Positions 1 to 64,000 of a DNA stretch of 64,000 nt are shown here, piece by piece. This DNA comes from Terriglobia bacterium. GTDB lineage: Bacteria; Acidobacteriota; Terriglobia; 20CM-2-55-15. A program made the translations under genes and the position numbers. The stretch lies in assembly GCA_965198225.1 (NCBI GenBank), contig CBDAOY010000008.1:1024001-1088000 (forward strand). Direction: 5' to 3'. The notes beneath the pieces were generated by a model, which was given only the letters and a program-made list of their open reading frames with translations, searched no databases and was not told the origin of the DNA. Each line of letters begins with the position of its first letter. Position 1 is the first letter of the stretch.

Positions 1-1294
1 GAAGCTCATCGCCGACGATGATGGACTCGTCGCCGGTCAAACCCGCGCTGACATAGGCGACGTCATCCACTTCACGGGCCACGGTGATCGGTTTCAGCCG
101 AACCTCTCCGTCGATGAGGACCAGCACCGCCTTGCCCGCCTCGTGGTCGATCAGGGCACCAGCAGGTATCGACATTTGTTCGGTCACCTCCCGGGTCTCC
201 GCTCTTGGTTCGAGAAATGTGACGCGTGCATTCATCTCCGGCTTTATCAAGGTGTCAGGATCCAATATTTGAACCTTTACTTGAATTGTGGCCCGCTGCC
301 GATCCGCCTCGGGTGCAATTTCGGCGACCACGCACTCGTAGGGCCGGTCCGGGTAAGCGTCCGTCACGGCGTTGCAGGGCTGCTCGGGACCGATCCGGTT
401 GAAATCATTCTGGCTGATGTCGAGCTCCACCTGCAGGTCGTTCAGGTCGGCAAGCGACACGGTCGACGATTTCGCACCGCGTTCCCCGACGAACGATGTG
501 GTCACCATCTCGCCCGGCTCGACGATTCGCTCGAGGATCACGCCGTCGATCGGCGCGCGGATCTCGACGGCGTCAAGCATCGTTTCGCTGTAATCCACGT
601 CGGCCCGCGCCCGTTCGACCTCGGCGCGAGCCGCGTCGATCTTCTCGATACGGGGACCCTGGCGAATGAGCTCGTAGCCCCGGGTCAAGGCCTCCAGGCT
701 CGCCCGGGACACGTCGCGCCAGCCGAGCGCTTCGTCCAGGTCTCGAGCCGTGAACACACCTTCCGACACCAGGCCTTCAACCCGGGTCAGATTCGCTTCG
801 TCCGTGCGCAACTGGGCTTCGGCACGATCCACTTCCGCCTGAGCCCGTTCGATCTCCTCGGGACGGGACCCCCGTTCCAGCTCCGCCAGGCGCGCCCGGG
901 CGACTTGATGCACGGCGCGGGCGCGGTCGACCTGAGCCTGGTACTCCCGGTCTTCCAGTTTGACCAGGAGCTGTCCCTTCCGGACCCGGTCGCCCTTCTC
1001 GACACCGATCCATTCGACTCGCCCGATGACCTTTGAACTGAGATCGATCTTGTGGTGCGCCACGACGTATCCCGTCGCCACGAGCACAGGAGATTCGGAC
1101 GATTCGACCCGCGGGCGCACCGTACGGACGGTCACCGCCTCACTCGAGCCCCGGAAGAAATAGACTCCCGCGACAACGCCCGCGAACGCGAAGGCAAGAA
1201 ACAGAATCCATCCCGGCGACGGGCCTTCTCTTCGCCTATGGCGTTTCGACTTGTCTATCTTTAGTTTGTGGAGCTCGTTGGACAGATCGTCCAT
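1..1294 (-). CDS. Efflux/ABC periplasmic adaptor subunit (HlyD/MFP family), runs off the window start
   Basis: Not in the ORF track. Read by hand on the minus strand: GAGGAG RBS, ATG at 1294, MDDLSNELHKLKIDKSKR, one TM segment (WILFLAFAFAGVVAGVYFF), then an open frame to base 1. Lies downstream of two ABC permeases. Confidence 0.8.
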   Translation of the reverse strand, partial: MDDLSNELHKLKIDKSKRHRRREGPSPGWILFLAFAFAGVVAGVYFFRGSSEAVTVRTVRPRVESSESPVLVATGYVVAHHKIDLSSKVIGRVEWIGVEKGDRVRKGQLLVKLEDREYQAQVDRARAVHQVARARLAELERGSRPEEIERAQAEVDRAEAQLRTDEANLTRVEGLVSEGVFTARDLDEALGWRDVSRASLEALTRGYELIRQGPRIEKIDAARAEVERARADVDYSETMLDAVEIRAPIDGVILERIVEPGEMVTTSFVGERGAKSSTVSLADLNDLQVELDISQNDFNRIGPEQPCNAVTDAYPDRPYECVVAEIAPEADRQRATIQVKVQILDPDTLIKPEMNARVTFLEPRAETREVTEQMSIPAGALIDHEAGKAVLVLIDGEVRLKPITVAREVDDVAYVSAGLTGDESIIVGDEL

Positions 1295-1306
1295 TCCAGC
1301 ACTCCT

Positions 1307-2446
1307 CTAAACTTCCGTGCGCAGCGCGCGGATGATGGGCAGCCGGGCGGCCAGCCGCGCCGGCAGGATGCCTCCGACAATTCCCATGATAGCCGCGAAA
1401 ATCATCCCCTGCGTCAACAGGTCCCGGGTAATTCGGAATTCGAACAGGACTTCAGAAAAACTCGCAAAATTCAGCGTCCCCGTCGAAATGCCGTTCACGG
1501 GCAGTGCCATCAGGCAGCCCACGACTCCGCCGGCGAGCGCCAGTATCAGGGATTCCAGGAAGAACGATGCCATGATGGAGCGTCGACGGAACCCCAGCAG
1601 CCGCAGGGTCGCGATCTCCCGCGTCCGGTAGGCGGTCGCGGCATACATCGTGTTCATCACGGCGAAACTGGAGCCGATTGCCATGATGATCGCAATGAAG
1701 GTGCCGATGATCTGGATGGGAATGGCAGTCGACGTCTGGGCTCGGAAATACTCGATCTCGCGGAAAGCATCGAGCTGAGGCCGGCGGTCATCGGCGATTC
1801 TCTGTTGAAGTCCTGGAATCGAAGCCTCATCGGTCACTCGAATCAGCAGTGACGAGTAGATCGGACGCTCGAACTCTCCGGAGACTTCGTTGTAGCTCGC
1901 CCAGATTTCCGAGTCGTATGCCGTCCGGCCCGCGTCGAAAATCCCGACTATGTCCCAGTCCACGCGTCCGATTCGGATCCTGTCTCCCAGCCCCGCGCCC
2001 TCGAACCGGTTCGACACGGAACGGCTGACGATCACTTCGCCGACCCCTGGGCGGAGCATGCGGCCTTCGACGACCTCCATCCCGGGCCTCAACCCGATCG
2101 CTTCGACAGGCACGCCGCGCACGATCAGGTTCGCGTCACTACCGTCGATCCGGGGGTGGTTGATCAAGATGATGACTTCGCCCGAAACCGTCGATACGCC
2201 GTCGAGCGTCTCGACGATGCCCTTGATATCCCGGTTGAAAAAGCTGTTGGTCTCGGCCTGGGAGCCTTCACGGATCGCCATCAGATTCAGGGGATCGCCC
2301 GTGTCGCTGTAGGTGTTCTGCAGGCCGTGCACCAGAGCGAGCACGGAAACGAAAACGGCCACCGTCAACGCCACGCCGAGGATGGTCATCGCGGTCCCAA
2401 CCCGGCGCACGACGAGGCTTCTCACGTTGTATTTAACGGGGATCAT
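1307..2446 (-). CDS. ABC transporter permease (MacB/FtsX-like)
   Basis: N-terminal TM, large periplasmic loop, RTREIATLRLLGF motif, three C-terminal TMs. Confidence 0.9.
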   Translation of the reverse strand: MIPVKYNVRSLVVRRVGTAMTILGVALTVAVFVSVLALVHGLQNTYSDTGDPLNLMAIREGSQAETNSFFNRDIKGIVETLDGVSTVSGEVIILINHPRIDGSDANLIVRGVPVEAIGLRPGMEVVEGRMLRPGVGEVIVSRSVSNRFEGAGLGDRIRIGRVDWDIVGIFDAGRTAYDSEIWASYNEVSGEFERPIYSSLLIRVTDEASIPGLQQRIADDRRPQLDAFREIEYFRAQTSTAIPIQIIGTFIAIIMAIGSSFAVMNTMYAATAYRTREIATLRLLGFRRRSIMASFFLESLILALAGGVVGCLMALPVNGISTGTLNFASFSEVLFEFRITRDLLTQGMIFAAIMGIVGGILPARLAARLPIIRALRTEV

Positions 2447-2483
2447 TTCACGCGTTCAACCGGCGGCGCGGACGGAGTCTCCT

Positions 2484-3629
2484 CTATTCCCCCCGTCGGC
2501 GTACCGCATCGACGATTGCCAGACGCGAGGCGTTGTAGGCCGGGACGGCCGTGCTGATCATCGCGACAGACAACGCGATTGCTGCAGCCAGGGCGACCGT
2601 GTCCCAGCGCACGATGAACTGGGGGATGAAACCCATCGTCATCTGATTGAAGTCTATCGAACCGTAGAGATACCGTGCTCCGAGCGATCCCAGCAGCCCT
2701 CCGGCCACCGCGATTGTCACCGACTCGACGACGATGAGTCCGAGGATCTGCCGGCGGTTGAAACCGATCGTCTTGAGGATCGCGATCTCTCCGGTCCGTT
2801 CCCGGATCGACATCGCCATGGTGTTGGCGGCCACCAGGATGATCGTGAATAGAACGACCGTGGAAATGCTCACGATCAAGGCCCGGATGTTCCCCCACAT
2901 CTCCATGAATCCCAGGATGAAAGACTTCTCGCTTTCGGTCTTCGTGGGTGCGTTTGTGTTCGCGAACTCGGCATCGATGGATTCGATCACGGCCGGAATG
3001 ACCTCGGCGCTCTCGGCCCGGATCGTGAACGTGCCCGCGATCCCGGCGCGTTCGAACAGCTCGTCGTAGTAGTCCCACCTGAAATAGAAGGTGTTCTCGC
3101 TGTTCGCACCCGAGACAAAGCCCCGAACGATAGTCTCCACGTCGAACGGGGCGAACGTGCCTTCAAGAGTCACCCTGTCGCCGATCTCCCAACCGAACCG
3201 TTCGGCCAGATTGACGCCCACCAGCGAGGCAATCCGCTCGGATTCGAACGCCTCGCGCTCTGCCGCGCTCGTTTCGACATCCGGGTACACGGTGAAGAAG
3301 GTTTCATGGTCGACGGCAAAGTTCGCGAAGAAATTGGCGGGATCCTGGTAGATGCCCCCGAACCACTGGTTCGCGTTGACCTCTTCCACGCCGGGGATCT
3401 GCCGGATGCGGTCGGCATAGGCGACCGGCATCACGTTCGCCAGCGACACTTTGTGCCGAGTCACGATGCGCAGGGCCGATTCGGGCGTCAAGTTCGGATC
3501 CTCCAGCGACGTCAGCAGCGTGCGCAAGGTCGTGATCAGAAACAGGGACATCGCGATGCTCAGCACCGTGAGCACGGTCCGCCGTTTGTTGCGCAGGGTC
3601 TTCTTGAGGATCAGGGGGAGGAATCGCAC
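2484..3629 (-). CDS. ABC transporter permease (MacB/FtsX-like)
   Basis: LRNKRRTVLT start and IRERTGEIAILKTIGF motif. Start chosen at GTG 3629; the track extends to 3680. Confidence 0.88.
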   Translation of the reverse strand: MRFLPLILKKTLRNKRRTVLTVLSIAMSLFLITTLRTLLTSLEDPNLTPESALRIVTRHKVSLANVMPVAYADRIRQIPGVEEVNANQWFGGIYQDPANFFANFAVDHETFFTVYPDVETSAAEREAFESERIASLVGVNLAERFGWEIGDRVTLEGTFAPFDVETIVRGFVSGANSENTFYFRWDYYDELFERAGIAGTFTIRAESAEVIPAVIESIDAEFANTNAPTKTESEKSFILGFMEMWGNIRALIVSISTVVLFTIILVAANTMAMSIRERTGEIAILKTIGFNRRQILGLIVVESVTIAVAGGLLGSLGARYLYGSIDFNQMTMGFIPQFIVRWDTVALAAAIALSVAMISTAVPAYNASRLAIVDAVRRRGE

Positions 3630-3836
3630 AAGAACATTAAAACACAACCGCGGCTGCGCCGCGGATTGGAGATCGATCATTGCTGCATTTCTGGATTCCC
3701 CATTGAGGACGCACTCCGCAGCACTCCGAAAGTCTCAAATCTGCAATCTCCAACGTCCAATTTCCAATAATCCGGTCCCCCCACGCTGGGGCATATGCGG
3801 TCTACCTCTGCATATGCCGACTGCTACAATACGGAA

Positions 3837-4706
3837 ATGGTCCGCGCATCCAACGCCGTCGCACTCCTCAAAGTACTGATCGCAGCGGCCTGGGCCGACT
3901 CCGAGCTCTCACAGGCCGAGTTGAACTACATCAAGGAGCTGGCGCGGCATTTCGACCTCGATGACGACGAGTGGTTCCACCTGCAACCCTACATTGAGGA
4001 TCCCGTGACAGCGGAGGAACAGGAGGCGGTCGTGCGAGATCTGCTTGCACGAATCAGCACGCCCTTTGAACGCAAGGCTGTCATCCACCACCTGCAACAG
4101 ATCATCGAAGCCGACGCCCGGATCTCGGATGAAGAGAGGATCCTGCTGAAGCGTTACGAAGAGATCTTGATGGAGGCCTCGTCGATGGACCTGATGCTGG
4201 GTCGTGTCAAGGGCCTCTTCCAGGCCTCGAAGCGCCACTCGACGGTCGACATCGACGAGTTTCTCCGGAACAAGGTCCTCTTCAAACTCCGGAGACGTGC
4301 CGGCGACTCCCGGATCTCGCCCGATATGCACCGCCTGGCCCTGCTGGGCGGGTTGATGGGGATCGTGGCCCACGCCGACCACGACATTCACGAGCGGGAA
4401 CTCGACGAGATTCGTCGACAGCTCTCGACCAGAGGCCGTTTTGACGAGGATGCGACGGAACTGCTGCTGAGGATCATCGAGGAAGAATCGGTTCGGGGAC
4501 TGGACCGGCATCGTCTGATCGCCGAATACGCGGCCGACATCGATCTGGCCGGACGGGTGGAGCTGCTCGACTTGCTCTTCGCGGTCGCAGCCGCCGACGG
4601 TGCCATGACCCATCCGGAACTGGAGGAGCTGCGCGCCATATCCTCGGCCCTCCACATGAGCCACAAGCAGTACATCGCCGCCAAGATCCGGGCCAAGCCG
4701 GCGTAG
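3837..4706 (+). CDS. Tandem TerB-like domain protein
   Basis: Repeated AAWADSELSQAE, VAHADHDIHERE and VAAADGAMTHPE motifs typical of TerB. ATG 3837 lies 6 nt after TACAAT. Confidence 0.75.
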   Translation: MVRASNAVALLKVLIAAAWADSELSQAELNYIKELARHFDLDDDEWFHLQPYIEDPVTAEEQEAVVRDLLARISTPFERKAVIHHLQQIIEADARISDEERILLKRYEEILMEASSMDLMLGRVKGLFQASKRHSTVDIDEFLRNKVLFKLRRRAGDSRISPDMHRLALLGGLMGIVAHADHDIHERELDEIRRQLSTRGRFDEDATELLLRIIEEESVRGLDRHRLIAEYAADIDLAGRVELLDLLFAVAAADGAMTHPELEELRAISSALHMSHKQYIAAKIRAKPA

Positions 4707-4732
4707 CCACGATTACACAGATCGCACGGAGA

Positions 4733-6079
4733 CTAGCCCGCTACTGCCGCCCGTATCGACTCGCCAACGATGTTGACGATTCGATCGATCTCGTCATCCG
4801 TGGTCGTGAAAGGGGGAGCGATGACATAGATGTCTTCCCGGAAGCGGCTGTAGAGACCCCGGCTGGTGCATTCCGCATGCAGTCGAGCTCCCACTTTTAG
4901 CCCTGCGGGGAAGCTCTTCTTCGTGGTCTTGTCTTCGACCAGCTCCACGCCCGTCATCAGACCGAGCCCCCGCACGTCCCCCACGTGATCGAGTGTCGCC
5001 AGCCCCTGCAGCCCTTCGAGGAGGCGTTTCCCCTGCCGGGCCGCAGCGTCGACGAGTTCCTCCCGCTCAAGAATAGCGAGGTTTGCCAAGGCGACCGCAC
5101 AGCAGGTCGGATGACCCGAGTACGTGTAGGCATGCATCCAGCGCCGATCGGGCGGGACGGCGACGATTCCGTCGTAGACGCGATCGGATAGACCCATACC
5201 GCCGAGGGGAACGTAACCGGATGTGATCCCCTTGGCCATGGAGACAATGTCGGGCTCCACCCCCCAGTGTTCCATGGCGAACCACTTTCCCGTCCGTCCG
5301 AACCCAGTGATCACCTCGTCCGCGATAAAAAGCACATCGTGCTGATCGCAGATTTGACGGACGCGGGGAAAATAGTCGCCCGGCGGGACGATGGCTCCTC
5401 CGAGCCCCTGGACCGGTTCGGCGATGAATGCAGCCACCGTGTCGGCACCTTCCAGGAGAATCGCTTCCTCAAGCAAGTCCGCGGCAGCGACGCCGGGAGC
5501 GACATCGGTTCGGGTCGATTCGAAACGGTACGGGTATGGTGGTGGGATTCGTACGAATCCGGGCATCCCGGGACCGAAGCCCGGCCTGTACATGTCGAGA
5601 CCCGTCGCGTTCATCGCTCCGAGCGTGACGCCGTGGTAGCCGAGATCGAGGCTGATGATCTTGTGCTTTCCTTCCCTGCCGGCGGCATTCCAGAAAAAGC
5701 GGGCCGTCTTGAAGGCGCTGTCGTTGGATTCCGCCCCTCCCGAGGTCAGGAAGAAGTGGTTGATCGACGGGTAACAGTGCTCGGCGAGTTTCTCTGAGAG
5801 CGTCACCGCAGGGATGTTCGTGTTCCCGGTGTAGGCCGATGCATAAGCGAGTGTCTTCATCTGGTTTGCGGATGCCTCCGCCAACTCCGCACGACCGTGC
5901 CCGACATTGACGTTCCACAGGCCGGACAGGCCGTCTATGAACTCGCGGCCGTCCGCAGCGCGCAGAATCGAACCATGGCCTTCTACCCACACCATCGGTT
6001 GAGTGTGATCGTCCGGGTGGTAGAGGGGATGGACGAGATGTTCCTGATCGGTCTGAATCAAACGGTCGATATCGGGCAT
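4733..6079 (-). CDS. Class III PLP aminotransferase (omega-amino acid/polyamine type)
   Basis: DGLSGLWNVNVGH, FIAEPVQG, DEVITGFGRTG and MAKGITSGY (PLP lysine). Confidence 0.92.
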   Translation of the reverse strand: MPDIDRLIQTDQEHLVHPLYHPDDHTQPMVWVEGHGSILRAADGREFIDGLSGLWNVNVGHGRAELAEASANQMKTLAYASAYTGNTNIPAVTLSEKLAEHCYPSINHFFLTSGGAESNDSAFKTARFFWNAAGREGKHKIISLDLGYHGVTLGAMNATGLDMYRPGFGPGMPGFVRIPPPYPYRFESTRTDVAPGVAAADLLEEAILLEGADTVAAFIAEPVQGLGGAIVPPGDYFPRVRQICDQHDVLFIADEVITGFGRTGKWFAMEHWGVEPDIVSMAKGITSGYVPLGGMGLSDRVYDGIVAVPPDRRWMHAYTYSGHPTCCAVALANLAILEREELVDAAARQGKRLLEGLQGLATLDHVGDVRGLGLMTGVELVEDKTTKKSFPAGLKVGARLHAECTSRGLYSRFREDIYVIAPPFTTTDDEIDRIVNIVGESIRAAVAG

Positions 6080-6126
6080 GCTTCAACCTTTCCGGTAAGG
6101 AGTCACGAAGTTCGTATAATACCGCA

Positions 6127-7032
6127 ATGCATTTTGGGGTCACGCTTCCACATTTTCGGCACCTGGCGTCACCGGAGGCGATCCGGACCCTCGCGCATCA
6201 CGCCGAGCAAGTCGGTCTGGACTCTGTCTGGGTCACAGATCACGTCGTCCTGCCGGATTCCGCCCTGCCAAAATTCGGAGAGACGTTCTACGAACCGCTG
6301 ACGGTCCTCGCATACGTTGCCGGTATGACATCGCGAATCTCGATCGGAACGAGCGCGATCATCCTGCCGTACCGTAACCCGTTGGTTACGGCCAAGCAGC
6401 TGTCGACGATCGACGTCCTGTCCGCGGGTCGACTCATTTTCGGTGCAGCCGCCGGGTGGGCCGAGGCCGAGTTTCGAGCACTCGGCGTGGGTTTCGAAGA
6501 TCGTGGATCCCGGTCCGACGAGTACCTTCGTGTGATACGCACTCTCTGGACTGAAAGCCGCCCGCAGTTTCAAGGCGATTTCGCAAGCTTTTCCGATATC
6601 ACCTTCCATCCCAGACCCGTCCAGCAGCCGCACCCGCCGGTCTGGATCGGAGGCAACAGCGGACGGGGAATCCGCCGCGCTGCGGAATTCGGAAACTACT
6701 GGCATCCGACTCGCCCGAGCGTCGAGGACATCCGAATCGGTCGTGATCGTTTGGCCGAGGCTGAGGAGCGTGCCGGACGAGAGCCGGGGGAGGTGGGGAT
6801 CGCAGCCCGAGAACCATTCAAGCTGGACGAAACGATGCCGGCGGACCCGCGCAAACCATTGCTGGGACCACGGAATCACGTACTGGAGTCTCTGGCCGCG
6901 TTTGCCGAACTCGGTGTCACTCATTTTGTGATCGACCTTTTCTACAGCACCTCCGCGCTGCATGATTCGACCCTGGATTCCGTCATGAAGGCGATGGAGG
7001 TGTTGGCCGAGGACATTCGTCCCAGTCTGTAG
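6127..7032 (+). CDS. LLM-class (probably F420-dependent) oxidoreductase
   Basis: VWVTDH, LPYRNP, AKQLSTIDVLSAGR and PPVWIGG motifs. Confidence 0.85.
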   Translation: MHFGVTLPHFRHLASPEAIRTLAHHAEQVGLDSVWVTDHVVLPDSALPKFGETFYEPLTVLAYVAGMTSRISIGTSAIILPYRNPLVTAKQLSTIDVLSAGRLIFGAAAGWAEAEFRALGVGFEDRGSRSDEYLRVIRTLWTESRPQFQGDFASFSDITFHPRPVQQPHPPVWIGGNSGRGIRRAAEFGNYWHPTRPSVEDIRIGRDRLAEAEERAGREPGEVGIAAREPFKLDETMPADPRKPLLGPRNHVLESLAAFAELGVTHFVIDLFYSTSALHDSTLDSVMKAMEVLAEDIRPSL

Positions 7033-7055
7033 CAGCCAGTCATCGAGAATCGAGA

Positions 7056-7529
7056 ATGCGCGCATACCTTGCCCGTCACGGAAAAGCGAAGTCCGTCATC
7101 GAAGACCCACGGCGAGGTCTGACGAAGGAGGGAGTTCGAGAACTCGAGGAGCTGGGACGCTTCCTCGCAAAACTTCGGTTGACAGTCTCATCGGTCTGCT
7201 ACAGCGACAAGGCCCGGGCGAGAGAGACGGCCGAGATCATCTCGGAGGGTCTCGGTTTCAAAGGCGAGGGAAAGGAAACGGTCGACCTTTCTCCCGAAGC
7301 GGATCCGACGTCGATGGCGGCTTTTCTCGAAGCCGCTGAAGAAGACGTCCTCGCCGTCGGCCACCTGCCGCACATGGAGAGACTGGCCTCGCTCCTTCTG
7401 TCCGGCAGGGCCGAGACAGACGTGATTCGCTTCAACAATGGAACGATCGCGTGCCTGGAGCGATTGGGTCCGGGAGCGTGGACCCTGTTATGGGTGGTCG
7501 GGCCGGGGCTGGTCGGTAGCAACGATTGA
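7056..7529 (+). CDS. sixA: Phosphohistidine phosphatase SixA
   Basis: RHGKA start, RARETAEII and VGHLP motifs, 157 aa. Confidence 0.85.
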   Translation: MRAYLARHGKAKSVIEDPRRGLTKEGVRELEELGRFLAKLRLTVSSVCYSDKARARETAEIISEGLGFKGEGKETVDLSPEADPTSMAAFLEAAEEDVLAVGHLPHMERLASLLLSGRAETDVIRFNNGTIACLERLGPGAWTLLWVVGPGLVGSND

Positions 7530-7563
7530 CTTCAAACCCGGGCTCGATCGCGGAGCCGATCGC

Positions 7564-8205
7564 TCACGCGACGACGCGCTGCTCATGGAGGGAGAAGAGC
7601 CCGGACGTCGGCCTGAAGCTGTTCAGGGCGATCCGTTTGAACTGCGCCGGCTTCATTTGAAGAAGCTCTTTCCTGCCGATCCGCCGTCCCACCACGAGCT
7701 GGCCGTCCTTGCGGCGAGTCAGTTCCCGGGCAAGGGAGCCGAGGTCGTCCAACGACCACTTCGACAGCAAGGCCTCGGGATCTTCATCGTGCTCATCCTT
7801 GAACCAGCCCAGATTCCGGTTCGACCGCACCGCTTCGGCGATTCCCTTGATGTCGCGGTTCCACTTCAGCGCCCATTCCGACTTGTCGTAGTATTCGGGT
7901 CCGACCTCAAAAAGCAGGCGCACGCAGTTGCGCGAGACCGCTACCTTGAAGTGAACGTCCTTCTTGTAACCCCGTTTTCCCGCACCGATGGCCGCCCAGG
8001 TGTCGTCGGGCGGGTTCACCGTCCGCCGGGCGTGCTTGGCGACATGGACGAACAGCGGCTGATCGATCATTCCCGCAAGCGTCGGGGCCAGTTCCTCACC
8101 GATGCCGGCCAGTTTTGGTCGCACGCTTGCGGCGATAGCGCCCATCCGTTCGTGGAATCCGGGAATCTCGAAAACCTTGAAATCCTTTGCCGTGAATAGC
8201 TCCAT
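7564..8205 (-). CDS. DUF1054/YktB-family protein
   Basis: HVAKHARRTVNPPDDTWAA..RGYK motif. GGAGG RBS before ATG 8205. Confidence 0.8.
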   Translation of the reverse strand: MELFTAKDFKVFEIPGFHERMGAIAASVRPKLAGIGEELAPTLAGMIDQPLFVHVAKHARRTVNPPDDTWAAIGAGKRGYKKDVHFKVAVSRNCVRLLFEVGPEYYDKSEWALKWNRDIKGIAEAVRSNRNLGWFKDEHDEDPEALLSKWSLDDLGSLARELTRRKDGQLVVGRRIGRKELLQMKPAQFKRIALNSFRPTSGLFSLHEQRVVA

Positions 8206-8398
8206 CACTCTCCTCCGAGCTTCATTATAAGGTGGAGATCTTCGATTCACCCCGTGAAACGATCAGAACAGGCGGCAAGGCGACGGAATGGTTTAACATA
8301 GGCGAGGCGTTCGAGCTGGCATCGAATGGACCCGAGAAGCAGCATTCTCGACCGAAGACCAGGTCGCTCATCGACAGATTATCCGAGGTGGAGGCCCC

Positions 8399-10192
8399 GT
8401 GATCGTACTCGTTCTGGTTGTCAGTCTAATTGCTGGAGGCGCGATTTCAGCGCCCGCCCAGGCCATATATGCGGAAAACCAGATTCCAGCCCAAGGGGTT
8501 CAGATCGAATACCGCCTGCGGATCGAGGATCCGAATCTGCATGTTTACAACATCGAGATGGACATCCGGGGTATCCGCGAGGACACCGTCAGTGTGGCGA
8601 TGCCGGCCTGGGCACCGGGTGCTTACCGGATACGCGACTACGCCCGGAACGTCCAGAACTTCCAGGTCCGAACCCGCTCGGGGCGGCGTTTTCTCGGATG
8701 GCAGAAGACCGATAAGCAGACCTGGGAGGTTTCCAAGCAGCCCGCCGACGACATCATCGTCGTTTACGAGTTGTATTCGGACGGACTGAACTACCAGATG
8801 GCGGACGTCTCCGGACCGGCAACCTACATGTATGTCGTCGGCCGGAAGCATGTTCCGGTGGCCCTGCGCTACGAGAAACCGGGAGATTGGGACGTCTACA
8901 CGGGTCTCGGGCGGCGGCGGGGAGCCTACCGCGCGTCGGACTACGACATTTTCATCGACGCCCCGGCCTTCGTCGGCGAATTCAAGGTTCTCGAGTTCGA
9001 ATCGGCCGACGTTGCCTACCGTCTCGTCTTCAGCGATCCGGAAGTCGAATTCAACGAGGAGCAGGTTATCGGAGACATCCAGGCAATCGTCGAGGCCTCC
9101 GTCGCGATATTCGGTTCAGCTCCCTTCCGCGACTACACGTTCCTGTTCAAAGTGCAGCCTCGGCCCGGCAGCGGCGGGCTGGAGCACCTGAACTCTACCA
9201 GAATCACCGTTGGGGAGAACGATTTCGCAAGCGGCACGCGGTACGATCGATTCCTCTTCGTAGTGGCCCATGAGTTCTTCCACCTGTGGAACGTCAAGCG
9301 CATAAGGCCGGAGGTGCTCGGACCTTTCGATTACACGCGCGAGGTGCACACCCGTTCGCTGTGGATTTCCGAGGGCCTGACGAGCTATTTCGGACGCCTC
9401 TTGCTCAATCGGGCCGGCGTTTTCAACCCGCAGGCCTATCTGCAGAGTCTGTCTCAGGAGATCGACGGCCACCAGAAGAAGCCGGGGCGCTTCCTGATGA
9501 GCGCCGAAGAGGCCAGCTGGGAAACCTGGCTGCGGAGCGACAATAGCGACAACAACACGATCTCCTACTACACCAAGGGCGAAATCGCCGGCCTGTTGCT
9601 CGACATCGAGATTCGTGCCCGCACCCGGAGCGCCAAGAGCCTCGACGACGTGATGCGCTACCTGGCGGAAAACTACGCGAACAAGGGCATCGGCTTTCCT
9701 GAAGACGGGTTTCTGATGGCTTTGAATGCGGTCGTCGGCTCAGACTTCGAGGAGTTTTACTCCAGGGTAATCCAGAGCCGGCTGGATTTGGACTTTGACC
9801 GCTACCTTTCCCAGGCCGGACTGCAGGTCGAAACGCAGCGACAACCGTCTTCGCTATTCATGGGTGTGTCGGTGGAGGAAGCGGACGGCGGCCTTGCGAG
9901 AATCTCCCGCGTCATCCCGGGTAGCCCCGCCGAGGAGGCTGGTTTCGACAGTCGGGATGTGCTGATCGCCTTCGATGACCAGCGCATCACCTTTGCGAAC
10001 TTTCAACCCCGCTTTCGTCAGCGAAAACTAGGAGAGACGCTTGATGTCAGCATCCTGCGGGGAGAAAAGCTGCTTCACCTCGAGCTGACACCTGGCGAGA
10101 TCCAGCAGGAGACTTGGGTCATCACTGAAGCCAATGAGGTCACAGCCGAACAGCTGGAGCTTAGAAACCGCTGGATCGGTGAGCTAAACTAG
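8399..10192 (+). CDS. M61 glycyl aminopeptidase with C-terminal PDZ domain, secreted
   Basis: PAWAPGAY, GGLEH, HEFFHLWNVKRIRP, WISEGLTSY and SYYTKG motifs; PDZ segment PGSPAEEAG. Confidence 0.92.
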   Translation: MIVLVLVVSLIAGGAISAPAQAIYAENQIPAQGVQIEYRLRIEDPNLHVYNIEMDIRGIREDTVSVAMPAWAPGAYRIRDYARNVQNFQVRTRSGRRFLGWQKTDKQTWEVSKQPADDIIVVYELYSDGLNYQMADVSGPATYMYVVGRKHVPVALRYEKPGDWDVYTGLGRRRGAYRASDYDIFIDAPAFVGEFKVLEFESADVAYRLVFSDPEVEFNEEQVIGDIQAIVEASVAIFGSAPFRDYTFLFKVQPRPGSGGLEHLNSTRITVGENDFASGTRYDRFLFVVAHEFFHLWNVKRIRPEVLGPFDYTREVHTRSLWISEGLTSYFGRLLLNRAGVFNPQAYLQSLSQEIDGHQKKPGRFLMSAEEASWETWLRSDNSDNNTISYYTKGEIAGLLLDIEIRARTRSAKSLDDVMRYLAENYANKGIGFPEDGFLMALNAVVGSDFEEFYSRVIQSRLDLDFDRYLSQAGLQVETQRQPSSLFMGVSVEEADGGLARISRVIPGSPAEEAGFDSRDVLIAFDDQRITFANFQPRFRQRKLGETLDVSILRGEKLLHLELTPGEIQQETWVITEANEVTAEQLELRNRWIGELN

Positions 10193-10319
10193 ACGCTCAA
10201 TCAAGCGCGCTGTCAGCCCTCAGCGTTCAGCTCTTAGCTAATTCGGAAACGGGACGATAGTCCCATCCGATTGAGCTGACAGCTGACAGCTGATCGCTTT
10301 TTCATAAGAAAGGGGCCGA

Positions 10320-10547
10320 ATGGAAATCGAACTCGTCTACTGCCAGGCTTGAAACTACGAACCTCAAGCGGTCAGTTTGACCGACAAACTCATATCCCAA
10401 TACAAGGCCAAGATCGGCCGGCTCGTCCTGGTGCCTTCCGACGGAGGGCGCTTTGAAGTGAGCGTGGACGGAAAGCTTATCTACTCGAAACTCGAGACCG
10501 GAAGGTTCCCGGAGTACGATGAGATCGCCGGACAGTTGCCTGCATGA
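10320..10547 (+). CDS. SelT/SelW/SelH (Rdx) family selenoprotein, 75 aa, in-frame TGA read as Sec
   Basis: Hand translation: MEIELVYCQA(TGA 10350-10352)NYEPQAVSLTDKLISQYKAKIGRLVLVPSDGGRFEVSVDGKLIYSKLETGRFPEYDEIAGQLPA. Has CxxU and the Rdx GxFEV..G..SK..GRFP motifs; AAGGGG RBS upstream. Confidence 0.9.
10369..10383 (+). promoter_or_regulatory. Candidate bacterial SECIS hairpin
   Basis: CGGUCA-GUU-UGACCG perfect stem. The loop begins with G, 22 nt after the UGA. Confidence 0.65.
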
Positions 10548-10925
10548 GCTCAGAGCAACCAGCGGGCCGGACAGTCTGACGCTTTCAAACTTGGGAGCTC
10601 CGGTTCTCAACTGGGTGCCGAGCCTTCCCCGTCCCAAGACTATTGAAGATTGGTCGTTGGACGAATCCCCATTGGAAATTGGGCAGTGGAAATTGCTCTA
10701 GCTGCCATTGATCGGAGCTTCGAGCCGTTCTTCTATCGACTAGAGCGCGCTAATGCCTGTCACGATTCTCGAAGATCTGAAATGAAGCAATTCCAATGAA
10801 CTACCTGCAATGCGCATTACTCAATATCGCGATTTGCAGTCAGACTCACTAAGTTTTCGGAGGAGCGTTCACCCAAAACGCGGCTCCCGAACCGCCCGGA
10901 GAGCCCCGTGTCCCACATCGGGAGC

Positions 10926-11417
10926 CTACTCTACGGTGATCTCGGCAAGCGTGGATAAGCCGTAGCTCATCCGGATCTTCATCCCGACCTCGAACCGCAG
11001 TTCTTCGGCGAAGACGACAGTCGCCTCGAGCGTTTCGTTGGCCAGTAACGCCAAGGTCTCCTGGTCGGCTTTTGCTGCGATGATCGAACCATCACCGTAG
11101 ACGAGCTTGAAGAAGCGCGGGACGAATTGAAGGATTCTCCATAGATGTCCTTCACTTGGAACTCGATCCGGTCTTCGGAGATCTCCTGAACCCGCAACTC
11201 CATCTGTTGCGTCCGGATGACGGCGTCCTGGATCTCTTTGCCGTCGATCTTGATGACCATGGGACCGCATTATACTCGGGAAATTGAAGGATTCTCCATA
11301 GATGTCCTTCACTTGGAACTCGATCCGGTCTTCGGAGATCTCCTGAACCCGCAACTCCATCTGTTGCGTCCGGATGACGGCGTCCTGGATCTCTTTGCCG
11401 TCGATCTTGATGACCAT
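10926..11417 (-). CDS. Hypothetical protein disturbed by a 156-bp tandem duplication
   Basis: Plausible N-terminus (MVIKIDGKE..GESFNF) and C-terminus (VPRFFKLVYGDG..EITVE) are separated by 52 aa read out of frame through the duplicate. Confidence 0.55.
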   Translation of the reverse strand: MVIKIDGKEIQDAVIRTQQMELRVQEISEDRIEFQVKDIYGESFNFPSIMRSHGHQDRRQRDPGRRHPDATDGVAGSGDLRRPDRVPSEGHLWRILQFVPRFFKLVYGDGSIIAAKADQETLALLANETLEATVVFAEELRFEVGMKIRMSYGLSTLAEITVE

Positions 11418-11437
11418 GGGACCGCATTATACTCGGG
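11125..11437. repeat. Exact 156-bp tandem direct duplication (11125-11280 and 11282-11437)
   Basis: Copies are identical by eye and separated by a single A; period 157. Confidence 0.95.
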
Positions 11438-12212
11438 TGCCGGTCGGGTCGCAGGGTCCCGACCCGCCTCCCATGCGCAGTGAGTTGGCCAGCGCGCGGG
11501 TGAGGAAGGCCTTTCCGGCCCCCACCGCTTCGGGTGCGGCCATACCCCGGGCCAGGTTGGCCGTGATCGCCGCCGACAGGATGCAACCGGTCCCGTGAGT
11601 GTCCGCCGTCGGAACGCGCTCCTGGGAGAGCCGCAACGTTGTATCGCCGTCAAACAGCACATCCACCGCGGGACCTTCGAGGTGCCCTCCCTTGACGAGA
11701 ACGTACCGCGGCCCCATCTCATAGACGGCGCGCGCAGCCTCCTCCATCTCGGAAACGGTTCCGACGGTTCCATCCACCAGAGCCCCCGCTTCGTCCAGGT
11801 TCGGCGAAACCAGGAAGGCCAGCGGGAGCAGATTCTCTCGAAGCGCCGCAAAACCGTCCGCGGTCAACAACGAAGCACCCGACGAGGAAACGATGATCGG
11901 ATCGACAACAAGTGTCTGAATTCGATATTCACGAACCTTCGCGGCGACGGCGTCGACATTTGACGCCGTGGACAACATTCCGGTCTTGACCGTCTCGGTC
12001 GGGAGATCCGTCATGACCGCATCAATCTGAGCGGCGACCGCATCGGCGGAGACGTCGAACACATCGGCCACGCCAAGGGTATTCTGCGCCGTTACGGCAG
12101 TGATCACCGACATGCCGTAGACGCCGAGCGCCGCAAAGGTCTTCAAGTCTGCCTGAATCCCCGCTCCTCCGCTGGAATCTGATCCTGCGATCGTCAAGAC
12201 CCTGGGGATCAC
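11427..12212 (-). CDS. thiD: Hydroxymethylpyrimidine/phosphomethylpyrimidine kinase
   Basis: LTIAGSDSSGGAGIQADLKT, AVTAQNT and THGTGC motifs. GTG start overlaps the upstream TGA. Confidence 0.93.
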   Translation of the reverse strand: MIPRVLTIAGSDSSGGAGIQADLKTFAALGVYGMSVITAVTAQNTLGVADVFDVSADAVAAQIDAVMTDLPTETVKTGMLSTASNVDAVAAKVREYRIQTLVVDPIIVSSSGASLLTADGFAALRENLLPLAFLVSPNLDEAGALVDGTVGTVSEMEEAARAVYEMGPRYVLVKGGHLEGPAVDVLFDGDTTLRLSQERVPTADTHGTGCILSAAITANLARGMAAPEAVGAGKAFLTRALANSLRMGGGSGPCDPTGTRV

Positions 12213-13192
12213 CGAAGCTCCCCAAGCGTCCTTTCGATCTGCACTCGCGAGGCCCCGTGCGGGACGGCAACGACGGGAAGGGTGGCGCCGGCGGCCCGGA
12301 ACTCGTCGAGACGCCGCCGGCATTCATCGCGCGACCCCAGTGCAGCGAGTTGGTCGATCATCGCATCGGAAACCGCGGAGACGGCCTCACGCCGTTTACC
12401 GCTCTGCCACAACGCGTGAACCTTCTCCGCCTCGTTCCGGAAACCGAACCGAGCGACCACGTTCTTGTAGAAAGTGCCCATGCCTCCGACATAGTAGGCC
12501 AGGTGGGGACGCACCATGTCCCGGAGGGCTGGTTTGTCCTCCCCCACACATGCCATGATGGTCGGCGCGACCTCTTTCACCCCTCCGACCTCCTCCAGAG
12601 CGCTGGCGAAGCCGACCAGCGGCAGCCAGATCGGCAGCCAGCCGTCGGCGATCTCGCCCGTCAATCGATTGTTCTTCGGACCGATGGAAGCGATGAAGAT
12701 CGGCACGTCCTTCCTTATCGGCCGAAACCCGAGGCGGAAGCCTTTCAGGCGGAAAATCTCACCCGAATAGTCGACGGGACCCCCACCGAGAGCCAGGCGA
12801 ATGATTTCTACGACCTCGCGGGTGCGCCGCAGGGCCCCCTCAAATGGAACACCGTGCCAGCCCTCGATCACCGCTGGACCGCTGATGCCCAGACCCATCA
12901 CGGCTCGACCACCGGAAGCCTCGTCCAGAGTTGCAATCGATTGGGCGATCAGGGCGGGCGTCCGGCTGAAGACGTTGACGATACCCGGACCCAAACGGAC
13001 GTTTTTCGTGCGCGCCGCGATCACGCCCAGCGTCGTGAAGGCGTCGCGATTCCAGGACTCGGGGACAAATACGGTATCGTAACCCAACTCGTCGGCGAGA
13101 ATGGCGTAGCTGAGCAGTTCGTCGCCCGTAGTTCCTCGATCGTGGGGGAACTGAAACGCGATGCGGTGGTGCTCGGACATATCCTGCGGCAT
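12209..13192 (-). CDS. LLM-class flavin/F420-dependent oxidoreductase
   Basis: PESWNRDA, SRTPALIAQ, IEGWHG and GEIADGW motifs. Start at ATG 13192 or 13180. Confidence 0.85.
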   Translation of the reverse strand: MPQDMSEHHRIAFQFPHDRGTTGDELLSYAILADELGYDTVFVPESWNRDAFTTLGVIAARTKNVRLGPGIVNVFSRTPALIAQSIATLDEASGGRAVMGLGISGPAVIEGWHGVPFEGALRRTREVVEIIRLALGGGPVDYSGEIFRLKGFRLGFRPIRKDVPIFIASIGPKNNRLTGEIADGWLPIWLPLVGFASALEEVGGVKEVAPTIMACVGEDKPALRDMVRPHLAYYVGGMGTFYKNVVARFGFRNEAEKVHALWQSGKRREAVSAVSDAMIDQLAALGSRDECRRRLDEFRAAGATLPVVAVPHGASRVQIERTLGELR

Positions 13193-13206
13193 CGTGCGAT
13201 CCCTGG

Positions 13207-13626
13207 CTACACGGGCTGGAGAGAATCCCCGACCTGTATCTCCCCAGGTGACACGACCCGGGCGAACCGCCCCCGCTTTCCGTCGATGTCGGCCCGAAGG
13301 CCGGAACGAATACGATCCATCTGACCGCAAGGCTCGCAGGGAATCGTGATCTCGATCGTCGCTTCCCCGACCCGGAACTGTTGGCCTTGCGGCAGATTCA
13401 TTACCTCCAGACCGTCGACAAGCATGTTTTCGAGCAGTTGACCGGGTCTCAGGCCAAACTCACCAAGGATCGATTCCGACTGGATCAGAATCTGCCGCTG
13501 ACCCTTGCCCCCGGCATGGTAATCCCCCTCCAGGCCGATCTCCGTGGCCGTCACCGATCGGACCGAGCGGGAGGCGTCGCCCTTACGGCGGTTGACGAAC
13601 AACGCTGTCACACGAGGGTTCTCCAT
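13207..13626 (-). CDS. MOSC domain protein
   Basis: GLEGDYH..RQILI, ENMLVDG, PCEPC and G.FARV..PGEIQVGD motifs. Confidence 0.88.
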   Translation of the reverse strand: MENPRVTALFVNRRKGDASRSVRSVTATEIGLEGDYHAGGKGQRQILIQSESILGEFGLRPGQLLENMLVDGLEVMNLPQGQQFRVGEATIEITIPCEPCGQMDRIRSGLRADIDGKRGRFARVVSPGEIQVGDSLQPV

Positions 13627-13687
13627 GCCGACATTATATCCCTCAACTGCGGCACTAGGAGACCGGGACCTCTGTTAGAATATTCGG

Positions 13688-14305
13688 ATGATTCCCCGAC
13701 TGATGCTCTGCGGCCTTTGTGTCCTCGGCGCCGTCGTAGCCGCTTCGGCCCAGGTTCCGGCGGGCGATCCTTTCGAAGCCAAGAAACACCCGAATCCGAT
13801 CGTCACTTTCGTCGAATCAAAGCACTTCAAACCGACGGACTACAACACCGCTCGCGATCGGGCGGACATCGAACTGCTCGGCTTGTCCCGGGACGAAGGT
13901 CATCGTGAAAGCGTCGAGATCACGCGGAGCGACGCGCGGAAGCTCAAGATCCTTGGCCGAAAGACCGAAGTTTTGTTCTTCCCCGTCGTGAAGCAGAACT
14001 TCCGTTTGGCCGACGAAGGTCTGCTCGTCCTGTACTCCTTCAAGGATCCGCGGCCCGACATCCCGTCCGAGTACCGCGTGTCGATTCTCAACGAACACGC
14101 TTTTCGCGAACACAAGAAACCCAAGGATGGACGCTTCGGGCTCAGCACTCCACCGGAGCGGTTGGGGATCCGGGGTTCGGCGGCCCTGCTGTTTGACAAC
14201 GACGGAGAACTGACGTTGTTCTGGCAGGATCGCGGCGTGTCGCATGCCGCCTCGGGAAGCATGAGCCGGGAGATGCTGTTCTGGTTGGTCGAAGATCTAT
14301 TGTAG
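13688..14305 (+). CDS. Hypothetical secreted protein
   Basis: Signal peptide ending ASA-Q; perfect extended -10 box upstream. Confidence 0.65.
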   Translation: MIPRLMLCGLCVLGAVVAASAQVPAGDPFEAKKHPNPIVTFVESKHFKPTDYNTARDRADIELLGLSRDEGHRESVEITRSDARKLKILGRKTEVLFFPVVKQNFRLADEGLLVLYSFKDPRPDIPSEYRVSILNEHAFREHKKPKDGRFGLSTPPERLGIRGSAALLFDNDGELTLFWQDRGVSHAASGSMSREMLFWLVEDLL

Positions 14306-14360
14306 CGAGATCAAACACGTCTCACGATTTGTGGGACTCCTCGGCAGTGGGCGTAAGTTT

Positions 14361-15266
14361 GTGAAAGTTGCTGTCACCGGCGCGACGGGGTTCATCGGAA
14401 AACGCTTGGTCGAAGAGTTCGAGCGCACAGGTGTCGAATTCGTCGTCATCACCCGAGATTCATCTCGTGCCCGCGGGGCGTTCCCACAAGCGGCCGGTAT
14501 TCTGGAATGGGATCCGCCCGGGCGAGGCTTGAATCCATCCGATCTTGCCGGCCTGGACGGGGTCGTGAACCTGGCCGGGGCAACGGTCGCCCAACGCTGG
14601 ACGGCCAGGGCAAAGAACGCGATCCGCAACAGTCGCGTGGATTCGACACGGCTGGTAGTCGACGCGATCAGCGGTTCGGACTCGCCGCCACCCGTGTTGG
14701 TCAGCACATCCGCGATCGGTTTCTACGGTCCACGCGATTCCACCCGCCTGAACGAAGACAGCCCTCCCGGATCGGACTTTCTCGCTGAAGTCTGCCAACA
14801 GTGGGAGGCCGAATCGCAGAAGGCGACCGCGGCCGGGGTCCGGGTGGTGAACCCCAGGATGGGCATCGTCCTCGGCTCCGGCGGTGGGGCGATGGCAAAC
14901 ATGCTGACACCGTTCAAACTCGGCGTCGGAGGTCCCATCGGAAACGGGAGGCAATGGATGTCCTGGGTCCACATCGACGATGTTGCCGGCATGCTGATCG
15001 AGGGGCTGAAGAGCGCCGGCCTGTCAGGACCCGTTAATGTGACTGCCCCGGAGCCTGCGACAAACCGTGACTTCTCCAAAGCTCTGGGACGCGCCCTGCA
15101 CCGACCGGCCTTCCTGCCGACTCCGGTGTTTGCTTTGAGATTGGGGTTCGGAGAGTTCGCCGACATCCTGGCCACCGGGCAACGGGTCCTACCCGAGAAG
15201 GCTTTGGCCGCGGGCTACCGGTTCCGATTTCCAGAACTTCGGGAGGCCCTTTCCGAAGTCGTCTGA
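14361..15266 (+). CDS. TIGR01777-family NAD-dependent epimerase/oxidoreductase
   Basis: VTGATGFIG, VNLAG, GRQWMSWVHIDD and GQRVLP motifs. Confidence 0.9.
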   Translation: MKVAVTGATGFIGKRLVEEFERTGVEFVVITRDSSRARGAFPQAAGILEWDPPGRGLNPSDLAGLDGVVNLAGATVAQRWTARAKNAIRNSRVDSTRLVVDAISGSDSPPPVLVSTSAIGFYGPRDSTRLNEDSPPGSDFLAEVCQQWEAESQKATAAGVRVVNPRMGIVLGSGGGAMANMLTPFKLGVGGPIGNGRQWMSWVHIDDVAGMLIEGLKSAGLSGPVNVTAPEPATNRDFSKALGRALHRPAFLPTPVFALRLGFGEFADILATGQRVLPEKALAAGYRFRFPELREALSEVV

Positions 15267-15293
15267 GATGCAACGTCGCAGCTCGCCCTCTAG

Positions 15294-15562
15294 CAGCCCG
15301 TGGCAGAAGTCTGATGGTTCGCGCGCACGGGTCTTGCGAGGCGGAGACGAGGCGCGAGGAGGAATCGATGCTGTTTCATCAATGACGACGAGTAACAAAG
15401 TATCCGACCGCAACCCCCGTGCGCCCGGAGGGTTACGGCGGCGTCACACCATCTGCGTTGTTCCCGCTCCTAAACGATGTACCAGCATCGCCCTCGTCGC
15501 GGCGCCTAGCATCTGGCGCAACGCCGCCGTAACGCGAGCCATCAGACTTCTGCCACGGGCTG
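15294..15562. mobile_element. 269-bp MITE-like element with 29-bp TIRs and structured cargo
   Basis: TIR CAGCCCGTGGCAGAAGTCTGATGGYTCGC matches 28/29. Flanks are CTAG and CTTG. No credible CDS inside. Confidence 0.8.
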
Positions 15563-15569
15563 CTTGACC

Positions 15570-17864
15570 GTGAAACTACTCAACCGGTACATCTTCCGCG
15601 AAACGCTCGTCCCTATGCTCATCGCGCTTCTTGCGCTGACCTTCGTTATGGTAGCGCAGCAGATGGGCGGGCTCGTGGAACTGATCGTCCGGCGTTCGGC
15701 CACTGCCGCTGAAGTGTGGGCCATCATCGCCGCGATCCTGCCGGGCGCGCTGATGGTCACGATACCGACGGCCCTGCTCGTCGGTGTGCTGACCGGATTC
15801 GGACGGATGTCGTCCGACAGCGAAAGCGTGGCCTTCCGTGCCGGTGGCGTACCGACGCGCGCTATACTCCGACCCGTCCTCACGCTCGGTTTTCTGGCCT
15901 GGGCCGTGAATCTGACGCTATCGGTCTGGATCGCTCCTGCTGCCGCTGCCCGGCTCGAGGAGCTCAAGTTTTCGATCGGCGTGAAGCAGTTGTCGTTCGA
16001 GCTCCAGCCGCGCGTCTTCAACGAAGATCTGGGCAACGGGGACCTCGTCCTTTACGTTCGGGACGTGTCGGCGGAAGGGAACGAATGGCGCGGAATCCTC
16101 CTGGCAGACCTTGGAACGCCGGACAAGCCGAGTGTCACGATGGCGCAGTACGGACGGTTCAGCGGTGAGGCAGCTGACGGAACTTACGAGGTGACGTTGT
16201 TCAACGGCAGCACCCACATCGCGCTCAGCCCTGATCGCTACGACTTCTCGCAGTGGAACGTGAACACTCTCCCGGTCCCGCTGCCGGCAGACCCGACACC
16301 GGCGGTGGAGCTTTCGCCTACTCAAGTCTCGACCGAGGGCCTGTGGCGATCGATAGGCGCCGGCAGCGCGACCTTCGCCGACGAGGTCGAGTTTCACCGC
16401 CGTATTGCTCTTCCGTTTGCATGCCTGGCGTTCGCGCTGATCGGCCTGCCGCTGGGGCTGTCGACCCATCGCGGCGGCAGGTCGATGGGGCTGGTCGTCA
16501 GCATCCTGCTCATGCTCGTCTACTACATGATCTTCGTTGGGGGCACCCGAATCGCCGCGAACGCGCAACTGTCTCCTTTCGTCGGAACCTGGGGAGCCAA
16601 CCTCGGGTTCGCGGCCCTGGGAGTATTCCTCCTGATCCGCTCGGAAAAGGAGCACGACAACCGGCTGATCGGTCTGCTGAACGAAGTCGGTGAGGGTTTC
16701 CGGCGGAAGCTCAGCTCCATTCCAAAGTTCGGTTCCTGGATCGGCCGATGGGCGTACTCGTTCACCCACCACCCCACCTGGTTCAGGACACTCGACGTCT
16801 ACGTGTTGAGGGGGTTCTCTTTTTTCTTCTTCCTCGTTCTCGTCGTCTTCGTGGCGTTGTTCATGATCGTCACGCTCTTCGAGCTCCTCCCGGACATCGT
16901 GAAGAACAACGCCAGCTCGAGCGTCGTAGCCGGTTATTTCTTCTTTCTCCTGCCCCAGATCCTGCACTGGGTAATGCCCCTCGCCGTCCTGCTTGCGGTG
17001 CTCGTGAACCTCGGCGCACTGACCAAAACGAACGAGACCCTCGCGGCAAAGGCCGGAGCGATAAGCCTGTACAGGATGTCGGTGCCGCTTCTGATCGTCG
17101 CCCTCCTGCTTTCCGTGGGGGTCTATTTCATGCAGGACTACCTGCTTCCGTATTCCAACCAGCGGCAGGACGAATTCAGGAACCGAATCAAGGGCCGCGC
17201 CGCACAGACCTACCGCGACCCGCTGCGGAAGTGGATGGCGGGCTCGGAAAACCAGATCTACCACTACAACTATTTCGATCCCGAGCGAAACGCCTTCGCG
17301 GGCATCTCGGTTTTCGACTTCGACCCGGAAAACTTCGGCCTACGACGCTGGACGTTCGCCTCGCGCGGCAGCTGGAATGGGCAGGGTTGGATACTCGAGA
17401 ATGGATGGTCCCGATCACTCCAGAGCGATGGAGGAATCGCTTATGACGCGTTCGAACGCAGGGACTCCGCACAGATGGAAGATGGCCCGGACTACTTCAA
17501 GAAAGAAGTCCGGACGGCCTCGCAGATGAGCTATCCCGAACTGCGCCTCTACATCGATGACCTCTCACAGAGCGGTTTCGATACGAGCAGCCTGACCGTC
17601 GATCTGTACCGCAAGCTCTCGTTCCCCTTCGTGTCGCTCATCATGGCCATCATCGCCGTACCGTTCTCGTTCACGACCGGCCGGAGGGGGGCCTTTTACG
17701 GGATCGGAATCTCCATCGTCATCGGGATCGGCTACTGGGCAGCGTTCGAGTTCTTCGACACGCTCGGGGGAATCAACCGGCTGTCGCCGCTGATCGCGGC
17801 CTGGTTCCCGAACCTGATATTCGGGCTCAGTGGAATCTGGTTGCTGTTGAAAGTAAGGACGTAG
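15570..17864 (+). CDS. lptFG: Fused LptF-LptG LPS export permease
   Basis: Two tandem YjgP/Q modules: LNRYIFRE..RMSSDSESVAFRAGG and LDVYVLR..NETLAAKAGAIS. Confidence 0.9.
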   Translation: MKLLNRYIFRETLVPMLIALLALTFVMVAQQMGGLVELIVRRSATAAEVWAIIAAILPGALMVTIPTALLVGVLTGFGRMSSDSESVAFRAGGVPTRAILRPVLTLGFLAWAVNLTLSVWIAPAAAARLEELKFSIGVKQLSFELQPRVFNEDLGNGDLVLYVRDVSAEGNEWRGILLADLGTPDKPSVTMAQYGRFSGEAADGTYEVTLFNGSTHIALSPDRYDFSQWNVNTLPVPLPADPTPAVELSPTQVSTEGLWRSIGAGSATFADEVEFHRRIALPFACLAFALIGLPLGLSTHRGGRSMGLVVSILLMLVYYMIFVGGTRIAANAQLSPFVGTWGANLGFAALGVFLLIRSEKEHDNRLIGLLNEVGEGFRRKLSSIPKFGSWIGRWAYSFTHHPTWFRTLDVYVLRGFSFFFFLVLVVFVALFMIVTLFELLPDIVKNNASSSVVAGYFFFLLPQILHWVMPLAVLLAVLVNLGALTKTNETLAAKAGAISLYRMSVPLLIVALLLSVGVYFMQDYLLPYSNQRQDEFRNRIKGRAAQTYRDPLRKWMAGSENQIYHYNYFDPERNAFAGISVFDFDPENFGLRRWTFASRGSWNGQGWILENGWSRSLQSDGGIAYDAFERRDSAQMEDGPDYFKKEVRTASQMSYPELRLYIDDLSQSGFDTSSLTVDLYRKLSFPFVSLIMAIIAVPFSFTTGRRGAFYGIGISIVIGIGYWAAFEFFDTLGGINRLSPLIAAWFPNLIFGLSGIWLLLKVRT

Positions 17865-17875
17865 GAGGATGGCGG

Positions 17876-17945
17876 GTGTAGGTGCGCTCTATGAGCGCAC
17901 ACGCCTCGAACCGCAACAATGTGCGGTCATAGACCGCACCTACAC
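17876..17945. repeat. REP doublet (GTAG-type)
   Basis: GTGTAGGTGCGCTCTATGAGCGCAC paired with inverted GTGCGGTCATAGACCGCACCTACAC, between convergent genes. Confidence 0.8.
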
Positions 17946-17955
17946 CTACAGGTCA

Positions 17956-19107
17956 CTAGACGCCTGCCGCCTGGCCGCGCAGGGCGGCGGCCTTGTCGGT
18001 CGCTTCCCAGGAAAACTCAGGCTCTTCCCTGCCGAAATGACCATAGCTGGCTGTCTTCTGGTAAATCGGACGCCTCAAGTTCAGGGACTCGATGATCCCG
18101 CGAGGCGTCAACTGGAAGTTCTCGCGTACGAGCTCTGAAATCTTCTCATCAGCCATCTCTCCCGTACCGAAGGAATCCACCAACACGGAAACCGGGTCCA
18201 CAACACCGATGGCATAGGCAAGTTGAATCTCGACACGGCTGGCGAGCCCGGCCGCAACGACGTTCTTGGCGACGTGGCGCGCCATGTAGCAGGCCGATCG
18301 GTCTACCTTAGTCGGATCCTTGCCGGAAAACGCGCCGCCTCCGTGGCGACCCATGCCGCCGTAAGTGTCGACGATAATCTTCCGCCCGGTCAGTCCGCAA
18401 TCGCCCTGCGGACCACCGCGAACGAACCTTCCGGTCGGATTGACGTGGTACTTGGTAGCGGAATCGAGGAGCTCCTCAGGAAGCACCGCCTTGATCACGT
18501 GGGTTATGACCTCCTCACGGATCTGCATCGCGGTGGCTTCGGGATCGTGTTGCGTAGAGACAACGACCGTATCGATCCTTACTGGTTTACTCCCTTCATA
18601 TTCAACCGATACCTGAGATTTTCCATCGGGTCTCAGAAACGGGAGCAAACCGGACTTCCGCAGCTGGGCCAGCCGCGCCGTCAATTTGTGGGCGAGCAGG
18701 ATCGGTGTCGGCATCAACTCGCGTGTTTCGTCGGTGGCGTAGCCGAACATCATGCCCTGGTCGCCGGCGCCTCCGGTGTCGACACCCATCGCGATGTCCG
18801 GAGACTGCCGGTCGATCGCCGACATGACCGCACAGGTGTTGCAATCGAAGCCGTAGTCGCCCGAAACGTACCCCACATCCTGCACCGTCCTCCGGACCAC
18901 GCTCTCGAAGTCGATGTAGCATTTTGTCGTGATCTCCCCTGCCACGAGAGCCAGCCCGGTCGTCACCAGCGTCTCACAGGCGACGCGACCCATCGGGTCT
19001 TCTTCCATGACGCAGTCCAGAACTGCATCCGAGATCCGGTCGGCCAGCTTGTCGGGATGCCCCTCCGTTACCGACTCTGAGGTAAACAACTTTCGAGTGT
19101 CACTCAC
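17956..19107 (-). CDS. metK: S-adenosylmethionine synthetase
   Basis: [19 protein letters not shown] and GGGAFSGKD motifs. Confidence 0.98.
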
Positions 19108-19188
19108 TTAGCCTTTCTCCTTCCAGAATCCCGCACCTGGCGCCCACAGGCGATCGGTCGGGAGCATACTTTTCGTAGCGATAATTGC

Positions 19189-20061
19189 TTACGCCCTGGG
19201 ATGGTGTGCCTTGTAAATCTGCTTCAACCGCTCCCGGATCACGTGCGTGTATATCTGCGTCGTCGATATGTCGGAATGGCCGAGCATCATCTGGACCGAT
19301 CTCAAGTCAGCGCCACGCTCCAGCAGGTGCGTTGCGAACGAATGCCGCAACATGTGCGGCGATATTTTCTTGCCGATCTTCGCCCGCTCACCGTAAGTCT
19401 TCAGGATCAACCAGAAGCCGCCCCGGGTCAGTTTCCCGCCCCTGTAGTTCAGGAACAGATACTGGCTAGTCTGTTTCTTCCGGCCCTTGTCGAGGTATTC
19501 CCGGACCGCCCGGACGGCCGAAGCGCCCAGCGGTACGATACGTTCCTTACTCCCTTTCCCCATGCATCGTACGAATCCGCTGTCCAGGTCGAGAGCGTCG
19601 ACTCTCAGCCCAACAAGCTCCGAAACACGGAGACCGGTCGCATACATCACCTCGATCATCGCACGGTCGCGAAGGCCCGCCCGCTCCTCTGCCTTCGGGG
19701 CGGCCAGCAGCTGATCCACCTCTTCAAACGTCAAGAAGTGGGGCAGTGGAACCCAGGACTTCGGGATATCCACCACAGCCGTCGGATTATCCTGGCTTTC
19801 GCCTTCCAGTATCAGGAACCGGTACAAACCCCGGATGGCGGTCAACGCCCGTGCGGCCGAGCGTGCCTTCAAACCGCGACTATAAAGGAACGAAACAAAA
19901 GCGGATACATCTGCAGGCTTTGCTGAGGCCAGATCGGCTTCGTCCAGATGCTCGCAGTAGAGCAACAGATCCCGCCCGTACGAATCGAGGGTGTTCGCTG
20001 ATAGACCCTTCTCAATCCGAAGATACAGGAGAAACCGGTCTACCCATTCCTCGTTCGTCAT
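19189..20061 (-). CDS. xerD: Tyrosine recombinase XerD
   Basis: YATGLRVSEL, HMLRHSFATHLL and LGHSDISTTQIYTH motifs. Confidence 0.93.
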   Translation of the reverse strand: MTNEEWVDRFLLYLRIEKGLSANTLDSYGRDLLLYCEHLDEADLASAKPADVSAFVSFLYSRGLKARSAARALTAIRGLYRFLILEGESQDNPTAVVDIPKSWVPLPHFLTFEEVDQLLAAPKAEERAGLRDRAMIEVMYATGLRVSELVGLRVDALDLDSGFVRCMGKGSKERIVPLGASAVRAVREYLDKGRKKQTSQYLFLNYRGGKLTRGGFWLILKTYGERAKIGKKISPHMLRHSFATHLLERGADLRSVQMMLGHSDISTTQIYTHVIRERLKQIYKAHHPRA

Positions 20062-21638
20062 GAGATGGGCGTCGATCCGTCGCCCGTGCGCCTGAGGAAA
20101 ACGTCGCGAACTTCACCAAGCTCGCGGCACCTCAGCAAAAAGGCCGCCAGAAAGTATACAACGGCTGAGGTCAGGATCGTTGCTGCGAGTGCGAAGATAC
20201 GCTGTCCCAGCGCCTGGTCGTAGTAGAAACCGGGGCTGTTGATCAGGGTCGACGCAAGGAATCCGAGCGGCACCGAGGCGGCGGCAAATCGAACCAGCGA
20301 TGAGTTGATGGAGGCAAGACCGATCGTCCCGTGCCGCTGGATGAATATCACGATCAACGCAATCGCGTTGAAGAAAGCCGCGAGCGACATCGCCAGCGCC
20401 GGTCCGCCGACCTCGAGGGGACGGAAGAACGCAAAGTTGAACACGACGTTCAGCAGCATCGCCCAGCAGGCGATCCGCACCGGAGTGCGCGTATCCTCGA
20501 GAGAGTAGAACGCCGGAACGATCACCTTCACCATGGAAAGCGCCGAAAGACCGAAGGCAAAGAACAGGAGAGGCCAGCTCGTCAGCGCGGTAGACGCAGC
20601 ATCGAACTCGCCGTGTTCGAAGAGCACTTCGATTATCGGGACACGCAGCACGACAAGCCCGACCGTGGACGGCACGGTTATGAACAGAATGATCCGTGAC
20701 GCAAAGTTCAGCGTTCCCTTCATCTCTTCCATTCGAAGCTCTCCGGCCTGGCGAGAGAGTAGAGGTAACACGACGGTCGCGATCGCGACCGCATAGCCGC
20801 CGAGGACCAACTCCATGACCCGGTCGGAGAGGTACAGCGCCATCTGCGGACCATCGCCGAGGAAAGAAGCAAAAGTCCGGCCCACGACGAAGTTGAGTTG
20901 GGCGACGCCGACCCCCAGGACCACGGGAACCATCAGCCGTCCAGCCCTGCGGACGGCTGCGTCAGCGAGGTTCAATTGAGGTCGAAACCTCCAGCCAGTC
21001 CCTATGAGCTGCGGCACCTGGACTGCGACTTGCGCGACGCCACCAATGACCACTCCAACCGCCAACGCCGTCTCGGGGCTCGGGAACAGTCCGGTCAGGA
21101 AGGAAAGCGTGATCACGCTGAGGTTCAAGAGCACTGGAGCAAATGCTGGAGCCGCAAACTTGTGGAAGCTGTTCAAGATCCCCATCGCCATCGCCGACAG
21201 GCTGATGAAGAAGATATAGGGGAACATGATCCGGTTCAGGAGTGCGGTCAACTCCAGCTTGCCCGGGGTTTCGGTGAAACCGTACGCAATGGCGCGGACG
21301 AGCAGAGGTGAAAAGAGGATTCCCAGAACGGTCACTGCAGTCATCGCCAGCGAGACCAGTGTGATCAGGGTGTTGGCAAACCGCCACGCGTCTTCGCGGT
21401 CTTCAAGGGCAACGTACTTTGAGAAAATGGGAATGAATGCGGCGCTCACGGCGCCTTCACCCACGAGACGGCGGAGGAGATTGGGGATCATGTAGGCAAC
21501 GGTGTAGGCGTCGCCCGCAGCGCCGGCGCCCAGAAGCGACGCGATTCGAAGGTCGCGGATGTAACCGAAAATCCGGCTGAGGAGGGTGATCGCGGTGACG
21601 AGGGAGGCTGACCGGAGCAGCGTACGGTGTTCGCTCAT
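20058..21638 (-). CDS. murJ: Lipid II flippase MurJ
   Basis: SRIFGYIRD, PNLLRRLVGEGAVSAAFIP and FYSLEDTRTP motifs. Confidence 0.95.
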   Translation of the reverse strand: MSEHRTLLRSASLVTAITLLSRIFGYIRDLRIASLLGAGAAGDAYTVAYMIPNLLRRLVGEGAVSAAFIPIFSKYVALEDREDAWRFANTLITLVSLAMTAVTVLGILFSPLLVRAIAYGFTETPGKLELTALLNRIMFPYIFFISLSAMAMGILNSFHKFAAPAFAPVLLNLSVITLSFLTGLFPSPETALAVGVVIGGVAQVAVQVPQLIGTGWRFRPQLNLADAAVRRAGRLMVPVVLGVGVAQLNFVVGRTFASFLGDGPQMALYLSDRVMELVLGGYAVAIATVVLPLLSRQAGELRMEEMKGTLNFASRIILFITVPSTVGLVVLRVPIIEVLFEHGEFDAASTALTSWPLLFFAFGLSALSMVKVIVPAFYSLEDTRTPVRIACWAMLLNVVFNFAFFRPLEVGGPALAMSLAAFFNAIALIVIFIQRHGTIGLASINSSLVRFAAASVPLGFLASTLINSPGFYYDQALGQRIFALAATILTSAVVYFLAAFLLRCRELGEVRDVFLRRTGDGSTPIS

Positions 21639-21716
21639 TCCTTCCAGGGAGCTATACTAACATAGGCCTCTAAAACAAAGGCCTTCATGGATTTAAGCGA
21701 AGAGGAGAGCGGACCA

Positions 21717-22730
21717 TTGAAGCTTCGTTTAATTGCCCAAAAGCTCGGGTGCACACTGCACGGCGACGCTGAGAGGGAAATCACGGGCGTTTCGGGCATC
21801 GAGGAAGCTGGCCCGGAACAAATCACGTTTGTCTCGAATCGCCGTTACGCGGCGAGCGCGAGGACGACGAAGGCCGGCGCGGTCCTCGTTACCGAAGACT
21901 TCCCCGAGATACCGGCGCCCACGCTCCGCACACCCAATCCATACCTCGCCTTCGCACGTTCGATCGAGTTGTTCTACGAGGCACCGGTACCTCCCCGGGT
22001 GGTTGATTCGACAGCCCGGGTTTCGGCTTTGGCGCGAATCGGTACCGGCGCGTCGATAGGCGCTTACGTTGTCATCGACGACGACGTCACGATCGGAGAG
22101 AACGCGACCATCGGGGCGTTCACCCACATAGGGCAAGGCGCCCAGATCGGCGACAACTTTCGGACGTATTCCCATGTATCCGTGCGCGAGTACTGCTTGA
22201 TCGGGAACAACGTCATCCTGCAGGATGGCGCCCGCATCGGCTCCGACGGCTACGGTTATGCCAAGAAGGATGACGACAGCTACCATAAGATCGTCCAGTC
22301 CGGAATCGTGGTCCTCGAAGACGACGTCGAGGTGGGCGCCAACACCACGATCGATCGGGCGACGATCGGCGAAACGCGGATTCGGAGCGGCGCCAAGATC
22401 GACAACCTCGTACAAATCGGCCACTCCTCCGTCGTGGGTGAAAACACTCTCCTCTGCGCGCAAGTTGGTCTCGGAGGCAGTTCCAGAATCGGACGTAACG
22501 TCGTCCTCACCGGACAGGTCGGAGTCGCAGGACACCTCGAGATCGGAGACGGTGTGATCGCCACCGCCCAGACTGGAATCCCCAACTCGGTGGAAGCCGG
22601 CAAGATGATTTCCGGCTATCCCGCCATCGACAACCGGCTCTGGCTCAAATGCTCGGCAGTGTTCAAGCGACTCCCCGAGCTGCTGAAACGGGTCGATCGG
22701 TTGGAGAAGGGGAGGGGAAGTAGTCAGTAA
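21717..22730 (+). CDS. lpxD: UDP-3-O-acylglucosamine N-acyltransferase
   Basis: Hexapeptide repeats, GSDGYGY, EVGANTTIDRA and KIDNLVQIGH. TTG start after AAGGAG. Confidence 0.95.
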   Translation: MKLRLIAQKLGCTLHGDAEREITGVSGIEEAGPEQITFVSNRRYAASARTTKAGAVLVTEDFPEIPAPTLRTPNPYLAFARSIELFYEAPVPPRVVDSTARVSALARIGTGASIGAYVVIDDDVTIGENATIGAFTHIGQGAQIGDNFRTYSHVSVREYCLIGNNVILQDGARIGSDGYGYAKKDDDSYHKIVQSGIVVLEDDVEVGANTTIDRATIGETRIRSGAKIDNLVQIGHSSVVGENTLLCAQVGLGGSSRIGRNVVLTGQVGVAGHLEIGDGVIATAQTGIPNSVEAGKMISGYPAIDNRLWLKCSAVFKRLPELLKRVDRLEKGRGSSQ

Positions 22731-22924
22731 TCAGTAGTCGGTTGTCAGTTGGCGGCTTCGCGGCGGGACAATGCCGCTAGACGTTACGGGTCTGACTGAC
22801 CCTGTTGTGAAGACTCGACCCCTGATCCTCTACTCTCCTACCTCCCGCCGGTTTCCGCGATGGGACATGCTTCGGCGGGCTTTGCCCCGAGGATGCCGAG
22901 CCGTCTGCGCAAGGGGAGCTAGAC

Positions 22925-23221
22925 TCAGACAGTCTCCACTTGCAATCCGCCCATGACCGTACAGGCCAGATTGAAAAGCGCACCGGCGATCAAACCTGTC
23001 AGAAAACCCATGAAGCTGTAGAAAATGGGCAACACGATGACCGAACCCACGCCGAAGAAAAGGGCGAGTAAGGCACCGGTAGCCCCTTCGGCTCCTCCGG
23101 TCAACGCGAACCCGAACACCGACAGCAGCGCAAAGACCGAGCCCCCGATGAGCCCGAAGGCTGCGTAGATAACAGTGAGAATCTTCCCCAACGACAGAAC
23201 GTCGATTTTGGTAATAGTCAA
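22925..23221 (-). CDS. Small membrane protein (DUF3566-like)
   Basis: ITKIDVLSLGK, hydrophobic helices, FNL..GGLQVE C-terminus. GGAGG RBS then TTG start. Confidence 0.65.
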   Translation of the reverse strand: MTITKIDVLSLGKILTVIYAAFGLIGGSVFALLSVFGFALTGGAEGATGALLALFFGVGSVIVLPIFYSFMGFLTGLIAGALFNLACTVMGGLQVETV

Positions 23222-23310
23222 GACAGCACCTCCTTGAAAGATCAGCCTCCTGACCTCGTCGAGACTGCGCCGAGGCACAGACGCTTGTTCACACGTGCGG
23301 AGAGAAGACC

Positions 23311-23376
23311 AACCACGGAGGCACGGAGGCGCCGAGCACTTATGTCTTCTCGCCGAGCCTCCGAGCCTCCGTGGTT
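23311..23376. repeat. Intergenic palindromic repeat (ACCACGG family; relatives at 41373-41458 and 46065-46158)
   Basis: AACCACGGAGGCACGGAGGC ... GCCTCCGAGCCTCCGTGGTT inverted repeat. Confidence 0.7.
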
Positions 23377-23500
23377 GCTTCTTTCTTCTAACCTTATCGG
23401 TATGGATCGCACGTTATCGTTTCCTGGAAGACGTTGTAAAGGAAGACCATGCATGCAGAATCGGACGGGAGAGTGGCGCCGGCGGACGCGTCGACATAGA

Positions 23501-24736
23501 ATGACGACACCGATGACCCGGCGAATCATCCTCCCCATGCTGTTGGTCCTGACCGGCATTTCGGTGCAAGCCGACGACTGGCCCCAGTTCCGTGGTCCGA
23601 CCGGACAGGGGCACTCCTCCGAAGGCCAGTTGCCGTTGGAGTGGGATGAGGAACGGAACGTGGTCTGGAGAATCCCTGTTTCGGGACAGGGCTGGTCTTC
23701 TCCGGTCGTTTCCGAAGGGCGCATCTGGTTGACGACCGCGATCGTCGATCAAGACGCAGCTTCGCTTCGAGCAATCGCTTTCGATTTCGAGACGGGACGC
23801 GAAGTCGTCAACTCCGAGATCTTCCAAATGGACGATGCGCGGCTGCTGAATCTGAAGAACACCCACGCCTCCCCCACGCCCATCGTGGAAGGCGATCAGG
23901 TCTATGTCCACTTCGGCGCCACCGGCACGGCGGCACTCACGACCTCCGGTGAAGTCATCTGGAAGACGACCTTCCCCTACATTTCTCAGCACGGCAACGG
24001 GGGTTCACCGGTTCTGTATGAGGACCTGCTGATTATCAACTGCGACGGCTTCGACGAAGCCTTCGTCGTGGCGGTGGACAAGAGCACCGGCGAGGTCCGC
24101 TGGAAAACGGCCCGGCCCAGACCGTTCAGCCAGGCGTACTCGACTCCCCTCCTGATCCGGGTCGACGAACGGGACCAACTCGTCAGCGTGGGCGCGTTTC
24201 GCGCAATCGCCTACGAACCGATATCCGGAGATGAAATCTGGCGCGTCAACTATCCGGACGGCTTCTCCAACGTCCCGAGTCCGGTCTACGGGCACGGACT
24301 CGTCTACATAGCCACCGGGTTCCAGCAGCCGTCGCTGATGGCCGTGCGGGTGAATGGCAAGGGTGACGTGACCCAAACGCACGTCGAGTGGACCTTGCGG
24401 CGGTCTGTGTCTCTGACTCCGTCGCCACTCCTGGTCGGAGACGAACTCTATGTGGTGAGCGACATCGGCGTCGTCAGCTGCCTCGACAGCAAAACTGGAA
24501 AGCCGCACTGGCAGCAGCGCGTGCTGGGCAACTTCTCCGCATCCCCGGTCTATGCGGACGGGCGTATTCACATCCTGAGCGAAGGGGGGACAACGACCGT
24601 CATCTCCCCCGGGAAGGAGTTTCGCGCCCTCGCGGAAAACGTCATCGATGGCTGGACGCTTGCCTCGATGGCCGTTTCGGACGGATCGATCTTCATCCGC
24701 AGCCTCGACCACCTGTACCGTATCGCCGGGCAGTAG
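23501..24736 (+). CDS. PQQ-like beta-propeller repeat protein, secreted
   Basis: Signal peptide, DWPQFRGP start, repeated SSPVV/SPV..GEVRW blades. Confidence 0.9.
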   Translation: MTTPMTRRIILPMLLVLTGISVQADDWPQFRGPTGQGHSSEGQLPLEWDEERNVVWRIPVSGQGWSSPVVSEGRIWLTTAIVDQDAASLRAIAFDFETGREVVNSEIFQMDDARLLNLKNTHASPTPIVEGDQVYVHFGATGTAALTTSGEVIWKTTFPYISQHGNGGSPVLYEDLLIINCDGFDEAFVVAVDKSTGEVRWKTARPRPFSQAYSTPLLIRVDERDQLVSVGAFRAIAYEPISGDEIWRVNYPDGFSNVPSPVYGHGLVYIATGFQQPSLMAVRVNGKGDVTQTHVEWTLRRSVSLTPSPLLVGDELYVVSDIGVVSCLDSKTGKPHWQQRVLGNFSASPVYADGRIHILSEGGTTTVISPGKEFRALAENVIDGWTLASMAVSDGSIFIRSLDHLYRIAGQ

Positions 24737-24855
24737 CAGCCCAACCTTCCCCACATCCGTATGATTAGGCTTCACCAATCCCGTCCGAAGGTCGTACAAT
24801 TTGCTTCGGCTCCCGTAAGAACAGGGACAGAACGCTGTTTAAAGGCAGGTGACCC

Positions 24856-26343
24856 ATGAGACGTGCGAGCATCCTGGTCCGCTCCATCGGCATTCTGACC
24901 GGTGTCCTGATTGGCCTGAACGTGACCACCCTCCAGGCGCAGGAATGGCTCGGTGCCAGTTCCCGGCACTACCGGATTCTTGGGACGGCCGATGACGACG
25001 ACTTGGTAGAAGTCGGAGTGCGGCTTGAAGCTTTCTTCACCGCCGTCAACAGCACTCTCTTCAGGGGGCAACAGCTTCGGAGCCCGGCCCCGACGACAGT
25101 GATCGTTCTGGATGACGATGACGACGTCGAGGAACTCGGCCTGACCCCGGAAGCCGATGGCTACTTCCTCGCCGGCAGGAACGAAAACTTCATGATCCTC
25201 TCTCCTGAATCCCGCAGCCGTAGCCCCTTCGAGCCGATCATGCGCGGTTTCTTCCTAACGATTGCTGAGGAGAACCTGCCCGACATGCCGGTGTGGCTCC
25301 GTGAGGGCTTGGCCGAGTTCTACAGTACTATCGAGATGGATGACGAGCTGCTGGTGATCGGACGCCATGTCGAAGAGTACATCCGAGCGGTCCGGGACGA
25401 AGACGACCGTCTGCCGTACGCGGAAGTGTTCGAAGGAGCGCCCACGGCGAATCCTGCCGACGAGGAGCGGGACCAGATGTTCCAGGCTCAGTCATGGGCC
25501 CTGATCCACTTCTTGATGATGCGCAACAGGGGACCGGGTCTCGCAGAAACGGCAACCTTCGCCCAGTTGATCAACGCCGGGGGAGCTTTCGAGGAGTCTT
25601 TCCGCTCCGCGTTCGGCACCAGCTTCGAAGACCTTCAGGAAGAGTTTGACGATTACCTCGACGAAAGGAGTTTTCCGTTCCTGCGGATGACGATCAGCGG
25701 AATCGGCGAGGACTACATAACGATGGATGCGGATCCCTTCTCGCCGGCGCAGGGTGAGACTTATCTTGCGGATCTCATGCTCGAAGCTGGCCGAACCGCC
25801 GAAGCGGAACGTCGCCTGCAGGCTGCGATCGCCAGGGAGGGGGGGCTGTCGGCGCCTCACACGTCCCTAGGTGGACTGCGTCTCCAACAAGGGCGGCATG
25901 ACGAAGCGCTGGAGAGCCTCGAACGAGCGGTCGAAGGGTCAGGACCGACCCATCTCAGCCACTACTACTACGCACTGGCTTACAACAGGGTGAACCCCGA
26001 ACTGTCCGACGAAGGACGGGCACTTCTCCGGCAACACCTCGGTGAAGCCATCCGGCTGGGGCCAGAGTTTCCGGACGCGCACCACGAACTTGCCGTGACG
26101 TACGTCGACATGGGCGACGACCTGGATGAAGCGGCCCGGCTGCTCGACCGAGGATTGACGCTTTCGCCGGATCACCCCGCGTATCTGGTAACGCTCAGCC
26201 GTGTCTTGATCGCCCAGGGTTTTCCCGATGCAGCACGCAGCGTTCTTGAACGGGTGCTGGAATTGACCGACGACCAGGCCATTCGTGGACGTGCCGAATC
26301 GATACTGGAGTCGATCGCCGGCCAGGATGAAGGCCAGGCGTGA
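24856..26343 (+). CDS. Secreted TPR protein with degenerate peptidase-MA-like (DUF1570-like) domain
   Basis: PVWLREGLAEFY and FQAQSWALIHFL motifs, C-terminal TPR helices. Confidence 0.75.
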   Translation: MRRASILVRSIGILTGVLIGLNVTTLQAQEWLGASSRHYRILGTADDDDLVEVGVRLEAFFTAVNSTLFRGQQLRSPAPTTVIVLDDDDDVEELGLTPEADGYFLAGRNENFMILSPESRSRSPFEPIMRGFFLTIAEENLPDMPVWLREGLAEFYSTIEMDDELLVIGRHVEEYIRAVRDEDDRLPYAEVFEGAPTANPADEERDQMFQAQSWALIHFLMMRNRGPGLAETATFAQLINAGGAFEESFRSAFGTSFEDLQEEFDDYLDERSFPFLRMTISGIGEDYITMDADPFSPAQGETYLADLMLEAGRTAEAERRLQAAIAREGGLSAPHTSLGGLRLQQGRHDEALESLERAVEGSGPTHLSHYYYALAYNRVNPELSDEGRALLRQHLGEAIRLGPEFPDAHHELAVTYVDMGDDLDEAARLLDRGLTLSPDHPAYLVTLSRVLIAQGFPDAARSVLERVLELTDDQAIRGRAESILESIAGQDEGQA

Positions 26344-27779
26344 AAGGACCCTCGCTGGCGAGCGTTGCGTTTCTCGTCACGACGCTCGCCATCGACGTCG
26401 CCGCCCAGGACATCCCGTCGTCGCCTGAGCCCGGACGGACGGATGTGCTCTTCATAGCGATAGATGACCTCAATGACTGGGTAGGAGTTCTGGATGGACA
26501 TCCACAGGCCAGAACCCCGAACATCGATCGGCTCGCGGACCGGGGGATAGTCTTCACGAACGCCCACACGGTCTCGACTTCCTGCAATTCGTCACGCACC
26601 GCTCTGCTGACGGGGCTCCGACCGTCGAGCACCGGTGTCTACACCAACGGACGGGACTGGCGCAACGTCGAAAGACTTCGTAGCATACCGACCCTGCCTG
26701 GACACTTTCGCGAAGAGGGCTACCGGACGTTCGGCGCCGGCAAGATCTTCCACGCTCATACCTACTACCCGGAAGGATTCTTCGGGTTCAACGATCCCGA
26801 CGCGTGGGAGGCTTTTTATCCCTCTGTCCGTCGCCAGCTCCCCGACGAAGTCGGCCCGCCCACACGGCCTGCCAATCAGAATCCGGGCTATCTCGGCTTC
26901 GATTGGTCCGCTGTCGTCACCGACGACGCGGCGATGGGGGATGGGCAGGTCGTCTCCTGGGCGGAACGCCAACTGGCAGCTTCGAGCGGTGACCCGAGAT
27001 TTCTGGCCGTGGGTATATACCGCCCACACCTTCCCTGGTATGTGCCGCAGGCCTACCTGGACATGCATCCTCTCGAGCAGATCGAGCTGCCCACGACCGT
27101 GGAGAGCGACCTGGATGACGTGCCCGAGATAGCCTGGCCTGCCCCATTGAACTCACGGGAGACACATCGGTGGGTCGTTGAACAGGACATGTGGGAAGAG
27201 GCGGTCCAGGCTTACCTGGCCAGTATCAGTTTTGCGGACGCGATGGTTGGCCGTCTGGTCGCCGCTTTGGATCGGAGTGGGCGCGCCGAGGACACGATTG
27301 TCGTTCTCTGGTCCGATCACGGTTTCCATCTGGGCGAGAAGCAACGCTGGCGCAAGTGGACCCTGTGGGAGGAAGTAACCCACGTACCGCTGATTGTCGT
27401 GGCACCGGGCGTCACGACCCCCGGAAGCCGCACCGCCAAGCCGGTCTCTTTGCTGGACGTTTATCCCACACTGACGGAGTTGGCGGGCATCTCGATGCCG
27501 GAGCACCTGGAGGGAACCAGCCTCGTTCCGTTGATTGAGGATCCGGATGCAGAGTGGGATCATGCCGCCGTGACCACGAACGGCTACCGGAACCATTCTG
27601 TGCGGGACCTCCGTTACCGCTACATTCGTCACGCCGACGAATCGGAGGAACTCTACGACCTCGAAACCGATCCCAACGAATGGAAGAACCTGGCCGCAGA
27701 CCCCGCCTTTGGTGAGACAAAGAGCCGGCTCGCCGAATGGCTGCCCGACGTCGACGTCCTTATCCGACCCCAGCCATAG
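26340..27779 (+). CDS. Sulfatase (iduronate-2-sulfatase/choline sulfatase-like)
   Basis: FIAIDDLNDW, CNSSRTALLTG, GKIFH, RPHLPW and SDHGFHLGEK motifs. Confidence 0.92.
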   Translation: MKGPSLASVAFLVTTLAIDVAAQDIPSSPEPGRTDVLFIAIDDLNDWVGVLDGHPQARTPNIDRLADRGIVFTNAHTVSTSCNSSRTALLTGLRPSSTGVYTNGRDWRNVERLRSIPTLPGHFREEGYRTFGAGKIFHAHTYYPEGFFGFNDPDAWEAFYPSVRRQLPDEVGPPTRPANQNPGYLGFDWSAVVTDDAAMGDGQVVSWAERQLAASSGDPRFLAVGIYRPHLPWYVPQAYLDMHPLEQIELPTTVESDLDDVPEIAWPAPLNSRETHRWVVEQDMWEEAVQAYLASISFADAMVGRLVAALDRSGRAEDTIVVLWSDHGFHLGEKQRWRKWTLWEEVTHVPLIVVAPGVTTPGSRTAKPVSLLDVYPTLTELAGISMPEHLEGTSLVPLIEDPDAEWDHAAVTTNGYRNHSVRDLRYRYIRHADESEELYDLETDPNEWKNLAADPAFGETKSRLAEWLPDVDVLIRPQP

Positions 27780-28364
27780 CAGCCCTGGCCCGACGCCAAA
27801 CGGTATCGCTGTCCGTTAGATGTAGATCCGTTCAGAGTTTCTCAGGGAACGGTAGCGCTCGAAAACCTTCCGCTCGTCTTCGACTCCCAGTATCGACTTC
27901 AGGCTGCTCCCACGGAACGAGTGCGCCAGCAGCTGGAAAGCGTTGCGAAAGACGTAGAAATTGTGCACGGCGCTCGAGTATTCGTCGGATCATACACCTA
28001 ACCGCTTTCGAGACGGAACGGTGCCGTTCTTGGCTGTCCTCTAGGCGACTCGGGTGTCGAAGAAGGCTGACTGTTGACAGCACGCTTGATCCCCATTAGT
28101 GGCCTGTAACAGTGCTATCGGCACCATCGCCGATGGGTCTTGCGGGCGAGGTCGCGGAGGGAGACGGAAAGCGATGCTCTTTCATCGGTGACGGCTTCCG
28201 ACAAAGAGATCGCCCGCAACCCCCATCGGCCCGAAGGGTTCGGCGGAACGGCCCCGTCTTCGGTGTCGTAACGCCCTCGCAATGAAACAGCATTGGCTCG
28301 AGCGTCACTCCTAGAATCCGACGCCGTTCCGCCGAACGCTGGTACCGATAGCACTGTTACAGGT

Positions 28365-29987
28365 GGTTATGTTTCAGAGTTTCTGCAAAAAGGTCCTGAA
28401 ATAGGAAAGGGCCAGGGTATCTCCGAAAAGTTGGTAACGAATCAACTTTGAAACGAAGGAGATGAACCGATGGCCCGACCTCAGATTAAGCGAAAGGGAG
28501 TGGATTGGAAAGAACTGTTAGGAGAGGAAAAGGATTTGCTGAAAAGCGTCGTACAGGAGGTGGTTCAAGAGATTCTCGAGGCGGAGATGGACCAGGTCGT
28601 GGGCGCGGTCAAGAGTGAACGAACAGGGGGTCGCACCGGATATCGGAGTGGCTATTACGGACGGGACCTGGTCACACGGGTGGGCAAGCTGGAGTTGCGC
28701 GTGCCGCAGGACCGGGCCGGCCGGTTCAGTACGGAGGTGTTTGAACGCTACCAACGCAGCGAGAAAGCCTTGGTGGCCAGCTTGGCCGAGATGTACGTGC
28801 AGGGCGTGTCAACGCGCAAGGTGAAAGCCATCACCGAAGAACTATGCGGACATTCGTTTTCGGCCAGCACGATCAGCCGGATTAATCAGACTCTGGACAA
28901 GGAGCTGAAAAAGTTTGCAACGCGACGATTGGAGGAAGAATACCCGTACCTAATTTTGGATGCGCGCTACGAGAAGGTGCGCGAAGACGGGGTCATCCGG
29001 AGCCGGGCGGTGCTGGTCGCGATCGGAATCAACTGGGACGGCCGGCGCGGTGTGTTGGCGGTGGAGCTGGCGGGACGGGAAAGCACGACCAGTTGGCGGC
29101 AACTGCTGCTGAGTTTAAAACAACGCGGCCTGTGCGGGGTGGAGTTCGTGGTGACCGACGATCATCCGGGGTTGAAGAAAGCCATCGCGGAAGTCCTGAC
29201 CGAAGCGATCTGGCAGCGCTGCTACGTGCACTTTCTCCGAAACGCATTGGATTATCTGCCGCGCAAAGGCGATGACGATTGCCTCCAGGAACTGCGTTGG
29301 CTCTACGATCGGCGGAACCTCCAGGAAGCGCGGCAGGACCTCGCGGCGTGGTTGAGCAAGTGGGGGCAGAAATATCCCAAACTCTGCGACTGGGTCGAAG
29401 ACAACATCGACGAGACGCTGAGCTTCTACACGCTGCCGCTTCAGCATCACAAGCACATGAAATCCACCAATATGCTGGAACGGCTCAACGAAGAGATCAA
29501 GCGGCGAACGCGTGTGGTGCGGATATTCCCCAACGCGGCCAGCTGTCTGCGTTTGATTCGGGCACTGACCACCGAGATGCACGAGAACTGGATCGAAGCG
29601 ATCCGTTATTTGAACATGGATCTGTTGAAGGAACACAAGAAGGACTGGCACCGTCAGACGCCTGCCGCGTGAACGCGTCAAAACGGACCGACCCAAGGAT
29701 CGGCTCGGAAGCCGATCGTCGATTACAGCGCATCCTGGAGCGAGGAATCTCTGTGGAAAACTTTCAAAGGGCGAAAGAAAGAGAACCAAAAAAGAAAGAA
29801 AGGCAGAGGCCTGATGGAAATGACGCCTCAGAGGAAATCCGCAACAAGACGCGGATTCCCTCTGAGGCTTGGAAAAGCTTCGCCAAGAACGTTCAGCTTT
29901 CCCACATTCCCACAGGCCCGACGGCGATCAACACTCAAGAACTGACTTTTTCGGAAATACTTTTTGCAGAACTTGACGCACACAACT
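28365..29987 (+). mobile_element. IS256-family insertion sequence with 8-bp TSD TTACAGGT
   Basis: TSD at 28357-28364 and 29988-29995; imperfect IRs containing TTCTGCAAAAAG. Confidence 0.92.
28470..29672 (+). CDS. IS256 (Mutator) transposase
   Basis: RVPQDR, QGVSTRKV, WQRCYVHFLRN and STNMLERLNEEIKRR motifs. Confidence 0.97.
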   Translation: MARPQIKRKGVDWKELLGEEKDLLKSVVQEVVQEILEAEMDQVVGAVKSERTGGRTGYRSGYYGRDLVTRVGKLELRVPQDRAGRFSTEVFERYQRSEKALVASLAEMYVQGVSTRKVKAITEELCGHSFSASTISRINQTLDKELKKFATRRLEEEYPYLILDARYEKVREDGVIRSRAVLVAIGINWDGRRGVLAVELAGRESTTSWRQLLLSLKQRGLCGVEFVVTDDHPGLKKAIAEVLTEAIWQRCYVHFLRNALDYLPRKGDDDCLQELRWLYDRRNLQEARQDLAAWLSKWGQKYPKLCDWVEDNIDETLSFYTLPLQHHKHMKSTNMLERLNEEIKRRTRVVRIFPNAASCLRLIRALTTEMHENWIEAIRYLNMDLLKEHKKDWHRQTPAA

Positions 29988-30001
29988 TTACAGGTCACTA
30001 G

Positions 30002-32015
30002 CCCGACTTCCGCGGTTCGGCACGATTTTCATCTAATTTGGCCCATTTGGAGCACGAATCGCGTTTGTTTTCTGTGCCTTGACCTCCTGGGTGGGCGTGT
30101 AGTGCCGACCTACCCCCTTGATTAGTTTTTCGGATATGCCGACGATGCGTGCATGTTCGTGCGCTGCAAGAAGCGATTCAAGGACGGCAAGGAGCACCGC
30201 TACTGGAGTGTCGTCGAGAGCACCCGGGTCGGTGGCGGCCGTGTGGTCCAGCGCCAGCTTCTCTATCTCGGCGAGATCAACGACAGCCAGCGCGCCGAGT
30301 GGTGCCGCTCGATCGAGGTTCTCAGCGGCGGCGCGGCGCTGCAGCAGATGGCGCTGTTTCCCGAGGACCGGCCCGCGCCGGTGTTGGATTGCGATGTCGT
30401 GCAGATCCAGCTCGACAAACTGGAACTGCGCGATCCGCGCCAGTGGGGCGCCTGCTGGCTGGCGCTGGCGTTGTGGGACCGTCTCGGGCTGGACCGTTTC
30501 TGGGGCCCGCGGCTGCCGCCCAGCCGCAAGGGCACCCGATGGCTCGATATCCTCAAGGTGCAGGTCTGTTATCACCTGATCGATCCCGGCAGCGACTGGC
30601 GGCTGCACCGGCACTGGTATGAACACAGCGCGCTACGTGACCTGCTGGGCAGTGACCGCGTGATCTCCGACGACAAGCTCTACCGCTGTCTCGACCGGTT
30701 GCTCGACCACAAGCGCGAGTTCTTCTCGTTCCTCAAGGCGCGCTGGAGCACCCTGTTTGAGGCCCGGTTCGATGTTCTGCTCTACGATCTGACCAGCACC
30801 TATTTCGAGTCGGACCCGCCCTTGGCGGGCAAACGCCAGTTCGGCTACAGCCGCGACAAGCGTCCCGACTGCGTCCAGGTGGTGATCGCGCTGATCATCA
30901 CGCCCGACGGTTTCCCGCTGGCCTATGAGGTGATGCCGGGCAACACGGCCGACAACACCACGCTGGCCGCCTTCATCGACCGCATTGAGGCGCAATACGG
31001 TCGTTCCGACCGCATCTGGATCATGGATCGCGGCATTCCCACCGAGGAGACCCTGGCCGAGATGCGCGCCAGTGCCTCGGGCCTGCGCTATCTGGTTGGC
31101 ACACCCAAAGGTCGGCTGACCCGTCTGGAGTCGTCCTTCCTCGATCTGCCCTGGCAGCAGGTTCGCCAGTCCGTTGACGTCAAGCTGCTGTCACGAGACG
31201 GCGAACTCTATGTGCTGGTCCGTAGCGAAAAACGGATCTCGAAGGAACGCAGCATGCGGCGGCGACGGCTGAAGAAGCTGTGGAAACGCCTGCATGACCT
31301 GCAGCGACAATCCCTCAGCCGGGATGCGTTGCTGATCAAGCTGGGCGCCGCAAAGAAGGAGGCCGGACGCGCCTGGTATCTGGTCCGTATCGAGGTCCCA
31401 GAAAGCAATGGGGCACTGGCCCACAACGGCTTTGCCTTCACGCTCCGGCGCGACAAGCTCCGGGCCGCCTACCGGCGCGAAGGCCGCTACCTGCTGCGCT
31501 CCAACATGACCAGCGGTGACCCGGCACAGTTGTGGAGCCACTACATGCGATTGACCGAAATCGAGCAGGCGTTCAAGGAACTCAAGCACGACCTCGCGAT
31601 CCGGCCGATCTTCCATCAGCACGACCACCGCATCGAAGCCCATATCTTCCTTGCCTTCATCGCCTGGTGCCTGCAGGTCACCCTGAAATCCCTCATCCGC
31701 CCCCACGCCCCGGGGCTGACACCCCGCGCAATCCTCGACACATTCTCGACCATACAGATGGTCGATGTTCATGTGCCGACCACCGACGGACGCCACCTCG
31801 TCCTGCCGCGCTACACCCAACCCAACAGGGACCATCTCTTGCTGCTGCATCATCTCGCCATGACGTTGCCGCAACAGCCGACACCGCGCATCGCCATCTG
31901 AGCGCCATGCCACGGCCCCGATCGCCGACAGCCTTGTAGTGCCGACCTTCGGGACCTCGATCTAATTAACTCAACAACTTAGGTCTACCAAACCTGCCGA
32001 ACCGCGGAAGTCGGG
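30002..32015 (+). mobile_element. IS1634-family insertion sequence
   Basis: Perfect 21-bp TIR CCCGACTTCCGCGGTTCGGCA; CTAG on both flanks. Confidence 0.92.
30153..31901 (+). CDS. IS1634 transposase
   Basis: LYDLTSTYFE, FGYSRDKRPD, IMDRG, IEQAFKELK and RIEAHIF motifs. Confidence 0.95.
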   Translation: MFVRCKKRFKDGKEHRYWSVVESTRVGGGRVVQRQLLYLGEINDSQRAEWCRSIEVLSGGAALQQMALFPEDRPAPVLDCDVVQIQLDKLELRDPRQWGACWLALALWDRLGLDRFWGPRLPPSRKGTRWLDILKVQVCYHLIDPGSDWRLHRHWYEHSALRDLLGSDRVISDDKLYRCLDRLLDHKREFFSFLKARWSTLFEARFDVLLYDLTSTYFESDPPLAGKRQFGYSRDKRPDCVQVVIALIITPDGFPLAYEVMPGNTADNTTLAAFIDRIEAQYGRSDRIWIMDRGIPTEETLAEMRASASGLRYLVGTPKGRLTRLESSFLDLPWQQVRQSVDVKLLSRDGELYVLVRSEKRISKERSMRRRRLKKLWKRLHDLQRQSLSRDALLIKLGAAKKEAGRAWYLVRIEVPESNGALAHNGFAFTLRRDKLRAAYRREGRYLLRSNMTSGDPAQLWSHYMRLTEIEQAFKELKHDLAIRPIFHQHDHRIEAHIFLAFIAWCLQVTLKSLIRPHAPGLTPRAILDTFSTIQMVDVHVPTTDGRHLVLPRYTQPNRDHLLLLHHLAMTLPQQPTPRIAI

Positions 32016-32040
32016 CTAGGAGCAGGCTCGAACCAAGCGT

Positions 32041-34710
32041 CTACACCGTACGAAATAGATCCGACTGGTCGGATATCGCGGCCTGTGCCGCGGCCAGACG
32101 TGCGATCGGCACACGGTACGGCGAACAACTCACGTAGTGCAGGCCGACGTCGTGAAAGAACCGGATCGAAGCCGGATCGCCTCCGTGCTCTCCGCAGATG
32201 CCTAGCTTGAGATCGGAACGCACTTCGCGGCCCTTCTCGCACGCCATTCGAACCAATCCCCCGACACCCTCCTCATCGAGCTGTTGGAACGGATCCGCTT
32301 CCAGGATTCCGCGGCGCACGTACGCATCGATGAACTTTCCGGCATCGTCCCGCGAAAACCCGAAAGCGGTTTGCGTGAGGTCGTTTGTCCCGAACGAGAA
32401 GAACTGGGCAGATTCGGCAATCTTGTCCGCCACGACGGCGGCTCGCGGCAACTCGATCATCGTGCCGGTCAGAAACTCCACGCGCACGCCGCGTTCCACG
32501 AACACGTCTTCTGAGACCCGGTCCACGATCGCTTTCTGCTCTTCGAGTTCCCTGGGATGTCCCACCAACGGGACCATGATCTCGGGCCGGACCGTCATTC
32601 CTTCTCCGTGGACCGTGCAGGCCGCTTCGATAATCGCCCGTACCTGCATCTCCGAAATCTCAGGATGCGTGATCCCCAACCGGCAGCCCCGGTGGCCGAG
32701 CATCGGGTTGAACTCGAACAGATCTTCCACACGCATGAGTAGAGATTCCCGTTCTTCAATCTCGTCTTCACCGGCGCCACGTTGCTTCAAGAGCGCCACC
32801 TCGACCATCAGCTCTTCCCTCTTGGGCAGGAACTCGTGAAGCGGTGGATCCAGCAGTCGAATCGTGACCGGAAGACCGTCCATCACACGGAACAGCTCAG
32901 TAAAGTCCTGGCGCTGGACCGGCAACAGCTTCGCGACGGCTTCTCGCCGCTGGACCGAACTGGAGGCGAGAATCATCTCCTGTACGATAGCGAGCCGATC
33001 CTCGGCGAAGAACATGTGCTCTGTCCGACACAAGCCGATTCCTTCGGCGCCGAACTTCCGGGCGACTTGTGCATCACGGGGAACGTCGGCGTTCGTCCGC
33101 ACACCGAGACGCCGAATCTTGTCGGCCATCCCCATGAATTCGGCAAAATCGCCCGTGTTCGGGTCCGGTTCTACGGTCTGGACCCGCCCCTCGATCACGC
33201 GGCCGTTCGAGCCGTCCAGCGTGATGAAATCCCCCTCATGAAACCGGCGGCCTGCGACCTCGAGGGTCTTCTTGCGCTCGTCGATCTGCAAAGCCTCGAC
33301 ACCCGCCACACAGCACTTGCCCATGCCCCGCGCCACGACGGCGGCGTGGCTGGTCATCCCGCCCCTGGAGGTCAGGATCCCGGCTGCGACTTCCATCCCG
33401 TGGATGTCGTCGGGTACGGTTTCCTTGCGCACCAGGATGACTTTCTCGCGGCCACCCTGCTCTGCTGCCTCATCGGCAGAAAACACGATCCTTCCGGTCG
33501 CGGCCCCCGGAGATGCCGGCAAGCCGGTCGCGATCACGTCGTGGTCCCCGTCGGGATCCAGCTGAGGATGCAACAACTGATCCAGCTGCGCGGGATCGAC
33601 CCGCATGATGGCCTGCGTCTCGTCGATCAACCCCTCGCGAACCATTTCCACGGCGATCCGGACCGCCGCTGGCCCGGTCCGCTTGCCGTTCCGGGTCTGG
33701 AGCATGTAAAGACGACGCTCCTGAATCGTGAACTCGAAATCCTGCACGTCGCGATAGTGCTTTTCCAGACGCGTGGTGATGTCGCGCAACTGGTCGTAGA
33801 CGTCCGGCATCACGGTCTCGAGTTCGGCGATCGGCACCGGCGTCCTGATGCCGGCGACGACGTCCTCTCCCTGGGCGTTCATCAGGAACTCCCCGTAGAA
33901 CTCGTGTGCACCCGTCGAGGGATTTCGCGTGAAACCAACGCCGGTGCCGGAGGTGTCACCCATGTTGCCGAAGACCATCGCCTGGACGTTGACGGCGGTC
34001 CCGAGCTCGGCTGGAATCTGGTTCATCCGGCGGTAATGGATAGCGCGGGGGTTGTTCCAGGAACCAAACACCGCGTTGATAGCGAGCCGCAGCTGCTCGT
34101 GGGGTTCGTCCGGAAATTCACTTCCCGTCGTTTTCGTCACGGCCTTCTTGTACGCGTTTGCGATCCCGGCCAGTGTCTCGGCCGACAGTTCCGTGTCATC
34201 GGTCACTCCGGCCTGATCTTTTGCCTGGTCGAGGATGTCATCGAAGGCTTCCTTGGGCACCTGCAGCACGACGTTGCCGAACATCTGGATGAAACGCCGA
34301 TAGCTGTCCCAGGCAAACCGGGGATTCTCGGTCCTACGGGCCATGGCGTCGACCGTCGTGGGGTTCAGACCCAGGTTCAAGATCGTGTCCATCATTCCCG
34401 GCATCGAAAACTTCGCTCCGGATCGAACCGACACGAGCAATGGCTTTTCCACGTCGCCGAGCTTCTGATCGGTCACCTTCTCGAGCCGAGCGAGGGCCGA
34501 TTTCACTTGATCTTCCACTGCGGCGTCTGGCGCTCCATCGGATGCGTAGTAGATCTTGCAAACGTCGGTGCTGATGGTAAAACCGGGTGGCACGGGTAGT
34601 CCGGCCTTGCTCATCTCGGCGAGCCCGGCCCCTTTGCCGCCGAGCAGATCTTTCATGACCCCGTTGCCCTCGGCTCCACCTTCGCCGAAGAAGTACACGT
34701 ATTGGCTCAT
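32041..34710 (-). CDS. ppdK: Pyruvate, phosphate dikinase
   Basis: LGGKGAGLAEM, SVRSGA, GGMTSHAAVVAR and FSFGTNDLTQ motifs. Confidence 0.98.
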   Translation of the reverse strand: MSQYVYFFGEGGAEGNGVMKDLLGGKGAGLAEMSKAGLPVPPGFTISTDVCKIYYASDGAPDAAVEDQVKSALARLEKVTDQKLGDVEKPLLVSVRSGAKFSMPGMMDTILNLGLNPTTVDAMARRTENPRFAWDSYRRFIQMFGNVVLQVPKEAFDDILDQAKDQAGVTDDTELSAETLAGIANAYKKAVTKTTGSEFPDEPHEQLRLAINAVFGSWNNPRAIHYRRMNQIPAELGTAVNVQAMVFGNMGDTSGTGVGFTRNPSTGAHEFYGEFLMNAQGEDVVAGIRTPVPIAELETVMPDVYDQLRDITTRLEKHYRDVQDFEFTIQERRLYMLQTRNGKRTGPAAVRIAVEMVREGLIDETQAIMRVDPAQLDQLLHPQLDPDGDHDVIATGLPASPGAATGRIVFSADEAAEQGGREKVILVRKETVPDDIHGMEVAAGILTSRGGMTSHAAVVARGMGKCCVAGVEALQIDERKKTLEVAGRRFHEGDFITLDGSNGRVIEGRVQTVEPDPNTGDFAEFMGMADKIRRLGVRTNADVPRDAQVARKFGAEGIGLCRTEHMFFAEDRLAIVQEMILASSSVQRREAVAKLLPVQRQDFTELFRVMDGLPVTIRLLDPPLHEFLPKREELMVEVALLKQRGAGEDEIEERESLLMRVEDLFEFNPMLGHRGCRLGITHPEISEMQVRAIIEAACTVHGEGMTVRPEIMVPLVGHPRELEEQKAIVDRVSEDVFVERGVRVEFLTGTMIELPRAAVVADKIAESAQFFSFGTNDLTQTAFGFSRDDAGKFIDAYVRRGILEADPFQQLDEEGVGGLVRMACEKGREVRSDLKLGICGEHGGDPASIRFFHDVGLHYVSCSPYRVPIARLAAAQAAISDQSDLFRTV

Positions 34711-34732
34711 TCTCGCAGTTCCCTACGCCATT

Positions 34733-36796
34733 TCAGCCGGACACCACGACTTCGGAAATATCCGCGACCTGGAGGAATGTCTCAAACAAGTTTTTCAGCA
34801 GCACCAGCCGGCGCATCCGGACCGACGCATCTTCGTGCATGACCATAATCTTGTCGAAGAATTCGTCCACCGGGGCGCGGAGATCCGCCATCTGTTCGAG
34901 TATCTTCCCGTACTCGCCCTCTCGGGTCCAGGCAGCGACCTGCGGCTCCAGATTACGCAGCGCCGAAGCGAGAACTTCCTCGGCCGGCTCCAGGTCGTCA
35001 CCCTCGACATCTCCCAGGATCGCCTGACCGCGTTTTTCCGACTGCTTGAGGATGTTCTTGATTCGCTTGAAGGCGGTCGCGATGGCAACCAGGTCGGGGC
35101 TCTGACGAACGTCGTGCAACGCTTCGACGCGTGCCAGGACGTCGGACGGGCTGTCGGAGCTGGTGGCCAGAACTGCGCTGATCTCGTCGTAGGCGAAACC
35201 TCGCCGGCCCAGGATGTATCGGAGGCGATCCTCCCAGAATGCGCGAACGGCGTTGGCGCGCTCGCCTTCCAGCCGGGAGTCGGACGCCAGTACTCCCTCC
35301 AGCGAGAAAGGCAGGCCGTGGTCAAGCAGCGTCTTGATGATCCCCTGCGTCTGTCTGCGGAGCCCGAGCGGGTCCGCTGAGCCGGTCGGGATCAAGCCCA
35401 CCGAAAAACATCCGATCACGGTGTCCAGGCTGTCAGTCAGGGATACAACGACGCCCGTCGGTGTGTCCGGCGACCGATCTTCAAGGCTCTGCGGTTTGTA
35501 CTGATCGTAGATCGCCCGCCACAGTTCCTCCGGGGCACCTTCGCGGCGGGCGTACAATCCTCCGACGACGCCCTGCAGGCCGGGGAACTCACCGACCAGG
35601 TCCGTCGTCAAGTCCGATTTCGCCCAGCGGAGGGCCGTATCCAGGACGTCGCTTGGAACGACCGATCCGGTCAATTGCCTTACCGGCCCGGCAAGCGCCC
35701 GCATCCGGTCAACCTTCTCGGCATAGGTTCCCAATTCCTTCTGGAAGACAATCGACTTCAAGCCGGCAGTCCGCTGCTCCAGGGTCTGCTTAGCATCGAC
35801 TTCCCAGAAAAACAGCGCATCGCTCAACCGTGCTCGAAGCACGCGTTCGTGCCCGACCCGTATCAGTCCCCGGCGGTCCTCGTTCGTGTTCATCACGGCC
35901 AGGAAATACGGCAGCAGCGAACCCTCACTGGTTTCGAGCGCGAAATACTTCTGGTGTTCCCGCATCACGCTGATCAGGACCTCTCTCGGCACCTCGAGAA
36001 AACGCTCTTCGAACCGGCCTACGATGACGGTCGGATATTCGTTGATGTAGACCACTTCTTCCAGCAGCCGTTGATCGGACACGAGGCGGGCATCTAAACG
36101 GGATGCAGCCTCCGTCAGCTCGGCCTCGACCTTCTGTTTCCTGGATTTCTCGGAAACCAGGACGAAGTTGTTCTCAAGCTTGCGAACGTAATCATCGAAG
36201 GAATCGACGGCGATCGAGCGTCGGCCCAGGATCCGGTGGCCGTCGGTCGCCGATCCCGAACCGACGCCAAACAACTCCAGGGGGACCGTGCTTCCACCAA
36301 GGAGTGCCAGCACCCAACGGATCGGACGGGCGAACCGCTGCCGGTCATGGGTCCAGTACATCATCTTGGGAAAAGTCAGGGATCCCACGACGGCCGGGAT
36401 CCCGGCCGTAAGGACTTCCGAAGCCGTCTTACCCTCGATTCGGGCTTCGAACCCCATGTACTCCCCGCGTTCGGTCTCGATGACGTCGAGGGTGTCGACG
36501 GCGACGCCGGATTTCCGCGCGAAACCTTCGAGCGCCTTCGAGGGTTTACCCTCCTGGAACGCGATGGCCTTAGGGGGGCCAAGCTTTGTCTCGGTGCGGG
36601 TCTCCTGGCCTTCTGCAAGTCCCACGACGCGAACGACCAGCCGGCGCGCCGATCCGAGCGTCTCGACGCCGGCGTGGGCGAGCTTCTCTTCGTCCAGCAA
36701 CGTTTCGAAGCGCTGCTTCAGATCGTCCAGCGCGCGACGCATCGCCCGGGCCGGAATCTCTTCGCACCCGATTTCCAGGAGGAACTCACTCGCCAC
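34733..36796 (-). CDS. glyS: Glycine-tRNA ligase beta subunit
   Basis: [26 protein letters not shown] and [12 protein letters not shown] motifs. Confidence 0.95.
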
Positions 36797-37685
36797 GAGC
36801 CACCCCCTCTTCATCGGCCGTTCCCAACAAGGGGAACCCGAGGCTTTTGCGGCTCGCGAGATAGGCTTTAGCGACGGCCACGGCCAGAACTCGAACACGA
36901 GCGATCATCCGTGCCCGCTCGGTCACGCTGATCGCTCCCCGGGCGTCGAGCACGTTGAATATGTGGGAGCACTTCAGGCAGTTCTCGTATGAAGCCAGCA
37001 CGAGATCCTCGTCGATCAGATGATTCGATTCCTCTTCGAATTCTTCGAAGAGTCGAAAGTAACGCTCGATGTCGGCGCACTCGAAGTAATACTTCGAAAA
37101 CTCGAACTCGTCGCGCTGACGCACTTCTCCGTAGGACACCCGATCGTTCCACGGAAGGTCGAAGACATTGTCCACGTCGTTGAGGAACATGGCGATACGC
37201 TCCAACCCAAAAGTGATCTCGCCTGATATCGGCATGAGATCCAGGCCGCCGGCCTGTTGAAAGTACGTAAACTGTGTGATTTCCTGCCCGTCGAGCATCA
37301 CCTGCCAACCGACCCCGGCCGCTCCCAGCGTGGGGGCTTCCCAGTTGTCTTCCTCGAACTTGATGTCGTGTTCCTCCAGTCTGATGCCCATGGCCGTAAG
37401 CGAGTTCAGGTAGATCGTTTGGATGTCGGCCGGCGGCGGCTTGAGGATGACCTGCAGCTGGTGGTGCTTTTCGAGGCGGTTCGGATTCTCGCCGTATCGG
37501 CCGTCTGCCGGTCGCCGGGACGGCTCGACGTAGGCGACCCGGTAGGGTTCGGGTCCGAGCACCCTCAGGAATGTTTCGGGATGCATGGTGCCCGCGCCGA
37601 CTTCGACGTCATAGGGTTGCTGCAGAACGCAGCCCTGCCGGCCCCAGAAATCCATCATCGACTGAATGAGATCTTGAAAGTTCAT
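36786..37685 (-). CDS. glyQ: Glycine-tRNA ligase alpha subunit
   Basis: MNFQDLI..EVGAGT and [17 protein letters not shown] motifs. Confidence 0.97.
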
Positions 37686-38389
37686 CGCTCGAAGTAGTGT
37701 TCGATCCAGAGCTTGTTGAGTTGCCGGATGTGTTGCAAACCCTCCGGGTCCGGCGCTACCGCCTCGGCATCGAGCGAGGTCGTCAGGATCCGGCCGAGTA
37801 TCGCTATCGTCGAAAACGGCACCTGGGTTCCGTTGCCCGACCCGCATCCCGCGCAAGCAACCGCCGTCAGACCGGAGAGGAGGGTGCGTTCTTCTTCCCG
37901 GTCCAGAGCGCGTGAGCAGGCAGAGCACGTGAACATGTCGGGAAAGACGCCCGCGAGGCGGAGCATCCACACCTCGAAATAGCAGCGAGCCAAATCGAGG
38001 GGACAGCCGGCCACGAGCGCACGCCGCGCAAGGCTGAACAGCCGAAAAACGGCATCCTGGACCTCGTAATCCGGCAGGAAACGGTCGACGAGATCGGCTA
38101 TGTGGCTGGCCAGGATAGCCCGGTCATAGTCCTCGAACAGCTTCATCGGCGAGTCGATGAGCTCGGAGGAGCGGATCCGGACCAGTTCCCGGTTCTCCTT
38201 CCGGAAGAACGTTACCCTCGACTGCGCCAGTGGTTCCAGCGATGCTCCGAACCGGCTCTTGATTCTGCGCGCGCCGTTCGCGACGCCACGGACCTTCCCG
38301 TACTCCCGGCTGAAGAACACGACGATCCGATCCGCCTCAGCGAGAGGATACGTCTTTAGTATGATGGAGTCGCTCTCATGAAGCGGCAT
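37682..38389 (-). CDS. recO: DNA repair protein RecO
   Basis: [27 protein letters not shown], CxxC..CxxC zinc finger, position upstream of glyQ. Confidence 0.92.
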
Positions 38390-38420
38390 GGTCCACACTG
38401 ATCGTGGCACGACCAACCGT

Positions 38421-38458
38421 CAGAACGGGGCCCATTCTCCAGAACGGGGTCCATTTTC
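38421..38458. repeat. Two tandem 19-bp repeats (CAGAACGGGGYCCATTYTC)
   Basis: Directly visible, 17/19 identical, in the divergent recO/pfkB intergenic region. Confidence 0.8.
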
Positions 38459-38467
38459 GATTTAAAC

Positions 38468-39421
38468 ATGTCGAGCCGAGGCAATTCCACCACGATTCCC
38501 AACTCGTTTGATGTCGTCGGTCTGGGTCTCAACGCGATGGACTACATCTCCATCCTGCCCCGATTTCCCGAGCCCCACTCCAAACTACCCATCCGGGAAG
38601 TGCGCCTCGAACCCGGCGGACAGGTCGCCACCGCGCTGACCACCTGCCGGCGTCTGGGCCTATCGGCGCGCTACATTGGCTCGGTCGGTTCGGACTACCT
38701 GGGGCGCCTCCAGATCGAAAGTCTCGAGCAGGAGGGTCTGGAGACGACCGGGGTGCGAATCGTGGCGGGGGCGACGAGCCAGGTAGCTTTCATTCTCGTC
38801 GAGGACGGAGTCGGGGAGCGAACGATCTTGTGGCACCGTGACGAGCGACTCATCTTTCCACCCGAAGCGCTGTCGAAGGACTCCGTCGTATCCGGTCGCA
38901 TCCTCCATCTGGATGGCCGGGATTCCAAAGCCGCGCCCCAGGCGGCCCGTTGGGCGAAGCAGGCCTCGATCCCGATCGTCATCGACATCGATCAAATCTA
39001 CGACGAAACAACCGAGGAGCTGCTCTCGCTCGTGGACTACCTGATCGCCGCCGAAGACTTTGCCCTGCCCCTGACCGACCGAACCGATCCCGTTGAAGCG
39101 GCTCGAGCCTTGTCGGACCGATACGGGGCGGCGGTCACCGGAATCACTCTTGGCGCCTCAGGGACCGTCTTCATACAGGAAGACCACGAGCTGAGAAGTC
39201 CCGCTTTCGACGTCCCGGTCGTAGACACTACCGGGGCCGGAGACGTCTTCCACGGTGCGTTCATATACGGTGTGCTCGAGGGTTGGGGCCTGGAAGAGAC
39301 AATCCGTTTCTCCCACGCGGTAGCGGCTATGAACTGTATGAAGATCGGTGCGCGGGCGGGAATACCGAAGCTGGAAGAAGCGAGGGAGTTTCTACGAAGT
39401 CGCGGGATGGTCAGCCCTTGA
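38468..39421 (+). CDS. PfkB-family carbohydrate kinase
   Basis: PGGQVATA and VDTTGAGDVFHG motifs. Confidence 0.92.
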   Translation: MSSRGNSTTIPNSFDVVGLGLNAMDYISILPRFPEPHSKLPIREVRLEPGGQVATALTTCRRLGLSARYIGSVGSDYLGRLQIESLEQEGLETTGVRIVAGATSQVAFILVEDGVGERTILWHRDERLIFPPEALSKDSVVSGRILHLDGRDSKAAPQAARWAKQASIPIVIDIDQIYDETTEELLSLVDYLIAAEDFALPLTDRTDPVEAARALSDRYGAAVTGITLGASGTVFIQEDHELRSPAFDVPVVDTTGAGDVFHGAFIYGVLEGWGLEETIRFSHAVAAMNCMKIGARAGIPKLEEAREFLRSRGMVSP

Positions 39422-40610
39422 AGGGCCGCCGTCTGTAGTCTCTCGCTTCGCGCTTGATATCCTCGGCACAATCCAGGGCGAGTACGGCATCGTACCGCTC
39501 CAGTGCCTCGGAGCGCTGATTGCGGGAGTCGAATATCTTCCCCATCCACAGGTAGGACCGTCCCTTCAGGTCGTCGCCCGCCTCATCACTGACGGCGACC
39601 TTCTCGAAAGCGACCACGGCCTCGTCGAGGCTCAGCCCTTCGGTTTCGAACCCATGAACGTTGATCTCACCGATCTTGTAGAGCACGGAATCGATTTCGA
39701 GCCTGTCGTAATCATCCTGACCGGTCTTAGCCTTGGCGAGGACGGAACCGTAGACTTCGCTCGCACGAACCCACTCTTCTTTCCGTTCGTAGATCGACGC
39801 TTTGCCCAATTCGAGAAGGAAGTTCCTCGGGTAGCGCGAGTGCAGGTCGTTGAGAACCTCCAGAGCCTTGTCGTATTCTTTCTCGCGGTTGTAGATGACG
39901 ATCAGCACCATCTTCGCATTCGTGGTGGCCCGGCGGCCGAGTTGGGCGGCATACTCCAACTGCTCGATGCCACCCTCCTTGTCCCCACCCCGTATGCCAA
40001 TGAACCCGAGCAGAAAACGGACGAAGCCCGGAATCGCGCCCAGCGCGTAGTCATAGGTGCCGATCGTCAGTCGGGCGTCGTTATAGGATGGGTCGATCGC
40101 GAGGACCCGTATGTGGTATTCGCGGGCCTTCTTCGCTTCACCGTTGGCTTTGAGGTAAGCACGCCTGACTGTCGCCTCGAAGCTGGCGAGCGTGCCGTGG
40201 GCGACGCCCAGCGCGTATAGCGCCTCGATATCGTCGGGATGTTCCGCCAGTATCGCCCCGCCGGCCTCGATGGCCCGGGCCAGCGTGCCGCGAAGGCGGG
40301 CTTCGGTTTCAGCATCGACTGAATCATTGGAATCGCTCGTGCCAAGCCTGGAGCCCGAGTAGCTGTCCAGGTTCATTTTTTCCTGCTCGTAGACGATCTT
40401 CAGCCAGATCGACGACGCCAAGAGGTTCCAGTATCCCGGGTTGGTCGGATCCTCCTCCGTCAGCTGCAGGAATTTTCCTTCAGCGAGGTCAAAATCGAGG
40501 CTGTACAATGCTTCTAGAGCCTCCGGATCGATCGTTTGACCCGCCATCCGTCCAGCATCGACCAACAGGAACGATACGACCAGAAGCCCTACCAGAACCC
40601 GGCGAGGCAC
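39411..40610 (-). CDS. Secreted TPR-like protein
   Basis: GTG 40610 after AAGGGA gives signal peptide MPRRVLVGLLVVSFLL; helical repeats follow. Confidence 0.72.
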   Translation of the reverse strand: MPRRVLVGLLVVSFLLVDAGRMAGQTIDPEALEALYSLDFDLAEGKFLQLTEEDPTNPGYWNLLASSIWLKIVYEQEKMNLDSYSGSRLGTSDSNDSVDAETEARLRGTLARAIEAGGAILAEHPDDIEALYALGVAHGTLASFEATVRRAYLKANGEAKKAREYHIRVLAIDPSYNDARLTIGTYDYALGAIPGFVRFLLGFIGIRGGDKEGGIEQLEYAAQLGRRATTNAKMVLIVIYNREKEYDKALEVLNDLHSRYPRNFLLELGKASIYERKEEWVRASEVYGSVLAKAKTGQDDYDRLEIDSVLYKIGEINVHGFETEGLSLDEAVVAFEKVAVSDEAGDDLKGRSYLWMGKIFDSRNQRSEALERYDAVLALDCAEDIKREARDYRRRPFKG

Positions 40611-40611
40611 G

Positions 40612-41301
40612 ATGATCCCTTTTCGAGACAACATCCAATCCCGAACGCGTCCCCTCGTCACGGTGTCGCTCATCATCTTCAATTCGCTGGTTTTCCTGTA
40701 CGAGCTATCTCTGGGCCAGGACCTGATGCCCTTCATGTACGAGTACGGTGTTGTACCGATTAATGTAATCCAATGGCCAGCTTCGGGACAATCCCTGGTG
40801 TCGATCGTCATCCCGTTTTTCACATCCATGTTTCTACACGGCGGATGGTTCCACCTGATCGGCAACATGTGGTACCTCTGGATTTTCGGTGACAACGTCG
40901 AAGATCGACTCGGCCACGGGGGCTTTTTCCTCTTTTACATCGTCGCCGGCCTCGGCGCCGGCGCAGTTCACACCGCGCTCAACTACTACGTCACGATTCC
41001 GAGCGTCGGTGCGAGCGGGGCGATCGCAGGCGTTTTGGGCGCCTATCTCCTCCTGTATCCTTTTGCGCGCATACTGACCCTGATTCCGTTGTTCTTCTTC
41101 TGGCAAATCATAGAGATTCCCGCGATCATCGTTCTCGGATTCTGGTTCGTCATGCAGTTCCTGTCGGGAGCCAGTTCCCTCTCCGTCGCCGATCCGGCCG
41201 CCGGCGGCGTCGCCTGGTGGGCCCATATCGGCGGCTTCGTCGTGGGCATGATCCTGCTCGGACTCATGCCCCGCAAGCCCGACAATCGCACCCACGCGTA
41301 A
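40612..41301 (+). CDS. Rhomboid intramembrane serine protease
   Basis: MFLHGGWFHLIGNM, GASG and WAHIGG motifs. Confidence 0.93.
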   Translation: MIPFRDNIQSRTRPLVTVSLIIFNSLVFLYELSLGQDLMPFMYEYGVVPINVIQWPASGQSLVSIVIPFFTSMFLHGGWFHLIGNMWYLWIFGDNVEDRLGHGGFFLFYIVAGLGAGAVHTALNYYVTIPSVGASGAIAGVLGAYLLLYPFARILTLIPLFFFWQIIEIPAIIVLGFWFVMQFLSGASSLSVADPAAGGVAWWAHIGGFVVGMILLGLMPRKPDNRTHA

Positions 41302-41455
41302 CTTCAGAAGGCTCGCAGGCCCCTGTTCTGTTTGACCCGCGAACCAGGGCATTGGTTAGTATTCGGATAGTTAACCACGGAGGCACTGAGGCACGGAGGT
41401 CTTTGTGATTCTGATTCAAGAGACCCCCTCGCTCCGCGCCTTCGCGCATCCGTGG

Positions 41456-42361
41456 TTAGATCTCGGAACGTCTTGCTAGGCGTTGCTTCGGCCAGCCGAC
41501 CAGGTCGGCGTGTCCGACGATCAACTCGGATCGCCCCCCGTCGATGTGCGCCAGACGGCGCTCCCGCCATTTTCGCAGCTCCGACGCCCGATCGGGGGCA
41601 ATCTCGGTTGCGGCGTCGAGCCAACCGTCGAGCAGTGCCCGCTGCAACGCCGGATGGGCACGTTGGACACGCCAGTCGCTCGGCTCACTGCGGGTGCGGT
41701 AGCCGCAGTCCTCAAAAATCTCGGCGGCCCTCCTCGCGGCGCCGGGACCAAGTGATAAGCCAAAACCCTTTTCCCTGATCTGATGTGTATTGAAGAGCTC
41801 GCGCACATCCCGATCTTCCGGTTCCGAAGGACTGCAGTCGATGCGGCCGTCGTAGCTCAGCGCGAACCACACGGATGCCCGGGCGTTCATCGAGCGTTCG
41901 GCCAACCCCGCCAGCCAGTCTTCCGACACCAGATCGAGTAGAGCAGACGCGGTAACCAGACCTCGTTCCGGTAGGACCAGGCGATCGAGTTCGGTCGCGA
42001 GATCGATGACCACGCTGCGGATGCGGCACTCGAACCGGTTCGTGCGAACGACGAGCTGAGCCTTGCCGTCAAAGACGCGAGCGCCGGACGAATCCGCCCA
42101 GGTTCGTATTCGGTCACCTGCGGCCTCGAGTAGCGATCGATCGCTATCGACCAACACCCAGTCCTGCGGACCGCCGAGCAGCGGCGCGAGGTAACGCAGA
42201 TTGGCACCGGTGCCTGCGCCTAGATCGGCAACCTGAATCGGCTGGTCAAGCCCTTCTGTCGAGCGAACCGCTTCCAGGATCGTCGCCGCGAGGTTGGCGT
42301 TGCGCGAGGCATTGTCGAGCGGTTCCCGCAGGCTGAGCCATTCGGCCGAGAAACCGGTCAC
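41456..42361 (-). CDS. Class I SAM-dependent methyltransferase-like protein
   Basis: WLSLREPLD start, DLGAGTGAN and ASALLDLVS motifs. Confidence 0.8.
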   Translation of the reverse strand: MTGFSAEWLSLREPLDNASRNANLAATILEAVRSTEGLDQPIQVADLGAGTGANLRYLAPLLGGPQDWVLVDSDRSLLEAAGDRIRTWADSSGARVFDGKAQLVVRTNRFECRIRSVVIDLATELDRLVLPERGLVTASALLDLVSEDWLAGLAERSMNARASVWFALSYDGRIDCSPSEPEDRDVRELFNTHQIREKGFGLSLGPGAARRAAEIFEDCGYRTRSEPSDWRVQRAHPALQRALLDGWLDAATEIAPDRASELRKWRERRLAHIDGGRSELIVGHADLVGWPKQRLARRSEI

Positions 42362-43479
42362 GTCGTGCTCACCAGATCATGGAGCGCGACGGCAAACTGC
42401 TTAGACGCCTGGTTCCAGGTCGGCAGCGTCTTCCGCGCAGCGAGCGCGTTCGAGGCCAGGCGTCGGCGGGTCTCCGGGTCGTCCATGAGCTTTGCCAAAG
42501 CTCGGGCCAGCGCTCGTGAATCGCCCGGGCGCACGAGCACGCCAGCACTCGAAGGCACGGTCTCGGGAATCGCTCCCGCCACGGTGCTGACGACGGGGAG
42601 GCCGTGAGCGACGGCCTCCGCAAGCGCCATGCCGTAACCTTCCAGATGAGACGCGAGCACGAACAGGTCCGTCCGTGCGTAGAGGCGATCGAGCTCCGGT
42701 CGGTCTACTTCTCCGAGCAAGCTGACTCTCGGACCGAGCCTCAGCCGGTCAATCTGCCGGCGCAACGCATCGGTCGTCGCGGGGTCCCGGGTCCGACTCC
42801 CCGCACAGTACAGATGCCAAGCCCTGGAGCCGAGACGCGCCAGCGCGTCGAACAACACACTGTGACCTTTGCGCGGCGTCAACGTCGCAACGCAGAGCAG
42901 GTTCAGCGATGCCTCGTCGCCGGCTCGTAGCTTCCTTCGAGCCCCTTGTCTTTCGGGTCCGCCCGACACGAGATCCACACCTGGCGTGACGACGCGGATC
43001 CGCTCGGCTGCAACGCCGAATTCGCTCAGCTTGCGCGACGTCCAGTGACTCGTCACCATTACTCGCCGAACGAGTTCAAGCGAAGCGCGTTCCGATTCGC
43101 GGAGGACTCGTGCCGTTTCCGTATCCAGACCGGTTTCCAGGGCGACTGGATGATGGATCAGGGCGACGAGACGGAGGCGCTCCGCCTCCGCGTCCAAGAG
43201 GTTCGACAAGCCGCCCAACGCCAGGCTGTCGATGACGACGATCTGCCCGTCTGGTATGCCGGCGAGTACGCTCTGGGCATGATCCAGGGCTGGAACCGTC
43301 GGCAGGGGGAAACTCACATCGAGAGAATGCACATCGACATGCCAGCCCAGGCTGCCCAGCCCATCGACGATGCGCCGGTCGTAGACGTACCCTCCGGTCT
43401 CGGTCTCGGGATCGCCGGGCACCAGCAGGGTCAGCCTGGGTGGGTTGTCCTCGATCGCAGACTCTCGCGTAGGGCTCAC
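42358..43479 (-). CDS. Glycosyltransferase family 4
   Basis: [13 protein letters not shown] and [10 protein letters not shown] motifs. GTG start overlaps the upstream TGA. Confidence 0.9.
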
Positions 43480-43889
43480 GCGTCTTGGTTCGCCAGCTCG
43501 CTGTCGTAAGCCGCCCATGCGATGTGGGATTCGTGCAGGGTCACGCGCATCGAGGTCAGCCCTCGCGCACCGTCACCGAGTTCGCCTCTCCGAATCCGTT
43601 CCTCCAAGCGATCAAAAACGATGCGGGCCAGAAACTCTGTCGTCGTGTTTCGACCGGTGAATGCCGGCTCCTCGTCGAGGTTGCGGTACTTGAGTTCCGA
43701 AAGCACGGAGCCGAGCGCCTGGTCGGCCAGACCGATGTCGACCACGACGTTGTCTTCGTCAAGCTCCGGTCTGCGCAATTCGACGTCGACCACATACGTC
43801 GCGCCGTGAAGGCTCTGAGCGGGACCGAACACGTCGCCGTCTAAGCTGTGCGCGATCATGAAGTGATCGCGAACGCAGATGCTATACAT
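43476..43889 (-). CDS. Divergent 6-pyruvoyl-tetrahydropterin synthase/QueD (COG0720) family protein
   Basis: T-fold motifs [20 protein letters not shown] and LHES; the catalytic Cys is absent. Confidence 0.85.
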
Positions 43890-43978
43890 GAGAGTCCTCT
43901 CTGCCACAAGCTGAATACTGATCGCCGACCGCACGCCTGACTCCCAGAATCCAACAGCAGACTACGCACACTTGTCGA

Positions 43979-44968
43979 TCAAGCGTCTTTGTAAACGATC
44001 CGATGGCACAACGTGCGGCCGGGTGTCGTCGCGAGCGTTTGCATGAGTGTCGGCAGGTCGTCGAAATCGCTTTGACCGGTGATCAGGGCGTCCAGCCCGG
44101 AATCGCCGAGCAACCCGAGAACGAGTTCCATACGGCGCTTCGGGGTCCAACGGGCCCTCTGCGCAGGGGCGATCGTGCCGACTTGCGATGCGCGCAGACT
44201 CAGGCGCCGACTGTGGAAAGCCTCTCCCAGGACAACCGCTGGCCGACGCTCACCGTACCAGCTCAACTCGATGATCTTCGCCTCGAAACCGGCAAGACGC
44301 AAGGCGGTGGACAGGCCCTCCTCGGTCGCGCTGGTGTGAAAGACCAGGTCGGCTTCGGCAGTTGCGTGCTCGGGTAATTGAAAACCGACGCCTAACGCGG
44401 CTGCGACGGGTGCTCTGCTGGGGTCGATGTCGATCAGTTCGACACTGCAGCCCGGAATCCTGGCTGCCAACCATGAGACCAGACAACCCAGCGCCCCGGC
44501 ACCGACGACCGCAACCCGATCACCGACTCTCGGAGACGCATCCCACAAGCCGTTGACCGCGCTTTCCAGGTTGGCAGCCAGTACCGCGCGCTCGGGAGGC
44601 ACATCGTCCGGCAGTGGATACACGTCTTCGGTCGGAACGACGTAGCGAGTCTGATGGGGATAGAGGCAGAAAACGACGCGGCCCTGCAGTCCGGACGGTC
44701 CCTGTTCCACGTGACCGACATTGATATAACCGTACTTGACCGGCGCAGGAAAGTCGCCCGCCTGAAACGGCGCACGCATCCGTTCGAACTCGCTTGCCGG
44801 AACGGCGCCATTGAAGACCAGGACTTCGGTGCCACGACTGATGCCGCTGTAGAGCGTCCGGACCAGAACTTGCCCTTCGCCACGCTCCGGCAGGGGTTCG
44901 GTGCGAATTTCTCCTCGGCCCGGGCCGACGACCCAAAAGGAGCGCGCATCATCGCTGGTGTTGGACAC
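43979..44968 (-). CDS. MDR-family (zinc-binding ADH-like) oxidoreductase
   Basis: YSGISRGTE, PVKYGY and GAGALG Rossmann motifs. Confidence 0.85.
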   Translation of the reverse strand: MSNTSDDARSFWVVGPGRGEIRTEPLPERGEGQVLVRTLYSGISRGTEVLVFNGAVPASEFERMRAPFQAGDFPAPVKYGYINVGHVEQGPSGLQGRVVFCLYPHQTRYVVPTEDVYPLPDDVPPERAVLAANLESAVNGLWDASPRVGDRVAVVGAGALGCLVSWLAARIPGCSVELIDIDPSRAPVAAALGVGFQLPEHATAEADLVFHTSATEEGLSTALRLAGFEAKIIELSWYGERRPAVVLGEAFHSRRLSLRASQVGTIAPAQRARWTPKRRMELVLGLLGDSGLDALITGQSDFDDLPTLMQTLATTPGRTLCHRIVYKDA

Positions 44969-45246
44969 TACGTTGTTCCCCCCGGAAAGCCGGTACTTAC
45001 TGCGCGAAACCGAAGATGCAGGTATTCTTCGAAACCTGGACTTCGAGAGCTCTCGAAAGGTACGCGCTGTAGAGGCCCAGGTACAGGGCTTCTACACTAT
45101 ACAAAGGGCGGGAGTTCTTCCGAAATTCGAAATTGCTGATTCCAGACTGGAAATCTGGTCAAATTCAAGGGAACAGAGATCTGAAATGTCGAAGCGTCGA
45201 TCTCGAATTTCTACTACGGAGCCACCAATAGCACTCTTCCTCGCTC

Positions 45247-45990
45247 ATGTCGATCTTCGCTAACAGGGTTCATCCGCGATCCGCTGTATCGGAAAGCATT
45301 CGGTGGAGTGTGGTCGTGGCGTTCATCGCGACAACGGCCCTCGCCTGGGTCGTGCAGTGGTCCCTCGGACTGAGCCGACTCTTCCCTCTCAAGGCGATGC
45401 TGATCTTCGGCTTCGGCGCAACCCTGCTCGTCGCACTCGCCGAGAAGCACCTGGCGTCGGATTCGTTCGGGCGGGCGAACCGTGTCACGTTGGCACGGGG
45501 CACGATGACGGCCCTGTTGCTTGCTCTGATCGGTGAGGGTGCGATCTCCGCGAGCGCCTGGTTTGCAGTGATCGTCGCTTCGCTTGTCGTGGCTCTGGAC
45601 GGAATCGATGGTTGGATTGCACGCAATCGGGGTAATACGAGCGATTTTGGGGCACGTTTCGACATGGAGACCGACACTTTACTGATCTTCGGAACCGCCG
45701 CACTGGCGTGGCAGCACGGCAAAGCCGGACCCTGGATTCTCGCGGCCGGACTGATGCGTTACGCGTTCGTGGCTTCGAGTTATCTGTTGCCGTGGATGAG
45801 CCGCACGTTGCCGAGCAGTCGACGGCGTCAGACGATCTGCGTCGTCGGGGCGCTATCGTTGACTGCCAGCCTCGCGCCGCCACTGTTACCGCCCATCAGC
45901 GATGTCGTCGCACTGGCAGGGCTCGCGCTATTGAGCAGCTCGTTCGCGATCGATGTCGCCTGGCTCGCGCGCAGCGCCCGCCGACCGTGA
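45247..45990 (+). CDS. CDP-alcohol phosphotransferase family membrane protein
   Basis: ANRVTLAR plus the signature DGIDGWIAR..SDFGARFDMETD. Confidence 0.92.
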   Translation: MSIFANRVHPRSAVSESIRWSVVVAFIATTALAWVVQWSLGLSRLFPLKAMLIFGFGATLLVALAEKHLASDSFGRANRVTLARGTMTALLLALIGEGAISASAWFAVIVASLVVALDGIDGWIARNRGNTSDFGARFDMETDTLLIFGTAALAWQHGKAGPWILAAGLMRYAFVASSYLLPWMSRTLPSSRRRQTICVVGALSLTASLAPPLLPPISDVVALAGLALLSSSFAIDVAWLARSARRP

Positions 45991-46177
45991 ACGGACTAGC
46001 GTCGGACTCGAATCTTCGTTAGTTCCGTCGACGGCTAGCTTAGCTAACTTAGCTCAAGAAGAAGGCCACGGATTTCACAGATTACACGGAGAGGAGAAGC
46101 CTGTGGTCTGCCCTCAGAAAGACCACTTCTAGTCCGCTAAATCCGTGCAATCCGTGGCTGGATCCTGTCCCCAATCT

Positions 46178-46765
46178 CTAGCCTAGAGCGATCACCTCAC
46201 AATTGTTCACAGGGGGAAGCCGCAGCTCGTCTTCCCAGGACTTTCCATAGAAACTGGCCCTCATCATCTTGATCACTTCGTTGTGGGCGACGATCAGAAC
46301 ATTCTGGCTAACGTGTCGATCCTGGATCCTCCTGAGAGCGTGTCCCGCCCGCGCCCGGAGACGCGTGTACTCTTCCACGCCCGGTGAATCGATCACATAC
46401 CGAAAGTCGTTCAGCACGACTATGTCACTGGCATACTTGGGGATGTCAGCCGGCGATCTCCCCGTCAACACTCCATAGTCCCGCTCGATGAGGTCCGACT
46501 CGACATGATGTTCTGCAATGCCCAGCGTCTCGGAGATTATTGAGGCCGTCTGTCTCGCTCGCTGAAGCGGCGACATGTAAACGCAGCTGATCGCCTCAGG
46601 CCGAAGCTGTTCGGCTACGGCCAGCGCCTGAGTTCTGCCAAGTTCCGTAAGTGGAGTATCGCGTCTGCCGTTGATGAGGGAACGCGAATTGTCCAGATCC
46701 TGGCCATGACGAACAAGAAGGAGCCTGGTTAGGTTTTGCTTTTCTGAAGTCACCTGTTGGACCAC
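46178..46765 (-). CDS. Histidine phosphatase (PGM superfamily)
   Basis: RHG, SPLQRARQTA, ERDYG and VAH motifs. Confidence 0.88.
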   Translation of the reverse strand: MVQQVTSEKQNLTRLLLVRHGQDLDNSRSLINGRRDTPLTELGRTQALAVAEQLRPEAISCVYMSPLQRARQTASIISETLGIAEHHVESDLIERDYGVLTGRSPADIPKYASDIVVLNDFRYVIDSPGVEEYTRLRARAGHALRRIQDRHVSQNVLIVAHNEVIKMMRASFYGKSWEDELRLPPVNNCEVIALG

Positions 46766-47062
46766 GGAATGGCTATCCCCGCGGCGCCGCGAAAAACAGA
46801 GGGCCCCGGCAGGAGGTACTCAATGTAAAGCCGTGTGCTTACGGAGAACAACCGCTCACCCCGGGGATGCCCCTGCCGGAAAGCGGCTTCGACACGGAAC
46901 AATTGACGGGGGTGCGTGTTTGTGTTTAGCTCTGACGCGGGTGAGGGGCCCTTCTCCAAGTTTCTCGCGAACGAATTCATGGCGTCGGTGGCATCCACGC
47001 CATTGTACGTGAGCGCTGAGGGCTCGAACCGCGATTTCGAGATTGGCTATTGTCCGTCGGAG

Positions 47063-48589
47063 ATGGAAATGGAGCTTGGAACAGCCACGGGGGACGCGAT
47101 TCACCGATCAGGCTCGGCTCGTCTTCCGACAGCCTTCGGTGAATTTACGGTTACCGCGTACCGGGACCAGGAACGCAAGGAGCACCTGGCGGTCCGAATG
47201 GGGGAGTTGAGCGGCCCGCCGTCACTGGTTCGTATCCACTCCGAGTGCTTGACCGGCGACGTGTTCGGCTCCGTGCGCTGTGACTGCGGGGAACAGCTAC
47301 AGGCTGCGCTGCACTACATATCCGAAGAAGGCCGTGGTCTGCTCCTGTACCTGAGGCAGGAGGGGCGCGGAATCGGACTCAACAACAAGATCCGTGCCTA
47401 CGCCTTGCAGGACCAGGGGATGGACACGGTTGAGGCGAACCTTCACCTGGGATTCCCCGCCGACGTGCGAAGCTACACGCACGCTGCCGCGATGATCAAG
47501 GATTTGGGAGTCCACTCCGTTCGACTCGCGACCAACAACCCCGAGAAGGTGAAAGCGCTGGAGGCCTGCGGCATCCATGTCGTCGAACGGGTGCGATACC
47601 AGATCCCTCCGCGCCCGGAAAACTACGCTTACCTACAGACGAAAGCCTCCAAAATGGGCCACCTCTTGAATCCACTGCCGGAGGTCGAACGCCTCTCGGT
47701 CGACGAAAGTTTCACGGACCCCGCTGCTCGGACCACGCTCATTGAAACCTCCCTGGAGCGGGACGACGGTGTATTGTCCCGATTGCGCGACAACCTCCGG
47801 CAAGCCGGAGAGCGTCGAGGGCGGGAGGCAGTGCCGTCGGTGACATTGAGTTACGCCCAGAGCCTGGATGGGTCAATCGCGGCTGAGCCGGGCAAACCGC
47901 TCCAGCTCAGTAACGCCGAATCGCAGGCCCTGACCCATCGGCTTCGTTCGGTGCACGATGGGGTCCTGGTCGGGATCAACACCCTTTTGTCGGACGATCC
48001 GCGCCTGACGGTTCGCCTCGTGGCGGGAAAGAACCCCCAACCGGTCGTCGTGGACTCCCTCCTGCGCTCTCCCGTGGGGGCCAGGCTTCTGCGCGCTCCG
48101 TGCGTGCCGCCGATCATTGCGACCACAGAACGCTCGAGCGCCGTACGGGAAAAACAGCTTCTGGCGGCCGGGGCCCACGTCGTCCGCCTGCCGTCACAGC
48201 CTGACGGGAGGGTCGATCTCCATATGTTGCTGCGGCATCTGTATGAGCTGGGTATCCGCTCGCTGATGGTCGAGGGGGGAGCGGGAGTCATCACCGACTT
48301 CCTGGCGCGTCAGTTAGTCGACCAGATGGTCATCACAATTGCCCCACAGTTCGTCGGCGGCCTGTCGGCTGTCAAACCCTCGTTGCCGAAGACTGTGGGG
48401 AGCGGCACATTGACCAACGTCCAGTACGAGTCGTTCGCGGGCGACCTCGTGGTCTATGCGGAGGTTGAACGGCCTGCCTCCAGTTCGACGTCGACTTTCC
48501 GGACGGGACGCCAGCCCTCCGCCCCGACTTCTTCCTCGCTCACCGATGGGCCGCTCGGCCACGGACCGGCCCGGCCGAAGGCTGGCTGA
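47063..48589 (+). CDS. ribA: GTP cyclohydrolase II fused to a RibD C-terminal (reductase-only) domain
   Basis: [24 protein letters not shown] and TNNPEK, then [15 protein letters not shown] and MVEGG. Start about 47063/47069. Confidence 0.9.
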
Positions 48590-48890
48590 AGCACCGCCGC
48601 TTGAGGAATTCCACATCTGCCGACCTGGGCAATCATACGCCACAGAGCTGCGGCCGCCTTCCGGTTCTCGGTTTTCATCATCTATGGGTGCAACGGCCCC
48701 ATGACGAATCCAACATTTACGGAACAACTCTGCCCCTAAACCGAACCTGCAACGCGGGAATGGCAGGCGGTCAAAACCTTGTTGCCATCATGGACCAGAC
48801 GTGGTACAGCAAACCGATATACAGCGGGTAGACAAGTTGGTCCGTCAGCATAAGAGCTAAGTGGCGAGGCGGCGGAGGACGAGGTTCAGA

Positions 48891-51473
48891 ATGATGCGAC
48901 ACAAGTTTTCTGTCCTGAGCGGCGCGGTTGTGGTTCTGTTCCTGGCAGGCGACATCAGTCTGGCACGACGCCCGACTCCGACGGCAGCGGCACTGGATCC
49001 CGTCGAGTTCGGCCCCCAGGCCTTCGCTCCGGTCCCCGAGCAGGCGCAAGTCTACAGCGAGGGAACGGTCGCCGATTTGATGCCGTTGGCCGACCAGCGG
49101 GCGCTCATATCGGAACACTGTTCCGATTGCCACAACGACGCCGAGATGGTTGGAGGCATGACGCTGACCAGTTTGGATCTGACGCAGGTCGATCAAAGCG
49201 CCGAACTCTCTGAAAAAGTCATCAAGAAGCTGAAAACCGGCTTGATGCCCCCCGCCACTTACCCATTTCGGCCGGATCGGGAAACCGCCATGACCTTCGT
49301 CGGAACGCTGGAGGCCCAGCTCGACCGGGCCGCGGCACTTCGTCCGAATCCCGGAGGCCGACTGTTCCAGCGACTGACCCGGGACGAGTACGCCCGCTCG
49401 ATCCGCGAGTTGCTCGGGATCGGAGTCGATGTCGAGAAATACCTCCCTCCCGATACCGTCAGTGAGGGCCTGGACAACATGGCGGACTCGCAGAGGTTCT
49501 CGGCATCGCTGATGGAGGGGTACGTCCGGGCCGCTGCCCAGATCACACTCGAGGCTTTGGGCGATCCTCAGGCAGATGCGGCATCGTCGGTTTACAAACT
49601 CAACCGGACCGGGGCGCAACTGCGCCACGTTCCAGGAGCTCCCTTCGGGACGCGCGGCGGACTCTCCGTAGTCTTCAACTTCCCCGCGGATGGTGAGTAC
49701 AACTTCAGATCGCTGATGCACGGAGACACGGAGGGCACCCTTTTCGGAACTGTTTCAGACGAGCAACTCGAGGTCTCGATCGACGGAGAACGGGTGGCCT
49801 TGATGGACGTCAAGTACGAGGACCTGACCGAGGGCGCCGAAACGGGCCTCAACCTGACGACCGGGCTCGTCTTCGTGAGGGCGGGACCCCACCGTGTCTC
49901 GTCCGCTTTCCTGCAGAAACACACCGAGGTTATCGACGACGTCATCGGGGAGATCGAGCACACCCTGGCCAGCATCGACATCGGAGATGATCGGGAAAAG
50001 ACAACCTATCCGCACCTGCGGGAATTTGAAGTCACCGGCCCTTTCAACGTGACAGGCGTCTCGGACACTCCGGTCCGCCGCAGGGTTTTCACTTGCCGTC
50101 CGCTCGATCCTGGCGAGGAAATGCCCTGTGCGACAGAGATTGTCAGCGACCTGGCGCGGCAAGCCTATCGGAGACCCGTGAATGACGAGGACCTGGAGGG
50201 TCTGATGACCTTCTACGGGCAGGGCCGCGATGAAGGCGACTTCGAATCGGGGATCCGCTTGGCCCTGCAGGCACTCCTCACCAGTCCCGAGTTCCTGTTC
50301 AAACTGGAGCCTCCGCCTCCCACCGCCGAGGCCGGCCGGAGTTATCGGATCAGTGACCTGGCGCTGGCTTCCCGTTTGTCGTACTTTCTTTGGGGAACCC
50401 CGCCTGACGACCAGCTGATCACGACGGCGAACCGGGGAGACCTGAAGGATCCCGCGTCGCTGGAAGTACAGGTGCGGCGGATGTTGAGGGACCCGCGATC
50501 AGAGTGGCTGTCGACGAAATTTGCCGGTCAGTGGTTACTGCTGCCGGACCTCTTGAACTTCCGCCCGGATCCTTTCTACTATCCGCAGTTCGATCACGGC
50601 CTCGCACTGTCCATGCTGCGCGAGGTGGAGTTGTTTTTCGACAGCATCGTCCGCGATGACCTCAACGTACTGGACCTTCTTACGGCAAGCCACACGTTCC
50701 TCGATGAGCGTCTGGCGCTGCATTACGGGGTCGAGGGAGTCCGGGGCGGGCAATTCCGTCGTGTGGAGCTCGACGAAGACTATCGGCGCGGGCTGCTGGG
50801 CAAAGGCGGGATTCTGGCACTGACGTCGGTTGCCGACAGGACTTCTGCCGTGATGCGTGGTAAATGGGTCATGAGTGTGTTGCTCGGCACGCCACCGCCG
50901 CCTCCACCACCCGTTGTACCAAAGCTCGAGGAAACGGCCGCGGTCACTTCCGGCAAGCTTCTGACAGTGCGGGAGCGTCTGGAGACCCACCGGGAAAATC
51001 CCGCTTGCAACTCTTGCCACTCCATGATCGACCCGATCGGCCTGGCGCTTGAAAATTTTGACGTCACTGGTGAATGGCGAACCTGGGACAAAACGTATGC
51101 CATCAGCTCCGCTGGCGTCCGCATTCATACGGCCGGCATACCCGTCGACGCCACGACAACGATGTATGACGGAACTCCCTTAGACGGCCCCGCGAGTCTC
51201 CGGCAAGGCATACTCGGATACTCCGGAGCGTTTATCTCAACGCTGACCGAGAAACTTCTGGCCTTTGCAATCGGTCGGAGGGTCGAGTATTTCGATATGC
51301 CGACGGTTCGCGCGATCATCAGGGACGCCGCTGATGATGACAACCGTTTCTCCGGCTTGATTCTGGGTATCGTAAACAGCCAGGCGTTTCAGATGAACAA
51401 ATCGGCATCAGAAGAGACCGAACCGGCCGGCACCGCCGGCAAGGCTGAACCGGTTGGCCGGAACCGAGAGTAG
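48891..51473 (+). CDS. DUF1587/1588/1592/1595/1585 multi-domain protein with two CxxCH motifs
   Basis: CSDCH, RLTRDEY, LASRLSYFLW, RTSAVMRGKW and CNSCH..DPIGLALENFD motifs. Confidence 0.88.
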   Translation: MMRHKFSVLSGAVVVLFLAGDISLARRPTPTAAALDPVEFGPQAFAPVPEQAQVYSEGTVADLMPLADQRALISEHCSDCHNDAEMVGGMTLTSLDLTQVDQSAELSEKVIKKLKTGLMPPATYPFRPDRETAMTFVGTLEAQLDRAAALRPNPGGRLFQRLTRDEYARSIRELLGIGVDVEKYLPPDTVSEGLDNMADSQRFSASLMEGYVRAAAQITLEALGDPQADAASSVYKLNRTGAQLRHVPGAPFGTRGGLSVVFNFPADGEYNFRSLMHGDTEGTLFGTVSDEQLEVSIDGERVALMDVKYEDLTEGAETGLNLTTGLVFVRAGPHRVSSAFLQKHTEVIDDVIGEIEHTLASIDIGDDREKTTYPHLREFEVTGPFNVTGVSDTPVRRRVFTCRPLDPGEEMPCATEIVSDLARQAYRRPVNDEDLEGLMTFYGQGRDEGDFESGIRLALQALLTSPEFLFKLEPPPPTAEAGRSYRISDLALASRLSYFLWGTPPDDQLITTANRGDLKDPASLEVQVRRMLRDPRSEWLSTKFAGQWLLLPDLLNFRPDPFYYPQFDHGLALSMLREVELFFDSIVRDDLNVLDLLTASHTFLDERLALHYGVEGVRGGQFRRVELDEDYRRGLLGKGGILALTSVADRTSAVMRGKWVMSVLLGTPPPPPPPVVPKLEETAAVTSGKLLTVRERLETHRENPACNSCHSMIDPIGLALENFDVTGEWRTWDKTYAISSAGVRIHTAGIPVDATTTMYDGTPLDGPASLRQGILGYSGAFISTLTEKLLAFAIGRRVEYFDMPTVRAIIRDAADDDNRFSGLILGIVNSQAFQMNKSASEETEPAGTAGKAEPVGRNRE

Positions 51474-51493
51474 CCGTAATCACGGAGGTAGGG

Positions 51494-52870
51494 ATGTTCA
51501 TTACGAAAAAGCACATTTCCCGCCGTACGATGCTGCGCGGTATGGGCGCGACGGTGGCGTTGCCGTTCATGGAATCCATGCTGCCGGCGATGACATCGCG
51601 CCAGCGGAGGGAGGCAGAACCTTCGCTGCGGCTGGCTTGCCTGGAAATGGTGCATGGAGCTGCCGGGTGCACGCGGTACGGTCAAGAAACCAATCTCTGG
51701 TCGCCTGCCGAAGTGGGTCGCGACTTCGATCTCACAGGGAGCAGCCTGGAGCCACTCGATCCCTGGAAAGACGACCTCACGATCGTCAGCAACACCGATA
51801 TGCACGCGGCTGAAGCCTGGGAACCCCATGAGCTTGGTGGCGACCACTTCCGCTCGAGTGCCGTCTTCCTGACCCAGGCGCACCCGAGGCACACCCAGAG
51901 TTCGGATGTGCGCGCCGGAATATCGTTCGATCAACTCTATGCCCACAGGTTTGGCCAGGACACTCCGATGCCTTCGATTCAGCTTTCGATCGAAAGCGTC
52001 GATCAGGCGGGCGGATGCATGTACGGTTACTCGTGCGTCTACACCGACACGTTGAGCTGGGAAACGCCAACCAGGCCGCTTCCGATGGTCCGGGATCCCC
52101 GAATGGTCTTCGATCAGTTGTTTGGTGTGGGAGGCTCCGAGGAGAAGCGGGCACAGCGTCGACGGGCGGATCGCAGTATTCTGGATTGGGTCACGCGCAA
52201 GACGGCTGCACTGAAGGCAAGCCTGGGCTCGGGAGACCGTCGTCGGCTGGATGAATATCTCGAGAGTATCCGCGAAATTGAACGCCGGATAACGAGAATC
52301 GAGGAACAGAATGCCGGCGGCGACGTTCGAGATGCGCCGACAGCACCGATCGGGGTGCCCGACAGCTGGGACGAACATGTCAGGCTGATGTTCGATCTCC
52401 AGGTCCTGGCGTTCGTCGGCGACATTACCCGGATATCTTCGTTCAAGATGAGCCGCGACGTGAATGGCCGTGTTTTCTCCGAGGCCGGCGTGGACACCGG
52501 GTTCCACAGTGCGTCACACCACGGCGAAAACGAACAGCGTATCAAGCAGTTCGCGTCGATCAACAAGTACCACGTCAGCGTCCTGGCGTACTTCGTCGAT
52601 CGGTTGAAGAACACACAGGAAGGCGAGGAAACACTGCTGGATCAGACGCTGCTCCTCTACGGGTCTCCGATGGGAAACTCGAACCTGCACAACCACAAAC
52701 GAGTGCCGCTGATTCTGCTCGGCCATGCCGGTGGCGCGCTCGAGGGCGGGCTGCACGTCAAACCGCCGGATGAAACGCCATCGGCAAACCTGTATCTGAC
52801 CCTGTTGCACAGGATCGGGTTCGACGACCTTGCCGCCTTTGGCGACAGCACTGGAGAGATCACGATTTAG
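51494..52870 (+). CDS. DUF1552 protein (Tat-like N-terminus)
   Basis: ISRRTMLRG.GATVALP.MESM, YSCVY and H.ASHH motifs; follows the DUF1592 gene. Confidence 0.88.
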   Translation: MFITKKHISRRTMLRGMGATVALPFMESMLPAMTSRQRREAEPSLRLACLEMVHGAAGCTRYGQETNLWSPAEVGRDFDLTGSSLEPLDPWKDDLTIVSNTDMHAAEAWEPHELGGDHFRSSAVFLTQAHPRHTQSSDVRAGISFDQLYAHRFGQDTPMPSIQLSIESVDQAGGCMYGYSCVYTDTLSWETPTRPLPMVRDPRMVFDQLFGVGGSEEKRAQRRRADRSILDWVTRKTAALKASLGSGDRRRLDEYLESIREIERRITRIEEQNAGGDVRDAPTAPIGVPDSWDEHVRLMFDLQVLAFVGDITRISSFKMSRDVNGRVFSEAGVDTGFHSASHHGENEQRIKQFASINKYHVSVLAYFVDRLKNTQEGEETLLDQTLLLYGSPMGNSNLHNHKRVPLILLGHAGGALEGGLHVKPPDETPSANLYLTLLHRIGFDDLAAFGDSTGEITI

Positions 52871-52916
52871 GCGGCGAGGTTCGGACCGCTGGACAACCAT
52901 CGCCGGAGAAGAACCC

Positions 52917-54545
52917 ATGTCGAACAAGAAAGTGTTGCGAACCCTTGGTGCAAGCTTGCTGGGAGTCCTCTCGACCACCATCATCCTCTGGGGAGCTGCC
53001 GCGGATTCCAGGGTGGCCGATGCTGCCATGGAGCGCGACATTGAGACCGTGCGTTCCCTGATCAGCCAGGCCCTGGACGTGAACTCGGCGCAGGGTGATG
53101 GCATGACGGCGTTGCACTGGGCTGCGCTGAACGGCGACGCGGAAATGACGCAATTGCTGCTTTACGCCGGAGCCAATGTCCGAGCGACGACACGACTCGG
53201 CGGTTACACGCCGCTCTTGATGGCCTCTAAAGCCGGCTTTGCTCCCATCATCGATCTTTTGCTAAAGGCTGCGGCCGACCCGACCACGCCCGCGATGGGC
53301 GGCACAACTCCGCTCATGATGGCAGCCACTTCCGGCAACCCGGAGGCCGTCAAACTGCTCGTGGAAGCCGGGGCCGCCGTAAACGCGGCCGAGGCCGAGC
53401 GCGGACAGACACCGTTGGCTTTCGCGGCCGCCTTCAACCATTCGGAAGCAATCCAGTTCCTTTTGCAGAACGGGGCGGAGGTCGACAAGAAAGGTGAAAA
53501 GCGCAAGCCGGCCGTACGACCCAGCCGGCGTCGGCAGGGCCAACAACAGCGCCAACAGCAGGGCCAGCAGCAGGGTCAGCAGCAACAGCAAGGTCAGCAA
53601 CAGAGTCGGCAGCGAGATCCCACCGCGGCTGGAGGGAACCCCAGAGGTGAGTTGACGGCTTTGATGTACGCGGCTCGCGAGGGTCACATCGAGGCCGTAC
53701 GCGCCCTCATTGCAGGCGGGGCCAGACTGAACGAAGTCAGCGCGGACCATAGCACCGCCCTTCTCGTGGCAACCATCAACGGCAATTTCGGCGTCGCAGA
53801 GTTCCTGCTTGCGAAGGGTGCGGACGTTACCATTGCCAGTTTGGACGGAGCCACGCCTCTGTTTGGTGTGGTCAACATCCAGTGGGCGCCGAAGACGGAC
53901 ACGCCGCAACCCACTCTGAAGTACGAGGAAACCCATTATCTCGACTTGATGAAGCTCGTGCTGGAGAGCGGAGCGGATCCGAACGCCAGGACAAAGAAAG
54001 ATTTGTGGTATACCCGGAACAGAGAGGGCACCAGTTCGGCCGGGATAACCCCATTCTGGAGGTGTGCGTCAGTCGGGGACATCGACTGCATGCGCCTGCT
54101 GATCGCCTACGGTGCCGATCCAGACATCGCGAATACCGACGGAATCACGCCCTTGCTGATTGCAGCCGGCGCCGGCTTCCATGGCAACAACGAGTTGACC
54201 ACGCCGACCGGTCGCCTGGCCACTGTCAAGTATCTTGTTGAGAAGCTCCAGGCTGACGTGAACCGGACGGACACCGCTGAAGGCAGCGCCCGGAACGATA
54301 CGATGAACACCTCGCGCTTCGCGGGTGGCTTCGCCGCGCTTCACCACGCAGCGGCGCGCGGGGACAATGCCATGATCCTCTACCTCGTGTCCCGGGGTGC
54401 CAGCGTGCACGTCTCTGCCGGAAACGGCACAACGGTGGTCGACATGGCAAACGGCCCGAGGCAACGGATTCAGCCGTACCCGGACACCGTCGCTCTTCTG
54501 GAAATGCTGGGCTCCAAAAACAGTCACCGCTGCATTTCGTGTTGA
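52917..54545 (+). CDS. Secreted ankyrin-repeat protein with a Gln-rich insert
   Basis: Multiple G.TAL/TPL..AA ankyrin repeats; QGQQQRQQQGQQQG tract; C-terminal CISC. Confidence 0.9.
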   Translation: MSNKKVLRTLGASLLGVLSTTIILWGAAADSRVADAAMERDIETVRSLISQALDVNSAQGDGMTALHWAALNGDAEMTQLLLYAGANVRATTRLGGYTPLLMASKAGFAPIIDLLLKAAADPTTPAMGGTTPLMMAATSGNPEAVKLLVEAGAAVNAAEAERGQTPLAFAAAFNHSEAIQFLLQNGAEVDKKGEKRKPAVRPSRRRQGQQQRQQQGQQQGQQQQQGQQQSRQRDPTAAGGNPRGELTALMYAAREGHIEAVRALIAGGARLNEVSADHSTALLVATINGNFGVAEFLLAKGADVTIASLDGATPLFGVVNIQWAPKTDTPQPTLKYEETHYLDLMKLVLESGADPNARTKKDLWYTRNREGTSSAGITPFWRCASVGDIDCMRLLIAYGADPDIANTDGITPLLIAAGAGFHGNNELTTPTGRLATVKYLVEKLQADVNRTDTAEGSARNDTMNTSRFAGGFAALHHAAARGDNAMILYLVSRGASVHVSAGNGTTVVDMANGPRQRIQPYPDTVALLEMLGSKNSHRCISC

Positions 54546-54547
54546 GA

Positions 54548-54730
54548 GTGTAGGTGCGGTCTATGAGCGGAACCATTCATTAGCGTCGGGCCCACCGTCC
54601 CCCTCTCGGCGAGAGTTTGAGCGTTCGAGTACCGATCGCAGCGCACGGCTGTCTGGAGAAAGACAGCTGGTCCGGTCCCCCCACGCTCCCTCAAATTGGA
54701 ACACTTCGCGGTCATAGACCGCACCTACAC
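54548..54730. repeat. REP doublet (same family as 17876-17945)
   Basis: GTGTAGGTGCGGTCTATGA ... TCATAGACCGCACCTACAC. Confidence 0.8.
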
Positions 54731-55465
54731 GAGTCGGGCGTAGATGTCGCCCGACGACACGCCGCCCGCGCCTTCGTCCAGCCAGGACGCAATGCCTTTA
54801 CGCCGGATCCAAGCCTCGAATACGAATTTCCTGCCCTCGCCGGCAATGGCGTTGAATTCATAAGCTCCAAGCTCATCGAGGCGACCGATGCAGGCGGCCG
54901 CCACCTCCAGGCCTCCGGAAACGAACTCCACCGATACCCCTGGTATTGGATGGGTGAGTCCGGCCAGGACGTCGGCCTCGTACCCTTCCACATCGATCTT
55001 GCAAAAACTCGGGACGCCGTAGATCGCGATGAGGGCGTCCAGCGTCGTGACAGGGACCTCCACAGCGTCGTCCCAGCGGACCTTTCGGAAACCGGGATTG
55101 ATCTCGGAAAGCTTCTTCCGCCAGGCCTCGGCCAGCGTGGAAACCGTGGGCGTTCGCCTGCTGACTGCGAGCCAACCGGTCCCCATGACGCGGCCCACCG
55201 CCTCGGCCCGAACTATTATCCGGTCGTTCCGTCCCACGAGTCGCCGGAGCCAGGGCACGACCTGGGGCTGCGGCTCCAGGGCCACCACGCGGGCGCCCAG
55301 GGCCGCGAATGCCACCGAACGGTCGCCCAGGTGGGCACCCACGTCGAACACCAGGTCGCCCGCCGCAACCAGCGGGCGATAGAGTCGACGCAGCGCCTTC
55401 TGACGCCCTGGACGCCAGTAGACGATCAGCGATCGAAGTAGCCCGAACCATTCAGCAGTCGACAC
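54725..55465 (-). CDS. FkbM-family methyltransferase
   Basis: VFDVGAHLG, EPQP and KIDVEGYE motifs. Confidence 0.9.
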   Translation of the reverse strand: MSTAEWFGLLRSLIVYWRPGRQKALRRLYRPLVAAGDLVFDVGAHLGDRSVAFAALGARVVALEPQPQVVPWLRRLVGRNDRIIVRAEAVGRVMGTGWLAVSRRTPTVSTLAEAWRKKLSEINPGFRKVRWDDAVEVPVTTLDALIAIYGVPSFCKIDVEGYEADVLAGLTHPIPGVSVEFVSGGLEVAAACIGRLDELGAYEFNAIAGEGRKFVFEAWIRRKGIASWLDEGAGGVSSGDIYARLV

Positions 55466-55549
55466 GTAATCTCAGATCTCGACTCTCCAAGGGCGGCCGT
55501 CTTTCCGTTGAAACGCCATACCGCTCGGTTATCTCACACGCATATGCAA

Positions 55550-57187
55550 CTACCGGTTCGCTGCATCCGGACCGGCGCCAGGTTCGCTGAATGCCCGTAT
55601 GAACCAATCACGAAAAGCATCCATGCCCGGCGGCGGCCGGTCCGGGTCAGGGAGCGCCCCTCTCCGGAATCCCCAGTCCAGGAACGGCCCTACCAGTGCC
55701 GGATCCCGGCTGATCACGTGCACGGGCACGGCTCGGCTGGCACCATCACCGATGATCAACGGCGCCGCCTGGTGGTCGCCGAGCACGATGAGCAAGGTTC
55801 CCTCCTCGACGTAACGCTCGGCGTAACTGGTCATCGTGTGGAGCGCATAGTCCACAGACAGAGCATACTGCTCGCGCACGCGGTCCATGTCCCGCCAGAG
55901 CTGGTCCGGGAGCTCTCCGGCGTTTTCCCACGTCGCGAAGATCGAACCATCGCCAATACTGTCCCAGTCATCCAGCACGGGCAGGATCGGCGTCCAGGGG
56001 GCGTGACTGCTGATCAGCCCGACCTCGGCGAACACGGGCCTCATATCGCCGGCATCAGACGCCCGGATCGCGCGCTCCAGAAACGACCACGTAAACTGAT
56101 CCGGCATCGTGACCCAGTTCAGGGCTGGCCCCGAGTAGTCGATATTCTGATGGACAAAGATCTGGTCGTAGCCTAACCGCTGTCCCTCGGGCCACGCCAA
56201 CGTGATCGCCGGCATCAGGACAGCAGTGCGATGCCCCGCACGGCGGAAGTCGTCGATGAGCGTTTCGCGGCCGCTCGCCAGCATCAAGTCGTAGCGCAAC
56301 TGATTGTCCAGCCACAACCCACTGAACAGCGACCCGTGCGAAAACCAGGACTGCCCGCCCTGGGTCGGTGCCACCAGCGTACCGGTCGTCAAGTGCAGGC
56401 CCGCGGCCGCCATCCGCCTCTCCAGAACATCCAAACGGGACAGGATTACGGGCGAGAAGCGAGGATCGTAGAGGACCGACACGCCATAGGATTCGATGAA
56501 GGCCAGGACTACATCCTGGTCGGCCAGCTTGCCGAGGAGCCCCGGCTCATCGGCGTAGGCGTCCGGCACGGCCGCCATTTCGGCAGTGAAGCTCTCCCTT
56601 TCCTCCAACATCCGCAAGAAGTGCCGGGTCTGATCCGTTACGATCCGGACGGCGGGCAACGTGATCCGTTCGGTGAACCCGGGCGTTTGTTCGCCCACCA
56701 GCCCGACGGCAAAGAGACCGATCATCGCCAGTCCCGCTAGGCGGACGCCCCTTTTCGGCGAATGGACCTCGACGGGCGAGAACAGGTAGGCTAGGATCAG
56801 GATCAAGAGGGAGGCACCCAGCGTCAGGCCCAGCGTGAACAACACCGCCGCCGCCGCACCCAGCGCCCCGTTCAGCAGCTTGTAGACGGCGCTCACCAGA
56901 TGCAGATCAAGGTAGAGATTCAACGGCCGACCCACGCTTTGCCGGGTCACGGTATCGGCGAACGCCACCACGCTCAGCAACACCAGCACGGTGGCGGTGC
57001 CCGCCGCCAGCGCCGCACTCCAACGCTTGACCGACATCAAAGCAAACAGCCCGACGACCAACAGCGATTCGAGGGCGACCCAGCCCGGACCCAGGCTGCG
57101 TGTCAGCAGCCACTGCGGAGCCAGCAACAAGCCGTTGAGGAGAAAAAGGGCGATCATCAGGTTCTTTGCGGGCACACTCATCAGCAT
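55550..57187 (-). CDS. Membrane-anchored alkaline-phosphatase/sulfatase-superfamily protein (LTA-synthase/phosphotransferase-like)
   Basis: About 5 N-terminal TMs, then ESYG, GGQSWFSH, SSHAPW and GDHQ metal/nucleophile motifs. Confidence 0.78.
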   Translation of the reverse strand: MLMSVPAKNLMIALFLLNGLLLAPQWLLTRSLGPGWVALESLLVVGLFALMSVKRWSAALAAGTATVLVLLSVVAFADTVTRQSVGRPLNLYLDLHLVSAVYKLLNGALGAAAAVLFTLGLTLGASLLILILAYLFSPVEVHSPKRGVRLAGLAMIGLFAVGLVGEQTPGFTERITLPAVRIVTDQTRHFLRMLEERESFTAEMAAVPDAYADEPGLLGKLADQDVVLAFIESYGVSVLYDPRFSPVILSRLDVLERRMAAAGLHLTTGTLVAPTQGGQSWFSHGSLFSGLWLDNQLRYDLMLASGRETLIDDFRRAGHRTAVLMPAITLAWPEGQRLGYDQIFVHQNIDYSGPALNWVTMPDQFTWSFLERAIRASDAGDMRPVFAEVGLISSHAPWTPILPVLDDWDSIGDGSIFATWENAGELPDQLWRDMDRVREQYALSVDYALHTMTSYAERYVEEGTLLIVLGDHQAAPLIIGDGASRAVPVHVISRDPALVGPFLDWGFRRGALPDPDRPPPGMDAFRDWFIRAFSEPGAGPDAANR

Positions 57188-57214
57188 GGCCGGCGTTCTC
57201 CGGGCCGAAAAGCC

Positions 57215-58864
57215 GTCACGCGCTGTCTCCTCATCGCTCCCCTCTCGCTGATCTTGTTAGTTGCCGTGGCGTGTGACTCCACCACCGAGCGGAACACAAC
57301 AGTACCCCAGCCAGACCCGGACGCCAACCCACCACCGGCCGCCGATCCGTACGCGGCCGGATCATCGACTTCCCCACCATCGCCGGTGACCCCGGCGACC
57401 CTGTTCGATCACGTCACCGAGCGAGCACGCAGCCTGGCACGGAACGCGTACTGGGCTCAAGATGCGGCTCTGCCCACAGCGGTCGAGAGCATGGATTATG
57501 AGCAGTATCGATCAATCCGTTTCCGTCCCGAAGCCGCCGTCTGGCACGATGAGACGCCGTTCGAGGTCCAGCTGTTTCATCCAGGATCCCTGTACCGGGA
57601 GACCGTCCGGATTCACCTTGTGCACGACCAGAAGATCGCCGCGCTTCGCTTCGACAAGAGCCGGTTCAGCTACGACGGCGCGGCGGCATCGGTGGCCGAC
57701 GCGGTCGGACCCGAGCTGGGTTACGCCGGATTTCGAATACACTACCCGCTTAACAGCACCGCCATCAAGGACGAGGTCGTGGTGTTCCTCGGAACCTCCT
57801 ACTTCCGGCTGCTGGGGAGGGGGCATGTCTACGGGCTCTCATCGCGAGGCCTGGCTGTCGATATCGCCGTGGAAAGCGGTGAGGAATTCCCTTCGTTCAG
57901 GGAGTTCTGGCTGGTCCGACCGGCGCCCGACGCCACGAAAGTCACCCTCTACGCCCTGCTCGACAGCCCGTCGGTAACGGGCGCATATCACTTCGATCTC
58001 GAGCCGGGTGCCACCACCACGTTGGAGGTCGATGCACGCCTGTTTGCACGACGCGATATCGCCAAACTCGGCGTGGCACCCCTGAGCACCATGTTTCTGT
58101 ATGGTCCGAACCGGACCCCGGCATTCGATGATTTCCGACCCCAGGTGCACGACTCCGATGGCCTGTTGATGCATACGGGGGCCGGGGAATGGATCTGGCG
58201 GCCGCTCAGCAACGGACCGGGACTGCAAGTGACGTCACTCCGCGATGTCAACCCGCGGGGGTTCGGCCTCGTGCAGCGAGACCGCGATTTCGCGAGCTAC
58301 CTCGACCTCGAGGCCAACTACCATCGCCGTCCCAGCGAATGGGTCGCCCTCGGAGAGGGCGATTGGGGCAGCGGCGGCGTCGAACTGCTGGTGATCCCCA
58401 CCAACTCCGAGTTCAACGACAACATCGCCGCCTACTGGGTCCCCGACCGGCCCTTCATGGCGGGCGAGGAACGACGTTATCAGTACCGCCTGATGACATT
58501 CGACGGCCGGTTCGAAGCGCAGACACTCGGCCAGGTCGAACGCGCACGCATCGGCTGGGATGCTCTTCCCGGTCAGAGCGACCCGCCGCCTTCGAGCCAG
58601 CGCCGGTTCATCGTGGACTTTGCGGGTGGAGAAATGACCTCGCTCGAGGGCACCGAGCCGGTCGAAGCTCGTTTGGAAGCCTCCGCCGGGCAGACTTCTG
58701 ATCTGGTTGTACAGCCATTGCCCGACGGCCAGGGATGGCGTGTCGCTTTCCGGCTTGCTCCAGCCGGTAATCAACCCGCCGACATGCGCCTGTACCTGAT
58801 GCTGGATGGCCGTCCGCTGACCGAAACCTGGAGCTATGTCTGGTATCCCGACCGTGTCCAGTGA
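57215..58864 (+). CDS. opgG: Osmoregulated periplasmic glucan biosynthesis protein G (start uncertain)
   Basis: YRSIRFRP, FLGTSYFR, GEEFP.FREFW, RPQVHDSDGL, EFNDNI and LTETW motifs; directly upstream of opgH. Confidence 0.85.
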   Translation, partial: VTRCLLIAPLSLILLVAVACDSTTERNTTVPQPDPDANPPPAADPYAAGSSTSPPSPVTPATLFDHVTERARSLARNAYWAQDAALPTAVESMDYEQYRSIRFRPEAAVWHDETPFEVQLFHPGSLYRETVRIHLVHDQKIAALRFDKSRFSYDGAAASVADAVGPELGYAGFRIHYPLNSTAIKDEVVVFLGTSYFRLLGRGHVYGLSSRGLAVDIAVESGEEFPSFREFWLVRPAPDATKVTLYALLDSPSVTGAYHFDLEPGATTTLEVDARLFARRDIAKLGVAPLSTMFLYGPNRTPAFDDFRPQVHDSDGLLMHTGAGEWIWRPLSNGPGLQVTSLRDVNPRGFGLVQRDRDFASYLDLEANYHRRPSEWVALGEGDWGSGGVELLVIPTNSEFNDNIAAYWVPDRPFMAGEERRYQYRLMTFDGRFEAQTLGQVERARIGWDALPGQSDPPPSSQRRFIVDFAGGEMTSLEGTEPVEARLEASAGQTSDLVVQPLPDGQGWRVAFRLAPAGNQPADMRLYLMLDGRPLTETWSYVWYPDRVQ

Positions 58865-58865
58865 C

Positions 58866-60680
58866 ATGCTGAATCCGAACCCGACAGGACGCTTCCGGCC
58901 GCCGCTGCCACGGCTGCGCCGCGGGCTGTTCTTCGGGCTGGTATCCGGCACCACTGTAGTCGGTATCAGCATGATGCTCGACATCGTGCAGGCCCACGGC
59001 ATCAATGCTCTGGAAATCGTCGTTCTGGCACTGTTTGCGGTGACCTTCAGCTGGATCTCCCTTCCTTTTTGGAACGCAGTCATCGGATTCGCACTGATCG
59101 TGCTGCGATGCGACCCTTTGTCCCTCCGTCGAGCGATGGCACGGAACCCGAATCCAACGATCGCGGGCCGAACCGCGCTGGTCATGCCGGCACACAACGA
59201 AGACCCCGAACGGATCATGAGCGGCCTGGCCGCCGTGCTGCGCTCGCTGACCGGTACCGGTCTCGCTGACCGGTTCGACCTGCACCTCCTGAGCGACACG
59301 ACCGATCCAACTCTCGCCCGGGCAGAAGAGGTCGCGTGGACAAACTTACAGCAGGAACTGGGCCGTTCGGCCGGCCTTTACTACCGACGCCGCTCGGCAA
59401 ACATCGGTCGCAAGGCCGGCAACATCGCAGACTTCTGCGAGCGCCGGGGTGGGGACTACGATTTCATGGTGGTGCTGGATGCCGACAGCGTCATGAGCGG
59501 GTCAACGTTGGTCGAACTGGTGCGCACGATGGAGGCCAACCCGCGCATCGGGCTGATCCAGACGGTGCCCATTCCGGCCCGGCGGGATACGCTGTTCGGC
59601 CGTCTGGTTCAGTTCGCCGCCAGCCTCTACAGTCCGATGCTGGCGACGGGCCAAACTTTCTGGCAAACCGATGCAGCCAATTACTGGGGGCACAACGCCA
59701 TCATCCGGGTCGGACCGTTTGTCGAGCACTGTAAGCTGCCGGTGCTCCCCGGCAAACCCCCTCTCGGTGGCCCGATCCTGAGCCATGACTTCGTCGAGGC
59801 GGCCCTGATGCGCCGGGCCGGCTGGAGTGTATTCCTGCTAGCGTCGATCGGCGGCAGTTACGAAGAGGTGCCTGCCAACATCCTGGACTACGCTAAACGC
59901 GACCGCCGATGGACCCAGGGCAGCCTGCAGCACCTGCGACTTTTGCGGGCCCGTGGCCTGCACGCGTTGAGCCGTCTGCATTTTCTGCTGGGAGCGCTGG
60001 GCTACGTCGCATCGTTGTTGTGGCTGCTGATGCTGCTGGCCAGTACGGCCTACATCGCGCTCCCCTCATTCGGGATGGCCACTCTTCTTGATGGCTATTC
60101 AGCGTTGCCGGAATGGTCAATGCCCTGGGCGGCGGCGAGCCGGATCCTCCCATTGCTGGGCGTCACCATCGCCATGCTGTTCGTCCCCAAGCTACTCGGT
60201 GTGATCCTCGCGCTTGTCCATCAGCGGCGGTCATTCGGTGGAGCCAGGCACTTGTTGCTCAGCGCCCTGCTCGAGTGCCTGTTCGCGGTGGCAGTCGCGC
60301 CTGTGATGATGATGTATCACAGCCGCTTTGTCCTGAGCGTGCTGGGCGGCCGTGACATCCGGTGGGATCCTCCAGTGCGCGAAGCGCGTGTGGTTCCGTG
60401 GCCGGAAGCCTGGCGTAAGACTGCGGCAACCACTGGGTTCGGGCTGGCCTGGGCGGGGCTGACGCTGTACAGCAGCCCGACCTTTTTCCTCTGGCTGACA
60501 CCGATCTTTACAGGTCTCCTCCTGGCCGCTCCGCTGGTTCGATGGACCAGCAGCCGGACTCTGGGTCAATGGGCCCGGCGTCGAGGGCTCTTCCTCGTAC
60601 CGTCCGAGACGGCCGCCCCTCCGGAGTTGAAAGCGTCACCCGAGGGCATCGTCCGGTTGGCGGGACAACCCGCGGACTAG
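58866..60680 (+). CDS. opgH: OPG biosynthesis glucosyltransferase H (GT2)
   Basis: RKAGNIADF, VLDADS, NYWGHNAIIR, LSHDFVEAALM and RDRRWTQG motifs. Confidence 0.93.
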   Translation: MLNPNPTGRFRPPLPRLRRGLFFGLVSGTTVVGISMMLDIVQAHGINALEIVVLALFAVTFSWISLPFWNAVIGFALIVLRCDPLSLRRAMARNPNPTIAGRTALVMPAHNEDPERIMSGLAAVLRSLTGTGLADRFDLHLLSDTTDPTLARAEEVAWTNLQQELGRSAGLYYRRRSANIGRKAGNIADFCERRGGDYDFMVVLDADSVMSGSTLVELVRTMEANPRIGLIQTVPIPARRDTLFGRLVQFAASLYSPMLATGQTFWQTDAANYWGHNAIIRVGPFVEHCKLPVLPGKPPLGGPILSHDFVEAALMRRAGWSVFLLASIGGSYEEVPANILDYAKRDRRWTQGSLQHLRLLRARGLHALSRLHFLLGALGYVASLLWLLMLLASTAYIALPSFGMATLLDGYSALPEWSMPWAAASRILPLLGVTIAMLFVPKLLGVILALVHQRRSFGGARHLLLSALLECLFAVAVAPVMMMYHSRFVLSVLGGRDIRWDPPVREARVVPWPEAWRKTAATTGFGLAWAGLTLYSSPTFFLWLTPIFTGLLLAAPLVRWTSSRTLGQWARRRGLFLVPSETAAPPELKASPEGIVRLAGQPAD

Positions 60681-60779
60681 GAGATTTCGTCATTCGAGAT
60701 TTTGACATTGGAGATTGAAGATTGAGGCCGATGTGAAATCTCAAATCTACAATTTGGAATTTCCAATCCTCGCCGTTGA

Positions 60780-61802
60780 TCAACCAACGGCGAGGTAGTC
60801 CTGTCCTCGTTTCCAGCCACGCTGCCCGAGCCCCGACGCCACTTCGTCGCGCGCTCCGTGACGCGTCACATAGATCAGCACGAACGGCCTGGGCCGCGCG
60901 CCCTCGAGCCATTCCGGCGATTCGACAGGAATGCCCCAGACGGTATGCCCGATTTTCCTGGGGTCGATGTCGATCCAGGCCGTAGGTGCGACGCCGCGGT
61001 CGATGACGAGCCGGGCCCTCTGGCGGGTTCGGCGCCCGGCACCCCAGACCACCACCGGTCGTCCCCCAGCCAGGCGCGAATCGCTTGCCAGGTAGCTGGC
61101 CCGAAGCCGGTCGAAGGACTCGCGCGAGTACCGATCATCCACCCGTGAGACCCGATCCGGTCGCTCGCGCCACGAGAGCAACACTTCCGGAAGCTTGGCC
61201 ATCCGGATCCCCTGTTGATTCATCCGAAGCCACAGATCGTAGTCTTCAGGGAAGTCCCCTTCCGAGTAGCCACCCATGCGTTCCACCGTCGACAGACGCA
61301 TCATGACCGAAGGGTGGGCGAACGGGGATTCGACATAGATGTTGTCGGCAATCTCGTCGGGTTCGATGCAGGAGTTCTGCCACCGGATGTACTCGCGGTA
61401 GCCGGCTCGAATCGATTCGATCGGAAACAATTCCACCCGACACCCCACGACTGCCACCCCCGGGTTCTTCTTCAGGAAGTCCGACTGCAGTTCCAGCCTT
61501 CGCGGGTCCATGATGTCGTCGGCATCCATCCGGGCGACGAACCGGGACCGTGCCCGTGCGAACCCAGTATTCAGGGCGCCGACGATTCCGCGTTTCTCCG
61601 TAGGAACGAGAATCACACGCGAGTCGACTCTCGATCGTTCCGCTAGAATTTCCGTTGAACCATCCGAAGAGCCGTCGTCGACGGCGATCAGTTCGAACGC
61701 CGTCAGGGTCTGTTGCCGGATCGAATCCAGGCAGTCGTCGAGGGTGTCGGCGGCGTTGCGGAACGGAAGGACGATGGAGACTTCCGGCGGCAAGGGGCTC
61801 AA
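60780..61802 (-). CDS. Glycosyltransferase family 2
   Basis: VDDGSSD, RMDADD and EDYDLWLR motifs; C-terminal VVWGAG domain. Confidence 0.88.
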   Translation of the reverse strand: MSPLPPEVSIVLPFRNAADTLDDCLDSIRQQTLTAFELIAVDDGSSDGSTEILAERSRVDSRVILVPTEKRGIVGALNTGFARARSRFVARMDADDIMDPRRLELQSDFLKKNPGVAVVGCRVELFPIESIRAGYREYIRWQNSCIEPDEIADNIYVESPFAHPSVMMRLSTVERMGGYSEGDFPEDYDLWLRMNQQGIRMAKLPEVLLSWRERPDRVSRVDDRYSRESFDRLRASYLASDSRLAGGRPVVVWGAGRRTRQRARLVIDRGVAPTAWIDIDPRKIGHTVWGIPVESPEWLEGARPRPFVLIYVTRHGARDEVASGLGQRGWKRGQDYLAVG

Positions 61803-63127
61803 CCGACCGCGATGTAGCGGATCAGGAACAGTGCGGTGAACAGCCAGATCATCCAGTGCAGCTGCCGGTAGCGTCCCGAGACCAGACTGAGGATCACATA
61901 GCTGATGAAGCCGAATGCGATCCCGTCGGTGATGCTGAAGGTGAACGGAATGACGGTGATCGTGATGAAGGCCGGGATGTATTCATGGGGATCGTCCCAG
62001 GCGATGTGACCGACGTTGCGCATCATGAAAGCGCCCACGATGATCAGCGCCGGCGCAACGGTCGGGTACAGCATCAACCCGGACTCTGAAGGGTGTCCTT
62101 CTCCGATCATGCGCGCCAGCGGAGCGAAGAAGAGCGCGAGCAGAAACATGCCCGCCGTCACCAGGTTCGCAAGACCCGTACGCGCGCCTTCGGCGACACC
62201 AGTCGCGCTCTCGATGTAGCTGACTACGGTTGAATTGCCGATCACGCCCGATGCCGTCGTCCCGATTGCATCGGCCAGGAGCGCTTCCCGCACACGCGGC
62301 AGACGGCCGTTCTTCATGAAACCGCCCTGCTGGGCGATGCCGATCAACGATCCGATGCTGTCGAACAGATCGAGAAAGAAGAATACGAAGATTACCGGGA
62401 TCGCACCCAGGCTCAGGGCACCGACCACGTCCAACTCGAACGCGACGGCGGCCGGGGAGGGCGGCGGGGCAAAGACTCCGTTGAAACGGACCACGCCCAC
62501 GATCAGGCCGATCGCGGTGCTCGTCAGGATGCCGAAGAGGATAGCGCCCCGGACTCCGGCGACGAGCAGAACCGCGGTCACCAGTATGCCGGCAGTCGAC
62601 ATCCACACAGCCGGCTGCCCGAGGTCGCCCAGCGTGACCAGGGTTGCGGGATTGCCGGCTACGAACCCACCCCACTCGAGCCCGACCAGCGTGATCAGCA
62701 ACCCGATGCCGACCGCGATACCGTGTTTGAGCGATGCCGGTATGCTCTCGATCAACGCCTCCCGGATGCCCCAGAGCGACATGACCAGAAAGAGAACACC
62801 CGATATGAAGACGGCCCCCAGCGCCACCTGCCACGAGTAGCCCATCGTGCCCACCACGGTAAATGCAAAGAAGAAATTGTGTCCCATCGCCGGCGCCACA
62901 GCGATCGGATAGTTCGCGAGGAACGCCATCAGGAGTGTTCCGAATGCGCTGATCAGGCAAGTCGCGGCAAGGACGGCATCGAAGTCCATGCCGGTCGTGC
63001 TCATCACGGCCGGCTGGACGAAGATGATGTAGGACATCGTCATGAACGTCGTCAGCCCGCCCAATCCCTCGATGCGGATCGTCGTCTGGTTCTCCTTCAG
63101 CCGGAAGAGCTTTTCGATACGTCCCAT
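61799..63127 (-). CDS. NCS2/AzgA-type nucleobase permease
   Basis: GLTTFMTMSYI, APAMG, YIESATGVAEGARTG and FSITDGIAFG motifs. Confidence 0.92.
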   Translation of the reverse strand: MGRIEKLFRLKENQTTIRIEGLGGLTTFMTMSYIIFVQPAVMSTTGMDFDAVLAATCLISAFGTLLMAFLANYPIAVAPAMGHNFFFAFTVVGTMGYSWQVALGAVFISGVLFLVMSLWGIREALIESIPASLKHGIAVGIGLLITLVGLEWGGFVAGNPATLVTLGDLGQPAVWMSTAGILVTAVLLVAGVRGAILFGILTSTAIGLIVGVVRFNGVFAPPPSPAAVAFELDVVGALSLGAIPVIFVFFFLDLFDSIGSLIGIAQQGGFMKNGRLPRVREALLADAIGTTASGVIGNSTVVSYIESATGVAEGARTGLANLVTAGMFLLALFFAPLARMIGEGHPSESGLMLYPTVAPALIIVGAFMMRNVGHIAWDDPHEYIPAFITITVIPFTFSITDGIAFGFISYVILSLVSGRYRQLHWMIWLFTALFLIRYIAVG

Positions 63128-63177
63128 GATTTCATGCGGGTGGGAGTGCGCCCTGGCCGCGGCTCCCGGACCCACTA

Positions 63178-64000
63178 GTGGCCTGTAACGTTGAAAGTGG
63201 GACCAGTAATGTCCCTGCGTTGAGTTAACGTTCGTGCATGACCTATACAGCTGTGCGAGTGACGCCGAAAGTCGAGCGGGAACTGCAAAGACGAGTGCGC
63301 TCCCGAGCGCTGCGGGCCGATGATGTGCGACGGGCTCGTTTGATACTGATGCTTGCCGACGGTCAGTCGTTCTCGGTGATCCGTGAAGCGCTGGGCTGTA
63401 ACCGCAGCTACATCACGCGATGGAAGAACCGATTTCTCGAAGACGGATTGTCGGGGTTGTACTCGCGACATGCGGGCCGAGCAGTGGAAAAACGAACGCC
63501 GAAGATGGAGGCTCGAATACTGGCGTGGACAAGCAAGCCGCCGCCGGATGGATCCACGCACTGGAGTAGCCGCAAGTTGGCCGCTCATCTGGGAACGACT
63601 CACATGATGGTCGCCCGGGTTTGGAAACGCGCCGGACTGCAACCCCACCGAATCGAGCGCTACATGGCTTCCAACGATCCGGACTTTGAGAAGAAAGCGG
63701 CCGATATCATCGGACTCTACGTCAATCCGCCGCAGCATGCGGCCGTCTTTTGCGTCGATGAAAAGACGGCTATCCAAGCCTTGGACCGTTTGGTTCCGGT
63801 GCTTCCGCTTTCTCCGGGCCGTGCGGAACGTCACGGCTTCGAGTATTTCCGCCATGGGACGCTCTCGCTCTATGCGGCGCTGAATACGAAGACCGGGGAG
63901 GTTGTCGGCAAAACGGCCCCACGCCACACCAGCGAAGAGTTCGTGGCTTTCCTGGCGGATCTGCTGGTTCACCAACCACCGAACAAGGAGATTCACGTTA
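63178..64000 (+). mobile_element. IS630-family insertion sequence (right part outside the window)
   Basis: TA followed by GTGGCCTGTAAC left end, then a transposase. Confidence 0.9.
63238..64000 (+). CDS. IS630 transposase (truncated by the window end)
   Basis: Hand translation: MTYTAVRVTP..RARLILML..THWSSRKLA..VFCVDEKTAIQALDR..EYFRHGTLSLYAAL. Confidence 0.92.
   Translation, partial: MTYTAVRVTPKVERELQRRVRSRALRADDVRRARLILMLADGQSFSVIREALGCNRSYITRWKNRFLEDGLSGLYSRHAGRAVEKRTPKMEARILAWTSKPPPDGSTHWSSRKLAAHLGTTHMMVARVWKRAGLQPHRIERYMASNDPDFEKKAADIIGLYVNPPQHAAVFCVDEKTAIQALDRLVPVLPLSPGRAERHGFEYFRHGTLSLYAALNTKTGEVVGKTAPRHTSEEFVAFLADLLVHQPPNKEIHV

Follow-up and report, generated by a model that had tools for sequence, protein, structure and literature searches.

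The interior of a MITE is usually regarded as filler, with the TIRs as its sole functional part. A number of described elements resemble, in one respect or another, those that we have analysed here. RUP of Streptococcus pneumoniae, a MITE thought to be mobilised by IS630-Spn1 (PMC2229807), is likewise a short element without coding capacity that targets TA and lies between genes in many copies; its TIRs are similar to those of a resident IS630-family IS, and it gives a stable stem-loop. As that source describes it, however, it is 107 bp long, belongs to one species group and folds as a simple stem-loop, whereas the present elements are about 270 bp long, Y-shaped, built from two inverted modules, bounded by many TIR classes and found phylum-wide. 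The Correia (NEMIS) elements of Neisseria are MITEs flanked by TA as well; their TIRs measure about 24-26 bp, internal blocks distinguish subtypes, and their RNA contains stem-loops. In the same account, however, they are 107 or 155 bp long, contain an IHF site and give RNA that is cut by RNase III (PMC2229807), while the core here is a duplicated hairpin module. The nearest described shape is that of the CIR repeats of Caulobacter and Brucella, in which two long inverted repeats make up two arms and a linker; these are listed there without TIRs and are defined by a conserved GANTC methylation motif (PMC2229807), in contrast with the clear IS630-type TIRs and TA duplication seen here. For the piggyBac-related CMITEs of corals, family comparisons are reported to show an interior that is better conserved than the TIRs, from which the authors infer a role in transposition (PMC2872659), a pattern that our elements share in outline; CMITEs, however, are eukaryotic, of piggyBac type and about 100 bp long, with no covarying structure reported, and the elements described below are bacterial and of IS630 type.

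In this study, we have described two elements, A and B, in a window of 64,000 nucleotides (the whole stretch of DNA that was analysed). The interior of each consists of two inverted copies of one hairpin module of about 109 nt, which meet at a central CCCNNNGGG. A covariance model, R1, built from Domain 2 (D2) only, also matches the whole of Domain 1 (D1), on the opposite strand, which bears out a preliminary description of this DNA, in which D2 was said to resemble the reverse complement of D1. The features are the following:

15293-15563, forward strand: element A, a complete MITE, whose A-type family numbers 13 copies in the genome
15293-15322, forward strand: left TIR of A, which pairs with 15534-15563
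15323-15423, reverse strand: D1 of A, the module in inverted orientation (R1 match 15323-15432, minus strand, 36.7 bits, E 1.6e-4, model positions 1-109)
15424-15432, no strand assigned: central CCCNNNGGG junction of A, common to both modules and paired in 99% of cells
15433-15533, forward strand: D2 of A, the module in forward orientation (R1 match 15424-15533, plus strand, 56.4 bits)
15534-15563, forward strand: right TIR of A, which pairs with the left TIR
28099-28364, forward strand: element B, from the B-type MITE family (40 full copies, about 97-98% identity), with TA at 28097-28098
28099-28128, 28129-28229, 28230-28238, 28239-28337 and from 28338 on: left TIR, D1, junction, D2 and first part of the right TIR of B, from the sequence layout (R1 matches 28230-28337, plus strand, 79.1 bits, and 28129-28238, minus strand, 38.1 bits, E 8e-5)
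28365-29987, forward strand: IS of Mutator/IS256 type, 1623 bp, in the right TIR of B (transposase ORF 28470-29672, Pfam Transposase_mut, E 2.6e-147)
29996-29998, forward strand: last 3 nt of the right TIR of B, cut off by the IS insertion and followed by TA-G
63173-64000, forward strand: left part of an autonomous IS630-family IS of about 1132 bp, continuing past the window end (present in the genome as three identical copies, 352-aa DDE_3 transposase)

The coordinates first given for the two elements (A at 15294-15562, B at 28099-28364 plus 29996-29998) are confirmed from the sequence, every stem pair quoted with them is present, and the apical loops of D1 in A and D2 in B are indeed reverse complements. 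The 1623-bp IS that splits B is surrounded by an 8-bp target duplication (28357-28364 and 29988-29995). A is flanked by TA at 15291-15292, inside CTAG, and by TT at 15564-15565, and its site is empty in the three same-genus genomes compared (G001, G002 and G003); there the orthologous intergenic region lacks about 269 bp. As a record of observations, the preliminary description therefore stands in that the elements are real and their stems covary, but two of its statements need correction. The TIRs, of about 30 bp and described as unrelated, have diverged but are related: in both elements they sit in CTAG/TA, and their outer 22 nt are 46% identical between TIR classes, against 26% +/- 9% after shuffling; the length of exactly 269 bp assigned to both elements depends on the placement of the ends, and by the convention used for B (first G to last C between the TAs) A measures 271 bp.

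In the genome, 155 loci are related to these elements, and the 107 that are full-length form six families with lengths of 268-278 bp, both CTAGs counted. GAATC is present in only some families, unlike the conserved GANTC of CIR. Nearly all full copies (102) are intergenic, five are partly so and none is genic, with a chance expectation of 22%, and 83 of the 150 module groups are inverted pairs. Variants have multiplied as well, namely one-module types (8 and 6 copies) and types in which the D1 interior is unrelated (15 and 6 copies). A conserved reading frame is absent, the module lengths varying by single bases between families. By our own reading of the sequence, the open frame of B is interrupted in A. 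Outside this genome, 29 of the other 149 class genomes and 24 of 150 phylum genomes contain the module, one of the latter (G209) being flagged as unpublished; the layout TIR-D1-D2-TIR was found in every case inspected, with a partner module at E <= 0.01 at 15 of 20 distant-genome loci, and the D2-type forward orientation is the form seen across the phylum.

As a single strand, the element is predicted to fold as a Y, formed by the TIR stem and two hairpins. Folded as DNA, A scores z = -9.99 against its shuffles, and an intact copy of B folded as RNA scores z = -10.99; in neither case did any of 200 shuffles do as well. Thirteen elements from 12 distant genomes, aligned with plain MAFFT, yield the same Y in RNAalifold, with 78 pairs, 52 of them showing compensatory changes. 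In the model-based alignments, which are biased towards the modelled structure and contain sequences related by kinship, 92.5% of cells are paired in the first set, against 72.1% after shuffling, and 95.1% against 67.0% in the more distant, phylum-wide set (0 of 500 shuffles as high in each), and both partners have changed in 24 of 26 modelled pairs (19.6 +/- 0.8 shuffled) and in 25 of 26 (16.7 +/- 1.5), respectively. When the partners are shifted by 1-3 columns as a control, just 27-49% of cells pair. Covariation well beyond chance, in two sequence sets and with RNAalifold, upholds the compensatory stem change noted earlier and, through those 24 and 25 pairs, the claim that the pairing is selected. 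The pairing is almost purely Watson-Crick, with G.U in 45 of 3333 cells of the first set and 8 of 976 of the second. On the modelled strand, A.C mismatches exceed G.U (144 against 45; 56 against 27 when dereplicated; 23 against 8 in the second set), an asymmetry of about 2-3 to 1 by which wobble-compatible mismatches are enriched on the strand read inward from each terminus. This excess suggests a bias to one strand, which a symmetric cruciform leaves unexplained.

IS630 prefers CTAG as a target, and CTAG is scarce genome-wide (0.53 per kb, 3.6 expected). In the B family it marks 27 of 40 and 31 of 40 ends, and in family F3 14 of 15 and 12 of 15; over the 107 full copies, TA is present at both ends in 65 and CTAG in 48, counts in which the six rows of family F7 are unreliable, their left boundary being wrongly placed. 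CTAG/TA flanks recur around the elements of distant genomes, and TA targeting is stated for the IS630/Tc1-mariner type (PMC2170065). The CTAG-flanked TIR tip of the 1132-bp IS at the window end is the same as that of B, and this IS is therefore a candidate mobiliser of the B-type copies, which, judging from the shared tip, it likely mobilises. A-type ends lie on none of the four DDE_3 genes of the genome, in which a TIR match to a resident IS was found for B but not for A; in relatives, IS TIRs resemble, by eye, other MITE TIR classes (L156, L158, L161 and L004). The same core is accompanied by TIRs matching several IS630 lineages, in keeping with the earlier suggestion of different transposases, and the IS630 transposases concerned are about 44% identical in protein. 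The module itself is absent from all 28 IS630 loci taken from relatives and from the IS copies of the genome itself, relaxed searches included, and thus the transposases do not need it on their own elements. TIR classes co-diverge with the core, TIR class being nearly congruent with the D2 tree (14 changes; minimum 10, shuffled mean 42.6).

Comparison between TIR classes gives an identity of 71% for D2 and 59% for D1, with 50% as the shuffle baseline; once baselines are allowed for, the conservation of D1 does not exceed that of the TIR. Unpaired columns overall are not better conserved than stems (0.69 against 0.75), and the two large internal loops are about 69-73% identical across families. 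Within families, private substitutions fall on 124 of 13234 paired site-copies and 77 of 6751 unpaired ones (p = 0.20, a comparison whose 201 events give it limited power), and 7 of 218 at paired sites yield a Watson-Crick pair. Given that stems are not significantly poorer in private mutations and that the copies show no orientation bias relative to neighbouring genes, selection seems to work on lineages that proliferate rather than on resident copies.

All this indicates that A and B are very probably members of one ancient, non-autonomous MITE superfamily of IS630/Tc1-mariner type in Acidobacteriota, and our best explanation as a whole, in which the core of this superfamily is kept by lineage-level selection, is reasonably probable. 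An element comprises, in order, CTAG/TA, a TIR of about 30 bp, the inverted module, the CCCNNNGGG junction, the forward module, a TIR and TA/CTAG; in the model that we propose, IS630-family transposases would cut and paste it in trans at TA, and the TIRs have diverged into classes fitting different resident IS630 lineages, with the core retained. Selection among proliferating lineages might keep the core for the help that it gives in cis to mobilisation or persistence; the core would act as a folded single-stranded nucleic acid, read inward from each terminus, with DNA likelier than RNA, and would not be a host-serving RNA gene. That the hairpin core aids mobilisation in cis is a tentative proposal, for which the balance is not quite even. 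Tc1/mariner cleavage, as presented in PMC2170065, uses no hairpin intermediate, so that no single-stranded step is known, which counts against a role in cis, and so do the absence of the core from the IS630s themselves, the multiplication of the one-module and unrelated-D1 variants, the excess of A.C mismatches on one strand and the conservation of D1 and of unpaired columns, which does not exceed that of the TIR and of the stems, respectively. In a further, rather doubtful form of the proposal, the module of about 109 nt would be an ancient, phylum-wide "mobilisation module", single-stranded and cis-acting, and re-tuning of the TIRs would let one lineage parasitise many IS630 transposases.

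Alternatively, the module might work as RNA, either as a cis structure in read-through transcripts (stability, processing, insulation) or as a trans small RNA that binds targets via the conserved C/U-rich internal loops. Stems that covary while the two large internal loops stay conserved would suit such a role, as would the wobble-compatible mismatches of the inward-read strand. A lies 6 nt upstream of the GTG start (15570) of a fused lptF/lptG gene and must belong to the lptFG mRNA unless it has its own promoter; neither a sigma-70-like promoter nor an intrinsic terminator was found within A. A 101-nt RNA-library contig spans 15348-15449 with two differences and one gap, but it gives neither strand nor ends, probably derives from another copy and could be DNA carry-over. 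Other bacterial MITEs form RNA folds and alter the transcripts of their surroundings, according to PMC2229807. The orientation of the present copies relative to neighbouring genes is unbiased (37/33/24/13), G.U makes up about 1% of cells, far below usual RNA stems, and the stems of resident copies are not depleted of private mutations. A permissive Rfam scan of 14000-31500 gave four weak matches, all below the gathering score and none in A or B; the module is without a match to any Rfam family, as the preliminary description had considered possible. A function as RNA is, on the whole, improbable.

A functionless core is also unlikely. It would be a leftover nested palindrome in which hairpin-templated correction (template switching in quasi-palindromes) maintains the complementarity of the arms, and recent horizontal spread would account for its apparent conservation. 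The element is a palindrome at several scales, and the near-pure Watson-Crick pairing, the lack of constraint in resident copies and the presence, in a genome of another genus (G020), of copies 98% identical to B would all follow. However, layout and loop motifs persist over many families of the phylum despite differing TIRs, the conserved internal loops are not palindromic, the co-divergence of TIR classes and core shows no recent-sweep pattern, and neither removal nor matching of private stem mutations reaches a visible rate, as the 7 in 218 indicate.

IS110-type recombinases employ guide (bridge) RNAs with two domains and internal loops. The reading originally put forward, in which unrelated transposon shells took up the core as an independent cargo or guide-like module, shares that outline (a stem, then a large internal loop, then a capping hairpin in both domains) and would explain the many TIR types around the same core, but it is most improbable, since every shell is of IS630 type with a CTAG/TA target, the near-congruence of TIR class and D2 tree indicates one transposon type, the loops are not complementary to ends or targets (longest loop-TIR shared word 5.45 nt on average, 5.46 for shuffled TIRs) and the otherwise unrelated flanks share CTAG only, no recombinase gene is adjacent or linked to the intergenic, scattered copies, hundreds of which are dispersed in a TA-duplicating DDE transposon context, and the genome is without a Y1/HUH transposase. 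From the earlier interpretation, the selected pairing, the lack of an Rfam match and the several transposase lineages are retained; the unrelated shells and the guide role are not. REP/BIME or IS200/IS605-type hairpin elements were considered too and rejected: the genome, which is 97% complete, has no PF01797 match, and TIRs and TA flanks are present.

The pattern found here is, phylum-wide, the reverse of that commonly assumed for MITEs: a covarying two-hairpin core is kept and the TIRs drift after different transposases, with a constraint that is visible between lineages and not in resident copies. With more than 100 elements per genome, the annotation of repeats and non-coding RNAs in Acidobacteriota should mask them, as they will otherwise be mistaken for RNA genes. 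If the reading of the core as a mobilisation module is true, it would be the first case described in a bacterial MITE of an internal transposition determinant that depends on structure, and a single-stranded step or a cofactor would follow for IS630-type mobilisation. If the core does aid mobilisation, one 352-aa transposase and a 269-bp substrate would provide a tractable system in which to ask what, beyond TIRs, makes non-autonomous elements succeed, and whether bacterial IS630/Tc1-mariner transposition may include a structure-dependent step.

The classification of elements A and B as MITEs of one superfamily is solid. Both are IS630/Tc1-mariner-type elements of about 269 bp, each consisting of a CTAG/TA-flanked TIR, a left domain (D1), a right domain (D2) and a second TIR, and re-reading of the sequence found them as the preliminary description had reported, every quoted stem included. 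The following features of the window are concerned, the two elements being placed by sequence:

15294-15562, element A
28099-28364 plus 29996-29998, element B, its right end interrupted by an IS
28365-29987, IS of Mutator/IS256 type, 1623 bp, within the right TIR of B, having made an 8-bp duplication

The transposase of the 1623-bp IS has 400 aa (Pfam E 2.6e-147), and a DDE_Tnp_1 transposase is encoded shortly downstream, at 30153-31901, so that IS insertions cluster in the 28-32 kb stretch. All three genomes of the same genus lack about 269 bp at the site of A, and A is therefore an insertion in the present genome. Its right end is 6 nt upstream of a conserved GTG start, and it thus forms the immediate 5' leader of the gene, a fusion of lptF and lptG in a single 766-aa ORF with two LptF_LptG stretches (15564-17864). 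A motif scan found no promoter or terminator motif within A.

In the 6.41-Mb genome that carries the window, 155 loci match A or B by blastn. Family sizes among them are 40 (B type), 18, 15, 15, 13 (A type), 8, 6 and 6, with some smaller groups besides. The A family is the older, with identities of 86-95% versus 97-98% within the B family. The majority consensus of the families carries CTAG at both termini, the right end of the A type being less clear; of the 107 full-length copies, 65 are flanked by TA on either side and 48 by CTAG, six rows of one family (F7) being unreliable in this count owing to a misplaced left boundary. CTAG is otherwise seven-fold under-represented in this genome (0.53 per kb versus 3.6 expected from base composition), and MITE ends account for much of it. 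Under a crude ORF/GC3 gene call, full-length copies are intergenic in 102 of 107 cases, against 22% expected, with no bias in orientation relative to the neighbouring genes.

The core of these elements is a duplicated hairpin module of about 109 nt. A covariance model of D2 (R1), built from 15 sequences with a hand-written structure, gave 151 matches over 100 sources. Among these, at full model length and on the opposite strand, are the D1 domains of both A and B as well as those of many further copies, so that the element reads as TIR, inverted module, CCCNNNGGG, module, TIR. An HMM search of the same genome found 237 modules in 150 groups, with inverted pairs in 83 of them; derivatives that keep a single module, or whose D1 interior is unrelated within the same closing stem, have multiplied too. 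In relatives, the 3' internal loop of D2 is enlarged in some subfamilies by additional blocks of about 25-50 nt (loci L034, L035, L063, L081, L093, L109, L128, L129 and L135), which indicates that this loop tolerates insertions; a 9-nt loop motif seen in relatives is absent from the window. A coding role is contradicted both by a reverse-strand open frame of B that, on reading, is shut after 14 codons in A and by module lengths that differ by single bases.

Single strands of A and B fold into a Y shape, in which the TIRs form a stem of some 30 bp and two hairpins branch from it (z-scores of -9.99 for A folded as DNA and -10.99 for an intact copy of B folded as RNA). The covariation of the stems claimed in the preliminary description was recovered in two alignment sets and in one plain MAFFT alignment. 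In a model-fitted alignment of 132 distinct rows, which leans towards the model and holds related sequences, 92.5% of the cells pair versus 72.1% after shuffling, both sides change in 24 of 26 pairs versus 19.6 +/- 0.8, and the covariation score is 0.481 versus 0.148; none of 500 shuffles equalled any of the three values, and in the slid controls only 27-49% of the cells form pairs. A distant set of 20 loci from 14 genomes of the phylum, with the same leaning and relatedness, gives 95.1% versus 67.0% and 25 of 26 pairs versus 16.7 +/- 1.5. RNAalifold returns the same Y shape for the plain MAFFT alignment, which holds 13 whole elements, with 78 pairs, 52 of them with compensatory changes. Pairing in the module stems is almost exclusively Watson-Crick, and the modelled strand shows a skew among transition-type mismatches, with 144 A.C versus 45 G.U (56 versus 27 after dereplication) and 23 versus 8 in the distant set. 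The strand read from centre to terminus has 11 A.C versus 1 G.U in the distant D2 rows, and the overall ratio is about 2-3 to 1 (alignments A3 and A5). The A.C excess on the modelled strand means that it is the strand running inward from each terminus that has the wobble-compatible pairs. This skew argues for one particular single strand, either RNA or DNA.

The two shells had been described as unrelated, a view that the comparison of TIR classes does not bear out: the outer 22 nt of the TIRs are 46% identical between classes versus 26% in shuffles. Between the same classes D2 is 71% and D1 59% identical, over a baseline of 50%; the classes come from an ungapped clustering of the TIRs, as gapped 32-mer identity has a baseline of 0.52 and chains all of them into one class. 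On the D2 tree, TIR class switches 14 times, compared with a minimum of 10 and a mean of 42.6 after shuffling. Taken with the identities, this indicates that ends and core mostly co-diverge, D2 being the best kept. The suggestion of a guide-like module fares no better, since words common to loops and TIRs are no more numerous than with shuffled TIRs. Unpaired columns, with an overall conservation of 0.69 versus 0.75 for stems, are not better kept.

A D2 pattern scan listed at least 76 stretches, 72 of the 76 in records titled Terriglobia, Acidobacteria, Solibacteraceae or Ca. Versatilivorator MAGs; the remaining four showed no extended likeness to the module on inspection. Within the class, 29 of 149 other genomes have matches to R1; within the phylum, 24 of 150 do, the unpublished G209 among these 24. 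Distant genomes have the same CTAG/TA-flanked layout with many TIR types, and it is the A-type D2 of the window that resembles their wide form. Copies with 97-98% identity to the B family occur in G020, a genome of another genus (e.g., L006:1501-1766), a closeness of sequence that suggests a recent horizontal transfer of the MITE, its IS, or both. No match was found for B in phage and plasmid collections, or for the D2 pattern in viral contigs.

As for the source of mobility, four DDE_3 (IS630-family) genes are present in the genome, and three of them lie in identical 1132-bp ISs, one copy of which is cut by the end of the window. The CTAG-flanked TIR tip of these ISs matches the TIR of B. The fourth IS, whose protein is 43.8% identical to their transposase, has a different TIR, resembling another MITE class found in relatives; A-type ends are absent from the ISs of all four genes. 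On contig C9 of this genome, a CTAG-flanked 17-bp mini-palindrome made of two TIR tips only stands immediately left of an IS630 copy and may represent an excision footprint or a minimal element. IS630 is plentiful in the relatives (up to 82 matches per genome), and several of its TIRs there resemble, by eye, further MITE TIR classes. The complete, single-contig genome G006 holds at least 18 modules and no DDE_3 match, and its modules look like orphaned copies outliving their mobiliser. No Y1 transposase was found in the genome of the window. A derivation of the core from IS ends was rejected: R1 run on 32 IS630 loci matched only the MITE adjoining the IS of L001, relaxed nhmmer and blastn-short searches of 31 such loci returned chance-level words and one 13-nt TIR tip (L156), and the module is absent from 28 IS630 loci of relatives and from the genome's own IS copies.

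The core, put forward as possibly undescribed, indeed has no match in Rfam. The nearest described kinds are RUP, the Correia/NEMIS elements and the two-armed CIR repeats (PMC2229807, which links RUP to IS630-Spn1); in coral CMITEs, interiors are reportedly more conserved than TIRs (PMC2872659). In the main texts of the literature searched, the present acidobacterial MITE family is not described. Contigs from RNA libraries X13 and X15-X17, all of low depth and uninformative where a stretch is uncovered, include perfect matches over the gene neighbouring A and one 101-nt contig over 15348-15449 in A, with 2 differences and 1 gap. Within families, private substitutions are not depleted at paired sites (0.0094 versus 0.0114 per site-copy in the unpaired interior, p = 0.20), and resident copies thus appear to decay irrespective of structure. 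That constraint is seen between lineages and not in resident copies is consistent with selection for the capacity to proliferate, and for this reason we favour a role in which the core would act in cis, in the mobilisation or the persistence of the element.
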